Positions 1-64,000 of a DNA stretch of 64,000 nt are shown here, in pieces. How positions within the stretch are numbered: position 1 is the stretch's first letter; every line of letters starts with the position of its first letter. This DNA comes from Macrostomum lignano (taxonomy: Eukaryota), in assembly GCA_002269645.1 (NCBI GenBank), contig NIVC01000195.1:1-64000 (forward strand), given 5' to 3'. The notes beneath the pieces are model-generated. The model was not told the origin of the DNA. It searched no databases and saw nothing but the letters and a program-made list of their open reading frames with translations. The position numbers and the translations under genes were made by a program.

Positions 1-881
1 GATAATGATGCTGGTAATTGCTTCATCTGGCGAGTTATCCGTGCCCCGGTCCGCTCGCTGAGCATGATATTTTGTCAAATGAGCGAATAAGTGTTTGGCT
101 GAGGCGCTTGGGAAAAAACTCCCATCGGCCCGGCTCATAACCAACTCGAGCGACTCCCGGCCCGTCCCACTCCCTGCAATTTCGGCCGCCCCCTCGACCC
201 GGCTGCCTCAAATGCCAGCCGAGATGCGAGGTAATTAGCCGGAGAGATTACCGGCGCAAATTATGACTTGAAAGCCGCCGCTTGCCCAGGCCGAGCCGGC
301 CCGCCCAATGCTGAGGCACGTCCGGGGCCTACGCAGGGCCATAAGGCGGTCCCAATTAAGGAGAAGCTATCATAGATGGGTGGGGGAGCCCAGCATCCCA
401 GCCATCATCAACAATATGTTTTCTGCGATGGCTCGGGACCCTCGCTTCTTCCATCCTCAGAATTACCGCTTTGCTCACGCCCATTCTCCTTACCCGCGAG
501 GGAAAGGGGCGATACTGTCTCCATGCTCAGGCTCCTAACTGCTCCATCAGCATCCGCCTTGCCCCGCGGGAGAAGCTGCCGGGGAAGGAGAGAGCAGGAG
601 GATGAAAGTTGTCTCATTTGGGCTGGCCGGGGGACACGGCAAAGTCTCCGAAATCGCCACGCCCAGGTAGAAGGCCCTAGCGGACAGGGGAGCCCATTGA
701 GGGACTCATTAATTGAGGTTGCGGGAGGCAAGATATTGGCAGGGCTGGGGCCAGTCCGGCGTGGACGTGACCTCATCGACAGTTCGTCTGTCCACAGCCA
801 CAGCTCCCGGGCCCCTCCGCGGTCGGGCCACAGCAGGCCACAGCATGCAGCTCGCAGCCCCGCCCCCTTGCCCCTTTGCAG

Positions 882-998
882 ATAAAAATCTGGTTCCAGA
901 ACCGGCGCACCAAGTGGAAGAAGCAGGAGAACATCTCCAACGTTGAGGCTCAGCAGTACCGCCAGCAGGTCGGCAGGACAAGGCCGAGGGCCGGCTGA
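882..998 (+). CDS. NK7: Terminal coding exon of an NK-class homeobox gene, best match NK7 (helix 3 plus downstream motif); upstream exons not found in window
   Basis: Acceptor cccctttgcag at 881, then IKIWFQNRRTKWKKQENISNVEAQQYR; intron at the classic Q/VKIWFQN position; KKQENISN extension recalled as NK7-type. In-frame TGA at 996-998 may be premature (see findings). Confidence 0.75.
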   Translation: MKIWFQNRRTKWKKQENISNVEAQQYRQQVGRTRPRAG

Positions 999-3987
999 CG
1001 CGGACGGCGATGAGGACGAGGCTGACAGTCGAGAGCACCAACAGCAGCAGCTGCAGCAGGGAGCTGCGCCGTGTTGCCCAGAACCTGTCGCAGGCCCCAG
1101 CTGGGCCTGGCTTGGCTCAGTGGCTCCGTTCTTGGCGACGGGGAGGCCAGCAGTTGCTTCGTGGCCGGCCGTGCAACCGCGGATGACTAGCTGGGAGCGA
1201 ATAAGAGTTTTGATAACACAGCTTACTCGGACAACTCGGATGTCTGTGCTGCTGAGCTGAACTTCCTGCAACCCATTCGATACATTATTGAGAACCAAGT
1301 CCCTCCGATCCGATCATCATTTCTTATCATGCGTTATAAAATTTATTCTCGCACAACGCAACCGTAAGCTGTTGGCGGAAGTTGCAATAAATTAGATGAA
1401 GGATGCCAGCATAAAGGTTACTTTACTATGAGTTTTTTGTCGGATCCTCGTGAATATCATCAATATAAAATTATTTCCTTGCTACTTACTTTCGGACTTG
1501 AGTAGCATCCTGAGCACGCGGTAGCTGAAGTTTCATGAACGCCTTCTCCGAAGCATGAATGCCTCGACCTCCTGCCGGCGCGCACCCGCTCACTTCTACG
1601 TTGATATTATTAGATAAAACCTTATTGGACAGCGTTTCGACTTACTCGACTGTTTCACATTGCAGATGCTTGCAATTCAAAAAAATTCTCTATTGAACTA
1701 CCGGATTCGAATTGCGTGCTTTGAGTACAGCAGCTTCGTTTGGTCAGGGTGGCAACGTCTTTCTGGACTAGGCCGTAGATCCTTTGCAGTCCGAATTGCA
1801 TGAGACTTTTAACATACTTCAGTAGTAGCTATCAGTGCAGATTAGCCACAATTGTACCAGTAGAAGCAGGTTTATTTAGCTGAAATCCCAATGCTCTTTA
1901 AATTGCGATTGAAGTACTGAGGAGCTAAGGGCCGACTTGGTAAACTCTTTACTTATCAGTATATGAACCTGTCAGTTTATTTGCATGATCAAATAAAACT
2001 ACTGTGGGTGTAGAACTACATTATTTAAAACCAAGATGAACTTCGACTAAACGAAGCATTAGCCCTTGTCTTGGAGATTTCTGCATGAATCTCGCAGGAC
2101 AGTGCTCAAAGTTACTTAAAATTGCTTCATCAGAATGTGGCCGCATTGCAGAGGCGTTATTCTTGGTACAATTTCCTCTGCATCTAGCTTCATTAGTGGC
2201 GGGATGTTCCAAAGAATTTCTAGAAGAAACATTCGGTTTTCTGAAAACAGCTCGAGCTCAGATCGCACTATTCTGCAGCGAGGATCTGCAGAAAGAGGAT
2301 CTGCATGGAGGTTGTTTATGGTCGCAGCGGGTGTCTCCTACATCCTCGGTATGAGTCTTAGAATCCCTTAGGCAGCGGAGATAAGCCTGCTCCGAGAGTG
2401 AGGGAAAAGGGGGAAAGGAAGGCGAGGAAAGAGAAAGCGAGAGACCAAGGAAGGCGGTTTCGGCGAGACTGTGAGGATAATTTATTGGTCCATTCACCGG
2501 CTCCGTCCGCCCAACCGCTCATGCGCTTCCTTCCGCTCGGCTTCAGTTCTGCCCCAACTCTGCAGCAATGGACTGCCGAGCGAGCGAGAGGAGGGAGGCT
2601 GCAGGACGCGGATGAAACGATGGAGGAGACGCATGACAGGACGAGTAGGCGATAGTGCGGGAATGAACCAGAGTTAGTTCTGTTCTTGTTCTCAGAGGGG
2701 GAGAACAAGTGTAGACTGTAATGGAGGCCCTTGTTTGGACTCTGAAGTATCGGATGGATCCAGGTTTGATTTCACGCGCGGTAGCATGCAGCATTAACTT
2801 GTGAATCGTGCGGGCGATTCTCGCCAATAGACCAACCCTTAAAAGGCAAGCTCAAATGTGTGCAGTGTATGAGCGAATGGGCATGATCACTGCTTCCCTT
2901 CTTGCTGGCTGCAGATTTGCGGCGTGCCATACTGAATTTATCTAAGTAGCTGATCTGTTCACTGCTCTGCTACTCTCGAGTCTGAGCGCACCACCTGGAT
3001 GCGGGTTAGAGAAATAAAACGCGCAGTCGGCAAGTAGGCACAGGCTTATATAGAATGGCGGCAGGTAAAGCCACTTTGATTTAGTTAAAGCGGAATATAT
3101 TTAATTAGCGAGCTATGCACGTACGATAATGTTTTTATTGCCATGAATGGCGTGACCAAGTGACAATGCTTGCAGGTTGAGTGAGCCAGTTAAGCGCGTG
3201 ACTCGGTCGGGTCTTTCGCCTTTAAGCAAACGCATCATTTGTTCGTTCTACGAGTAATCGGGACGTGGTCGGCGTCGACTGGGAGATGGCGGCGATGGAC
3301 TTTAAACTACACGACGGAGGGCTTGAGTCCACACGCGCACACGAAGCACAGGTCACAGAGTGAAGAGCGACTGAGCTGGGGAACACCGCAATAGTTTAAT
3401 TTAGCTAGTTTGCTGCTCACGGCCACAATGAGACAGTGGGGAGAGAAACGGCCATAAAGCTTTTTGGGTTCTTTCAATTGTTTGCTAAGCTATAAGCCAA
3501 GCTACGAGCGTATCTCCGCCCTTGGGCTGATGTCGCAATGCAGTGCACAGATGCGATGACAGTGCAATGATAGGAGTATTTCGGAGACGCAGAGAAGGCT
3601 GGGAGATGGGTCGGCAGGCTTTGACTGGCGATGATGCAAGAGGGCAATCGATGACTATTGATGTGTACTGCCCTCGTCGATCTTTGCAAAGAAACGTCTA
3701 CAGTAAGCTCCAATCTTATCTGATCTATGAAGTATGCAATATGTAAATAGATATAGACAATCAAAATAAAAAGCACTGAAAATTAATCGTCGTATACAGA
3801 TCATTGACCAATAGAGAACGTCCACGATCAAGTGCTGAGTCAATAATCAGTAAGATACCTATATGAGTTGGGTTTGTGTTGAATATATGACAGCAATGGT
3901 CCCTGGAGACAAGGGAGAGGCAGCTCCCGAGTCCCAGCGACTGGCGAAAACCGAAACAAGTGGACAGAGAGAGAGAACGAACAGGTG

Positions 3988-5028
3988 TCACTTGGCAGTC
4001 CAGATGAAGCTGTTGTTGTCCCAGGCGCCAGTGGCCACAGCCAGCCCGCTGGGACTGATGCCCAGACAGGAGATGCGGTTGTCGTGGCCCAGCATGATGC
4101 CTACCCGCTCTTCCAGCAGCGTGTCCCACACGTGGCAGTTGTAATCGTCGTAACCTGCAATGAGAAGGCGGCCGCTGCGGGACACGGACAGACACGTGCT
4201 ACCACACTGGATGAATTCGTCACTGAAGTTGGCGAGCATCTGATCGGCGCGGATGTCCCACATGCGGCAGCTGCCGTCGTCGGAAGAGGTGGCGAAGGCG
4301 TAGTCGCACTGCGGAAAGTAGTCGACGCCGTTGACGTCCATCTCGTGGCCCTCGTAGGTGGCCCGGCAGTGGCGCTCGCGCAAGTCCCACAGCTTGGCAG
4401 TGTGGTCGCTGGAGGCGCTGACAAAGTGGCGGTGGCTGTCGGCGAGTGCCAGCGCGTTCACGTCGTTATCGTGGCCCTCAAAGCGGTGCACAATTTTTCC
4501 GGTCTCCAGGTCCCAGAAGGCGCAGGTTTTGTCGCCTGACGAGGTGACACAGTGCTTGGCGTCAGTGAATCGGATGCAGGCCAGGTAGCCATCATGGCCT
4601 GTGAGCTCCACCGGCTCTGCCTCAGTGTCATCCAGGTTGTGGATGGACAGCAGGTTGTCCAGGCCGCCGCTAGCCACCCGGGTGTTGTCGGGGTTGAACC
4701 GGCAGGACATGACCCAGGCAGTCTTCAGGAAGATGGCGTTCAGCTTGGCGCAGGAGAACGCGTCCCACAGGAAGATCTTGCCATCCTGACCGGCTGTGAT
4801 AAGGTTGGTGGACTCGTTGCCCCACTGCAGATCTGTCAGCTTGGCCAGGTGACCGTGAAGCTCCTTGCGCACCTTGAACTTCAGCCGGCCGAGGGGCTGC
4901 TGGTTCTCGGTGGCTGTCACGTAGTCGGCGTCGGCGACCTCCTTGCGCGCAACCTTGATCTTTGCCTTCATCTCCTTGATCTCTTCCATGAGCTTCTGCT
5001 CCTCCTCGCACGGCTGATCATCGTCCAT
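3988..5028 (-). CDS. GNB: Heterotrimeric G-protein beta subunit, divergent, intronless CDS (346 aa)
   Basis: ORF 3988..5046; first ATG at 5028 (MDDDQ), GTG at 5046 overlaps an acceptor. N-terminal coiled coil plus 7 WD40 repeats with G-beta motifs GHLAK, QDGK, AWVM, GGLDN, GHDGYL, SGDKTC, GHEMDVN, GHDNRISCLG, GAWD. Confidence 0.95.
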   Translation of the reverse strand: MDDDQPCEEEQKLMEEIKEMKAKIKVARKEVADADYVTATENQQPLGRLKFKVRKELHGHLAKLTDLQWGNESTNLITAGQDGKIFLWDAFSCAKLNAIFLKTAWVMSCRFNPDNTRVASGGLDNLLSIHNLDDTEAEPVELTGHDGYLACIRFTDAKHCVTSSGDKTCAFWDLETGKIVHRFEGHDNDVNALALADSHRHFVSASSDHTAKLWDLRERHCRATYEGHEMDVNGVDYFPQCDYAFATSSDDGSCRMWDIRADQMLANFSDEFIQCGSTCLSVSRSGRLLIAGYDDYNCHVWDTLLEERVGIMLGHDNRISCLGISPSGLAVATGAWDNNSFIWTAK

Positions 5029-6894
5029 GCCTTGGCTGTTTCTCACTGTGCAGGCCGCAGCTGTCGGTTTGTTTTCTGGGGGCGCCTCTTGGCTGGCGAT
5101 AAAGTCCGAGACTGCGCAGCTCAGGGGTGCAAGCAGGCTTAAAGCTGTAGTTAGGCAGTCAAAGAAAATATCGGAGTGTCAGATTTTCCTGCTTGGCTTG
5201 CTCCCCTCTCGAGTCTGTGAACTCAGCTCACCCTCCCTGACTCTGTTGTATGCGGAGCGGCCTGTTTCCCCACTCGCCTTGAGAAGTCGGCTAACGCTAA
5301 AGCAAGGGAAGAAGGGAAATCTGGACCGGCTGAAAACAGACACAGGCTCGGGTGTACCCTGGGGGGTATCTCTTCCCTTACTGCCTTTCCACTCTTTTCT
5401 TCCCTCTACATAACCCTCGCTAGAATTGTGGAGAGACGAGAGTGCAGTCTAGGACGGGGGTGAACTGGGGTGGATCGGAGGGTATGGAAAGGACTTCAGA
5501 TTTTGGGGGGCTGCGCACGACCCAGCCCCTGACAGAAAGTTATCGATCGGAATCGCTCGCCACACCAGTGAATCGGGGGTGGGGAAAGCGTGCTGGTGGC
5601 GGAGGGGGCGGGCCGCAGCGCACGTGCTTAAACCCCCCAACCCCCATCCCACACGGATCAATAACTTTGCGCGCGCGAGGCCTCCCTTCTGCGCGTACCG
5701 CACGGGGCTGGGGAGACACGAAGCGCCTTCTCGTGCTTTGCTATTTGCCCCGCATTATTTCTAATTAAGTCGTCGCCTATCAGCCCCCGCCACCCCCTCA
5801 GTCCTCATCCCTATCCATCTCGCTCCGCCCGCCCTGTTCACTGCAGTTATTCCTGCCCGCTACTCCTGGCCTGTCCTGTCCGGCCAATTCTGCGCGAGAG
5901 TGGGGCAAAACTGCGCAGCGCCCCTCTCTCCCCTACGGCCCTACCCCAAACCCCTATCCATGTCCCCGCAGTCCTCCACGCAAACTTGCAGCGAACAGGA
6001 AGAACTTCTCTGGGCCCTGCCCCTGCCACTGAAGTGAAGAAGCATTGCATGCCTGCCAAAGCTGCCAGAGACAGAAAGCAGACCCCTCAGCCTCAACTCC
6101 TCCCCAGTCTGCATGCCCTGCTGCACAAAGTGGCTGACGGCCACTGCCACTAAGCTAGCATTGCTGGCGTATCTGCGGTGGCTGCGGTGGTGTGGAGGGG
6201 TTGGTTCGCTACTTCCTGCTGCAGGTGGAAGGAAACTTGCGCTGTGCGGAAATTTAAGCAATATCTGACACTGCAAAACTGCTACATGAGTGCTACGTAC
6301 TGTCTGTGTGTCATGTACTGTGCCATTTGCGCACACAATGTTTTCAGCTATAAAAATGGAACTTGTACAATAAAAAAGCCACGTATACTACTAATAGCTT
6401 TCATAGCGAACTGGCTGTGGCTGCTGCCCAATTCGAGTATGATATTATTGAAAATTTTATTTGCTAAGATACAGCACGCAGGCACGCAGCTCGGCACGGC
6501 TGAGCTCTTATCTCGCTGACACTTTTGATTTACTGCAATGCGCCTACAGAGGTTTCCTAGCGTTTTGTTTAATGAAGAAGTCTTTATATTGGGTAGAATT
6601 TGGAACACTAATAGAGGCTTCGAGTGTTCCTATGCTTTTATTTGGAGTTCCACTGGAATATAACATAAATTTATGGTCAAATTTTCGAGTTGAATGTATA
6701 TGCGGACATGGCTTGCTCAAGCAATGCGTATATGCCATGCCCCACAGAAGGCAACAAGTAGTATGAAGACGCACACGTCTTTTTGCCACCAGTGAACGGG
6801 CTTCTTTTTAGACGTGGGTCTTCATACTACTTGATAAACCTAGTTTTGTACCGATGAAAAAGAACTTTGAGAAGCTCAATAAAAATCTAAATCT

Positions 6895-7050
6895 CTACTT
6901 CTCCCATTTTCTCTCTTTGTCTGTTCTGTTTCTCTCCACTCTAATCTCTCTCTAGTCTCCCCTCTCCTCTCCTCTCGCTTCTAGCTCTCGTTTTATCTCT
7001 TATCTTCTCTTTAGTCTTATCTCTTCTCTATTCTCTTTCTCTCTCATCTG
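6895..7050 (+). repeat. CT-rich degenerate microsatellite
   Basis: Runs of ctct/ttctct. Confidence 0.8.
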
Positions 7051-8812
7051 ACCCGCAGCCATGAGCTGGAATCGAGTCTTCTATAATAGGCTTTAGAAGG
7101 CCTCGATATAAAAAAATTTCTAATGACTCCAGAGCGTAGCAGGGTTATATTTTGCAAAGAAAGCTATAAATAAAGTCTTTCCAAAACACTGTACATACCT
7201 ACTTCAGAAGCCGTATCGCCTGACTTTTTAGTCGGGGGAGGATTGTACACGTAGTGACTTGGATCTTGCGCCCGACAAACTTTGTACTGGGCTTGCAATT
7301 CAAATGTGCAGTTAAAGAGCTAAATTTAATACGAAATTCTAATCACGTGACGCCCGTTTATCGATCTAATTTTCCTTGGTCTGTGTGCGAGTCAAATGAA
7401 GCTCTATTACACGCCCTCCAAACCAAGCCGCCAAGCCCTCTCGCGTTGCCACAACCCCACTTGGAAGGGACGGGTGTGTACATTGTATGTACGATTATTC
7501 CTTCCTTTCCTTTCCTTTCTAACCAGCTTAACTCAGCCCAACGCCAAAGCCATGCAAGCAATCGCATGCAAATGCAAATTATGCAAAGCGGTATGAATCT
7601 GATGAATTTTGGTGCAAAAAATGCATTTTTTACCTCAAAAGAACATCGAATGGTTATGAAACTCAAGAAATCTGTTAAATTAGCTGTATGGAATACTGTG
7701 CATTGGTTTCAGTTCAAAATTCTTACCATTTCCAGTTTAAATAGCCCCGGAACTAACATAAAAGTAAAAAGTCAAGTTTTCAGTTTTTTATCGATAATTT
7801 TTTACTCAATAAACCGAATCTCTAGAAATTGCACACAAATATGCCTCGTTTTTGGGAAATCAGCCGTCATAAAAATAATGCCGTCTTATTGCGTTTTTTT
7901 GCCTGATTTCAAGCAAAATATTAAAAAATCACTACTCTGATCGATTTCCAATCACTTTTGACACATGAGCACTTGTTGCAGACACTCAAAAACTTGGTCA
8001 ATTTTAGCCAGACATTAGTACAACTCGTTGCAGTATCCGCATTTGATCTAGCATTCTTTTAAAATTTTAATCACCCATTTTTCTGGCACCCAATCAGCCA
8101 AAAATCACAAATTATCGATTTCTGATCGATTTTTCAATCCGAAAGCAGCGAAAGCAGACGGCAGCAATTTACACCAATATAGTATAGCAACTATGCTATA
8201 GAAATTCGAAGTCGGATTATTCGCACCATGTTCTCAAAATTATAATGAGCAATAATGCGAAAGTCATGTAATTTTTTGAAAAATCGATTTTTGTCAATTT
8301 TCTCAGCACTGCAGAAGCGTAGGAAAACAAAGCTGTAGACACTTGTAGATATTTGCATTGCGCATCCAACTGCACTGCTTTGAAGCCGAAACTCAAAAAG
8401 CTTCGTAGGAAAAAGTGGGGAAATAATAAAATGAGGGTCATTTTTTTACCCAAAAAACCCACCAAAACTACATAAAGATACCAAAATAAATCAAAGCGCC
8501 ATATACCATTTTGTAGGAAATTTAGTTTTACAACTTTGATCCTCAGATGTCGAAGCTGTATCTCGTAAGGTGTACCAGAATTTTGAGATCTCCTAGAAGC
8601 ACTTTTGAAAAAATCGTCTTTCCAGTTAATTTACGGCTCATTTAAAAAATCTCTGCATTTAAAAGTACATTCATTCGATAGATCTAAAAGTTTTCTATCG
8701 ATCGACACCTCACTCAACTCAATCGGTGCAGTGGTTGCAAAACAGGAGCATTTTTTAGCAAAAAAACGTGAAATTTCAAAATGCATAAGAGTCTAACTTA
8801 TTTACTCGTAAA

Positions 8813-8959
8813 TACTTTCTAGCCCATGTCGGCCTTCGGCCGCCATGGGTAGAAATTATTCACTCGCCCTCGGCCCCTGGCGGGGCCTCGGGTTCTCTCG
8901 CTCTCGCCCGACGCCGCCTTCGGCGGCGCCGGGCTCGGCTCGTTCACTGGTGGAACTAG
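8813..8959 (+). mobile_element. GC-rich multi-hairpin end of an AT-rich non-autonomous element (Helitron/Helentron-like 3' end)
   Basis: Hairpins ttctagcccatgtcggcc-TTC-ggccgccatgggtagaa and gcccgacgccgcc-TTC-ggcggcgccgggc (8906-8934), followed by CTGG|T at 8947-8951 and CTAG at 8956-8959; terminates an AT-rich block from about 7080. Confidence 0.35.
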
Positions 8960-10724
8960 GTTCCCAAAAAATCAAACAAAAAGGGTAACCCAGGGGCTCC
9001 ATCAGAAGCAGTGTCAACAGCAGCAATGAATTGAATGTCAGGATGTCAGAGCTCCGTGTTGAGTGTCAAGAATCACTATTTAGGGTGTTAGGGGGCAGAG
9101 CAGCTCAGCGGTAATCAGGAGTCAGCAGAGTGGGTAGAATTGTCTCAGAGCCGGCTGTGAGACAATGTCACCGAAGGGTGTCCATGCAGCCCTCCTGCTA
9201 CGAGTATTATTATTCATATATTAATATGATTGGGGTGTCAGGGCTGTCAGAATGTTGAGTGTCAGGAGTCGCTTTCTAGGGTTTCAGGGCCACCAAGCCC
9301 AAGGGACCTCGCACACTCGCAGGCACTTACTGACTAAATCAAAGTCGAACAATTTCTGGCAATGAAGGGCAATGTCGCATCGTCCAATCCCCGAAATCTC
9401 ACCAGTCCTATCCCGTACATCCCCTTCTCCCTGCCAGATCCCCGCCGTGTCAGGGGAGTGGAGTGAGCCCGCGGGGTGCTTAATCCGCTCACCGCTGCCC
9501 AGCCGACAGCGATCTGCTCATCCCGGACCCAATAAATCTCATATGACAGCGGAATCACACCGTCACCCGCCCTGCCATTAGGCCAATAATAACTACCTTT
9601 ACTCGAACTTAATTAGCTAGTCGGCTCAAGCGAACTTCTCCCCAGGGAGGGGTGGGCATGCAAGACGAATTGGGACTTTCAAATGGAGAAGCCGAGGGCA
9701 GATTCGAACCCGGGACACCTATATGAGCTCCACTGGATTAGAAGCAAGTGAAGGAGTCTTTGCTCCTCCCTCCGTGGAGTCCCTGAAATATACTGTTTTG
9801 CAGTAAGTAGTATATTGCGGATTGTAACAATATATAATATTGTAGTACGAGTATATAATATATTTCAACGAGAATATTATAGCTCAAAATTGATCAACGG
9901 GACAAAAAAGGGATGCCAACACAAATATTATTTATTGCAGATTGGGACAACACCAAGAAAGATTCTAGGAAAGCACAAAAGAAGGCGAATAAGCAAATTT
10001 TTTATAGCAAACTTTGCACGTGACACTTATCAGCTTGAAAAAATAATATATCGATTCCATAGTAGGACGTGGCAACACCAAACCACAAAGTAGTTCTGTG
10101 CAAAAATAAATCCGTGCTGAACAGGTGCGGCTGCAGCAAAACGGAGGCAGAAAACCGGAACTGCCGCAGCCGCAGGAGGCCGGTTAGGTGCGATCAGAAT
10201 AGAACCAACAAAGTTTTTTACACACACAGGTAGAGTTTATTTTACAGAAACTGGTGCCGAGAAAACTTTGAATAAGTTAAAAAAAACAATAAAAATGTAG
10301 AATGAAAAAATTGCCGCTCAACCTCGAGCGATAAAAAATTTGGTGATTGCGTGAGCCAGCGTTGGGGGGGGGTCCTTTAGCCGCTGGGGGCTCTGCATGG
10401 GCGCTACCGCAAATCACAGCCGATCAATCAGCTAGGAGGCAAGCAGTCCTGCCAACTCCGCTGACCCCTGACCCCGGACAGATGCGTACGCCAATTTGAT
10501 TCTGCATTGAGCCCGCCACCGCAGACGCAGTTTTGGCATGGCAGCTCAGCTACAACTGAGGCGCAAAGCGGAGCAGCCAATCAGAGCGGAGAGAGGGGTG
10601 AGAATGACGCAGGGGTGCGCATGTACAACAACCTACACTGGGCTCGGGTCGCGGCCAGAGTCCTCAAGTGCTGAGTCGGTGGGTGCTGAGGGGGGAAAGT
10701 AGCAGAAAAAGTTCAGCAAGCGAG

Positions 10725-13700
10725 TCAGAGAATGGCGCAGACCTCGCTCTCCTCCACCTTGTTGTTCTTGGCCTTCTTCTTGCCCTTGCCCCCTTGGCCT
10801 TGTCTCCGTGGTGATGGTGCTTCTTCTTCTTTTTCTTCGGCTTCTTGACCGGCTCCTCCGGGGTGGCGCCCGAGTTCTGCGTGTCCACGGAGACGATGGT
10901 CTCGCCTTCGTCGGAGAAGTCATCAGACCGCGGCGGCTGCCGCGTGTCGCCGGCCGAGTTGGGAGCGGCGGCAGCGGCGGCTGCGGCGGCACCGGAGGCC
11001 TCGCTGCGGCGGTTGTTGCGCTGCCGCTCGATGTCGTCGGCCAGCTGGTCCATGCCGGCTGTGCGGGCAAACTCGTCCGCCTGCAGGGTCTGGTCACCGG
11101 AGTGCACCTGCGGGACGAAGGAGATCGGAAAATGTCAGTAGGCAGGATGGTCAGGCACCAGGAGACTGGGTGTCAGGAAGACTGGGTCTCACGATAATCA
11201 GGTGTCAGGAAGACTGGGTGTCAGGAAGACTGGGTGTCAGGAAGACTGGGTGTCAGGAAGACTGGGTGTCAGGGAAGACTGGGTGTCAGGAAGACTGGAT
11301 GTCAGGATGATCAGGTGTCAGGAAGACTGGGTGTCAGGAAACTCGGGTGTCGGGAAGACCAGCTGCCCCAATCCAATCAAAAAAAGACCAGCTGCCCCAA
11401 TCAAAGGAAGACCAGCTGCCCCAATCCAATCAAAAAAGACCAGCTGCCCCAATCAAAGGAAGACCAGCTGCCCCAATCAAAGGAAGACCAGCTGCCCCAA
11501 TCAAAGGAAGACCAGCTGCCCCAATCAAAGGAAGACCAGCTGCCCCAATCAAAGGAAGACCAGCTGCCCCAATCAAAGGAAGACCAGCTGCCCCAATCAA
11601 AGGAAGACCAGCTGCCCCAATCAAAGGAAGACCAGCTGCCCCCCCCCCCCTCCCCCGATCAAAGCGCACCTCGGACGGCACCGGGATGCCCGCTTTGAGC
11701 AGCCGCCGGCCGAACTCCTCCCTCTCCTTCTCGATGCACAGGGTGATGAGGTTTCTGAACCGGTGCGGCTGGTTGGGGAAGGTTTTGTTCAGCTTGGCCA
11801 GCGCCTCGAAGGCCAGGTCCGGCCAGAAGGTCTCAGTGATCTGGTCGAACAGCTCCTCGTTGTTCTTTTCGATGGCGTCGCAGAGGCTCAGGTAGACGGC
11901 AAGCAGGTAGTGCGAGTGCCCACTCGTGTCTTTGCGCTCCACCTTGATGGCCTGCCGGTAGTGCGACTTCACCATGTCCGCGTTGCTTAGCAACGGGTAG
12001 CCGGTTGACTTGCGATTGTCTGAGCCGGCGCTGGCGGACTGAGGGCGGATAGGGTTGGGATCCGAGTTAGGGTGAATGGGATCCGAGTTAGGGTGGATGC
12101 CGGATGGGATCTGAGTCAGGGTGGATGCCGAATGGGATCTGAGTCAGGGTGGATGCCGGATGGGATCTGAGTGAGGGTGAATGCCGGATGGGATCTGAGT
12201 GAGGGTGGATGCCGGATGGGATCTGAGTGAGGGTGGATGGGATCTGAGTGAGGGTGGATCGGATCTGAGCGAGGGTGGATGGGATCTGAGCGAGGGTGGA
12301 TGGGATCTGAGTGAGGGTGGATGGGATCTGAGTGAGGGTGGATGGGATCTGAGTGAGGGTGGATGGGATCTGAGTGAAGGTGGATGGGATCTTAGTGAGG
12401 GTGGATGGGATCTGAGTGAGGGTGGATGGGATCTGAGTGAGGGTGGATGGGATCTGAGTGAGGGTGGATTTTATCTGAGGGAGGGTGGATTTGATCTGAG
12501 CGAGGGTATACGGCATATTAAAGATAGTAAAACAATCTGTGCATAGGATCACGTGACCGCTTCTCACATTGTCGGGCAGCTCGGGATCGGCCCCGGCGCG
12601 CACCAGATTGTTATACATGAACTCCTCGTCGATGCCCTGGGCGTAGTGCAACGCAGTACGGGTGCTCTGCATGGTGGCGCGGATCATTTACAAAGCGGCG
12701 AACATAAGATTTCTACTATTAGTAGCGCTATTAGAGATGTTGCTAAAATCCGCTCCAACTTCAAATAGAAACTCACGTGGTCGCGCAGGTCCACCTGGCC
12801 CGGGTGCTTGTCCAGGATGTGCTTCAGGATGAACCGGCGCTCGTAGATGACCGCCCAGTGGATGAGGCTCTGGCCTTTCTTGTCCACCACCTCGCAGGCC
12901 TCCTGGGTGGCGGTATCTCTGAAGCCGGCCGTGTTGCCGAGTATTGTCAGCTTGCGGAGATTCCGGTACAGAATCTGCGGTGCGGGAAGGGCTGGGACAT
13001 TGCGAAACAGGGGATCTCACCCCTGATATTTAAACTAGGGAATCTCACCCCTGAGATTTGAACTAAGGAATCTCACCCCTGAGATTTAAACTAGGGAATC
13101 TCACTTCTGAGATTTAAACTAGGGAATCTCACCCTTGAGATTTAAACTAGGGAATCTCACCCCTGAGATTTAAACTAGGGAATCTCACCCCTGAGATTTG
13201 AACTAAGGAATCTCACCCCTGAGATTTAAACTAGGGAATCTCACCTTGAGATTTAAACTAGGGAATCTCACCTTGAGATTTAAACTAGGGAATCTCACCT
13301 TGAGATTTAAACTAGGGAATCTCACCCTGAGATTTAAACTAGGGAATCTCACCCTGAGATTTAAACTAGGGAATCTCACCCCTGAGATTTGAACTAAGGA
13401 ATCTCACCACTAAGACCTAAATCAGGAAATCACACCCCTAAAATTCAAGAAAAGAACCTCACTATACGAAAAAACTGGGTTAATCTTACACCTGAGTCTC
13501 AATCCCAATCCCTGAGATTAAATTTCTACGAGCGTATCTCAGACATTCAATCGAGGCATAAGGATTCGAACTCGGCTCCATGACAGATTCAGCTTGCAGG
13601 GCGAGGCGCGCGCCCCGTTGCGCCTAGCAACCGGGTGATTTGGCGAGAAGCCAAGCTCCGCCATCCTTCCCACCCGCCCCACCGCCTCCCCCAGCTGAGT

Positions 13701-16700
13701 TGCAGAGGCTGTGAAAACCGCCAGTGCGGATAACTGGCTGAGGAGCCGCTTTGCTGACAGGCACGGCCTCCCACCTCCGGGGAGCAGATGGGGAGCAGAG
13801 ATGCAGAGATGGGGGTTGCGCGTGGGATGCGAAATCGGCAATAATGGCGGGTCGATGCAGTTCATCCCCACCACTCCGTTCTCCTTTGTACTGAGGAAAA
13901 ATTTCTCATTGTCAACTTTTCCCGTTGTGAAACAGTATTCCCACTGCATTGGGAAGCCAGTTGGATGGGATAGCTGTGGGAATAGAAAATGGGAAGCCTG
14001 GTGGCATTCGGCTGAGTTGGGGCCACCGTTCCTCAAGCGTAAAGTCAACTCTGTTTATTAATGAATTGATAACAGAAACTTACTAGCTGACGAGGCATTA
14101 TACAGCATTAACCCACGCCGTTTACCCACCCAGACTTTCTCGATCTGCTCCAGCCGCTGTGCCAGCTTCTTGTCCGCCTTGGCCTTGCTGTGTCGCAGCT
14201 TGGCGAGGGTCCGCCAGCCGACGCACGGCCAGTAGCCGGCGCCCAGGCAGGTCGCCCGGAGCTTCTCGTCGGACATCGCCCGCAGAGCCGGCAGCAGGGC
14301 GGCGTCCAGCTCCTCTAGCGAGTCGAGAATGGCGGAGGCGTCGAACTCGTCGCGCCGCTTCAGCTCGTTCAGCATGGCCTGATCAGCCAGGGTGCGCATC
14401 CGGCTGTCCGGCTTCCAGAACTGGTAGCCCATCTTCACCAGGTGGTCGAAGATCTCTCGCTCCTGGGCAAGGAAGGCCAGCATGATCTCGTGGTCCAGAG
14501 AGGCCAGGGAGGTCTTGTAGTCCACGCAGTTCTGCACCAGCGGCAGCAGGATGTCCTTGTTGACGTGGTTTGAGGCCTGTTGAGTAAATTTAAGCTGCGT
14601 CAGTCAGGAATTCGAGCTCTTTTGACACGCAGTCTCTCCAGACCGCCTCCCCACACGGCAAGCAGAGCTGAGCTGCCTCCCCACACGCAGAGCTCAGCCG
14701 CCTCCCCACAAGCAGAGCTCAGCCGCCTCCCCACACGCAGAGCTCAGCCGCCTCCCCACAAGCAGAGCTCAGCCGCCTCCCCACACGCAGAGCTCAGCCG
14801 CCTCCCCACAAGCAGAGCTCAGCCGCCTCCCCACACGGCAAGCAGAGCTGAGCTGCCTCCCCACACGCAGAGCTCAGCCGCCTCCCCACAAGCAGAGCTC
14901 AGCCGCCTCCCCACACGCAGAGCTCAGCCGCCTCCCCACAAGCAGAGCTCAGCCGCCTCCCCACAAGCAGAGCTCAGCCGCCTCCCCACAAGCAGAGCTC
15001 AGCCGCCTCCCCACAAGCAGAGCTCAGCTGCCTCCCCACACGGCAAGCAGAGCTCAGCTGCCTCCCCACAAGCAGAGCTCAGCCGCCTCCCCACACGGCA
15101 AGCAGAGCTCAGCTGCCTCCCCACAAGCAGAGCTCAGCCGCCTCCCCACACGGCAAGCAGAGCTCAGCTGCCTCCCCACAAGCAGAGCTCAGCCGCCTCC
15201 CCACACGCAGAGCTCAGCCGCCTCCCCACACGGCAAGCAGAGCTCAGCTGCCTCCCCACAAGCAGAGCTCAGCCGCCTCCCCACACGCAGAGCTCAGCCG
15301 CCTCCCCACACGGCAAGCAGAGCTCAGCTGCCTCCCCACAAGCAGAGCTCAGCCGCCTCCCCACACGCAGAGCTCAGCCACCTCCCCACACGGCAAGCAG
15401 AGCCGTCACGGCAGGCACTCACCTTGAAGGCAATCCAAAACGGCACCATCATGCTGCCATCCTCCTCATCTTCCCGGAAGCGGACCTGGAAGTCCACATC
15501 CGGCCTGGTCCGCTCCAGCAGCAGCTGCGCAGCCTCCAGGCTGTACTGACAGTCGATGAGCTGCCGCAGCAGTGGCTGCCGATCAGCGCTGCCGTCCTCG
15601 TTCAGGCGGCTCTCGTCATCCAGGTCCAGCCGCAGGTCCGGGTTCTCCTCCAGTGCGGCCCGAAGAGCCGAGGCGTCACCAGCCAGGCAGCGGTGCACCA
15701 GCGTCACGGTCGGGCGCATCTCAACAAGGTAGTCGCGAATCTCCGGGTGCCGCTTGGAGATGTCCAGGTGATAGTTGGTCACCTTCACCCAGTAGGAGAC
15801 CAGCTCGGCCACTTGCTGCATGTCACCCTCCTTGATTGCCTCGTCCAAGGGCGGCGTGAACATCTCCAGGGTCTTCAGCACGGCGCGGTTGGTGGTGCAC
15901 GTGCGAGCTGTGCGGCCCTTGCTGTTGGCAAAGCCGGGGTCCACCCCGATCTACGGCGGCAGTGGTGCGAAGATGTTTATTCTAATGTCATTTGTCAAGG
16001 ACCACCAGAAGCACATGTAGTCAATGGGAGAGATTGGCCTCGTGCCAAATTACAGCGGCACATGAGGCCCATGAGGCCAACCCCTAAGGGCACAGAGTGG
16101 TGCACATGCCTGACAAGGAGAAAGTCAAGGTCAAATTTCGCTATGATTTGCGGCATTGCCTGAAGCTCCTCTCCAAACAATACAAAGGGATTTTAAGACT
16201 TTAAACCCACGAGGGACAGCCACCAAGGTAGACAGTTCCAAGGAGGGCAGATGTACACCGCTGAGTGCCTGCGTTCGCACATGTACAGCCCTGAAAACAC
16301 CGGCAATTCCATCCTAGGTTCACTCAGATTGACTCACCTTGAGCAGCGCATTGATGAGGGGCAGCGGAGCCGAGCAGGCCACGGCAAAGTGCAGCGCGGT
16401 GTTCTTAGTGAGGTTGCGCATGTTGTAGTTGATGCCCGCAAGCGAGTACGCGTACACCAAGGACACCAGCCGGCCGGGGTCCAGCGACTGCAGGTTCTTG
16501 GACACCGTTAGCCAGTGCAGCCAGCCGTTGCCGTTCTTATCCTTGAAGTTGACCTCAGCCTCGGACAGCTGCGGGATGAGCTCGTGCAGCCGGTCCAGTC
16601 CTTCATCCGTGAGGCCCACCAGGATTTCCTTCATCTCCTCCATGGCGGTGGGCGGCGGCGGCTCCTGCGGTTCAACCGCCTCTTCATCAGCAAATTCCTC

Positions 16701-16889
16701 TTCCTCGCCAGCCTCGGGCTCGGCCGCTGGGGGCTCCTCGGCCGCTGGGGGCTCCTCGGCCGCTGGGGGCTCCTCGGCGGCCGGGGGATCCTCGGCGGTA
16801 TCCGGCCGCTTCTGCTGCAGCTCGGAGGCCGAGCCGGCGGGTGAGACGGCCGCCTCGTCCTCCTGCTGAGGGTCGTCCTTGTGGGTCAT
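10725..16889 (-). CDS. Ankyrin-repeat protein, 7 exons, acidic N-terminus, polybasic C-terminus ending in CaaX (CAIL); one apparent 1-nt frameshift
   Basis: Exons 16889-16338, 15950-15423, 14576-14130, 12974-12777, 12666-12568, 12038-11670, 11107-10725, all phase-0 GT-AG. Ankyrin motifs NGNGWLHWL, KNTALHFAV, KGRTAR, KGQSLIHWAV, TRTALHYA..GADPELPD. Tail KKPKKKKKKHHHHGDKAK[G5 run]GKGKKKAKNNKVEESEVCAIL*. Confidence 0.85.
11168..11345. repeat. 17-bp intronic minisatellite (gtgtcaggaagactggg)n
   Basis: Direct tandem copies in ankyrin gene intron 6, acceptor side. Confidence 0.9.
11355..11640. repeat. 24-bp intronic minisatellite (aagaccagctgccccaatcaaagg)n
   Basis: Tandem copies on donor side of ankyrin intron 6; source of the KEDQLPQS/IGAAGLPL pseudo-ORFs. 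Confidence 0.95.
12055..12505. repeat. 21-bp intronic minisatellite (gatctgagtgagggtggatgg)n
   Basis: Fills most of ankyrin intron 5. Confidence 0.95.
13010..13400. repeat. ~28-29-bp intronic minisatellite (ctgagatttaaactagggaatctcaccc)n
   Basis: Tandem copies in ankyrin intron 3; unit has an internal inverted repeat tgagatt..aatctca. Confidence 0.95.
14640..15400. repeat. 25-31-bp intronic minisatellite (gcagagctcagccgcctccccacaa)n
   Basis: Fills ankyrin intron 2; source of ORF 14580..16163. Confidence 0.95.
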
Positions 16890-18195
16890 GCCGACAGGTC
16901 CGGGTCAGTCAGGCGAGCAGAAATCGGATTCTCGGATGTCGAGCGCTTCCGTCGTGTGCTTGAGTGCTCAGGCAGAGTGGGCTGATGAGCTAAGAGAAGC
17001 TTTCTGGCTGCAGCCGGCTTTCCTATTGTTTTAAGCAGCTCCCCTGCTTTAGTGCGCTAGCGGGGCGGGCGGAATATCGATTTTTGTCCCAGCTACTCCG
17101 CATTCACTCCTCAGCCTCCGGCCCTGCAGCCGCCAGTGGATTCTGGGCTGCTCCAAGCGGCCTCCCCGCGATGGAGACGGAAAAAGTTTTTTCCGTCCAG
17201 AAATTTCTGCTCGCTCCGCTCTCCGCCGCAGCACTCCGGCTGGGAGCAAACACAGGCAAGCGGCTCTTGTCGGCCTCGTCCCAACCACGGCCAAGTGCAT
17301 TCCACAGAAACAATGCAAGCGTTGCCATAGCAACTGCAGCAGCTGGTCCCTCGCCTCTCTCCCCAGTCCATCTCTAAGCCAAATGCGGGCAAGACTTGCA
17401 GGCACTGGGGGGGGACTTCGCGTGTTTGTTGGCTGTCTTGGAAGAGAAGCGAGTGACGTCGGGCAGGTGAGCCGACGGAGGAGCAGGGCAGGTGCAGCGG
17501 ACGGGCTATTTTCCGATGCATGTCAAACACAATGCCAGGGGAGAAAGCTCCACTCATCAGCGAATTAGTCAGGCAAAACATTGCCGCAAGCCGAGCCGCT
17601 GCCGCTTGCGGGGGTGGTCGGGCGGTCTGGAATTCTGCAATCTCGTACTGTTATTGAAATAGAAAAATACTCGTAGCTCAATGTCGAGTCAGTGACTGAG
17701 CATGCAGAATGAGGGAATTGTTCGTCTCCGTTGGTTTCCTCGACGACTGCTGAACTACGCTCGTATTCTACCCTAAACACACAGCCTCATCAGTGAACGA
17801 AAGCTCGGGGTTTGCCAGTAGAACAAAGATGATTGACAAAAGCGGCTCTCGTGCCTGAGAAAATCAGGAGTCTGTGAGCGATGGAAGCTTTGCTGGCAAT
17901 TTAGAAGCAGATGGACCAAAATTAAAACTGGCGACGACTGCTAAAGAGCAAGCAGCTCAGGTGCGCATTTCTGAATCAGTCAAAGGAAAACGTGTTTTAG
18001 CGGAGCCGCAGGTGACTTGGTACGTGCAAGTCACTTCAAGCAGCCCAAAAAAGTCTGTTAAAATCGGTGTATTGGTACAGAAATTCCTAGTAGAGCTTAA
18101 GTCCCTAATATGATATTTTGTATCGATATCGGTGCCGTCAATGATTTGCCGGAGAGTAACTACTACAGCAGCATCAGCAGCGAGCAGTTCCGCTG

Positions 18196-18789
18196 TCACG
18201 GCAAGCCGGCCTCGCAGCAGCCGTTGACAACGCTCTGAGTCCTGTGGTAAATCCAGCTGCCGATGAGCACCAGCTGGCTGACCTTCTTGTTCATCACGGA
18301 CGGGTCCCAGCTGGTGCTCTCCCGCTGCAGCAGGGTGAACATGCCCGGCTCCACCAGCTCCTGCATGCTGGCCGCTGCCGAGGCCTCGCTCTCCCCGGCC
18401 AGCATCGCCGTGTCCTTGTAGATCTCACTCATCGTGTCGAACAGCGCGTTCAGCTTGGCGTCCATGTTGGCCACGTGCCAGCCAATCATCTCGCAGCTGC
18501 TGGCCCCGGTCGGGTAGCTCACGGTGGTGGCCATGTTGCACAGGGGTGTCGGCTTGGGCGTTTGGCTCCTCGCTGAAGAGCCGCTGTTCTGCTGGTTGCT
18601 CTGGTGGCCTTGGCTCTCCTGCGGCTGTGGCTGCCGCTGGACTGGCGGTCTGTGCCGCGACCTGTGCGAAGGCCTCGCCAGCGGAGGCTGCTGCAGACGC
18701 CGAGACTGGTGCTCGCACTGCAGGTGCCGGCGCTTCCGCTGCTCCGCAACCCCGTCGTCCAGTTCGCAGCGGCTCTGCTGGTCCCGCAT
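18196..18789 (-). CDS. Hypothetical protein (orphan): Gln/Arg-rich N-half, globular-looking C-half
   Basis: ATG at 18789; C-terminal half (MATTVSYPTG..LIGSWIYHRTQ) has strongly GC3-biased codons like the confirmed exons; no family recognised. Confidence 0.5.
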   Translation of the reverse strand: MRDQQSRCELDDGVAEQRKRRHLQCEHQSRRLQQPPLARPSHRSRHRPPVQRQPQPQESQGHQSNQQNSGSSARSQTPKPTPLCNMATTVSYPTGASSCEMIGWHVANMDAKLNALFDTMSEIYKDTAMLAGESEASAAASMQELVEPGMFTLLQRESTSWDPSVMNKKVSQLVLIGSWIYHRTQSVVNGCCEAGLP

Positions 18790-19039
18790 GGCGATATCGG
18801 CAGAAATGTTAATATGCAATGCAATGCAGCTCCCGACAGTGGCATCTGCGCCTGGGATGGACGAGCGAAGTGAATGGAATGTAGTGCCTAGCTCGTACCA
18901 TAGATCCGCTCATAGTGTCTATGCACTTGATGTCACTTCCGCAAAGATTACCTAATATGTAGTAAGTAGCATTATTGTAGCATTTAGTCAGTTTAGCCAT
19001 GAAGTTGTAAACTTTCCTACTGTTTGTGAAATGCTGATA

Positions 19040-19094
19040 CCCAGGAGGTGGGGTGTCACCACGGGGGGGGGGCACGGCGTCCCCCCCCACCATG
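19040..19094. mobile_element. Terminal fragment of a hAT-like MITE abutting the mariner 5' region
   Basis: Ends ..ccatggcgacgcctctg (reverse complement cagaggcgtcgcca) with G/C runs like the MITE at 49633. Confidence 0.35.
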
Positions 19095-20567
19095 AAATCC
19101 ATGGCGACGCCTCTGAGCCAAACCGTTTATTTAAATTAGGCCATATTTTCTGAGCATATTGAATAAGAAGTGTTCCCATAATCCCCAAAGTTTCATGCGT
19201 CTAATTGTCACCATTCCCTCACTGTCGCATTTTATCTCAACAAGGTCTGTGACTCTTTCAGCACTGCAATGGAGCTCAGTCGTGAACACTTTCGTGCTAT
19301 GATTTTTTATGATTTCAAGAGCGGCTTGACGTTTCACCAGTGCCACGAGCGGCTGTCTGCCGCCTTTCCCAACCTTGCGCCATCTATCGCCCCGTCACCG
19401 GCTGGTTCCGCGAGTTCAAGCGTGGCCGAGACAGCTTGGAAGACAAAGGTCGGACCGGCCGACCTGTTTCAGTGACGACGCCTGAAACTGTCGACCGCGT
19501 GCGGTGCATGATTGAAGCTGATCGGCGAGTGACGTAAAAAACGATTGAGGCATGTCTTGGCATCTCATCGCCGACAGTTGCTTCCATCCTTCGCGATCAC
19601 CTCGCTGTCCGCAAGCTGACCAGTCGCTGGGTGCCGCATTTGCTCACGGCCGAGCAGAAACAGGTCCGCATGAGCTGGTGCCAGGAAATGCTAGACAGGT
19701 TGTCACAGACATTTTCACATGTGATTAAATGTGGGTGCATTGCTACGAACCCGAGCGCAAATGCCAGTCGCGTGTGTGGGCTTTTGAAGATGAAACCCCA
19801 CCGACCAAGGGTTGTCAGGGGTCGCAGCACTGGCAAGTAAATGGTGGAAACTTTCTTCCGAAAGACCGGCCACATTGCGACTGTATAGCACTCGAGAGCC
19901 AGCGCACAGTGACTGGAGATTGGTACTGCACCATCTGCCGCGTGTCATCAGCAGCCTTGAAGAAGCGCGGCCAAAGTGCGGCGTTCGAGGTCTCTGGCTG
20001 CACCAGGACAACGCCAGTGCGCACACGGTGAATCTTCTTACAGACGGTGGGCTTCCAACAGCTGTCATCCGCTGTATTCTTCTGACCTGGCACCGTGTGA
20101 CTTTTTTCTGTTTCCATCCATCAAGAACTCCATGCGAGGGTGGCGATTTTTGTCCGCCGGAGGCTGTTTTTGCCTATAGACCGGCCGTTGAGGGGGTATC
20201 AGAGTGGCGTCACTGCTTTGCAAGTTGGTTTGAGCGGATGAGGCGGTGCATTCAAGCTGATGGAGAGTACTTTGAAAAGCTCTGAAAGTTTTATCTTTAT
20301 AGATGTTACAGGTCGGCCGGGACGGGAGATGCTCAAGCAATGGGAGGAGTACGTTGCGACATGCGGAGACAGAACAATTTGCTTCTATAAGGACAAACCA
20401 GCTGTCAGACCATCAACAGCTTCCTCTGGCTTTACAAGCATATTTTTTTAATGGAGTGCCCAAAGTATCATTTATAGGAGATTGAATTCATTATAACGAA
20501 TTGCTGTACTAGCAGCTGCTTCCGTTTTTGCTCTGGTAAGTGTCTAAACTTTCCGCACACCCCTCGT
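19095..20567 (+). mobile_element. Decayed mariner (DD34D-type) DNA transposon; transposase pseudogene at 19269-20285
   Basis: MELSREHFRAMIFYDF..WFREFKRGRDSLED..GRP..WVPHLLT..TCD*MWVHCYEP..HQDNASAH..YSSDLAPCDFFLF..GEYFEKL spread over several frames with stops; 3' TIR-like aaactttccgcacacccctcgt ends 20567; 5' TIR not found. Confidence 0.9.
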
Positions 20568-21290
20568 GAATGCTGTAGATTTTGAATGGTCTGTTCCAGC
20601 CAGCGGTCCACACCCAAGAAAGCAAAGCCGAACACAGCAAGCCGCAGTCTGCGGGGCTCCTCATGTTAGTTTTGCTCGCCAAAGCAGTTGATAGAAAAGG
20701 AAAATGGCGTCTGAGCTCTGAACTGAACCTCCACTATCCGAGAATTACAGGCTTGTATTCAATTCTATGCACAGATAACAGAGAGAGATTAATAAAACAA
20801 AACGACTGTTGAGAACTTTCTCCTCGCCCGGGCATTCGGTAGACGACTCCACGCTGGGCCGGTGTAAAAAAGTGTACGCTAAAATACAACAGCAATTGAT
20901 ACGAATAAGAAAAATGAAAAAAATAAACCATCTACCTACTAATAGTAGAGCGCGAGAATAACAAAAACATAAGCGACGTGTGGAGACTGCAGAGCGAGAG
21001 AGAGCGGGTTGATGGTGCCAAATTTAAAAAATCGGTCCGGTAGGGGCGGACAAAGGTTACAATAGGCCGGTTAACAATGGCGATTGGGGGACAGACCCAA
21101 AGCAAAACAAAGTATAAAATAGTGCGCTGTACAGACCGACTGCCAGATAAACATCATGTGTAGCAGTGATGTGCGCCTCAGAGTCGCCTCTGAGTCTGCT
21201 CAGTTTTGTTTGTTTTTGCATTCTAAAAAATATTAAAGCTTTAAAAACAATGAGAATCGAGCCGAGGACTGGTCTGGCCGCTTCCGAGCT

Positions 21291-24200
21291 TCACACCAGG
21301 TGGTTGCCGCCGCGCTGCCTGCTGCTGGCCGGCGCAGACTCGTGATGGACGCTCACCTGCACTGTCACCTGCTGCTGCTGCTGCGCGCCGCTGGAGGACG
21401 GACCTGGGGAATAATGAGACAAATGGTGATGCCACTGCACAGCGATCACGTGACCGGTGATCATGTGACTATATGTAACAGGCTTATTTAAGCAGAAGGC
21501 AATCACGTGACCGGTGATCACGTGACTAAATATAACAGGCTTATTAAGCACAAGGCAATCACGTGACTAAATATAACAGGCTTATTAAGCACAAGGCAAT
21601 CACGTGACTAAATATAACAGGCTTATTAAGCACAAGGCAATCACGTGACTAAATATAACAGGCTTATTAAGCACAAGGCAATCACGTGACTAAATATAAC
21701 AGGCTTATTAAGCATAAGGCAATCACGTGACCGGTTATCACGCGCTCGCCATGCTCAGCTCTCTGAGACTGGAAATGCAGCAATTTAATTTTCTCACCTG
21801 GTGCATCAAACGTTCCGCCGCCGCTGCTGCCGCCCTCAGCACCTGAGCCGCTGCCGCCAAGGAGGGGCGTTCGCTCGTCGCTGGAGACAGCCGCGGAGGA
21901 GCCGCCGCCGGTGGCGGCGGCATCTTCCGTCTCGGAGGATTCGCTGTCGCTGCCGGGTTGGCGCGGAAAGACGCGCCTCTTGCAGACCGGGCAGACGCTG
22001 CGACTCTTCAACAGCCAGGGGTCGATGCAGGCCTGGTGATAGGCTGCGGAGACGGGGGCGAGGGATCAGAGTTGAGGGCAGACTGTCCTAGTGAGGGTCA
22101 GAGTGCGAGCGATGGTTGGGTCAGTGTCCGAGTGATGGGTCAGTGTCCGAGTGATGGGTCAGTGTCCGAGTGATTGTTTAGTGCCCGAGTGATGGGTCAG
22201 TGTCCGAGTGATGAGACAGTGTCCGATAGATGGGGCTGGGTCAGTGTCCGAGTGATGAGACAGTGTCCGATAGATGGGGCTGGGTCAGTGTCCGAGTGAT
22301 GAATCAGTGACCGAGTGATGGGTCAGTGTCCGAGTGATGGGTCAGTGTCTGAGTGATGGGTCAGTGTCTGAGTGATGGGTCAGTGTCTGAGTGATGGGTC
22401 AGTGTCCGAGTGATGGGTCAATGTCCGAGTGATGGGTCAGTGTCCGAGTGATGGGTCAGTGTCTGAGTGATTGTTCTGTGCCCGAGTAATGAGACAGTGT
22501 CCGAGTGATGAGACAGTGTCCGAGTGATGGGTCAATGTCCGAGTGATGTGTCAGTGTCCGAGTGATGAGACAGTGTCCGAGTGATGGGTCAGTGCCCGAG
22601 TGATGGATGGAGCAAGTTTGAGACGGCCAAGCAAGCCGAAAGTAATCACAAGCACAACCAACCATGATTGCACGGCAGAATCCTGAGCTTGTCGCCCTGT
22701 TCATAGTCCTCCAGACAGATGGCGCAGCACTCGTACGGATCCGTGGCCTTGTCGAACTTCTTCTGCTCCAGCTTCTTTAGGCTGGACCGGGTAAGTCGGT
22801 TTTTCTGGCGCTGCCGCCAGTCCCGGTACCACTTTGCAATCTGCGCGTTGCATTGGGTGAAACTTTTAGTGGCGTAAACCTTTGGGATTTCGTCTTAATC
22901 GTCTGGATTCAGGTTTACTCGAAAAGTACAAAAGACTACACCTAGAGAATCCCCAACCCGAACTACAACCAGGGAATCCCCAATTCAAAATATATCCAGG
23001 GAATCCCAGACCTGAACTACAACCAGGTAATCACCAACACCCGAACTACACAAGGATATCCCCAATCCGAACTACACAAGGGAATCCCCAACTCAAACTA
23101 CACAAGAGAATCCCCAACCCGAATTACACAAGGGAATCCCCAACCCGAATTACACAAGGGTATCCCAACCCGAACTACACAAAGGTATCCCAACCCGAAC
23201 TTCACAAGGGTATCCCCAACCCGAAATACACCCAGGGAATCCCCAACCCGAACTACACAAGGGCATCCCCAACACGAAGTACACCGGAATCCCCAATTCG
23301 AAATACAAGCAGTGAATCCCTAACCCGAACTACAACCACAGATTCTCTAGCCCCAAACATTTCCAGTGACCTCAAACCACTCGAACCTTAAAAGATAATC
23401 ATTTGTTTGACCAAATAAACAGTATTGGTATACTTTTATTTTTTAAAAGCAATTTACTCACCCATAGCGAGGTGAAGAACAAGAAGCACACGCTGACGAT
23501 TGTGATGAAGGGAATCACATAGGCCCTAAAGTCCAACGGGAAGGCCAGCCAAAAGGTCAGGTAGAATCGTTCTTTATGTCGGGCGTACTGGCGCAAAAGG
23601 TAACCGCAGGATTCAGTCACCATGGCAGCCGGAATTTGCACTCTGTTGCCGTCTAAGTAAAAAGGGAGGCATCGTACTGCTGTTAACTGCCCATCTCTCT
23701 GATTGGCTGGACATCCAATCCACCCAAAGAGTACAGTTTACTGTCCCTCACTCTGATTGGCTGGACATCCAATCCACCCAAAGAGTACAGTTTACTGTCC
23801 CTCACTCTGATTGGCTGGACATCCAACTCACCCCAAGTCTACTGTTCAGTGTCCCTCACTCTGATTGGCTGGACATCCAACCCACCCCAAGTCTACTGTT
23901 CAGTGTCCCTCACTCTGATTGGCTGGACATCCAACCCACCCCAAGTCTACTGTTCAGTGTCCCTCACTCTGATTGGCTGGACATCCAACCCACCCCAAGT
24001 CTACTGTTCAGTGTCCCTCACTCTGATTGGCTGACAGCCTGCTTTTCTTACTTTACACCGTCCTAATTTTCAGGCCACCTCAGAAATGCACAGATCACCT
24101 GATTAACTTAAAAGCCCTTCAGTGTTTTGCAAGTGACGCCCAGTTTCACTTTCACTTTCACTCTAGCTGTGTCCGGAGGTCAAAGATTGAACCCACAGCG

Positions 24201-25925
24201 AGAATTTAGGCTAGCTACCGCGCTTGAAAAAAACAGAGTATTGGTTAGGAAATTATTCTGCCAACCCCTGCCTCAGCTCCAGATAAGCGCACGGAGGCAA
24301 GTGGCACGCTTATCGCAATTCACTTAGCAATTTGAAACAGCAATGGGCTTTGCAGTGAAAAGTGAAATTGGAGTCGGAGCCTTATAAAAAACGACATTAT
24401 CTGGGCAAATTTCATACGTAAAATATTCATTGAGACTTTATATGAGCCTGGAATTCCGAGAGAAGTTCTACCCAAGCCAGCGGCCTCAGTGGTGGGAATA
24501 TTCCACAGGACGATTTCAGTGTTGTGGAGATCAGTAGTGCATTAGCCAGGTCGATTTTTATAGTGGGGAGATCCCAAGGTCGATTTTTGTAGTGGGGAGA
24601 TTCCCAAGGTCGATTTTTGTAGTGGGGATATTCCCAAGGTCGATTTTTGTAGTGGGGAGATTCCCAGAGTCGATTTTTGTAGTGGGGATATTCCCAAGGT
24701 CGATTTTTGTAGTGGGGAGATTCCAAAGGTCGATTTTTGTAGTGGGGAGATTCCCAAGGTCGATTTTTGTAGTGAGATTATTCAAGGTCGATTTTTGTAG
24801 AGGGGAGAGGAGATTCTCAAGGTCGATTTTGTAGTGGGGAGATTCCATGGGCAATTTTCGAAACTGGTTCTCAGCGAGGGGCTCACGATCTGAGGCATCC
24901 ATGCCGCTCAGCGCCTCCTCATAGTTGACGATGATCGCCAGGCCGAATCCCGCAGCCTGGGCGTTCAGCACCTTCGTGTCGAAGTAGCAGGCCGACCGGC
25001 CGGGCAGATCCCGGTTGATGACAGCAGCCCAGCGGACCGCGGTGCCGTTGAGGCTATGAGGCGGTCGCTGCATGTTGGCGCACCCGTTGATCGGCTCCGC
25101 GCTCAGAGGGAGCGCCTGCGATAGGGGGAGATAGACGTTGAGGATTTCTGGATAGACAGGCCGTGAAATGCTGATCCCGAATCCTGGGGATTCTGATCCC
25201 GAATCCTGGGGATTATGATCCCAAATCCTGGGGATTCTGATCCCGAATCCTGGGGATTCTGATCCCGAATCCTGGGGATTCTGATCCCGAATCCTGGGGA
25301 TTCTGATCCCGAATCCTGGGGATTCTGATCCCGAATCCTGGGGATTCTGATCCCGAATCCTGGGGATTCTGATCCCGAATCCTGGGGATTCTGATCCCGA
25401 ATCCTGGGGATTCTGATCCCGAATCCTGGGGACTCTGATCCCAAATCCTGGGGACTCTGATCCCAAATCCTGGGGATTCTGATCCCGAATCCTGGGATTC
25501 TGATCCCGAATCCTGGGGACTCTGATCCCAAATCCTGGGGATTATGATCCCCAGAGTATTTAACCCTAAATCCCGAAATTCTGATCTGGTAACGATTTTG
25601 CTGTACCATCCATTTACACTAAAAATACCTATGACTCCAGACCAACCCAGCCATTCAAAAAACTCTTACACGAAAGCTGCCAAGGAGTTGAACAGGGCCA
25701 AAGTTGGCTGGCTCAGCATAGCAGGAGTCCACAGTATCATTAGTAGTGCTGTCAACCTGCATATTTAAAATGGAATCAGGATTCATGGCTATTGGTCATA
25801 TTTGCACTCAATGGCTAAAGGCAAGGGTCCAATAAAATACTTACAACAAAGATTCGCAACTTGGCTCCACAAAATGCTGGCCAGATACAGCCTAGTAACA
25901 CTAAAGCCCTGATTGCAAATGACAT
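21291..25925 (-). CDS. RNF13: PA-TM-RING E3 ubiquitin ligase (RNF13/RNF167/godzilla family), 7 coding exons
   Basis: Exons 25925-25845 (signal peptide [21 protein letters not shown]), 25756-25670 (AEPANFGP), 25115-24887 (PA domain), 23652-23462 ([28 protein letters not shown]), 22840-22663 ([21 protein letters not shown]), 22043-21798 ([16 protein letters not shown]), 21403-21291 (..NHLV*). All phases compatible, GT-AG. Confidence 0.93.
21445..21735. repeat. 41-bp intronic minisatellite carrying the TCACGTGA E-box
   Basis: Unit aatcacgtgactaaatataacaggcttattaagcacaaggc in the last RNF13 intron. Confidence 0.95.
22120..22605. repeat. 19-bp intronic minisatellite (gtgtccgagtgatgggtca)n
   Basis: Fills RNF13 intron 5. 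Confidence 0.95.
22930..23340. repeat. Degenerate intronic minisatellite (gggaatccccaacccgaactacacaa-like)
   Basis: RNF13 intron 4. Confidence 0.85.
23690..24030. repeat. 54-bp intronic minisatellite containing CTGATTGGCT (reverse CCAAT box)
   Basis: Period 54 (gtccct at 23851 and 23905); RNF13 intron 3. Confidence 0.95.
24555..24845. repeat. 30-bp intronic minisatellite (cccaaggtcgatttttgtagtggggagatt)n
   Basis: RNF13 intron 3, donor side. Confidence 0.95.
25170..25555. repeat. 22-bp intronic minisatellite (gatcccgaatcctggggattct)n
   Basis: RNF13 intron 2. Confidence 0.95.
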
Positions 25926-26755
25926 CAACCTGAAAAAAATAAACATATTGAAAAATATATAAGATATACCAAAATATTTTCATATTATATTTTATATATT
26001 TCTTAAAATGCATGTTTTTCATGGCTATATTGACAATATTATAGGCCAACTCTATAGATCAAGCCTACTTTGAAACTAAAAGGATTACTATTATTGGATT
26101 ATATATTGCTATTCTATATAATATAGCCTTCATTAGGGGATAGGCTAAATAAACAGTGATTAGTTTAAATTAGATCTAGTAATATTCATATTAAAACATT
26201 ATTTGTTATAAATCAATATTGAAACAATACATTGAACAAAAATGGTAAGTTCTAGCAAAAAAAGAAATTAAAAAAGCAAAGCCAACATAAATATATGCAT
26301 TTAAAGGATGTCTAGTATCTGGGGAATTTTCTTATTGGAGACACTAGGGAATTTGCTATCATTTCTTAGGGACCTAGGGAAAAAATAAATAAAAAACAGG
26401 GGATAACTCAGTTCTTAAATGCCATTGCAAGTTTGAATCATAATAGCAGTGGTCAAAAGCAAAAACTTTAAACAATGTTTGCTTTAAAATAAATTAGACA
26501 ATATGGCATTGCAAATCATGTATGCCAGAGATAAATTTATAAATATAAATGAGAGGGTAGATTTTACCTATAAAAGCAAGGCACAATAATAATAATATAT
26601 ACTAGAGATATGCTATACTGAGCAAACTAAAAGCAGGAACAGTGAGGACCTATTTTGAAAAGGAATACTATCATTGCCAGCCACAAAGGGAGGGAACAAC
26701 CAACTCTTACATCCTACCCCTTTAATCTGTCCTTAGTATGCATACCTTTTTAGAA

Positions 26756-27624
26756 GGGAGCATGAGAAATGCCCACAGACAAATTGCCTACCAAGATTTG
26801 TCTATATAGGAGATTTGCCCGCAGTGCATTTTGCCTATGAGCAAATTGCCTATAAAGATTTGTCTATATAGGAGATTTGCCCGCAGTGCATTTTGCCTAT
26901 GAGCAAATTGCCTATAAAGATTTGTCTATATAGGAGATTTGCCCGCAGTGCATTTTGCCTATGAGCAAATTGCCTATAAAGATTTGTCTATATAGGAGAT
27001 TTGCCCGCAGTGCATTTTGCCTATGAGCAAATTGCCTATAAAGAGTTGTCTACCAAGAATTGCCCATCAAGATTTTTCCCATAGTGCAATTTGCTCACAA
27101 GTGAATTGCCTGCAAGTGTGACCACAATTGAATTACCTACAAATAATTGCCTGTAAGTGAATTGCTCACTGAGTTTTTTTCCATCAAGCTTTGCCCACAA
27201 TGCTTTTTTTAGCAGCATATTTGGCAGTTAGATTTTATCTATACTATATTGTCCATCCTAAAAAAGATTTTAAAAATGAAAAAAATGAAATACAGTTACT
27301 ATCAAAACTTTTTGATTAGGTAAATCTCTTTATTAAGACATACTAAGCATTGCAGAGGCAATGCAGACAAAATCTATTGTGTGGCCAAATGTGTTATAGG
27401 AAAAAATCATTGCAGCAAACCTTGGCAAGAAAAAACTCAGTGGGCAATTTGCAGGCAAAATGCATTGTGGGAAAATCTTGGTAGGCAAATCTCCACAGCA
27501 CTAAGCATTTTGCTTATAGGCAAAATGCACTGCAAGCAAATCTTGGTAGGCAAATCTTGACAGGCAAATCCCCTGTAGGCAAATTTTGGTAGGCAATTTG
27601 TCTGCGGGCAATTCTCATGGACCC
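26756..27624. mobile_element. Mutator-like (MULE) foldback MITE, 869 bp, with internal 62-bp tandem repeat
   Basis: Long imperfect TIRs (gggagcatgagaaatgcccacagacaaattgcctacc / ggtaggcaatttgtctgcgggcaattctcatggaccc); perfect 9-bp TSD tttttagaa at 26747-26755 and 27625-27633; 62-bp units at 26795-27040. Confidence 0.85.
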
Positions 27625-28932
27625 TTTTTAGAAAGAGTCTAGAGGCAAAAAATGCAAATTCAGCAAATATGCTTATTGTACAAGGAACCAACAATAGAAC
27701 ACTATAGGCCTATAACAACTAGATAGGCCTAGTAGCAACAATCAGCAATGAAAAAACTGAAAATGAAATATTTGCAAAATTTATTCAAATTTTTTGACAC
27801 TTTATGACTTAGGTCCTAGACCTAAGCCTATGGCTATTATTTTTTATTCATAAAGGATAACAGTTAATGCATTGTATAGGTTGGTGCCCTAAAAAATATC
27901 TGAATCTGTACTTGAGCTTTCTGTGAATTTGTGTGCAAACGCAGACTAATATAATACACTGACTAAATAAATAGGGATAAACCCTAGATTGAGCTCAAAA
28001 CATGGAAAAAGCGAAAAAAACGTTTAAAGTCACATATTGACAATATTAACAACGATAAGTGAAACAACTCTTATTTTATTAAATGTTACAAGGCGACAGT
28101 TTATTAGTTATCCTAGTAGTTATCCTAACAGTGCAATGAAAGATTTTAAAATGTTGACTCTACTATCATAGATATTATTAAACTAAATCTCTATAGGTTT
28201 CTATTTGGCAAAGCAGTTCTATTAAGTGACAAGCTACAAATGAATAAATAGCAAAGTACAAAAGTTAGGCCCTAGTTCCGTTCCGTTACACTCAATGACT
28301 CACACACAGTCGAGCAAAAAAACCAGCATACTTAAAGTAAGTCATACAAAACATTTAAGTGCAGATCAGAAATGCAACCACTCTCGGGTGTCCTATGCAA
28401 TTTTCAAACTCAAACAAATAAACAGATCCATCGACAATCATCAGAAAAAACATTCTTGTTCATTATTATCCCAGCCAAACACCGACACCGGAATTTAGCT
28501 TTTCTGTCGGGTATAGCAAAAGGCATTGCAAAGATAAATACTGATAGCTTAAAAAACCGTTTTAAGCCATTTATTAAGTTTTTTGAATGTTTTCTTTAAC
28601 GAAATAAAGAAGAAAATTCAAAATGCAATATTTAAAATGTTTATACCTTTTTTCAAAATAATACTATCGCTGAGTTTATTCAGATTTAGCTTTACACATT
28701 TAGAGTATAAACTAGGATAGAACAATAGAAAGTGTTTTAGACGTCATTTTCGCATTACGTCGCCTCATCTCATCTTTTCATTTTGTCTCTAGTTTTTATT
28801 TTACATCAATCGCGTAGGTCATATCGATAGCAATTTTACTATTAACTTTGCCTTCCAAACATAGAAAGCAACAGTTGCAGTTTAATGACATTTGTGTAAG
28901 TTTTTTCTTATGGGAAAGGCCTCCAGGCCATA

Positions 28933-31900
28933 ATGGATTCCGACAACAATTCTGTGCACAAAAGCAGTGTTGATGGTGAGTTTAAATGTTTTGCAAATTA
29001 AGAAATGTATTTTTTATTAAATTAGAAAATGGAAATTTAATTGTTAGATGCAGGAATGATTCAGTTCAAAACTTTAAAATAAATTTTAAGGCATTCTTTC
29101 ATTTTATGATCCCGAAGCAGGTCCAGTTTAGTATTACAATCCCCGTTAAAAGAATCAACAGGACACTCCAGTATATCAAGAAATTATAAATGTATACTAT
29201 ATACCATAGTGCGGAAGGATTTCTGTATACGACGGAAGGTAAATTTTCATTTCGGCCTGTTGTACGACAGTACGACATGGATTGGAAAATGGTACTAGTG
29301 TTGTACGACAGAGTTAGAGTTTAAGGAAGTGCTGTACGACAAAAATAGTGGCACTTACATAGTAATGTAAGGTGTTGGTAGTTGGTACGGGCAAAAACTT
29401 TTTGAATATGTGGGTAGATGTGGGAAATTCTTGATATTGCGTTTTTTTAATATGCAAAGTAAAACAACAGATATATTGTACTTTTCTGCTTGCAATGTCA
29501 AATATAGTTTTGCGCCAATAAAATTAAATTTAAGAGTTTGTACGAATATAATACTAATGATTTAAATTACCCTTTGAGTGGAAAAGTGCAACTATTGAAT
29601 TTTTACTTTTTTGCTTCAACGCAATACGTTAACAACGACGTTATGAGTTAGTTATGAGACTACGAGTATCTGGTACTGGTGTCCGATTGTCCATCAAAGG
29701 AATACTAACTATGTCTATACTTCACGTATGAGTCGTATGACATTGACAAGTGTACAACAGACAGACATGTAACATTTTTACATGTACGACAGTGTACGAC
29801 ATAGCGCCCCCCAAAAATTAGCGATGTACGACATGTACGACAGGCGATCCCTGTGTATGACGGAGATTTCTGGCGTATACCCGTCCTTCCGCACTATGGA
29901 CTATATATACTATATTTTACTTAAAAATTATGTTTTTCATAGAATGAAGTAATTTTTGGTAGGATCAATAGTGGTACATCAGGATGCTACATTTGTGATT
30001 CATGAAAAAAATTTTGAAGGCCAATTTATTCATTTTGATATTTGTATAGGACAACATTAGTGATATATTCTAAGAGTGTTTTGACTTTTAGTTCTTTTGA
30101 GGCTAATTATAATTTTCTAATTGCAACACAGAAGCACTAATCAAGTTACTTAAAGTCTTGTGCATTGGTCTATCTATCAAATTCTAGCCATTTTTTGTCC
30201 TGGCATATTTTTTTAATTGTCAATTGGTATATTTCCAAGGCTGCCAGAAGATTATCATTGATTCTAAATGAGTCAGCAGTGTACAAAAGTATACTTACAC
30301 TACACTACTGTAAAAGTATAGCTCCTGTAAAACTACAGCATAATACTATAAGAATTATCTGTAGTAGGGCGACAAGAATGACCTACACAAAATTAAAGTC
30401 TCCTGAAGTATTCTACTCATTGTGACATACCTATTGGACAAAAAGTATGTATTTCTATACATACTTTTAAAGAAAAAGAATCAATATTAAAAAATCGGCC
30501 TTCGAAATTTTTCTGCAAATTGTAAGTGTAGCATCTTGATATATTGTTAATCCTTGTTTTGTAAAAAGTTTTGCTTATTCCCTTAAATTTTGGATGTGAT
30601 AATAATAATAAAAATACAATGTAGCATCTTTATTTGAGGAATAAAAGCATGTTTAACTCTAGACCAACACATATTTTTTCTTTTTTTCACCAAGGCATTT
30701 TAAGCACTTTTTAAAAAGCAGTTCTTTAAATTAGAAAGGACTGGTAATGGAAGTACTGAAAGTTACTTTTTTTTATAAAGTACTGGTACTAGAACAAGTG
30801 CCAGAAGTTGCTTTTCTTGGAACCGTAAGTTACTTAACCGCAACATTGGTTATATGATCATTTAAATAGTGAATTTATATGTAGGTGATCCTAAGATGAA
30901 ACCAGAAAAGCTTGTTGGTTGTGAATTAAAATCACACCAATAGTAAAATTATATTGGAAGGATCATATTTCAAATTTTTAGGAAATTATTGGTATATTAA
31001 TCAACTGATAGACATCCCACTATTTTGTCTTGGCTACATCTTGAACATTCCGCACAAGCAAGAATTGGACATTTATAACCATACATGCCCAACCTCAAAA
31101 TGCCACTTTTCCAGTATGACCATAGATACTAGAATAACTAGATAGGCCACTCAGGCATAGCTGAAAACAGCTTTCTAATCTCAATTCAGTAGCAAATAAG
31201 AATACATAAGCTATTTTATAAAAATATAGTCAGCTGAAATGATTGATAAGTTTAAAAGTCCCAAGCTTGCAGGTGTAAACAACTTGCTAATTGGTTTAGC
31301 AGTAATGTACATTAGTCAGTCCATTGAAATGTACATGGCAGCTTTAGGCTGGAATTCTGAGACAGACAATAAAAAATTGGGTGGGGCGGGGGGTGTTGTA
31401 GAAAGGCGCGGTTAGAAGTTTTAAGTGAGGAGAAGAGCCAATAAACTAACCTTGGCTTTAAAATACATTAAAATGCTTCAGTTTAACCTACTACTGAACT
31501 GAAAGTAACTTACATGCAAATGTGCTCAATGGCCTATCTAGTTATTCTAGTATCTGTGAGTGTGACTTTGTTTTGTCTAGATTTGTGACTTAGTTCCTTC
31601 CAATTGCGACTTAGTTCCTCTCAATTGCAACTTAGTTCCTCTTGATAACAATTTAGTTCCCCCAATATTGTGACTTAATTTTCACTTTGTATGACTTTTC
31701 TTGCCTTTTCTCTTTTTTTTCTTTCTCTTTCTCTCTTCTCTTTCCCCTCTTTCTCTTCTCTCTCTTTTCATTTCCTTTTCTCTTCTTCTCCTTTCTTTCT
31801 TGCCCCAATTTTCATTTTTTGCATTTTCAATTTTGCGACTTACCTTGTCTGGCAGCCATTTCACCCATCTGGTTGGGACAGGTTGGATGGGTGTTGGGCA

Positions 31901-34900
31901 TATATGTTTATAACTAATGCACCTGCTTCTGGCCCCCCTCACTTTCATCTTACAATCCCCCTAGTGAAATAGACATGTTTTATATTGAGTGGGTATTGTA
32001 AAACAAAAGTGAGGGGGTGCAAAAGCAATTACCTACTACCATAATGAATAATTTTGTTCTCAACTATGCATCAATTGTTGATGGAGGTATACTGTTTGAT
32101 GTGGACTAGACTTCATGTTTGTAGAATGAACATGATCCAACTATGAATTTTGAACCATACTAATCCATTCAATTTTGTGATAAAATCCCTCTAATACAAT
32201 TTTACTATTGGTGTGATCATAATTCAAAACCTACAAGCCCTTTTGGTTTTGTTTTGTGATTATCTACATATAATTTTACCAGTTGAATGATCATGACAAA
32301 AGTGAATATAAGCTACAATAAAAATATGCTTAGAAGTGGTCCTATTTTGAAGTTTGATTTTAAGAGCAATGTTTGTTCTAATGCATAAAATAAATTGGGG
32401 AATATTTTTTGTAATTCTTATATTAGGGAAATTTGGGTATAAATAAGAGTAAGTTTGCTATTAAATAAACCAACTGCCTGCTTACTGCTCAACCATCTAT
32501 TTTGCAAGCAACCTAATAGCAGTTCAACTTATATATTTTAGTTTGGAAAGGTGACATATACGTAGGGATTTCCCGGCATACAACAAGGGTAGGCCTACTT
32601 GCCATTTTTCAGTGTACATCAGCATATATCCCAGCATACATGACACAGTGGAAAATTTTTGGCTTACATCTATGACATACTTGTGTGCATGCTAGGATTA
32701 AATAAAGTGACTTTTCATAAAATACGTGATATATATAATACTATCAACATGGAATACAAGGAGTAATAAAGAAATAATTTTAAACTTTGTACTCAAAAAA
32801 ATTGTTTACTTAATTTTTAGCAAATTAGCAAATAATTTCTAGAAATGTACCAGATACCTTTCTAAGAAATAGTCAGACCTATTAATAATTAGGAAATATT
32901 TATTAAGACCCACAAACCCACTGTAACAACTTTGGTGGCAGCTAAAGGATATTAAAGACAGGAGAATTAGGCCCATCACAGTTTGGTATCAGCAGTAGGG
33001 ATTTATAATGGGAAAGCCAAAACCAGTATCACAATTGTTTATTATATTAGAATAGTGGGCTACAGGTCAAAAGATCCTATACTCTTAAATCTATTCTATG
33101 GTATGCTGAAAAAAGTGATCCCCTACACTATAAATTCAAGGTTACACTAGAAAAACAAATTTACTTGTGATATACACTCAGCAACATGTTAAAGTTTCCG
33201 CCCCAAAACCAGTGGTTAACTTTCCTCAGATCTCAGCTCCAAGTGATGCAATTCACACCTTGTCCACAAGCTCAAATGGACTGATTTTGCAATCAAGTGG
33301 ATATAAAAAATAAATGAATATTAGTATATTGTCAATGATAAGATTAAGAATTAATTAGTTCATTAATTCCTTCATCATTTAACTAATGAATAATTCATCA
33401 GTTTACCACTGGCTTTGGGGTGGAAACTTTAACATGTTGCTGAGTGTATATTCCAGACATTATCAGAAAGGTGTTATGACAATAAAGGACCTTTTTTGCA
33501 TTGTAACAATAAAATACCTTTTTTGAAAATAAATATTAGCAGAAACAAATGGACATTATAGTTTTATAAAACTCTTCTTTTAAAAGAATACATTTTTAAA
33601 ATAGTTGGAATTTAGACAAGTTTATTGTTGGTAGATTTTTTATTTCTACTTTAAAAAACTAGAATTATCATTCTGGCATATCCCTACTATGATCTGAACT
33701 ATGGTATATGACCCATTTTCAGGAAAGTAAGATAATATATCTATATGCCACAGGTGCATTGTCTGTATGCTATTTATGTGTTCTGTTTTTATGGCCTTAA
33801 CCTATAAAAACTACATAAAACCTAAATTGCAACTAGATGCTAGAATCTTCAATGAATTCATTTAATACTTCATGCAAAAGTGGTTTTGGTTTAAAGTTAG
33901 ATTTTGGTTAAAATTTAAATAAGAGAATGAAAAAATATTATCACTATCACCAGCACATTATCACTTTAACTCCTATTACCTAGCGGACAATGTGCAGCTC
34001 AAAGTTCTCGTGCCATCAATCGCCGCTGGTGCTATCATTGGCAAGGGTGGCGAGGCCATCACCGCCGTTCAGACAGAGACTGGTGCCAAAGTGAAGATGT
34101 CCAAGTCCAACGACTTTTATCCAGGCAAGCTTGGGGCTGCAGATGCTAAAGAGGATTGCTCTTCATTGTGACTGCTGCCCACCATCAATCACTGTGACTG
34201 CTGCCTCCCTATCATTCACTGTGACTGCTGCCTCCCTATCATTCACTGTGACTGCTGCCTCCCTATCATTCACTGTGACTGCTGCCTCCCTATCATTCAC
34301 TGTGACTGCTGCCTCCCTATCATTCACTGTGACTGCTGCCTCCCTATCATTCACTGTAACTGCTGCCTCCCTATCATTCACTGTAACTGCTGCCTCCCTA
34401 TCATTCACTGTGACTGCTGCCCTCCCTGAGTCATTCACTGTGACTGCTGCCCTCCCTGAGTGTTTCACTGTGACCGCTGCCCTCCCTATCACTCACTGTG
34501 ACTGCTGCCCTCCCTGAGTGTTTCACTGTGCTGTTCTGGGTTTCCAAGTGGCTCTCATTCCTTCCCGCAGGCACTACGGAGCGGGTCTGCCTCATCCAGG
34601 GCAGCCTGGACTCGGTGAAGGCCGTCTGCTTCTACGTGATGGAGAAGACGCTGGAAAAGCCGGACCCGAATCCCAAGCTGGCCGGAGACGGCAAGCTGAA
34701 TGTTGAGCGGCACAAACAGGTGACAATGGCTGAACTCCGACTAATTGTTTTCTTCTTGAGTCCTTAGCGCTCACTTCATGCTCTCCCTGCATGGCGCTGC
34801 TCAGAATTCAGACTCGCCAGCCCAGCCACCCACGCCTCAGGCCGAGTTCAGTCTTAATCTGTTTATTGAGTCTCGCCTTCTCGCCCTGCCAGCTCTGACC

Positions 34901-37900
34901 GCGCAGTTGCCTTGGCCGCTGCACTTTTCGCCATATTCGGGGCTCTTATCAGCGCCGGGGGGGGGGCGGCCTGTAGGCGGGGGCGAGAAGCAGTCTGAGG
35001 CTTCCTACTCAATTGCTTGCGACCTTTACTCTTGAGTCCTTTGAGCTCCCTTCGAATACGGGCTGGGTGACACAGGGAGTCGGATTCGCTCATGCTCAGG
35101 TGGCCGCGGCTGCGAGGTCTCTTGCCCACCCCACCCCTGCCCCTCTCGCTCCTTCCAGTGACAGACCGGCTGCCCGCCCCACCCCTGCTCAACTCTCTTC
35201 CTCGTTCATTCGCTCTCGTCCATTTTAGCCAGTGTTGCACTGCCGGGGGCCTCGGGCTCAAGCCTAGAAGCTTTTTATCAAATCTTCTGTTATTCTATGC
35301 TTGCTTTTGCTGTGGACTAATTGCCTGGCTATCAAGCCTGCTAACTCGGGCCAAGTTTTGTCAGCTGCGTAATCAGCTTCTTCTAGTAGCAGAAACTGCA
35401 TGAATTACAGTAGTGCAGTTTGGCATTCTGGGCAATTGGAATCACAAATAATCATTTTTAGAAATAATGCTGTTACTGACATGTGCAGTGGACACAGTTT
35501 TCCTTCAGGATTTCAGAAATGTCAGAGTGTCAGAATGTCAGAATCAAAGCCAGGATGCCACAATCAAAGTCAGGATACCAAAATCAGAAAGTCAGGATGC
35601 CACAATCAGAAAGTCAGGATGCCCCAATCAGAAAGTCAGGAGGCCACAATCAAAGCCAGGATGCCACAATCAGAAAGTCAGGATGCCACAATCAAAGCCA
35701 GGATGCCACAATCAGAAAGTCAGGATGCCACAATCAAAGCCAGGATGCCACAATCAGAAAGTCAGTATGCCACAATCAGAAAGTCAGGATGCCACAATCA
35801 AATTTAGGATGCCACAATCAGAAAGTCAGTATGCCACAATCAGAAAGTCAGTATGCCACAATCAGAAAGTCAGTATGCCACAATCAAATTTAGGATGCCA
35901 CAATCAGAAAGTCAGGATGCCACAATCAGAAAGTCAGGATGCCACAATCAGAAAGTCAGGATGCCACAATCAGAAAGTCAGGATGCCACAATCAGAAAGT
36001 CAGGATGCCACAATCAGAAAATCAGGATGCCACAATCAAAGTCAGAATGCCACAATCAGAAAATAAGGATGCCACAATCAAAGTCAGGATGCCACAATCA
36101 GAAAGTCAGGATGCCACAATCAGAAAGTCAGGATGCCCCAATCAATGTCAGGATGCCAAAAGCAAAGTCAGGATGTCACAATCAAAGTCAGGATCCCACA
36201 ATTAGAAAGTCAGGATGTCACGATCAAAGTCAGGATGTCACAATCAAAGTCAGGATGCCACAATCAGAAAGTCAGGATGCCCCAATCAATGTCAGGATGC
36301 CAAAAGCAAAGTCAGGATGTCACAATCAAAGTCAGGATCCCACAATTAGAAAGTCAGGATGTCACGATCAAAGTCAGGATGTCACAATCAAAGTCAGGAT
36401 GTCACAATCAAAGTCAGGATGCAAAAATCAAAGTCAGGATGCCACAATCAGAGTCAGGATGCCACAATCAGAAAGTCAGGATGCCACAATCAAAGTCAGA
36501 ATGCCACAATCAGAAAGTCAGGATGCCACAATCAGAGTCAGGATGCCACAATCAGAAAGTCAGGATGCCACAATCAGAAAGTCAGGATGTCACAATCAGA
36601 AAGTCAGGATGCCACAATCAAAGCCAGGATGCCACAAACAGAAAGTCAGGATGTCAGAATCAAAGCCAGGATGCCCCAATCAGAAAGGCAGGATGTCACA
36701 ATCAGAAAGTCAGGATGTCAGAATCAAAGCCAGGATGCCACAATCAGAAAGTTGGTATGTCAGAATCAAAGCCAGGATGCCACAATCAAAGTCAGGATGC
36801 CACAATCGAAGTAAGGATGCCAAAAGCAAAGGCAGAATGCCAAAATCAAAGTCAGGATGTCACAATCAGAAAGTCAGGATGTCACAATCAGAAAGTCAGG
36901 ATGCCACAATCAAAGCCAGGATGCCAAAATCAAAGTCAGGATGTCACAATCAAAGTCAGGATGTCACAATCAAAGTCAGGATGTCACAATCAAAGTCAGG
37001 ATGTCACAATCAAAGTCAGGATGCCACAGTCAAAGTCAGGATGTACCATGGTACCACAAAGAGCTCAGACCGCAGTTCACATTTGAAAGGCATGGTTATC
37101 AGGTTGCTTCCTTGTTAGAGCAGCTCTGGCCAGTTTCCACTTATTTGCATATTAATAAACTCTTGGATTTAGTAGTGAGGGCTTGGCGCCTGTCAACCCG
37201 GATTCCGGGCGGGTGTTGGCTTTGGCAGATTAGAATTTCTGCTTTAAAATTTGCTGCTTTCAGACAGGATGCATAAAAGAGTGGGCAGCCAGTCTGCTGG
37301 CAGCTGCAGGTTTATTTTTAACAATTGTTAGAAACCGTCTGCTATTTGGCACGGTTCGCCAATCTGTGCGTGGGAGTCTGTGCGGCAAAGAGGTGATGAC
37401 GCTTGCCTTTTTTGCTTCCAACTCGCTCAGGTGAAAATCCTGGTGCCGAACAGCACGGCCGGCATGATCATCGGCAAGCAGGGCGCCTACATCAAGGAGA
37501 TCATGGACGGCACCGGCGCGTACGTGCAGATCTCGCAGAAGCCCAAGGAGCAGGCCCTCGCCGAGCGCTGCGTCACCGTGGCCGGCGAGACCCAGCAGGC
37601 CCGGGCCGCCATGAGCCTCATCCTGGAGAAGATCGCCAGCGACCCGCAGTCGGCCAGCTGCCCCAACATCAGCTACTCCAGCATGAGCGGCCCCGTGGCC
37701 AGCGCCTACCCGACTGGCAGCCCCTACGCCTTGTCCTCTGGCGCCTCCGGGACCGGCCTTGGCGCCGGCGGAGCTGCTGGGGCTGCTGGCGGCGGCCTCC
37801 GGGAGCCGCAGAGTCCGGCTGGGGCGGCCGCCGCCGCTGCAGCCGCCTGTCCGGTGTCGTTTGAAACTCTGCGCACCTCGCTGCGGCAGAGCGGCTACAC

Positions 37901-39366
37901 GGAGCCGGCAGTGGACGAGATCGTTGGCGCCATGCTGATCTTGGCGAACTACGGCTTCTTCAGCCTGCAGACCCTCGTGGCCGCCGGGCCGCAGGCTCAG
38001 CCGCAGCCGCAACCACCCGGCCCCGTCGCCCTGCTGTCGCCTTCGCCGCACTCGTCATTCAGCCTCAGCCATGGCTCGCTGGCCGCCGCTCTGGCAGCCG
38101 CCGCAGCCGCCGGTCCGCCCCCGCCGCCTCCGCCGGACACGAGCGGCGCCGACTTTGCCATGTTCGCCTCCGGCACCGCCCCTCCGCCGCTGTTCGCCGA
38201 CGCCTTCATGGCCGACGGGACGGACAAAGCGGCGATGAGCGGCCCGATGGTGAAGCGGGAGCTGGACGTGCCGGAGCCGCTGATCGGCGCCCTGATCGGG
38301 CCGGGGGGCCGCGACATCAGCCAGCTGCAGACCAGCACGCAGACCTGCATCCAGGTCTCCCGCCGGGTCTCGGGCCCGACGCCTCTGTCGCACAGCCGCC
38401 TGGTGACCATCACCGGCATGCAGGTAGGATGAGTGCCCGGCCCAGCACTTCAACCGTTTGCTGCAACCGATTTCGATAATCTCAAGGAAGGACCAACCTC
38501 TAAGGCACAGAGTGTACATGCCAGGGCCGCTGTACACCCTGTGTGAGCGTGTGTCTGCGTACAGTATTGGCGCGCTTGCATGTGCTCAGGCTGGGCAGAA
38601 CTGCATGTGCTCAGGCTGGGCAGAACTGCATGTGCTCAGGCTGGGCAGAACTGCATGTGCTCATGTGCTCAGGATGGGCAGAACTGCATGTGCTCGTGTG
38701 CTCAGGATGGGCAGAACTGCATGTGCTCATGTGCTCAGGATGGGCAGAACTGCATGTGCTCATGTGCTCAGGCTGGGCAGAACTGCATGTGCTCATGTGC
38801 TCAGGATGGGCAGAACTGCATGTGCTCATGTGCTCAGGCTGGGCAGAACTGCATGTGCTCATGTGCTCAGGCTGGGCAGAACTGCATGTGCTCAGGCTGG
38901 GCAGAACTGCATGTGCTCAGGCTGGGCAGAACTGCATGTGCTCAGGCTGGGCAGAACTGCATGTGCTCATGTGCTCAGGATGGGCAGAACTGCATGTGCT
39001 CATGTGCTCAGGCTGGGCAGAACTGCATGTGCTCAGGCTGGGCAGAACTGCATGTGCTCATGTGCTCAGGCTGGGCAGAACTGCATGTGCTCATGTGCTC
39101 AGGCTGGGCAGATCTGCATGTGCTCATGTGCTCAGGATGGGCAGAACTGCATGTGCTCATGTGCTCAGGCTGGGCAGAACTGCATGTGCTCATTGGCTCA
39201 GGATGGGCAGAACTGCATGTGCTCATGTGCTCAGGATTCGCTCGCCTCCAAATCTCTCCACCTGAAATTCGCCCACCCGCAGCCGAACGTGTTGAAGGCG
39301 GAGCGCCTCATCCAGCAGAAGATCAGCCAGGCTGACCAGCGGCGCCAGCAGCACCGGTACCAGTGA
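28933..39366 (+). CDS. NOVA: Nova/pasilla family triple-KH RNA-binding splicing regulator, 5 coding exons
   Basis: Exons 28933-28975 ([14 protein letters not shown], inferred from phase match), 33984-34124 ([32 protein letters not shown] donor), 34571-34719 ([10 protein letters not shown]), 37431-38423 ([39 protein letters not shown]), 39283-39366 (..[10 protein letters not shown]). Confidence 0.92.
29204..29899. mobile_element. 696-bp MITE with 16-bp TIRs, 8-bp TSD and subterminal GTACGACA repeats (P/hAT-type)
   Basis: ccatagtgcggaagga .. tccttccgcactatgg; TSD actatata at 29196-29203 and 29900-29907. Confidence 0.9.
31121..31558. mobile_element. 438-bp P-element-like MITE
   Basis: 29-bp TIRs catagatactagaataactagataggcca / tggcctatctagttattctagtatctgtg; 8-bp TSD agtatgac/agtgtgac (1 mismatch). 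Confidence 0.85.
31690..31800 (+). repeat. CT-rich microsatellite in Nova intron 1
   Basis: Poly-pyrimidine ttctct runs. Confidence 0.8.
31933..32018. mobile_element. Small palindromic MITE-like remnant
   Basis: cccctcactttcatcttacaat .. attgtaaaacaaaagtgagggg imperfect inverted repeat. Confidence 0.45.
33175..33446. mobile_element. 272-bp Tc1/mariner-type MITE
   Basis: ~45-bp TIRs cactcagcaacatgttaaagtttccgccccaaaaccagtgg / ccactggctttggggtggaaactttaacatgttgctgagtg flanked by TA on both sides. Confidence 0.88.
34165..34515. repeat. 27-bp intronic minisatellite (ttcactgtgactgctgcctccctatca)n
   Basis: Fills Nova intron 2. Confidence 0.95.
35520..37045. repeat. ~20-22-bp intronic minisatellite (aaagtcaggatgccacaatcag)n
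   Basis: Nova intron 3; source of the MPQSESQD-type ORFs. Confidence 0.95.
38578..39235. repeat. 25/33-bp intronic minisatellite (gtgctcaggctgggcagaactgcat[gtgctcat])n
   Basis: Nova intron 4. Confidence 0.95.
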
Positions 39367-40184
39367 GCCGCCTTAGCAACCGCAACATCCGCATAGCAAC
39401 TGTCTGCCAGCCATCTTTATTTCTATTTTGTTGGCGCAACCGAACCTTTGGCTCCCCACCAAGGGCTTTCACTGAGGCCTCCTCACCCCGTCACCCCCCA
39501 GCCTGAGGTCAAGCGGCTCCGTCTCTCGCCTGCCCGCGTCCAACTCTCAACCTAGACAATATTTTAATGCGGCCGGCACGCTCGCCGCCGCCCCAGCGCG
39601 TCCCTGTTTCTCTATTCCCCTCTTTCAGTTGCTTTGCTGCCTTCTTGTGCTTGGCAAAATAGGATTAACTACTCTCTGCGATTAATTAGCTAATTAATTC
39701 TATAATCATATTTGCTATTTTTATTGCCGCTTTAACCCATGTGTTTTTTTGCTGAAGCCTCCCGCTATTTTTGCTCTTCATTATTGAATTTGTTCTGCAC
39801 CTTTTTATTCTGCGCCCGCACAGCGCCTTTGGCGCGGCTCTTAGATTTCACAACAATAGTAAACTGTTTGGATTCATATTTTTATCTGGTTGATGCTGGT
39901 GTTCTGATTGCCATATTTTTCTCCGCGTATTTTTTTTCTAATTCACCGCCTCCACCCAGACTTTCACTCCGCCTCAGTTTGTGCCTGCAGTTTTACTCTG
40001 CTGGGCGGCCACTTTGTGATCGATGGATTGACAAGCTGCTATTTTTTCTGCGCGTGATTTCCTCTGCGTGCGCGCGGCCTTTCAATGCCCGCCATGTTCA
40101 TCTTGTTGCTTTTGTGTCCCCGCTGCTGCCCCGTGGCAATCGGGATTTCACCTTGGATACGGTTGCTAGGGGAGTGCAAGTCGA

Positions 40185-40410
40185 TGGCTTAGCTAATCTA
40201 ATTGCGGAGTACGGAGACAGTCGCTCACACAGGGTGTACAACAGCCCTGAGTTTCTTGCCGTCATGCATGTGCACTCTGTGCCTTGGAGGGGGGGTCAAG
40301 TCCCAGGCCAGATGTAGTGCACGAGCCCCGAACTAATGTGGCAACGCACAGAATCGAACCCACGACTTAGGCTACTGAGCTAGATACCCTCTCCCCACAT
40401 CGAACGGCCC
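40185..40410 (-). mobile_element. tRNA-derived SINE; partial related copies at ~38495-38570 (+) and ~16070-16115 (+)
   Basis: Minus-strand B-box-like GGGTTCGATTC (40351-40361) followed by core aaggcacagagtgcacatgc..gctgttgtacaccctgtgtgagcg shared with the other two loci. Confidence 0.55.
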
Positions 40411-41149
40411 TGGTTTGGCGGTGTGGTTAAGTTTAAAAGCAAAAAATCACCCTTAAGCGCTGATGTTTATTCAGGTTCTTGCTAATTAGATGGCGAGGCA
40501 TTGGCCTATCAAAATGCAGTCATTTTTACTCCCGCATTTTACCCCATGTTATTCCAGTGGAAGCCTCATTGTGCCCGTATCCAAGCTGAATCCGAGCCGC
40601 CATGCAAGGCAGCTCTGCCAGTAAGCTGGTGAAGATTTCTCAAGCCCCGTCCCGGACCGGATTATGTCTTAATCTATGAGGCTGGGGCTGCGTTTTGCTG
40701 TTTAGGTTAAGCTGATCTTCGTCAACTGTTTGCCTCGTCACATTTTTGTTCCCTCACGCGCGACATCTTGAGATGCCCAGCCTCCGCGTCTGCTGTGTGT
40801 TTTTCTTTAAATATTGCTATTAAAATTATTAATCCATAGTCTTACTTGCTAGAGCCGTTTAAAGAATATCTCTGCATCCTCTGTGCGGCAAATTCTCACT
40901 TAGGCGCCACCCGCAACAGATTGTTGCTGCTTGCTGTTCATTAACTAAATTAGCCCGATATCCGACAGCATATTTATAATACACGTATTGCTAAATCAGA
41001 ACGCTTCGGCCGTACACCTCACTTTCCTATTTACATAGATGCTATGGACTATTTAGCAAATAAATATTGCATACTGTGGCACGCTGGACCGGGCAGTTCA
41101 GTCTCCAGATCTGCCTCATCTCCTTTGGCATCTGAGCCTTGATGGGAAA

Positions 41150-41213
41150 GACAGACAGACACAGGCTGACAGACAGACCGGCAGGCAGATAGACAGGCAG
41201 GTAGACAGACAGG

Positions 41214-41251
<38 letters not shown>

Positions 41252-41291
41252 CAGGCTGACAGACAGACCGGCAGGCAGGTAGACAGACAGG

Positions 41292-41329
<38 letters not shown>

Positions 41330-41369
41330 CAGGCTGACAGACAGACCGGCAGGCAGATAGACAGGCAGG

Positions 41370-41403
<34 letters not shown>

Positions 41404-41556
41404 CAGGCTGACAGACAGACCGGCAGGCAGGTAGACAGGCAGGTAGACAGACAGACAGACAGACAGACACAGGCTGACAGACAGACCGGCAGGCAGGTAG
41501 ACAGGCAGGTAGACAGACAGACAGACAGACACAGGCTGATAGATAGACCAGCAGGC

Positions 41557-41597
<41 letters not shown>

Positions 41598-42080
41598 CAG
41601 GCTGACAGACAGACCGGCAGGCAGACAGACAGGCAGGTAGACAGACAGACAGACAGACAGACACAGGCTGACAGACAGACCGGCAGGCAGATAGACAGGC
41701 AGGTAGACAGACAGACAGACAGACAGACACAGGCTGATAGATAGACCAGCAGGCAGATAGACAGGCAGGTAGACAGACAGACAGACAGACAGACACAGGC
41801 TGATAGATAGACCAGCAGGCAGATAGACAGGCAGGTAGACAGACAGACACAGGCTGATAGATAGACCGGCAGGTAGACAGACAGACAGACAGACACAGGC
41901 TGATAGATAGACCAGCAGGCAGATAGACAGGCAGGTAGACAGACAGACACAGGCTGATAGATAGACCGGCAGGTAGACAGACAGACAGACAGACACAGGC
42001 TGATAGATAGACCGGCAGGCAGATAGAAAGACAGACAGGCAGGTAGACAGACAGGTAGACAGACAGATCGACAGACGGTA
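41150..42080. repeat. Compound (GACA)n-based satellite with higher-order unit
   Basis: gacagacag runs interspersed with acacaggctga and accggcaggcag. Confidence 0.95.
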
Positions 42081-43242
42081 CATGACACTAGCAAAACGGA
42101 AGACGGACACAAATAAACACAGACAGAGAGAGACGGGGACCAACTTTCTCAGAGCAGCACGCCGATGTGATCAAAGTAATTTACAACGTCGGCGAACTTT
42201 AGTTGCACTCGAAGAATTTGCTAACTGGGATTGGCCGCATTCCGGACCGGTCTGGCTGGCTGAGCAGGCCGCTGTGAGCCAGAAGAACCCAAGCAAGGCA
42301 CGTAGATTGACTTTTAAATCTCTTAGCATGCTAGCTTGTATCATTACTGTTCATTATTTTTCTATACTGCTACAGCTGATTTTAAAAAGTAGCATGATGA
42401 GAATACGCGAGAAAAGCAGTTCTTTTAATGAGCTTTTTATAGATTAAAAGAGGGATATTTCAGAGCTGATTCCATTTTTTCTGAGACTAGTAGCCACTAC
42501 TAGCCACTACTAGCCACAGGTCTGTCAATAAACTTGAATTTATTGTATCCCAACTGCGCTACTGCAAGTAGCGTGTGAAAAAAACGAGTCAGATCGCGAC
42601 AAGCAAAAATTAAAATTTTCAGAATTATCGCCATAAGTCTTCGCACTCTGCCTTAGTAAGTGTATTTATTAATATATAGTATAACACAGGCTAAAGCAAG
42701 GATAAAGAGCTGATGAATAAAGACTCAATAATGGAATTATTCGCAGACAGACAACGGCACAGATACAACACTACTAACAGTAGTAAACAGCGGAAATGAG
42801 TACACAACAATGCACACGTGACTGGAATCGTCAATTCGCAAATTTGTAACCTGCGGAATCAGCAGTGCAGATCCCAAGCTTAAATAAGGAATATGCATGG
42901 GAAGACGGCTAAAAATAAAACAAGACAAAGAGTACTTGCTGTACGATAATGCACTGGAACAACACGGCTTTGATGAGGCTACAGTAGACGCACTGAGTTC
43001 TCTGATGACAACCAACAGTTTTAACATTTGCACAGATAAAACAACAGGTAAAATAATCAGAAATTGATCCCAATAAATCACAGAGAAGTAAGGCAAGGCA
43101 TGGGGCCACAACAGCTGACTTGGGCATATGGTTTTACTAAGGAATAAGGATTTTAAGTACACTGGGAGGGTTCAAGGTACACTAGGAGGATTCAAGGTGC
43201 ACTAGGAGGATTCAAGGTCCACTAGAAGGTCAGGACAGCCAG

Positions 43243-46200
43243 TCAGACATCATCAAAAAATCCGCCCCGCCCGCTGCCAGACTTGTAGGGCGGCGGCTGC
43301 TGGCGGAGCTGCTGCTGCTGTACGGCAGCTCTGGCCGACGGGAACAGCGGCTGCGTGTCGGCCTCGAACTCCACCGGCTCGCCGTCCGCCTGCAGCAGCC
43401 GCTCAAAGCGACTCGATCGCGGCGGCGACGGTGACAGCTCGGCGACAGGTGCCGCAGCAGCGCCGGCAGCCCCGGAGCTCCTGGGAAGCTGGCGCGCTGG
43501 CGGTGGCTTCCGCGCAAACAGCTCGTCCTCCTCGTCGCCGCTGTCGGTGCTTTTCAACAGGCCGCCAGTCGAGCTGCTGCCGCCGGGGCGCCGCGGCTAC
43601 GCCTGGCGCGCTCTGTGAAAAGTCGGTGGTTGGTGCGGGGCTTGGATTTCTCTTGATCTACGTCTACTAGCCACTACTAGGCATTACTAGCCACTACTAG
43701 GCACTACTAGGCACTACTAGCTACTATTAGCCACTACTAGCTACTTCTAGTCACTGCTAGCTACTACTAGCCACTACTAGGCAATACTAGCCACTACTAG
43801 GCTCAATTAGATAGCCACAATTAGATACTATTAGCCGCTACTAGCTACTACTAGTCCTTACTAGCCACTACTAAGCATTACTAGCCACTACTAGCTACTA
43901 TTGACCACCACTAGCTACTACTAGTCATTACTAGCCACTACTAAGCATTACTAGTCACTTACTAGCTACTATTAGCCACTACTAGCTACAGCTACTAGCC
44001 ACTACTAGCTACTATTAGCCACTAGTACCTACTATTGGCCACTACTAGCCCTTACTAGTCACTATTGAGCGTTACCAGCAATTGTCTCACCTCTGCGAAG
44101 CAGCAGTCGGCCCTCCTCCAGCAAGTCGGAGGTGAGCTCATCGTCCGAGCTGATGAACTGCTGCACGCCCAGGCAGTGCAGCAGGCGGCTGCCCAGCCGG
44201 AAGTAGCTGGCCAAGGCCAGCAACAGGATGGCGATGGGGAAGTACAGGTTGACACCATTGGAGATGATGGCCACGAGATCCAGATGGCCCATTAGCTGAG
44301 TGTAGGCCGTCTGCGCCTTCAACCCGCTGGCCAGGTGGGAGTCCAGGTGCACCAGGCCCAGGAAGTTCAGGCACAGCGGCGGGGTGAGCCGGCAGAACAG
44401 CATGCCGCTGAAGATGAGGCTGTTCTCGTCTGTCTGGTGGTTGGGCACCAGGCGGAAGTAGTTGAACAGCTTCAGGCGGAACACGGTGAAGTAGGTGCAG
44501 GCGCACAGGTAGCCGATGGCCAGCAGGCAGATCAGCTGCACCGACAGGGCGCCGCGGCCGGCCTGCACCAGCAGGGCCAGCGGGGTCAGCACCGGCCACT
44601 TAATAAAGAAGGTGCACTCGCACCACAGCATGAGGCCGGACGCGGCCAGCAGGAAGCAGGCGGCGCCGCGGAGCAGCCAGCTGCGGGCGTGGCACTTCCA
44701 GTAGAACTCCACGCCCGGGCCCAGCAGGCGCCGCAGGAGTCCGCCGCTTTCGCTATCGAAGTCGCCCTCGCCGCGACGGAAGAAGTGCAGCCGGGAGCCG
44801 CGGTTGGACTCGATGTCCTCCAGGAAGGCGGCCGAGGCGTAGGCCTCCTGGGACAGCGAGAATTGGGGCGGATTTTCGAATGGACTGAGAAATCTACTTA
44901 TTGAATACTGGATCCTTGGCCTCTCACCTTTAGAATCTCAGATTCTTGGCCTCTCACCTTTGGGATCAAATTCTAAGAAACAATTTAAACATTCGTATCC
45001 GACAAGAACTGAATGTCAGGAGAACAACAAATTAGCAGAAGCCCCAGCAACCCCCGCACCTGCAGCAGGCAGCGGCTCCGCTGCTCCAGGCCGATGGCCT
45101 TCTTTAGCTGGCAGTGCAGCTTCACCAGCCGCTTCGCTGTGAGGCCGCCGCCGTCCTCGTCTTCGTTTAGCCGCCGCCTGGCCGCCGCGATGGACGAAGC
45201 GGTCGGTTTGCCCCGGCCGAGCCCGGCGTCGCGTCCTCCGCAGTAGCCGCTGCTCTCGGCCAGCTCGGCCACTGTCCGGGCATTGGCAGCAAGCGGATGC
45301 TCCGGGCCGGGCACGCACTCGGCCAGCTGGACGGCCTCGGCGGCCAGGTCCTCCAGTTCCTCCTGGTGCTCGATGAGCTCCGAGTTGACCTTGGCCAGCC
45401 GGAAGTAGGCCCGCTTCAGGCTCTCGCCCGGACAGCCGGCGCTCCAGACGGTGCGGGGCAGCTCGACCAGGCCGTAGCCGAGGAACAGCACGATGAGCAC
45501 CAGGCCCCAGGTGTTGCTGGCCGTGATGCCGATCACGCGGAGCTGCGCACTGGAATTGTGGTCCGTTTCTTTTCATAGAATTACTAATTGGTAGCTACTC
45601 ACAGTGCTCAGATAGCTACTCACAGTGCTCAGGTAGCTACTCACACTGCTCAGATAGCTACTCAGTGCTCAGATAGCTACTCACAGTGCTCAGATAGCTA
45701 CTCACAGTGCTCAGGTAGCTACTCACAGTGCTCAGATAGCTACTCACAGTGCTCAGATAGCTACTCACAGTGCTCAGGTAGCTACTCAGTGCTCCTAGCT
45801 ATTTAGTGGCAGTAGCCCGATACTAAATAATTATAATCAAGGAGTTCAACTTACAAATCAATGTGAATGTCCGGTCTAGTGGCCACATAGATGAAGCAGA
45901 TGGCAAAGATGAGCAGGTAGGTCGAATAGTACAACGCATTGTCAACCAGGGAGGCCTTCACTTTGCCCAGGACGTTGAACTCGCCCGCCTTGGCGTAGGA
46001 CTGCATGATGGGCAAGAAAATCCTGGGGAAGAAATTGGTATGCTTGGTCACAAATCAAAGGATAAAAACCAGCTGCCAAATCCCAATAATGAGACATACA
46101 ATCCAGATTTCCGAATCGTACCTATGAGGTTCCAGACCCTGAAATCTCAACCAATTAGATACCAGACCCTGAAATCTCAACCAATTAGATACCAGACACT

Positions 46201-47187
46201 GAAATCTCAACCAATTAGATACCAGACCCTGAAATCTCAACCAATTAGATACCATACCCTGAAATCTCAACCAATTAGATACCAGACCCTGAAATCTCAA
46301 CCAATTAGATACCAGACCCTGAAATCTCAACCAATTAGATACCAGACCCTGAAATCTCAACCAATTAGATACCAGACCCTGAAATCTCAACCAATTAGAT
46401 ACCAGACCCTGAAATCTCAACCAATTAGATACCAGACCCTGAAATCTCAACCCAGGAGATACCAGACCCTGAAATCTCAACCCCAGACCCTGAAATCTCA
46501 ACCCAGGAGATACCATACCCTGAAATCTCAACGCATGAGAAACCCGACCCTGAAATCTCAACCCATGAGATACCAGACCCTGAAATCTCAACCCATGAGA
46601 TACCAGACCCTGAAATCTCAACCCATGAGATACCAGACCCTGAAATCTCAATCCATGAGATACCAGACCCTGAAATCTCAACGCATGAGATACCAAATCA
46701 CGAAAGCTTTACAAAGCAGCTCCTAGCATAACCATCTGGCATAACCAGGCCAGAAGCGAATAGGAACTAAACACACACCAGGTAAGGAACTGGCAGGACC
46801 AGTAGATGACGCGCCAGAAGCTGACCAGAAATGCCCTGGGAATATGGTTCCACGGCTCCCGGCAGGCTGGCGCAGAGGTGCCGTTGGCCTCCAGGCCGGA
46901 GACGTTGCTCATCAGGCAGTCCTCATAGAATGTCTGCGGGTTTGGTAACTCAGTGAGCTGGAATGCCTGCTGCATTTTATACTACTAAGCAGCCCATTGC
47001 TTACACAGTTGATGTCAGTAGGCAGTATGAAGACGATCAGAAAGCAGAACTGCCAGGCCAGAAATGTGACTCCGGTGACCACCAGCTGCTGCCTCCGCCA
47101 GTTGCCATAGTGATGCAGCAGAGAAGCTGTTAGCAAGACTACGCAGACAATTTCAAACAGCAGGAATGAGTAGCCAGCGCCTGACAT
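43243..47187 (-). CDS. LMBRD2: LMBR1-domain-containing protein 2, 6 coding exons, apparent 1-nt frameshift in last exon
   Basis: Exons 47187-47005 (MSGAGYSFLLFEIV..AWQFCFLIVFILPTD), 46933-46779, 46022-45855 (LPIMQSY..NALYY), 45549-45060 (ASNTWGL..GYGLVELPR), 44847-44091 (LVPNHQTDENSLIFSGMLFCRLTPPLCLNFLGL), 43612-43243 (..GGFFDDV*). Confidence 0.93.
43665..44060. repeat. ~10-bp intronic microsatellite (ctagccacta)n
   Basis: Fills LMBRD2 intron 5; short related copy near 42490. Confidence 0.95.
45588..45800. repeat. 21-bp intronic minisatellite (gtgctcagatagctactcaca)n
   Basis: LMBRD2 intron 3. Confidence 0.95.
46130..46695. repeat. 30-bp intronic minisatellite (accagaccctgaaatctcaaccaattagat)n
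   Basis: LMBRD2 intron 2; two unit variants arranged in blocks. Confidence 0.95.
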
Positions 47188-47723
47188 GGGGAGAGCTGAA
47201 ATTGGGTTTTAACAAATGTTTGATAGAAGCAGAGAATCTGCTGCTGCTGGTTGCTGTTACTGCTGCACAGCCAAGAATGCAACATACAGTCAGTCCCAGG
47301 CATCAAAGCAAGCCTATTATCAGCTAATTACAGAAGTCCTTGCACATAATATTTGCAGGTTAGAGAAAACCTTAAAATATGCATAATTGCGGTATACAAA
47401 TTACCAAAAATGTAGCAAATTAACAGTGATAAAATATAGAAGGGTATCCTAGCAAATACTAAAACATTATTAGCTAATAAAGATTGGTTTGGTTACTCTT
47501 AATCTATTAAAAAAATTATTATATTTAATTAATAGATTAATAGATTAAAAATTAAGAATAAAAAAACAAAAAGATTAATACATTTAAGGTTACATAATTT
47601 TTTTGTGTTGGTAGCAATGGAAAAAACCTAGAAGTCTACCTTGAAAAATATTATTGATTATATACATTACTTTTAAATTAGCATATTAATATTTTTATCA
47701 AAAAACCTGTAGCTAAACATATA

Positions 47724-48630
47724 CCAGGTCGTGCAAAAATGTAATGTTAGAAAATGTTTGTTAATATAAAGGGTGCTTCCCAGAACTATTTGAATCTGAT
47801 ATCGCCTGAAAGAATGCTATATAAGCTCTCAATTGATACCATTCTTGACTCAAATTACTTCCAGTTGTATGATTAAATGTCTAAGAAAAGAAAACAGATT
47901 GAACTCTTAGTCTGTGCCAAAAAGAATAATGAAGAAATCTTCAAGCTTGTTGGATGTTCAACTGTGTCTGTCTCAAGAGTGAAAAAGCTGATTTCTGATA
48001 AAGAAAGCTTGCTAGTAAAACTTGACCTGAATGTTGTCAAAGAGCAATTTGCTGACAATTTGACTGCCTCCATAAGCAGCCTGGCCAAGCAGAACAGTGT
48101 CAGTCAGTCAACAATGTCACAAGCAGTGAAAAGAGCTAGTGGAATTTCTCTACAACAATGTAAGCAGCCACTTCTGTCCCAAACTCAGCAAGATATACAA
48201 CTTAGCAAGCAAGAGCACTTCTAAACTTGTTGAAGCACACTCTAGCTGGTTGAGTCACTATTTTCTTGGATAAGAAAACTTTTACAGAGTCTGGATATCA
48301 ATCTGTTGGACTATACCCTGGATAGCATACCTAGTGGCACATCTCTAGCCAGGCCTACACTATATGCCACCCAAATGTAAATGCTCTAAAGGCTGCTATT
48401 AATGCAGCATAGATTGAGATGGACAAGGAGTACATCATCAAGATATTCTCCAGCTTCAGGGACTGTGTGGAGTAGGTCATTAGCACTGAAGGTGGTTATA
48501 TTGATTGAACACACTCATTAGACATAAAGTTATATTTGTGTTATTTTAGAAAGTTATAAGCTGAATAAATAAAAAGATAATTGCATTTCATGATAAAACT
48601 GCTTCACATTACATTTTGCATAATCCAATG
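47724..48630 (+). mobile_element. Decayed, internally deleted Tc1/mariner-superfamily (maT-like) transposon
   Basis: ORF 47877-48224 with HTH-like GCSTVSVSRVKK and SVSQSTMSQAVK; downstream fragments resembling DINLLDY and ISTEGGYID; degenerate TIRs (tgcaaaaatgtaatg / cattacattttgca) with TA flanks. Confidence 0.65.
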
Positions 48631-49632
48631 TAGAGGTCAGATAAAATAAAAGATTTAAGATCAAATGGGATTTTAGAATTGCTATTTTGGCAGTATCTGG
48701 GATTTAAAGATCAAGATCTCTCTAGTTCTACTAGCAAAGCACCATATATGCCATACTCCAGAAAGCATATATCATGCCAGAAATCATGCATTTGGTTTGG
48801 CCTAAAAATTGTCGCATGCATTGGCATGCATTCCACACTCCTGATTATGTAGTATATGCCCAAAAATTTGGGCGTGCATTGGCCTTGCATGCCAATTCCA
48901 AAATTAGACATGCAGAGTTAGCATGCATCACTCTAGAGAAAATAGTATGTATGCACACCTAGTGTGCACTTTAAAGAATCACATATAAGAGTTATTGGGA
49001 AGTTGAAAAAATATGAAAAAAGTTCATTTTTAAGTGCAAATTTCAAGCTTTCCAGTTTTTAAGCTTGTAATAGAGCACTTAAACAAATCTTTGCATGTAT
49101 AATTTTTTTGCTATACAAAGTATGCCAAAAAGCATAAAAAGCAACCAAATTATCTGGTAATAAGGGTCTATTACGTGATTTAAAAAAAGTTATTTTATTG
49201 TTGCAACGTAAAAAGGTCATTTATAGTTGTAACACCGGCATATTTTTGAGAATGGGCATGCACTACATTTTTTTTGTGTGCATTTGTAATTATTCAATTT
49301 TTGTTTGGGCCTGCACCCAGCATGATCCGGACTATGGCGTGCATTTGGGTATTGCATGCCAAAAGTAACATGTTGGCATGCTATGGCATGGTATAGCTAG
49401 CATAGAATGTGGCCTAGCATGATAGTAAGGCATGTTTTGTTGAGACAAAAGTTTGTGAAAAAAAACATGGAGTTGTGGAAACAAGAATTCATACTTATTT
49501 TTATTGCAAAATGACAAGTAAATTTTAATGTGCCAAAAAAGAAATATAGTATATTTGCATGCTATAGGCCCTAATAGTTTTAAAACAGTTAAAGACTTAG
49601 TGTGCATTTGCTTGGCACTGGCGTGCATCTAC

Positions 49633-49817
49633 CAGTGGCGCAACCAGGGGGGGGGGGGCAGGGGTGGTCCCCCCCCTTAGGCAGAGACCCAAAAAAAATC
49701 AAAGGGCGACCAAGCGAATTTTTGCCAAAAACAGAGCCACCCCTCCGCCCCCCTCCCCTCCCGGGACTTTACCCTCCAGAATCCGCCCCCCTCAAAAAAT
49801 TTCTGGTTGCGCTACTG
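49633..49817. mobile_element. 185-bp hAT-type MITE
   Basis: TIRs cagtggcgcaaccag / ctggttgcgctactg; 8-bp TSD gcatctac/gcatttac (1 mismatch); G/C-run interior. Confidence 0.85.
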
Positions 49818-52150
49818 GCATTTACTTGGTAGGCATGCTGCATGCATTGGTTCAGAGCATTCTGGTGTGCACTGTGCACTCAATTCAATATGATCCCGCC
49901 TATGGTATATATGAAAATCTCTATGCCTAATTTTAATTACAGTATAGAGTTTTTAAATATTACAAGTATTAAAGCTTAGTAAATACTATATACTATTACC
50001 CAAAATCAAAGAAGATAGGCCTATTTTCAAAATTTTGATTTTTTATGAATCTTTTCTCTTTTAAAATAGGTTAAAAAGTAGGCATATACATAATAATAAT
50101 AAAGTAAAAAATTAAATAAATATAAATATTAACAACAAGGTACTTAAACTGCCCAACTTTCCCATTCCCATATATTATTTATGAATATTTGGAATTTGGG
50201 TTTTGGACTAAAATATAATATGAAAATCTAGTTTTAGGTTATATACATAAACTGCCAATTGGATGCCACCGGCACGAGACTTTTAGCAAGTTTTACTATT
50301 CATATATTATTTAACAAAAATTTTTTAATTATTCATCGTCTCGCCCAAGCCAAAAAAGCTTTTGACCACCCAAGCCAACGGCCAACGCCAAGGGCATGAT
50401 TCCAGTGGTAAAAAATAGCTTTGACCCAAAATGTAGAGTTTTTACTTTCGTGTGAAGAATAGAATCAAACATCCACGAAATCCTGTTCACAAACAGCCTT
50501 AACTAATAAGTATAAAATAATAATTATTAGCTATTTGCGAGAAGGCACGGGCCTTTGGTCGATCGGAGTGTTGTGGCTAAGTTTAAGTTGGCGCAACTTT
50601 TCCTAGAATCTAATTATGGTTTGATTAAACGGATAATCCGTCTGGTGAGAACAGATTTAAGCTACAGAGAAGTCCAGGGTGAATGGTTAGTCAAATTGAG
50701 CAATGTAAGCTAATGCTGCGGCGCTGAAAGATTTACCGGTTGTCATAGTAATTCTAAGTAGAAGGTTCTTTATCTGATCTTCACATTCAGAATTAAGTTC
50801 TGTCGTTTTACTAGTAGTAAGCAGTTTAGCGCTAGATCACCCGTATTATGATTGAAGGAACTAATTATTTCCAGTTAATTGGGTTGATAATTGACAGATG
50901 ACATATTTTAAAACAAACGAGGGCTACTGCCTGCTGTGCAGTACGTGTGCATGGTGTTACTGTATCTCGCGTAGGTATTGTATAGCACAAAAACGGTTGC
51001 GTTTGCCTGTTCTTACGTGACTACACAAATGCCCGAATTGCAACCAAGATGATCGAATTAATAACACGCATGAGAGAAAACCTATCCATCAATTAATTGT
51101 TAGAATCTGGCTTCCAGTTTCTGTTTTTTAAAACCTCTGCTATTTCCGTGTCATTTTTATAAATTAGCATTTATCAATCAAATTAAAGCTAACGTTGGGT
51201 TGGGGATCGATGCCCTTTACGATGCTAGCTGTAGTTTTAGCCTTCATGGATCCGATAGCCATAAATCAGCATTAATCGAACTGGCTCCCTACTTATACAA
51301 AAGTCTGCAGCTCTGCCGATAAGCGACTCTGGAAATTAATGGGAATTGAAATGCTCGCGGCTGATAGGGGGATGGGGCCGTGCGCTCTAGCCGCTGCTGA
51401 TGTACGAAGAATGGTGGAATTTCCAATTGCAAGCTAGGCTTGCAGGTGCAAACATTTTATCGTGCAGTGGCTCTAGAAATCCTGCTCATCTAGAAAATCT
51501 CAAGCCGCCTTCTTGCACACGGCCCCTCCAAGCAGAAATGTATAACATTACCAACGGTTGACAAGCACACATGACAAGCACATGATAAGCATATTGAATT
51601 GCATGAAGCAAAACACCTGAGAACAAAGAAGAAATTTGAGTTTGCTTGGAATCAAGCCAAGTAAAGTAGCTCATAAAACACGTGGCTTTTTAAAGGGATG
51701 CATGCCAACTCATGCGATGCCAAGGGGCCAGTATAATAATTTCAGTTTATTTCTCCAACCCAGCGTCACAAAGATGTTCAATGCGGCACGATTTGCTTTG
51801 ATAATAAATCAGTAAACTGGTTACTCGGATTTCACACTGGCAGTGCGCATTTGTCTTGTTCATTTAGGTGCAAAGTCCAAAGTCCAGAGGGCCGCGGTCT
51901 CTATGGCAACAGGGCGCCCAAAAAGCCGCGCAGCATCTCGCGATCCTCATCGCACAGTCGACCCTCGTGAGCGGCTCTCTGCAAATTCGTTGTTCCGGTG
52001 AAGGCGTTCGAGTAGCACTCACGCAATGTCCATCAATTCCCTTTTAGTCACCGGTTCCACGCCCCTCTAATTCCAAACTAATCCGAATTCACGCGCGAAT
52101 TTCCTTAATCCCCATCTGCGTGACAGCCTGCTTCATAACTGCCAATTAGG

Positions 52151-52532
52151 CTATGATTGACTGGATTTGATTTTCTTTCTGGGCCCCATGACGCATGCCG
52201 GCAGCAGTCTCACCGCAACGGCTCCGAGGGCCTGCGCTGTGGCGGCGTCAATGGCGCAGACCTCCTGCTCCGAGGGCGACGGCTTCTTCAGGCGGAAGAA
52301 GTGGTAGCCCTTCTTCAGCCGAAAGATCTGGTGGCCGGAGTGGCCCTCCGCGCCCAGCTCGGCCGCCGCGGGATTCGCCACTGGAACAGCAGTAGGGCTA
52401 GGGTTAGGGTTACGGGTTAGGGGTTAGGGAATCGAATCGCAGGGCGAACTCACTGCGGGCTCGGGCGGTTGCCGAGTCGAGGCAGACAAGGCAGACGGTG
52501 GCGAACAGCAGGGCCGACAGGATTCCGTTCAT
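52151..52532 (-). CDS. Neuropeptide precursor (GHSGHQIFRL and GYHFFRL peptides; flatworm SPP-18/19-like), 2 coding exons
   Basis: Exon 52532-52454 MNGILSALLFATVCLVCLDSATARAR (signal peptide), phase-1 GTGAGT..TTCCAG intron 52453-52381, exon 52380-52151 MANPAAAELGAEGHSGHQIFRL-KK-GYHFFRL-KK-PSPSEQEVC..LPACVMGPRKKIKSSQS*. Confidence 0.85.
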
Positions 52533-55321
52533 GTTGTCGGTCTGGGCTTGAGTGTTCTGCAAAATTGGAACACGCTTGGACCGTGCACTGCACCATACAG
52601 GCATTGCCTGATTGCAGCTCTCAGTTTCAGCCAGTTTTAGCCCCCCATCCTGAGGCCTTGAGTTCCTTCTCGGCCACCAGCTGGCTGGGGAATGAATCCC
52701 TTCACGGGTGGGAATACTTAAAGAGGCGTCAGTCACTCTGAAGCAAGGCCTAAGAAAATTTCCTCGGAGATTCCCGCGCGAACGGGCGCCACTGTCTCCG
52801 AGGTGAAGCTGTGACTGACAAGCGGCAGAAGCAGCAGACAATGGTGGGGAAGACAATGCCGATGTGAAGGCACTTGGAAACTCAAAGATGCATACACGAC
52901 CCTTTCCATGGCTGGGGGGGGGGGTAGAGAACAGCTCAGCCTCGACTCTTGAAAATTACGAGGCATCAAAGGAGAACTTCTCAACTTTTCAGAGCTAGAG
53001 GAAAAAGCATGAATATGAAAGGCACGGGGATGAAGGGATAACAGGGAATATCTAATCCTGTCTCCAATTCTTCCTTGTCCGAGGCTGCCGGATCGATAAA
53101 GAGAAAAAGTGATGAGCGCCCGGCCCGGCTGGTTATCGCCGCTTCTCATCGGCCTCATCAGCCCGGCTGGCAGCTGCCCCCCCCCACGGCTCGTCATCTG
53201 AGATGAAGGAAGCTGGCTGCTCAGGGCGTGTAAGCTACATCACCGGTCAGCTCACTCCAAAAGCAGGTGCTGACTTATTCCGTATGAAGTCGACGGGGCC
53301 TCTCCCAGAGGCAAAAGAGATCGGGGAAATCTGTGATCATGAAAAATACAGGTGAGAGCGCCTGCAGCCTGGTGAGGATTATCCGGTAGAATTCCTCGGG
53401 GACCAGGCGTCAGACGAGAGCAGTCTGAAGAAGAATCGCAAACAATGTTGTCTGGGAGGTCAGGGGACCCCCCCCCCAAATGTGGACCCCGACCCGTTCC
53501 GGCAACAGGAACCGGAGACCGCAGCTGCCTACGCTGCCTCATCAAATTGATGAAGGCCAATGCTCTAACAGAAACAATGGACCAAATGCGTGACGAATTT
53601 TCCAACTATGCAGCACAATGGGCTGCATAGTTCTTCCTGGCGCTCCATGTGGTTGCAAGGAAGTAGTCCTGACTAATTGGGCCTGCGCCCCCCCCCCCGC
53701 GCCGCTGAGGCCAAGCAGCTCCCAGACTCACCCGGGTAGCTCTGTTGTTGCTGCAGGACGATGACGAGTCACCGACAATGAGGCAGGAGTTTTCAAGCGG
53801 TTCAGGAGTCCGGGGCTTGAGGCGAATTGCTCAACGGGGTGCGCAAGGAAGGCCGCGTCGGAGCCGCGGGTGCCCGACTTTATGGAGGCCGGGCTGCCCG
53901 GCTCGCATTGGCTGCGCCGGCCCGGCACCGGCCAGTGCAGGTGAGGCGCGCCCGCCCCGAGCAAATCCGCCCCAGCCCTTTGACTGACAGGCGCTGGCGC
54001 TCTGGGGGAAGCTGCTGCTTTCACTGCTGCTTCTTCGTTTCTGGAATTCCCGCCGGCTCTGGCCTGGCCGTGTCAAAGAGGTTGAAGCTGCCGCGGGGCC
54101 GTCGCCCCCCCCACCCCCACCCGAGGATTATACAGCGCAAAATATTCACAATGGGAGAAGTAAATAATTCAGCAGTTGCTCAACCTTTGACGCATTTCAA
54201 TCGGCCCTCCTCGCCCCGGGCTCGAGGCGTCGCGTCTCCATGGAGACTCCACGGAGCAGGGCGAACAGGCGGCTGGCACTGCAGGCATGGGGAGCCGGGG
54301 AAGGTTGGCAGGGCCCAACAGGCTTCTGGGCCCCAGAATGCGGAGGGAATTACAGCAGACTGGCAACTCTGTCAACGAGAGCAGGCCAGCGATGCTTGTA
54401 GGGCAAACAAAAGTGTTTTATTCGAGATCACGGGCCAGTATTTGAGCTGCCTCCCCCTCATTATCTTCCTTGGCTCTGCCCACTGCTCCCAAGCTTGTTT
54501 TGCCTCGCAATGCCGGGGTCAAAGCCAAGATTCCATGGCAGCTTCGGGGCTGGAAGCTGAATTGCAGATTTTATTTTTAGAACTGCTTCAACCAGTCCGT
54601 CTGCCTGGGACCATCGGGGCAGCTCAGCGCAGGCTCCCGAGTCCTACCGGTGCTCACCGCAACCAACTCTCTTCCCGTAAAATCACGCATGGCCTGGACC
54701 CCCGGGCGACTTCCGGTTCCGCGAGCTCTTCATCCGCAGCCGTGGTAATCCAGAAGTTTCAGCCTGATTGCCCGTTAAAAGCTAATGGGAGAACAATGGG
54801 ATGGCCGCGCGACTTGAGCCGATTTTGTGAAGAGGCTGGACGGGGCTGCATCAGGAATCGATGTCCAGGGAGTCTGGCACTATCTAATTCCCATCCTGCA
54901 GTTCCCCCCGGTGACCCACTTTGCAGGGTTCCATCGCGAGCTCAATGGGCACAGGTGAGCTGGGTTGGAGTGTCAGCTGATGACGAGGCGGAAGTCAGGA
55001 TTGCCAGTCTGACACCCCAGTCTCCCGCCCTGGATTGGGATTTAAGAGGGAGGACAATTTCGTGGGGAAAAGTTCTATGAAAGTTTTCATCATTTTCATA
55101 AATTAACGCATTCACTGCCTTTAAGCGACAGACGAGAACCAAGTTATGCTAAAATGAGCTGTGCACGTGTATTGAGTCCCCTGATACGGGGCTGGATAGA
55201 AGATGAAGCGAAGTAATTGCATTGGTAATTAAGTCGGCAGCATTACGGGTAATAAAAAACATTAATCAAATTAGTGATAATCTTTTCTGGATTCTTCATC
55301 CTGGCGTACCGTGCAGTATAG

Positions 55322-56765
55322 TGCCTACCCCATCCAGACCTACCCCATCCAGACCTACCCCATCCAGACCTACCCCATCCAGACCTACCCCATCCAGACC
55401 TACCCCATCCAGACCTACCCCATCCAGACCTACCCCATCCAGACCTACCCCATCCAGACCTACCCCATCCAGACCTACCCCATCCAGACCTACCCCATCC
55501 AGACCTACCCCATCCAGACCTACCCCCATCCAGACCTACCCCATCCAGACCTACCCCATCCAGACCTACCCCATCCAGACCTACCCCCATCCAGACCTAC
55601 CCCATCCAGACCTACCCCATCCAGACCTACCCCATCCAGACCTACCCCATCCAGACCTACCCCATCCAGACCTACCCCATCCAGACCTACCCCATCCAGA
55701 CCTACCCCATCCAGACCTACCCCATCCAGACCTACCCCCATCCAGACCTACCCCATCCAGACCTACCCCATCCAGACCTACCCCAACCAGACCTACCCCA
55801 TCCAGACCTACCCCATCCAGACCTACCCCATCCAGACCTACCCCATCCAGACCTACCCCATCCAGACCTACCCCATCCAGACCTACCCCATCCAGACCTA
55901 CCCCATCCAGACCTACCCCATCCAGACCTACCCCATCCAGACCTACCCCATCCAGACCTACCCCATCCAGACCTACCCCCATCCAGACCTACCCCATCCA
56001 GACCTACCCCATCCAGACCTACCCCCATCCAGACCTACCCCATCCAGACCTACCCCATCCAGACCTACCCCCATCCAGACCTACCCCATCCAGACCTACC
56101 CCATCCAGACCTACCCCCATCCAGACCTACCCCATCCAGACCTACCCCATCCAGACCTACCCCATCCAGACCTACCCCATCCAGACCTACCCCCATCCAG
56201 ACCTACCCCATCCAGACCTACCCCATCCAGACCTACCCCATCCAGACCTACCCCATCCAGACCTACCCCATCCAGACCTACCCCCATCCAGACCTACCCC
56301 ATCCAGACCTACCCCATCCAGACCTACCCCATCCAGACCTACCCCATCCAGACCTACCCCATCCAGACCTACCCCATCCAGACCTACCCCATCCAGACCT
56401 ACCCCATCCAGACCTACCCCATCCAGACCTACCCCATCCAGATCTACCCCATCCAGACCTACCCCATCCAGACCTACCCCAACCAGACCTACCCCATCCA
56501 GACCTACCCCATCCAGACCTACCCCATCCAGACCTACCCCATCCAGATCTACCCCCAGCCAGACCTACCCCATCCAGACCTACCCCATCCAGACCTACCC
56601 CCATCCAGACCTACTCCATCCAGACCTACCCCCATCCAGACCTACCCCATCCAGACCTACCCCATCCAGACCTACCCCATCCAGACCTACCCCAACCAGA
56701 CCTACCCCATCCAGACCTACCCCAACCAGACCTACCCCAACTAGACCTACCCCAACCAGACCTAC
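55322..56765. repeat. 15-bp minisatellite (cctaccccatccaga)n, roughly 95 units, just downstream of the RNF217-like stop
   Basis: Highly homogeneous tandem array; source of RPTPS/QTYPI/PDLPH ORFs. Confidence 0.97.
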
Positions 56766-56861
56766 CTCAGAGACCACAAAGAGAGTTTGGCCAATCAAAG
56801 GATAATGAAATAAAAAATCGGACAAAATGTACTGCCGGACATTCCCGATGCTCCGACAGAG

Positions 56862-58493
56862 TCATGGCAGTCTCTGCTCTCCCAGCTGCCGGCGCCGCCG
56901 CCTCTCCCTTACGGCCAGCAATGGCGCCCACACGGGGCTGGCGAGCAGCAGCAGCGGCGAGGCGGTGAGGGCGACGATGACAGCGCCGCCGATGCCGACG
57001 CCGAGTAGGCCTCGACGGATCGCGCGGCGAAGGCGCGGCCGGTCGGGCAGGAACTCGGCGCTGCAGCCGAACACGCTGAGCCGGGAGCTGTGGCCGCCCA
57101 GCAGCCGCCTGGGCAGCAGGCCGAAGTAGCGGCCCTCCTGCACGAGGCGCTTGCCGCACAGGTAGCAGAACTCCGTGCGGCACACCGTGCAGCTCACATA
57201 GCGGCAGCCGCCGTTCCGCTCGATCAGCGCCCGGCACTCCGGGCAGTGGCGCGCCCGACGACTCTCGGCGACCCCGGCGGCCTCCATGTCCGGGTCCGGG
57301 CGCATCTCGCGGCTCCAGGCGGTCAGCAGCTGGCCGTCCGAGTCGGCCGAGTCCGGGCACCGGCGGCCTGGGTGATGCGGCCCGTGGCAGGCGAAGCACC
57401 AGGCAAAGCCGCAGGCCTCGCACTCGACGTCGTTGACCCCGCTGTCCTGGTCGCGGCGGCAGACGTGGCCGCAGTCCGGGCAGGTCTTCGCGTCCGGCAG
57501 GCGCTCGGCGTCGGCCAGCAGCTGGTTGTACCGATGCAGCAGGTCCGGCCGGCCGCGCAGGCACAGCAGGCGAATCTCGTCGCGAGACAACAGGACCGGA
57601 CAGCTCGGACAGCCCACGTACGGCCGGCCCTTGGCCAGGGCGAAGCGCGTGTGGTCGGCCAGGCAGGCGGAGCAGCCCAGGAGGCGGCAGCAGCGGCGCT
57701 GGCGCACCAGGACGCTCTCGGCGAAGCAGATGCCGCACTCGCCGATGCTGATCGAACTGGGCAGGTCGCGGAAAGAGGACGCGAAGCGGTCGAGGTAATA
57801 ATCCAGGCAGGCCGCGGCGCGCAGGTCGCACACTTGGCGCCTCTCAGTCGAGCTGAACAGCAGCGAGAACTCGTAGGGCAGCGCGCCGGCTGGCGACGCC
57901 TCGAGCAGCGCCCGCATCTTGTCGCGTAGGTGAGCGCTGACGCCGCCCGCCTGGAAGAGGCTGGGCAGGTGGGCGCCGAGCGCCCGGTCGAAGGCGGCCT
58001 TGTCGAAGCGGGCCAGGCAGCTGCGACCGCTGCTGTCGAATTCCACTAGCAGTGGGTCCAGGCCCGCCGGCTCAGCCTCTGCTGTAGCCTCTGGAATTGC
58101 TGCTTCTGGAATTGCAGCTTCTGGAATTGCTGCTTCTGGAATTGCTGCTTCTGGAATTGCAGCTTCTGGAATTGCTGCTTCTGGAATTGCTGCTTCTGGA
58201 ATTGCAGCTTCTGGAATTGCTGCTTCTGGAATTGCAGCTTCTGGAATTGGTGCTTCTGGAATTGGTGCTTCTGCAATTGGTGCTTCTGAAATTGGTGCTT
58301 CTGGAATTGGTGCTTCTGCTTCTGCTTCTCCTGTAGTTTCTTCTTCCGCCGCTGCATCAGCAGCCGCCGCTTGACTCACAGACTCCAGAGGCCCTGCATC
58401 GTCGTAGTTGCTCACTCGGTCACCCCGATCAGCTTCTGAAGACGGCTTGGTCTCTTCCAGAGCGCGCAGAGATCTCGCAGCCTCCGAGACCAT
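56862..58493 (-). CDS. RNF217: RBR (RING-IBR-RING) E3 ubiquitin ligase with C-terminal TM segment, RNF217-like, intronless CDS
   Basis: ATG at 58493 (MVSEAAR). RING1 CGIC..CC..CSAC..CPSC, IBR CPDC..CEAC..WCFAC..HHPGRRC, RING2 CPEC..GGCRYVSCTVC..FCYLC, then HSSRLSVFGC..LPDRPRLRR motif typical of RNF217 and a hydrophobic tail. Confidence 0.9.
   Translation of the reverse strand: MVSEAARSLRALEETKPSSEADRGDRVSNYDDAGPLESVSQAAAADAAAEEETTGEAEAEAPIPEAPISEAPIAEAPIPEAPIPEAAIPEAAIPEAAIPEAAIPEAAIPEAAIPEAAIPEAAIPEAAIPEAAIPEATAEAEPAGLDPLLVEFDSSGRSCLARFDKAAFDRALGAHLPSLFQAGGVSAHLRDKMRALLEASPAGALPYEFSLLFSSTERRQVCDLRAAACLDYYLDRFASSFRDLPSSISIGECGICFAESVLVRQRRCCRLLGCSACLADHTRFALAKGRPYVGCPSCPVLLSRDEIRLLCLRGRPDLLHRYNQLLADAERLPDAKTCPDCGHVCRRDQDSGVNDVECEACGFAWCFACHGPHHPGRRCPDSADSDGQLLTAWSREMRPDPDMEAAGVAESRRARHCPECRALIERNGGCRYVSCTVCRTEFCYLCGKRLVQEGRYFGLLPRRLLGGHSSRLSVFGCSAEFLPDRPRLRRAIRRGLLGVGIGGAVIVALTASPLLLLASPVWAPLLAVRERRRRRQLGEQRLP
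58080..58325 (-). repeat. Coding 15-bp tandem repeat (PEAAI/PEAPI)n inside the RBR ligase
   Basis: tctggaattgctgct units in frame with the RBR ORF. Confidence 0.9.
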
Positions 58494-59019
58494 CGCCTCA
58501 GAGCGCGATTCGGTGCTATGGCTACAGCTGAGCAGTGCAGTGCGAGCCCTCACCCACAGCCGTACCTAATAAGCAACGCCCAGAGCCCCGTCCAAGTTTC
58601 GTATTGACAAGAGCTGCGCACCGGGTCTATTTTTAGACATGGCCAGCTTGTTTCAAAAATGGGCGCGCGTACAATCAACTGCGCGACCTTGGTTACAGAG
58701 TCAGCGCACTCGGTGAGTGCACCGCTGCGGTGTACATGCAGCGGTGAGAAAGAGGGAGAGAGAGAGAGAGAGTGGAAAGGAGAGAAGTCTCGCCCGCTGA
58801 GTTTCAAGTGTTAAATATCAGATTTGCTTTTTACGTCTGATATGGCTTTGCCAAATTAAGAAAATTGTTTTCATTTCTACCTTCTAGAGAATTCAAAATG
58901 ACATAACTGGCTCACAAATTGACTAAGTTTCACTCCCTTTGACGCATTTCCACACTTGAGTCACACAGGATCAAGATTCTGAATCTCAATATTAGATATA
59001 TAGATTTCATCTGTGAATG

Positions 59020-61305
59020 TGTTGGAAGTGGATTGTGAATGGGTTGGCGCTAGATTGTGAATGGGTTGGCGCTGGATTTTGAATGGGTTGGAGCTGGATT
59101 GTGAATGGGTTGGAGCTGGATTGTGAAGAGCTGGATTGTGAATGGGTTGGAACTGGATTGTGAAAGGGTTAGAACTGGATTGTGAAAAAGTTGGAACTGG
59201 ATTGTGAATGAGTTAGAACTGGATTGTGAATAAGTTGGAACTGGATTGTGAATAGGTTGGAATTGGATTGTAAATGGGTTGGAGCTGGATTGTGAATGGG
59301 TTGGAGCTGGATTGTGAATGGGTTGGAGCTGGATTGTGAATGGGTTGGAACTGGATTGTGAATGGGTTGGAGCTGGATTGTGAAGAGCTGGATTGTGGAT
59401 GGGTTGGAGCTGGATTGTGAATGGGTTGGAGCTGGATTGTGAATGGGTTGGAACTGGATTGTGAATGGGTTGGAGCTGGATTGTGAATAGGTTGGAACTG
59501 GATTGTGAATTGGTTGGCGCTGGATTGTGAATGGGTTGAAGCTGGATTGTGAATGGGTTGGAACTGGATTGTGAATGGGTTGGAGCTGGATTGTGAATGG
59601 GTTGGAGCTGGATTGTGAATGGGTTAGAACTGGATTGTGAATAGGTTGGAGCTGGATTGTGAATGGGTTGGAGCTGGATTGTGAATGGGTTGGAGCTGGA
59701 TTGTGAATGGGTTGGAGCTGGATTGTGAATGGGTTGGAACTGGATTGTGAATTGGTTGGAACTGGATTGTGAATGGGTTGGAGCTGGATTGTGAATGGGT
59801 TGGAACTGAATTGTGAATGGGTTGGAACTGGATTGTGAAGAGCTGGATTGTGAATGGGTTGGAGCTGGATTGTGAAGAGCTGGATTGTGAATGGGTTGGA
59901 GCTGGATTGTGAATGGGTTGGAACTGGATTGTGAATGGGTTTGAACTGGATTGTGAATGGGTTGGAGCTGGATTGTGAATTGGTTGGAACTGGATTGTGA
60001 ATGGGTTGGAGCTGGATTGTAAGTGGGTTGGAGCTGGATTGTGAAAGGGTTGGAACTGGATTGTGAGTGGGTTGGAGCTGGATTGTGAATGGGTTGGAGC
60101 TGGATTGTGAGTGGGTTGGAGCTGGATTGTGGATGGGTTGGAGCTGGATTGTGAATGGGTTGGAGCTGGATTGTGAGTGGGTTGGAGCTGGATTGTGAAT
60201 TGGTTGGAACTGGATTGTGAGTGGGTTGGAGCTGGATTGTGAGTGGGTTGGAGCTGGATTGTGGATGGGTTGGAGCTGGATTGTGAATGGGTTGGAACTG
60301 GATTGTGAATAAGTTGGAACTGGATTGTGAATAAGTTTGAACTGGATTGTGAATAAGTTTGAACTGGATTGTGAATAAGTTTGAACTGGATTGTGAATAA
60401 GTTTGAACTGGATTGTGAATAAGTTGGAACTGGATTGTGAGTGGGTTGGAGCTGGATTGTGAATGGGTTGGCGCTGGATTGTGAATTGGTTGGAACCGGA
60501 TTGTAAATGGGTTAGAACTGGATTGTGAATAGGTTGGAACTGGATTGTGAATGGGTTGGAGCTGGATTGTGAATAGGTTGGAATTGGATTGTAAATGGGT
60601 TGGAACTGGATTGTGGATGCGTTGGCGCTTGATTGTGAAGAGCTGGATTGTGAATGGGTTGGAGCTGGGTTGTGAATGGGTTGGAACTGGATTGTGAAAG
60701 GGTTAGAACTGGATTGTGAAAGGGTTAGAACTGGATTGTGAATAAGTTGGAACTGGATTGTGAATGAGTTAGAACTGGATTGTGAATAAGTTGGAACTGG
60801 ATTGTGAATGGGTTGGAGCTGGATTGTGAATAGGTTGGAATTGGATTGTAAATGGGTTGGAGCTGGATTGTGAATGGGTTGGAGCTGGATTGTGAATGGG
60901 TTGGAACTGGATTGTGAAGAGCTGGATTGTGAATGGGTTGGAGCTGGATTGTGAATGGGTTGGAGCTGGATTGTGAAGAGCTGGATTGTGAATGGGTTGA
61001 AGCTGGATTGTGAATGGGTTGGAGCTGGATTGTGAATGGGTTGGAGCTGGATTGTGAATGGGTTGGACCTGGATTGTGAATGGGTTGGAGCTGGATTGTG
61101 AATGGGTTGGAGCTGGATTGTGAATGGGTTGGAGCTGGACTGTGAGTGGGTTGGAGCTGGATTGTGAATGGGTTGGAGCTGGATTGTGAATGGGTTGGAG
61201 CTGGATTGTGAATGGGTTGGAGTTGGATTGTGAGTGGGTTGGAGCTGGATTGTGAATGGGTTGGAGCTGGATTGTGAATGGGTTGGAGCTGGATTGTGAA
61301 TGGGT
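59020..61305. repeat. 22-bp minisatellite (tggattgtgaatgggttggagc)n
   Basis: About 2.3 kb array upstream of RNF217-like. Confidence 0.97.
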
Positions 61306-61659
61306 TGCAGCAGCAGAGGGAGGCAGCAGGTGTTTCAGTACCCAGAGTCTAAGTAGGCAGGTGCTATTTATAACTCTGCGAAAGCAGAAGACAAAAGGGG
61401 AGGCAAGAAAGAGACAAAGCGAAAGCTGAAGTGCTCGGGCTGTTTTGCATCGCCCAGCCACAGTTGCGGATCTGCATTCGCAGCTGTATTGGGTTCCAAT
61501 CTTGCTGACGGAGCCTGAGAGCTGGAACTCTCAGCAGAGCAGTTTCTGATTTTACGAGCGGCAGGAGGGCCGCTAAAATGCGAAAATTGCAGCGATGGCT
61601 AAACTTGAGACGCAAGAGCTGCACTTCTGTGAGGGGGAAAGCTCACTCATTCTGTGCAG

Positions 61660-63055
61660 GGAGACTGGGTGTGTAATGGAGTAGACTGGGTGTGCAATGT
61701 AGTAGGCTGGGTGTGCAGTGATGTAGGCTGGGTGTGCAGTGATGTAGGCTGGGTGTGCAGTGGAGTAGGCTGGGTGTGCATTGGAGTAGGCTGGGTGTGC
61801 AATGGAGTAGGCTGGGTGTGCAGTGGAGTAGACTGGGTGTGCAGTGGAGTAGGCTGGGTGTGCATTGGAGTAGGCTGGGTGTGCAATGGAGTAGGCTGGG
61901 TGTGCAGTGGAGTAGACTGGGTGTGCAGTGGAGTAGACTGGGTGTGCAGTGGAGTAGACTGGGTGTGCAGTGGAGTAGACTGGGTGTGCATTGGAGTAGG
62001 CTGGGTGTGCAGTGGAGTAGACTGGGTGTGCATTGGAGTAGGCTGGGTGTGCAGTGGAGTAGGCTGGGTGTGCAATGGAGTAGGCTGGGTGTGCAGTGGA
62101 GTAGGCTGGGTGTGCAGTGATGTAGGCTGGGTGTGCAGTGGAGTAGACTGGGTGTGCAGTGGAGTAGACTGGGTGTGCAATGGAGTAGGCTGGGTGTGCA
62201 TTGGAGTAGGCTGGGTGTGCAATGGAGTAGGCTAGGTGTGCATTGGAGTAGGCTGGGTGTGCAGTGGAGTAGGCTGGGTGTGCAGTGGAGTAGGCTGGGT
62301 GTGCATTGGAGTAGGCTGGGTGTGCAGTGGAGTAGGCTGGGTGTGCAGTGGAGTAGGCTGGGTGTGCAGTGGAGTAGACTGGGTGTGCAGTGGAGTAGAC
62401 TGGGTGTGCAATGGAGTAGGCTGGGTGTGCAGTGGAGTAGACTGGGTGTGCAATGGAGTAGGCTGGGTGTGCAGTGGAGTAGGCTGGGTGTGCAGTGGAG
62501 TAGGCTGGGTGTGCAGTGATGTAGGCTGGGTGTGCAGTGATGTAGGCTGGTTGTGCAGTGGAGTAGGCTGGGTGTGCAATGGAGTAGGCTGGGTGTGCAG
62601 TGATGTAGGCTGGGTGTGCAGTGATGTAGACTGGGTGTGCAGTGATGTAGGCTGGGTGTGCAGTGGAGTAGGCTGGGTGTGCAATGGAGTAGGCTGGGTG
62701 TGCAGTGATGTAGGCTGGGTGTGCAGTGGAGTAGGCTGGGTGTGCATTGGAGTAGGCTAGGTGTGCAGTGGAGTAGACTGGGTGTGCAATGGAGTAGACT
62801 GGGTGTGCAGTGGAGTAGACTGGGTGTGCATTGGAGTAGGCTAGGTGTGCAGTGGAGTAGACTGGGTGTGCAATGGAGTAGACTGGGTGTGCAGTGGAGT
62901 AGGCCCAGTGGAGTAGACTGGGTGTGCAAAGGAGTAGGCTAGGTGTGCAGTGGAGTAGACTGGGTGTGCAGTGGAGTAGGCGCAGTGGAGTAGGCGCAGT
63001 GGAGTAGACTGGGTGTGCAGTGGAGTAGGCTGGGTGTGCAGTGGAGTAGACCAGG
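61660..63055. repeat. 21-bp minisatellite (agtggagtaggctgggtgtgc)n
   Basis: About 1.4 kb array; source of LHCTPSL/QWSRLGV ORFs. Confidence 0.97.
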
Positions 63056-63638
63056 GCAGAATTTTAATTTATTTTTTCCTTGTTAAAGAAAATGAAAGCA
63101 TTGAGAGGTGAAAAGTTTCGAGTTGCTGGTTCATGGGAGCGGTCACAATGTCACTAAAGCAGATATTTGACCTGCTGCTGGAGACAGTCCAGCTTGTATT
63201 TGCACTCAACAAAGTCTGGGCTTGTGTGAAGTCGCGATTTTGCTTTGACGCGAGACTCTCAAAATAAAACAAAAACAAAACAACAACTGAACTATTTACA
63301 GATTAAAAGAACACAGTTAGCTGAGCACAAAGTAACACAGTATAACATCGGCAAAGACAGATAGCACAGTTTGAGCCAGGCGAGTCTTTGTAGCTAATTG
63401 TGCGCAGTCTTTGTTCGGCAAGGCTTCTGAGCGGCACTAGAAATAGCTTTGCGCTTTAAAGCATGATTACTAGCGAACAACAGGCGACATGAAGAGTTAA
63501 ATCGGGGATTTTCTTAACCTAGATTTTTCTAAGAAAGCTCAACATCGATCTACTATACGAGCGATTCCAAGAAAGGTGAGACTTCGATGAGAACAGTTGT
63601 GCTGCCAACACAGGGCTACTGACCCCTGCTTGTGTGAT

Positions 63639-63980
63639 TCAACTGTTTTTACCGGCGGCAGCTTTGAGAGCCGCGGGCAGGCAGGTGTAGCTGGCCAGCC
63701 GCTCGCGGTGCGCCCGGTCCTGCACCCCGATGCGCTGCAGCTCCGCGTCCGTCAGGCCCTGCGCCTGCGACACGGTGGCCACGCCGGCCGCCTCGAACAG
63801 CTGGGTGTACTGGCCGAGCTGCAGGCAGGCGAGCCACTCCGCCAGCGTCGCCGGCCGCGACAGCGTCTCGTACTCGATGGGCAGCGAGGCCGGCGCCGCC
63901 GCGCTCCGCTCCAAGCTGTCGGTGGCGCCAACGGTGATCGCGGAGGCAGTGGCGCCCGCGCTCATCTGGCGGCGCGGCAC
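63639..63980 (-). CDS. Terminal exon of a protein with a C-terminal SAM domain; rest of gene beyond window end
   Basis: Acceptor cccgcag at 63981-63982; TLAEWLACLQLGQYTQLFEAAGV..LTDAELQRIGVQDRAHRERL is a canonical SAM signature. Confidence 0.85.
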   Translation of the reverse strand: MPRRQMSAGATASAITVGATDSLERSAAAPASLPIEYETLSRPATLAEWLACLQLGQYTQLFEAAGVATVSQAQGLTDAELQRIGVQDRAHRERLASYTCLPAALKAAAGKNS

Positions 63981-64000
63981 CTGCGGGCTGCTGCTAGCGC

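Follow-up and report, generated by a model that had tools for sequence, protein, structure and literature searches.

Within the window, that is, the whole stretch of 64,000 nucleotides analysed herein (positions 1 to 64,000 of the Macrostomum lignano contig NIVC01000195.1, assembly GCA_002269645.1), the minus strand carries at 51901..52532 the gene BOX15_Mlig013730, which in our assessment very probably comprises one non-coding and three coding exons and encodes a 107-aa flatworm 'FRL-containing' preprohormone (Table 1). The spliced three-exon product, ending in ...RLCDEDREMLRGFLGALLP, is letter-identical to the GenBank entries PAA71739.1 and PAA88328.1 ('hypothetical protein BOX15_Mlig013730g3/g1'), as found in a collection of 15 billion proteins, and the GenBank CDS of Mlig013730 on NIVC01000195.1 has the same coordinates as our model. 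Sequence, gene model and database identity are thereby demonstrated. The locus was already known to GenBank as an unnamed protein; it is a new, or at any rate hitherto unnamed, member of the FRL family, an assignment that is correct as judged by sequence and gene structure. The annotation of this assembly (Mlig_3_7) was produced with StringTie, TACO and de novo transcriptome assembly, with ORFs called by TransDecoder (PMC5730564). Since it was built from RNA-seq and transcriptome assemblies, both coding splice junctions are transcript-backed, and the transcription of Mlig013730 can be deduced from the way in which the annotation was made.

Table 1. Features of the Mlig013730 locus, in coordinates of the window.
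Feature	Position	Strand	Remarks
Non-coding 5' exon (5'UTR)	53773..54000, upstream limit at least 54000	-	UniProt A0A1I8HZR7 mapping; donor GTGACT starts at 53772
5'UTR intron, ~1216 nt	52557..53772	-	GTGACT...TTTTGCAG; inferred from A0A1I8HZR7 mapping and splice motifs
Exon: 24 nt of 5'UTR and coding exon 1	52454..52556	-	ATG at 52532; encodes MNGILSALLFATVCLVCLDSATARAR and the first base of codon 27
Intron 1, 73 nt, phase 1	52381..52453	-	GTGAGT...TTCCAG
Coding exon 2, codons 27-82	52214..52380	-	(M)ANPAAAELGAEGHSGHQIFRL-KK-GYHFFRL-KK-PSPSEQEVCAIDAATAQALGAVA
GHSGHQIFRL, codons 39-48, core of the first predicted peptide	52316..52345	-	GHQIFRL identical to planarian SPP-19
GYHFFRL, codons 51-57	52289..52309	-	KK on either side: 52310-52315, 52283-52288
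Intron 2, 235 nt, phase 0	51979..52213	-	GTGAGA...TTTGCAG; position and phase as in Mlig008027
Coding exon 3	51901..51978	-	RAAHEGRLCDEDREMLRGFLGALLP and stop TAG 51903-51901; holds Cys91 and the tail motif
AATAAA polyadenylation signal, motif match only	51746..51751	-	~150 nt past the stop; the sole one in 200 nt downstream

Gene model and sequence context

An earlier note on this DNA, made from the letters and a list of their open reading frames, had described the precursor as invisible in the ORF track and confined it to 52151-52532; GenBank lists the hypothetical protein at the locus, and the real extent adds the 5'UTR exon (at least 54000 to 53773), exon 3 and the AATAAA at 51751. The phase 1 splice that the note proposed from 52454 to 52380 (GTGAGT..CAG) is needed to obtain PAA71739.1 and is present in the transcript-derived GenBank CDS. 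Coding exon 1 spans 79 nt (52532-52454) and ends in phase 1, while the GTGAGA donor of intron 2 lies at 52213, directly after codon 82, and its TTTGCAG acceptor ends at 51979. The UniProt entry A0A1I8HZR7 (191 aa), another model of Mlig013730, begins with 76 residues of translated UTR; these map to 54000-53773 at 97% identity and then jump to 52556, and we therefore assign to Mlig013730 a first exon that is non-coding and a UTR intron of 1.2 kb. Within intron 1 (52381-52453) lies a degenerate telomere-like (CCCTAA)n run, CCCTAACCCCTAACCCGTAACCCTAACCCTAGCCCTA; on the plus strand it takes the form (TTAGGG)n.

Several other features were recognized in the window. Minisatellites are extraordinarily dense throughout (65 TRF rows, the arrays comprising 28-107 copies of units of 15-42 nt, e.g., 55324-56766, 59012-61311, 61665-63049, 35529-37043 and 14662-15403), giving rise to numerous spurious long ORFs on either strand. 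AT-rich blocks (26000-34000 and 46000-52000; 31-40% GC) are set within sequence of 50-66% GC; the second adjoins the prohormone gene, and an ORF at 47877-48224 resembles a helix-turn-helix or transposase fragment. On the minus strand lie an intronless G-protein beta subunit gene (3988-5028; 346 aa, the identical protein occurring on three assembly contigs), an LMBR1-domain gene (43554-47190; 604 aa, called in the NIVC01000195.1 gene list) and the SAM-domain end of a SHIP-like inositol phosphatase (63639-63980), identified through a sister contig; a KH-domain RNA-binding protein ORF is found on the plus strand (37380-38432). Moreover, 56862-58553 (minus strand) holds an intact 563-codon ORF with IBR/RBR E3-ligase domains, 97% identical to BOX15_Mlig024448g1 of the sister contig; the NIVC01000195.1 gene list has no gene called there, and the product from the first ATG has no database record.

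Membership in the FRL family

Collins et al. (2010, PMC2953531) grouped the planarian genes Smed-spp-18, spp-19 and grh-1 as 'FRL-containing', detected by mass spectrometry GYHFFRL (SPP-18, SPP-19) as well as KHIGHQIFRL and HQIFRL (SPP-19), all non-amidated, and described AYHFFRL in the schistosome homologue npp-28. The planarian peptides GYHFFRL and KHIGHQIFRL, named in the earlier note, agree with that report; the note makes no mention of the GnRH-like precursor grh-1, also a family member. Planarian spp-18 and spp-19 are expressed in discrete populations of neurons, which depend on the COE transcription factor.

The similarity to flatworm prohormones is clear, as BLASTP against Smed-spp-19 gave E=1e-12 and, over GHQIFRLK[KR]GYHFFRL[KR]K, identity at 18 of 20 residues, which is far beyond chance, and the family alignment covers the FRL cassette through the C-terminus. 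In an alignment of nine sequences K49, H53, F55, R56, L57, C68, C91 and D94 are invariant; with 15 sequences only H53, F55 and C68 are, K49, F54, R56, C91 and D94 being conserved in at least 90%. Mlig013730 possesses [GA]YHFFRL with dibasic flanks and no amidation Gly, the upstream peptide xGHQ[IM]FRL with its dibasic site that is typical of the spp-19/grh-1 subtype, three coding exons, the two introns of which lie past the signal-peptide region (phase 1) and within the Cys loop (phase 0), and, in the three-exon product only, the tail motif C-x-x-D-[RK]-x-[FLM]-[LI], here CDEDREML (C68, C91, D94). This full-length match, which extends to the two Cys, the C-x-x-D-[RK] tail and the exon-intron structure, bears out the earlier proposal that the gene encodes a secreted member of the planarian SPP-18/SPP-19 prohormone family; membership in the family and the conservation of the gene structure are demonstrated.

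Two profile searches, one of 5.8 billion proteins and one run exhaustively against 1.84 billion cluster representatives, returned matches of which every one with a named source was a flatworm protein. They comprise three genes of the triclad Schmidtea, many trematode proteins, proteins of the cestodes Spirometra/Sparganum, and a polyclad protein, the 'gonadotropin-releasing hormone-2' of Stylochoplana, in which QNMHFSNGWQPGKR is followed by FRL peptides. In M. lignano five paralogue groups were found (Mlig008027, Mlig013730, Mlig024884, Mlig034597 and Mlig016149/021558), labelled as hypothetical or with spurious UniProt domain names. Since neither profile search recovered a non-flatworm GnRH/corazonin precursor, including those of molluscs and annelids, the FRL cassette appears to be flatworm-specific.

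Predicted processing of the precursor

The spliced protein reads ...ATARAR-M-ANPAAAELGAEGHSGHQIFRL-KK-GYHFFRL-KK..., with GHSGHQIFRL-KK at residues 39-50 and KK-GYHFFRL-KK at residues 49-59; a repeat of two 27-nt units detected by TRF at 52283-52336 spans both FRL-KK units. Neither KK is preceded by Gly, as the earlier note had stated. Its further claim that both peptides are flanked by KK holds on both sides for GYHFFRL, but for GHSGHQIFRL only on the C-terminal side: the Mlig013730 protein has no dibasic site N-terminal to this peptide, only R-A-R at residues 24-26, and its N-terminal limit probably extends to M27 or A21. The candidate masses of this first peptide are 2277.12 (MANPAAAELGAEGHSGHQIFRL) and 2903.48 (ATARAR...FRL), and that of GYHFFRL as the free acid is 938.48 ([M+H]+ 939.48). 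As judged from hydrophobicity and the (-3,-1) rule, the N-terminus has the make-up of a signal peptide: an MNG n-region is followed by a hydrophobic core (residues 4-18; Kyte-Doolittle values reaching 2.95), and a candidate cleavage site, approximate in position, comes after S20.

We infer that the Mlig013730 product is processed and secreted, that it is expressed in neurons and that it serves in signalling. The signal peptide (about residues 1-20) would send the precursor to the secretory pathway and be removed near S20, after which a prohormone convertase would cleave at K49-K50 and K58-K59 and a carboxypeptidase would trim the lysines. Three products would result: an N-terminally extended ...GHSGHQIFRL, its N-terminus fixed by signal-peptide cleavage or at R-A-R; the heptapeptide GYHFFRL, which like the first would bear a free, non-amidated C-terminus; and, from P60 to P107, a C-terminal peptide of 48 residues for which a helix-turn-helix is predicted, probably closed by a Cys68-Cys91 disulfide. 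The short FRL peptides presumably are neuropeptides acting on a receptor.

AlphaFold2, run with the nine-sequence alignment, places a helix at residues 2-28, leaves the FRL peptide stretch disordered (pLDDT about 50-60) and predicts residues 70-100 with a pLDDT of 93-94 as a helix-turn-helix (helices 72-86 and 92-105), a picture that fits excised linear peptides together with a folded, probably disulfide-stapled associated domain. One could also imagine that this disulfide-bonded C-terminal domain is the main functional product, a small protein hormone, the FRL peptides being spacer by-products, as it is the sole confidently folded part and its two Cys and its Asp vary little or not at all across the family. 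We regard this as highly improbable, given that the most conserved stretch of the family is [GA]YHFFRL, above the tail, that it has dibasic flanks in every member, and that the FRL heptapeptide accumulates as a discrete peptide in planarians; moreover, both products may be active, so that the two views are not mutually exclusive.

Relation to GnRH/corazonin-like precursors

Mlig008027 (PAA94807.1 and copies), the M. lignano counterpart of planarian grh-1 and of the polyclad 'GnRH-2' BCO16381.1, consists of a signal peptide, QQFHFSHG(VN)GWKPGKR, GLAEEGHAGHQIFRL, KK, GYHFFRL, KK and the Cys tail. It is 48% identical to Mlig013730 overall, with a near-identical cassette EGH[AS]GHQIFRLKKGYHFFRLKK and the same C-x22-C tail, but it has a KR ahead of GLAEEGHAGHQIFRL-KK, an upstream site that Mlig013730 lacks. 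When mapped on NIVC01000001.1, Mlig008027 proved to have introns of identical position and phase: intron 1 (phase 1) lies 12 codons ahead of GH[AS]GHQIFRL, and intron 2 (phase 0) lies 14 residues past Cys1 and 8 before Cys2. In Mlig008027 intron 1 interrupts the GnRH-like peptide, the codons round it reading ...QQFHFSHGVN|GWKPGKRGLAEE, as compared with ...ATARAR|MANPAAAELGAE in Mlig013730. The GnRH-like peptide is present in Mlig008027, planarian grh-1 and polyclad BCO16381.1; the pattern pQ-x-[FY]-H-F-S-x-G-W-x-P followed by G-K-R after the signal peptide is absent from Mlig013730, which at that position has ATARARMANPAAAELGAE, with no Gln start, Trp or GKR.

Because Mlig013730 and Mlig008027 have in common the FRL cassette, the Cys tail and the positions of both introns, and judging also from planarian grh-1 and the polyclad protein, we conclude that Mlig013730 is a derivative of a GnRH/corazonin-like precursor and not a GnRH precursor itself. 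It has lost the GnRH-like peptide and the GKR site (MANPAAA vs. GWKPGKR) and kept the FRL peptides and the Cys tail, and this loss may be independent of that in planarians.

The copies of Mlig008027 (NIVC01000001.1, 4001-4877 of the mapped stretch) include forms predicting QQFHFSHGVNGWKPG (g1, g2, g4) and QQFHFSHGWKPG (g6), of which the shorter looks like a canonical lophotrochozoan peptide. An origin of the two forms from an alternative donor 9 nt upstream was excluded: the site is GA and not GT in copy g1, and the difference therefore lies between gene copies.

Gene copies and constraint

The M. lignano genome is in a highly redundant, duplicated state (PMC5730564), with which the three copies of Mlig013730 fit. 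The copy on NIVC01001143.1 is identical over all 632 nt, and the 107-aa gene is called there too. In the third (g2, NIVC01000194.1) the CDS differs at 3 of 324 nt, with a single amino-acid change (L106F) and no difference in exon 2 (0/167), as compared with 6 of 309 nt in the introns and 132 of 3037 in the flanks; all three intron-1 differences fall within the 73-nt intron. The ORF and the splice sites are kept in all three copies. These differences are consistent with coding constraint, although the counts are too small for proof or for a meaningful dN/dS (3 coding differences).

In such a redundant genome, with five paralogue groups and with the position of the GnRH-like peptide and GKR degenerate, Mlig013730 might be a second copy of the GnRH-like precursor gene in the course of decay, transcribed and devoid of a signalling role. 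There seems to be little chance of this, since none of the three copies shows damage to the ORF, the signal peptide, either KK-flanked peptide, either Cys or any splice site, and GYHFFRL and GHQIFRL are unchanged in comparison with planarians despite the deep divergence. Furthermore, precursors without the GnRH-like peptide (spp-18, spp-19, npp-28) are the common flatworm form, and their peptides were detected by mass spectrometry.

The third coding exon

The earlier note had described a product of ~103 aa (actually 102 aa) by following exon 2 to the TAG at 52151, and had thereby read into intron 2 as coding. Its C-terminal peptide with two Cys is real in that the protein has two (C68 and C91), but since exon 3 supplies the actual C-terminus, the tail VRLLPACVMGPRKKIKSSQS and the second Cys named in the note are intron sequence. 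The exon-3 tail resembles the family ending (Sma-npp-28 ...IVCPEDREFLGL, spp-19 ...NLCGSDKSFLAELASLL). Among 2640 six-frame fragments of the window, a full-family HMM built from non-Macrostomum members only placed exon 2 at the top (E=4.7e-5), with the exon-3 fragment next, and a tail-only HMM, likewise of non-Macrostomum members, ranked the exon-3 fragment first (E=0.15). With the full-family HMM the three-exon product scored 31.7 bits (E=6e-12, single comparison) vs. 23.0 for the two-exon product; the 102-aa product used as a single-sequence search query gave no match at E<=10. Hence, the match to the family tail, the HMM ranks and scores, the conserved introns and the identity with the 107-aa GenBank protein support a third coding exon.

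There is hardly any prospect that the 102-aa form, with intron 2 retained up to TAG 52153-52151 and ending ...VRLLPACVMGPRKKIKSSQS, is the main product: the frame does stay open for 20 more codons beyond the GTGAGA donor, giving a second Cys, and a retained-intron isoform would also release both FRL peptides, but the 102-aa protein is not in the 15-billion-protein collection, in which the 107-aa form is the GenBank entry, it scores 8.7 bits lower with the family HMM and is devoid of the conserved C-x-x-D-[RK] tail, and intron 2 keeps its position and phase in Mlig008027 and Schistosoma.

Discussion

We herein provide a functional name for the GenBank 'hypothetical protein' Mlig013730 and for four more paralogue groups of M. 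lignano. The FRL/npp-28 family thus reaches the early-branching Macrostomorpha with its peptide cores unchanged; the earlier note had proposed an extension to this lineage, but M. lignano is itself a flatworm and the extension stays within Platyhelminthes. Moreover, our results add gene-structure evidence that FRL-only precursors derive from GnRH/corazonin-like precursors. For flatworm neuropeptide biology these findings are incremental and do not amount to a new kind of system.

It is conceivable, and we put it forward with somewhat more doubt than conviction, that the FRL peptides, which occupy the 'associated peptide' region, constitute an autonomous flatworm-wide signalling system with its own receptor, retained repeatedly after loss of the GnRH-like peptide; such retention would have taken place in Mlig013730, and perhaps independently in planarians and parasites. 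If this autonomous system exists, M. lignano, with five paralogue groups and available transgenesis, would offer a tractable setting for finding the receptor of peptides shared with parasites. The same FRL peptides occur in schistosomes, liver flukes and tapeworms. In the open literature searched, the HFFRL motif appeared in Collins et al. (2010) alone, and no paper naming a receptor was found; given this, along with the sharing of the peptides by parasites, a transgenesis-ready free-living model should be useful for receptor identification. The same search yielded nothing on FRL peptides or on Mlig013730/Mlig008027 beyond Collins et al. (2010), and the only other mention of npp-28 was in an S. 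mansoni protein-library table. A 2026 paper on M. lignano mentions only the KEGG 'GnRH pathway', and a 2026 review of polyclad neuropeptides mentions GnRH/corazonins, with FRL peptides absent.

Comparison with known precursors

Lophotrochozoan GnRH/corazonin-type precursors are defined by a pQ...W...amide peptide, which is absent from Mlig013730. Smed-spp-19 (GU295186) shares with Mlig013730 the signal peptide, xxGHQIFRL, a dibasic site, GYHFFRL, a further dibasic site and the two-Cys tail ending in C-x-x-D-[RK]-x-[FL]-L. The two heptapeptide cores do not differ between them, and both precursors are without a GnRH-like peptide and without an amidation Gly. They differ in that spp-19 has a KR ahead of the first peptide, where grh-1 likewise has a dibasic site and Mlig013730 has none, in the Cys loop (C-x20-C vs. 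C-x22-C in Mlig013730), and in a 5-residue insertion before Cys1 that Mlig013730 has in common with Mlig034597 and not with spp-19. To judge from the C-x22-C loop and this insertion, Mlig013730 seems nearer to paralogues within M. lignano, for instance Mlig034597 (42% identity); since these paralogues look closest, we claim no one-to-one orthology with planarian spp-19, the architecture of which may have arisen independently in M. lignano.

Like Mlig013730, npp-28 of Schistosoma (Smp_043650) and its homologues in trematodes and cestodes possess a signal peptide and a dibasic-flanked [AG]YHFFRL, and their two-Cys tail is CPEDREFLGL-like, as compared with CDEDREML. The parasite genes encode one FRL peptide only, with no GHQIFRL unit, and have a shorter Cys loop (C-x18-C) and a shorter tail; S. 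mansoni npp-28 nevertheless has, as does Mlig013730, three coding exons with introns of phases 1 and 0 at equivalent places.
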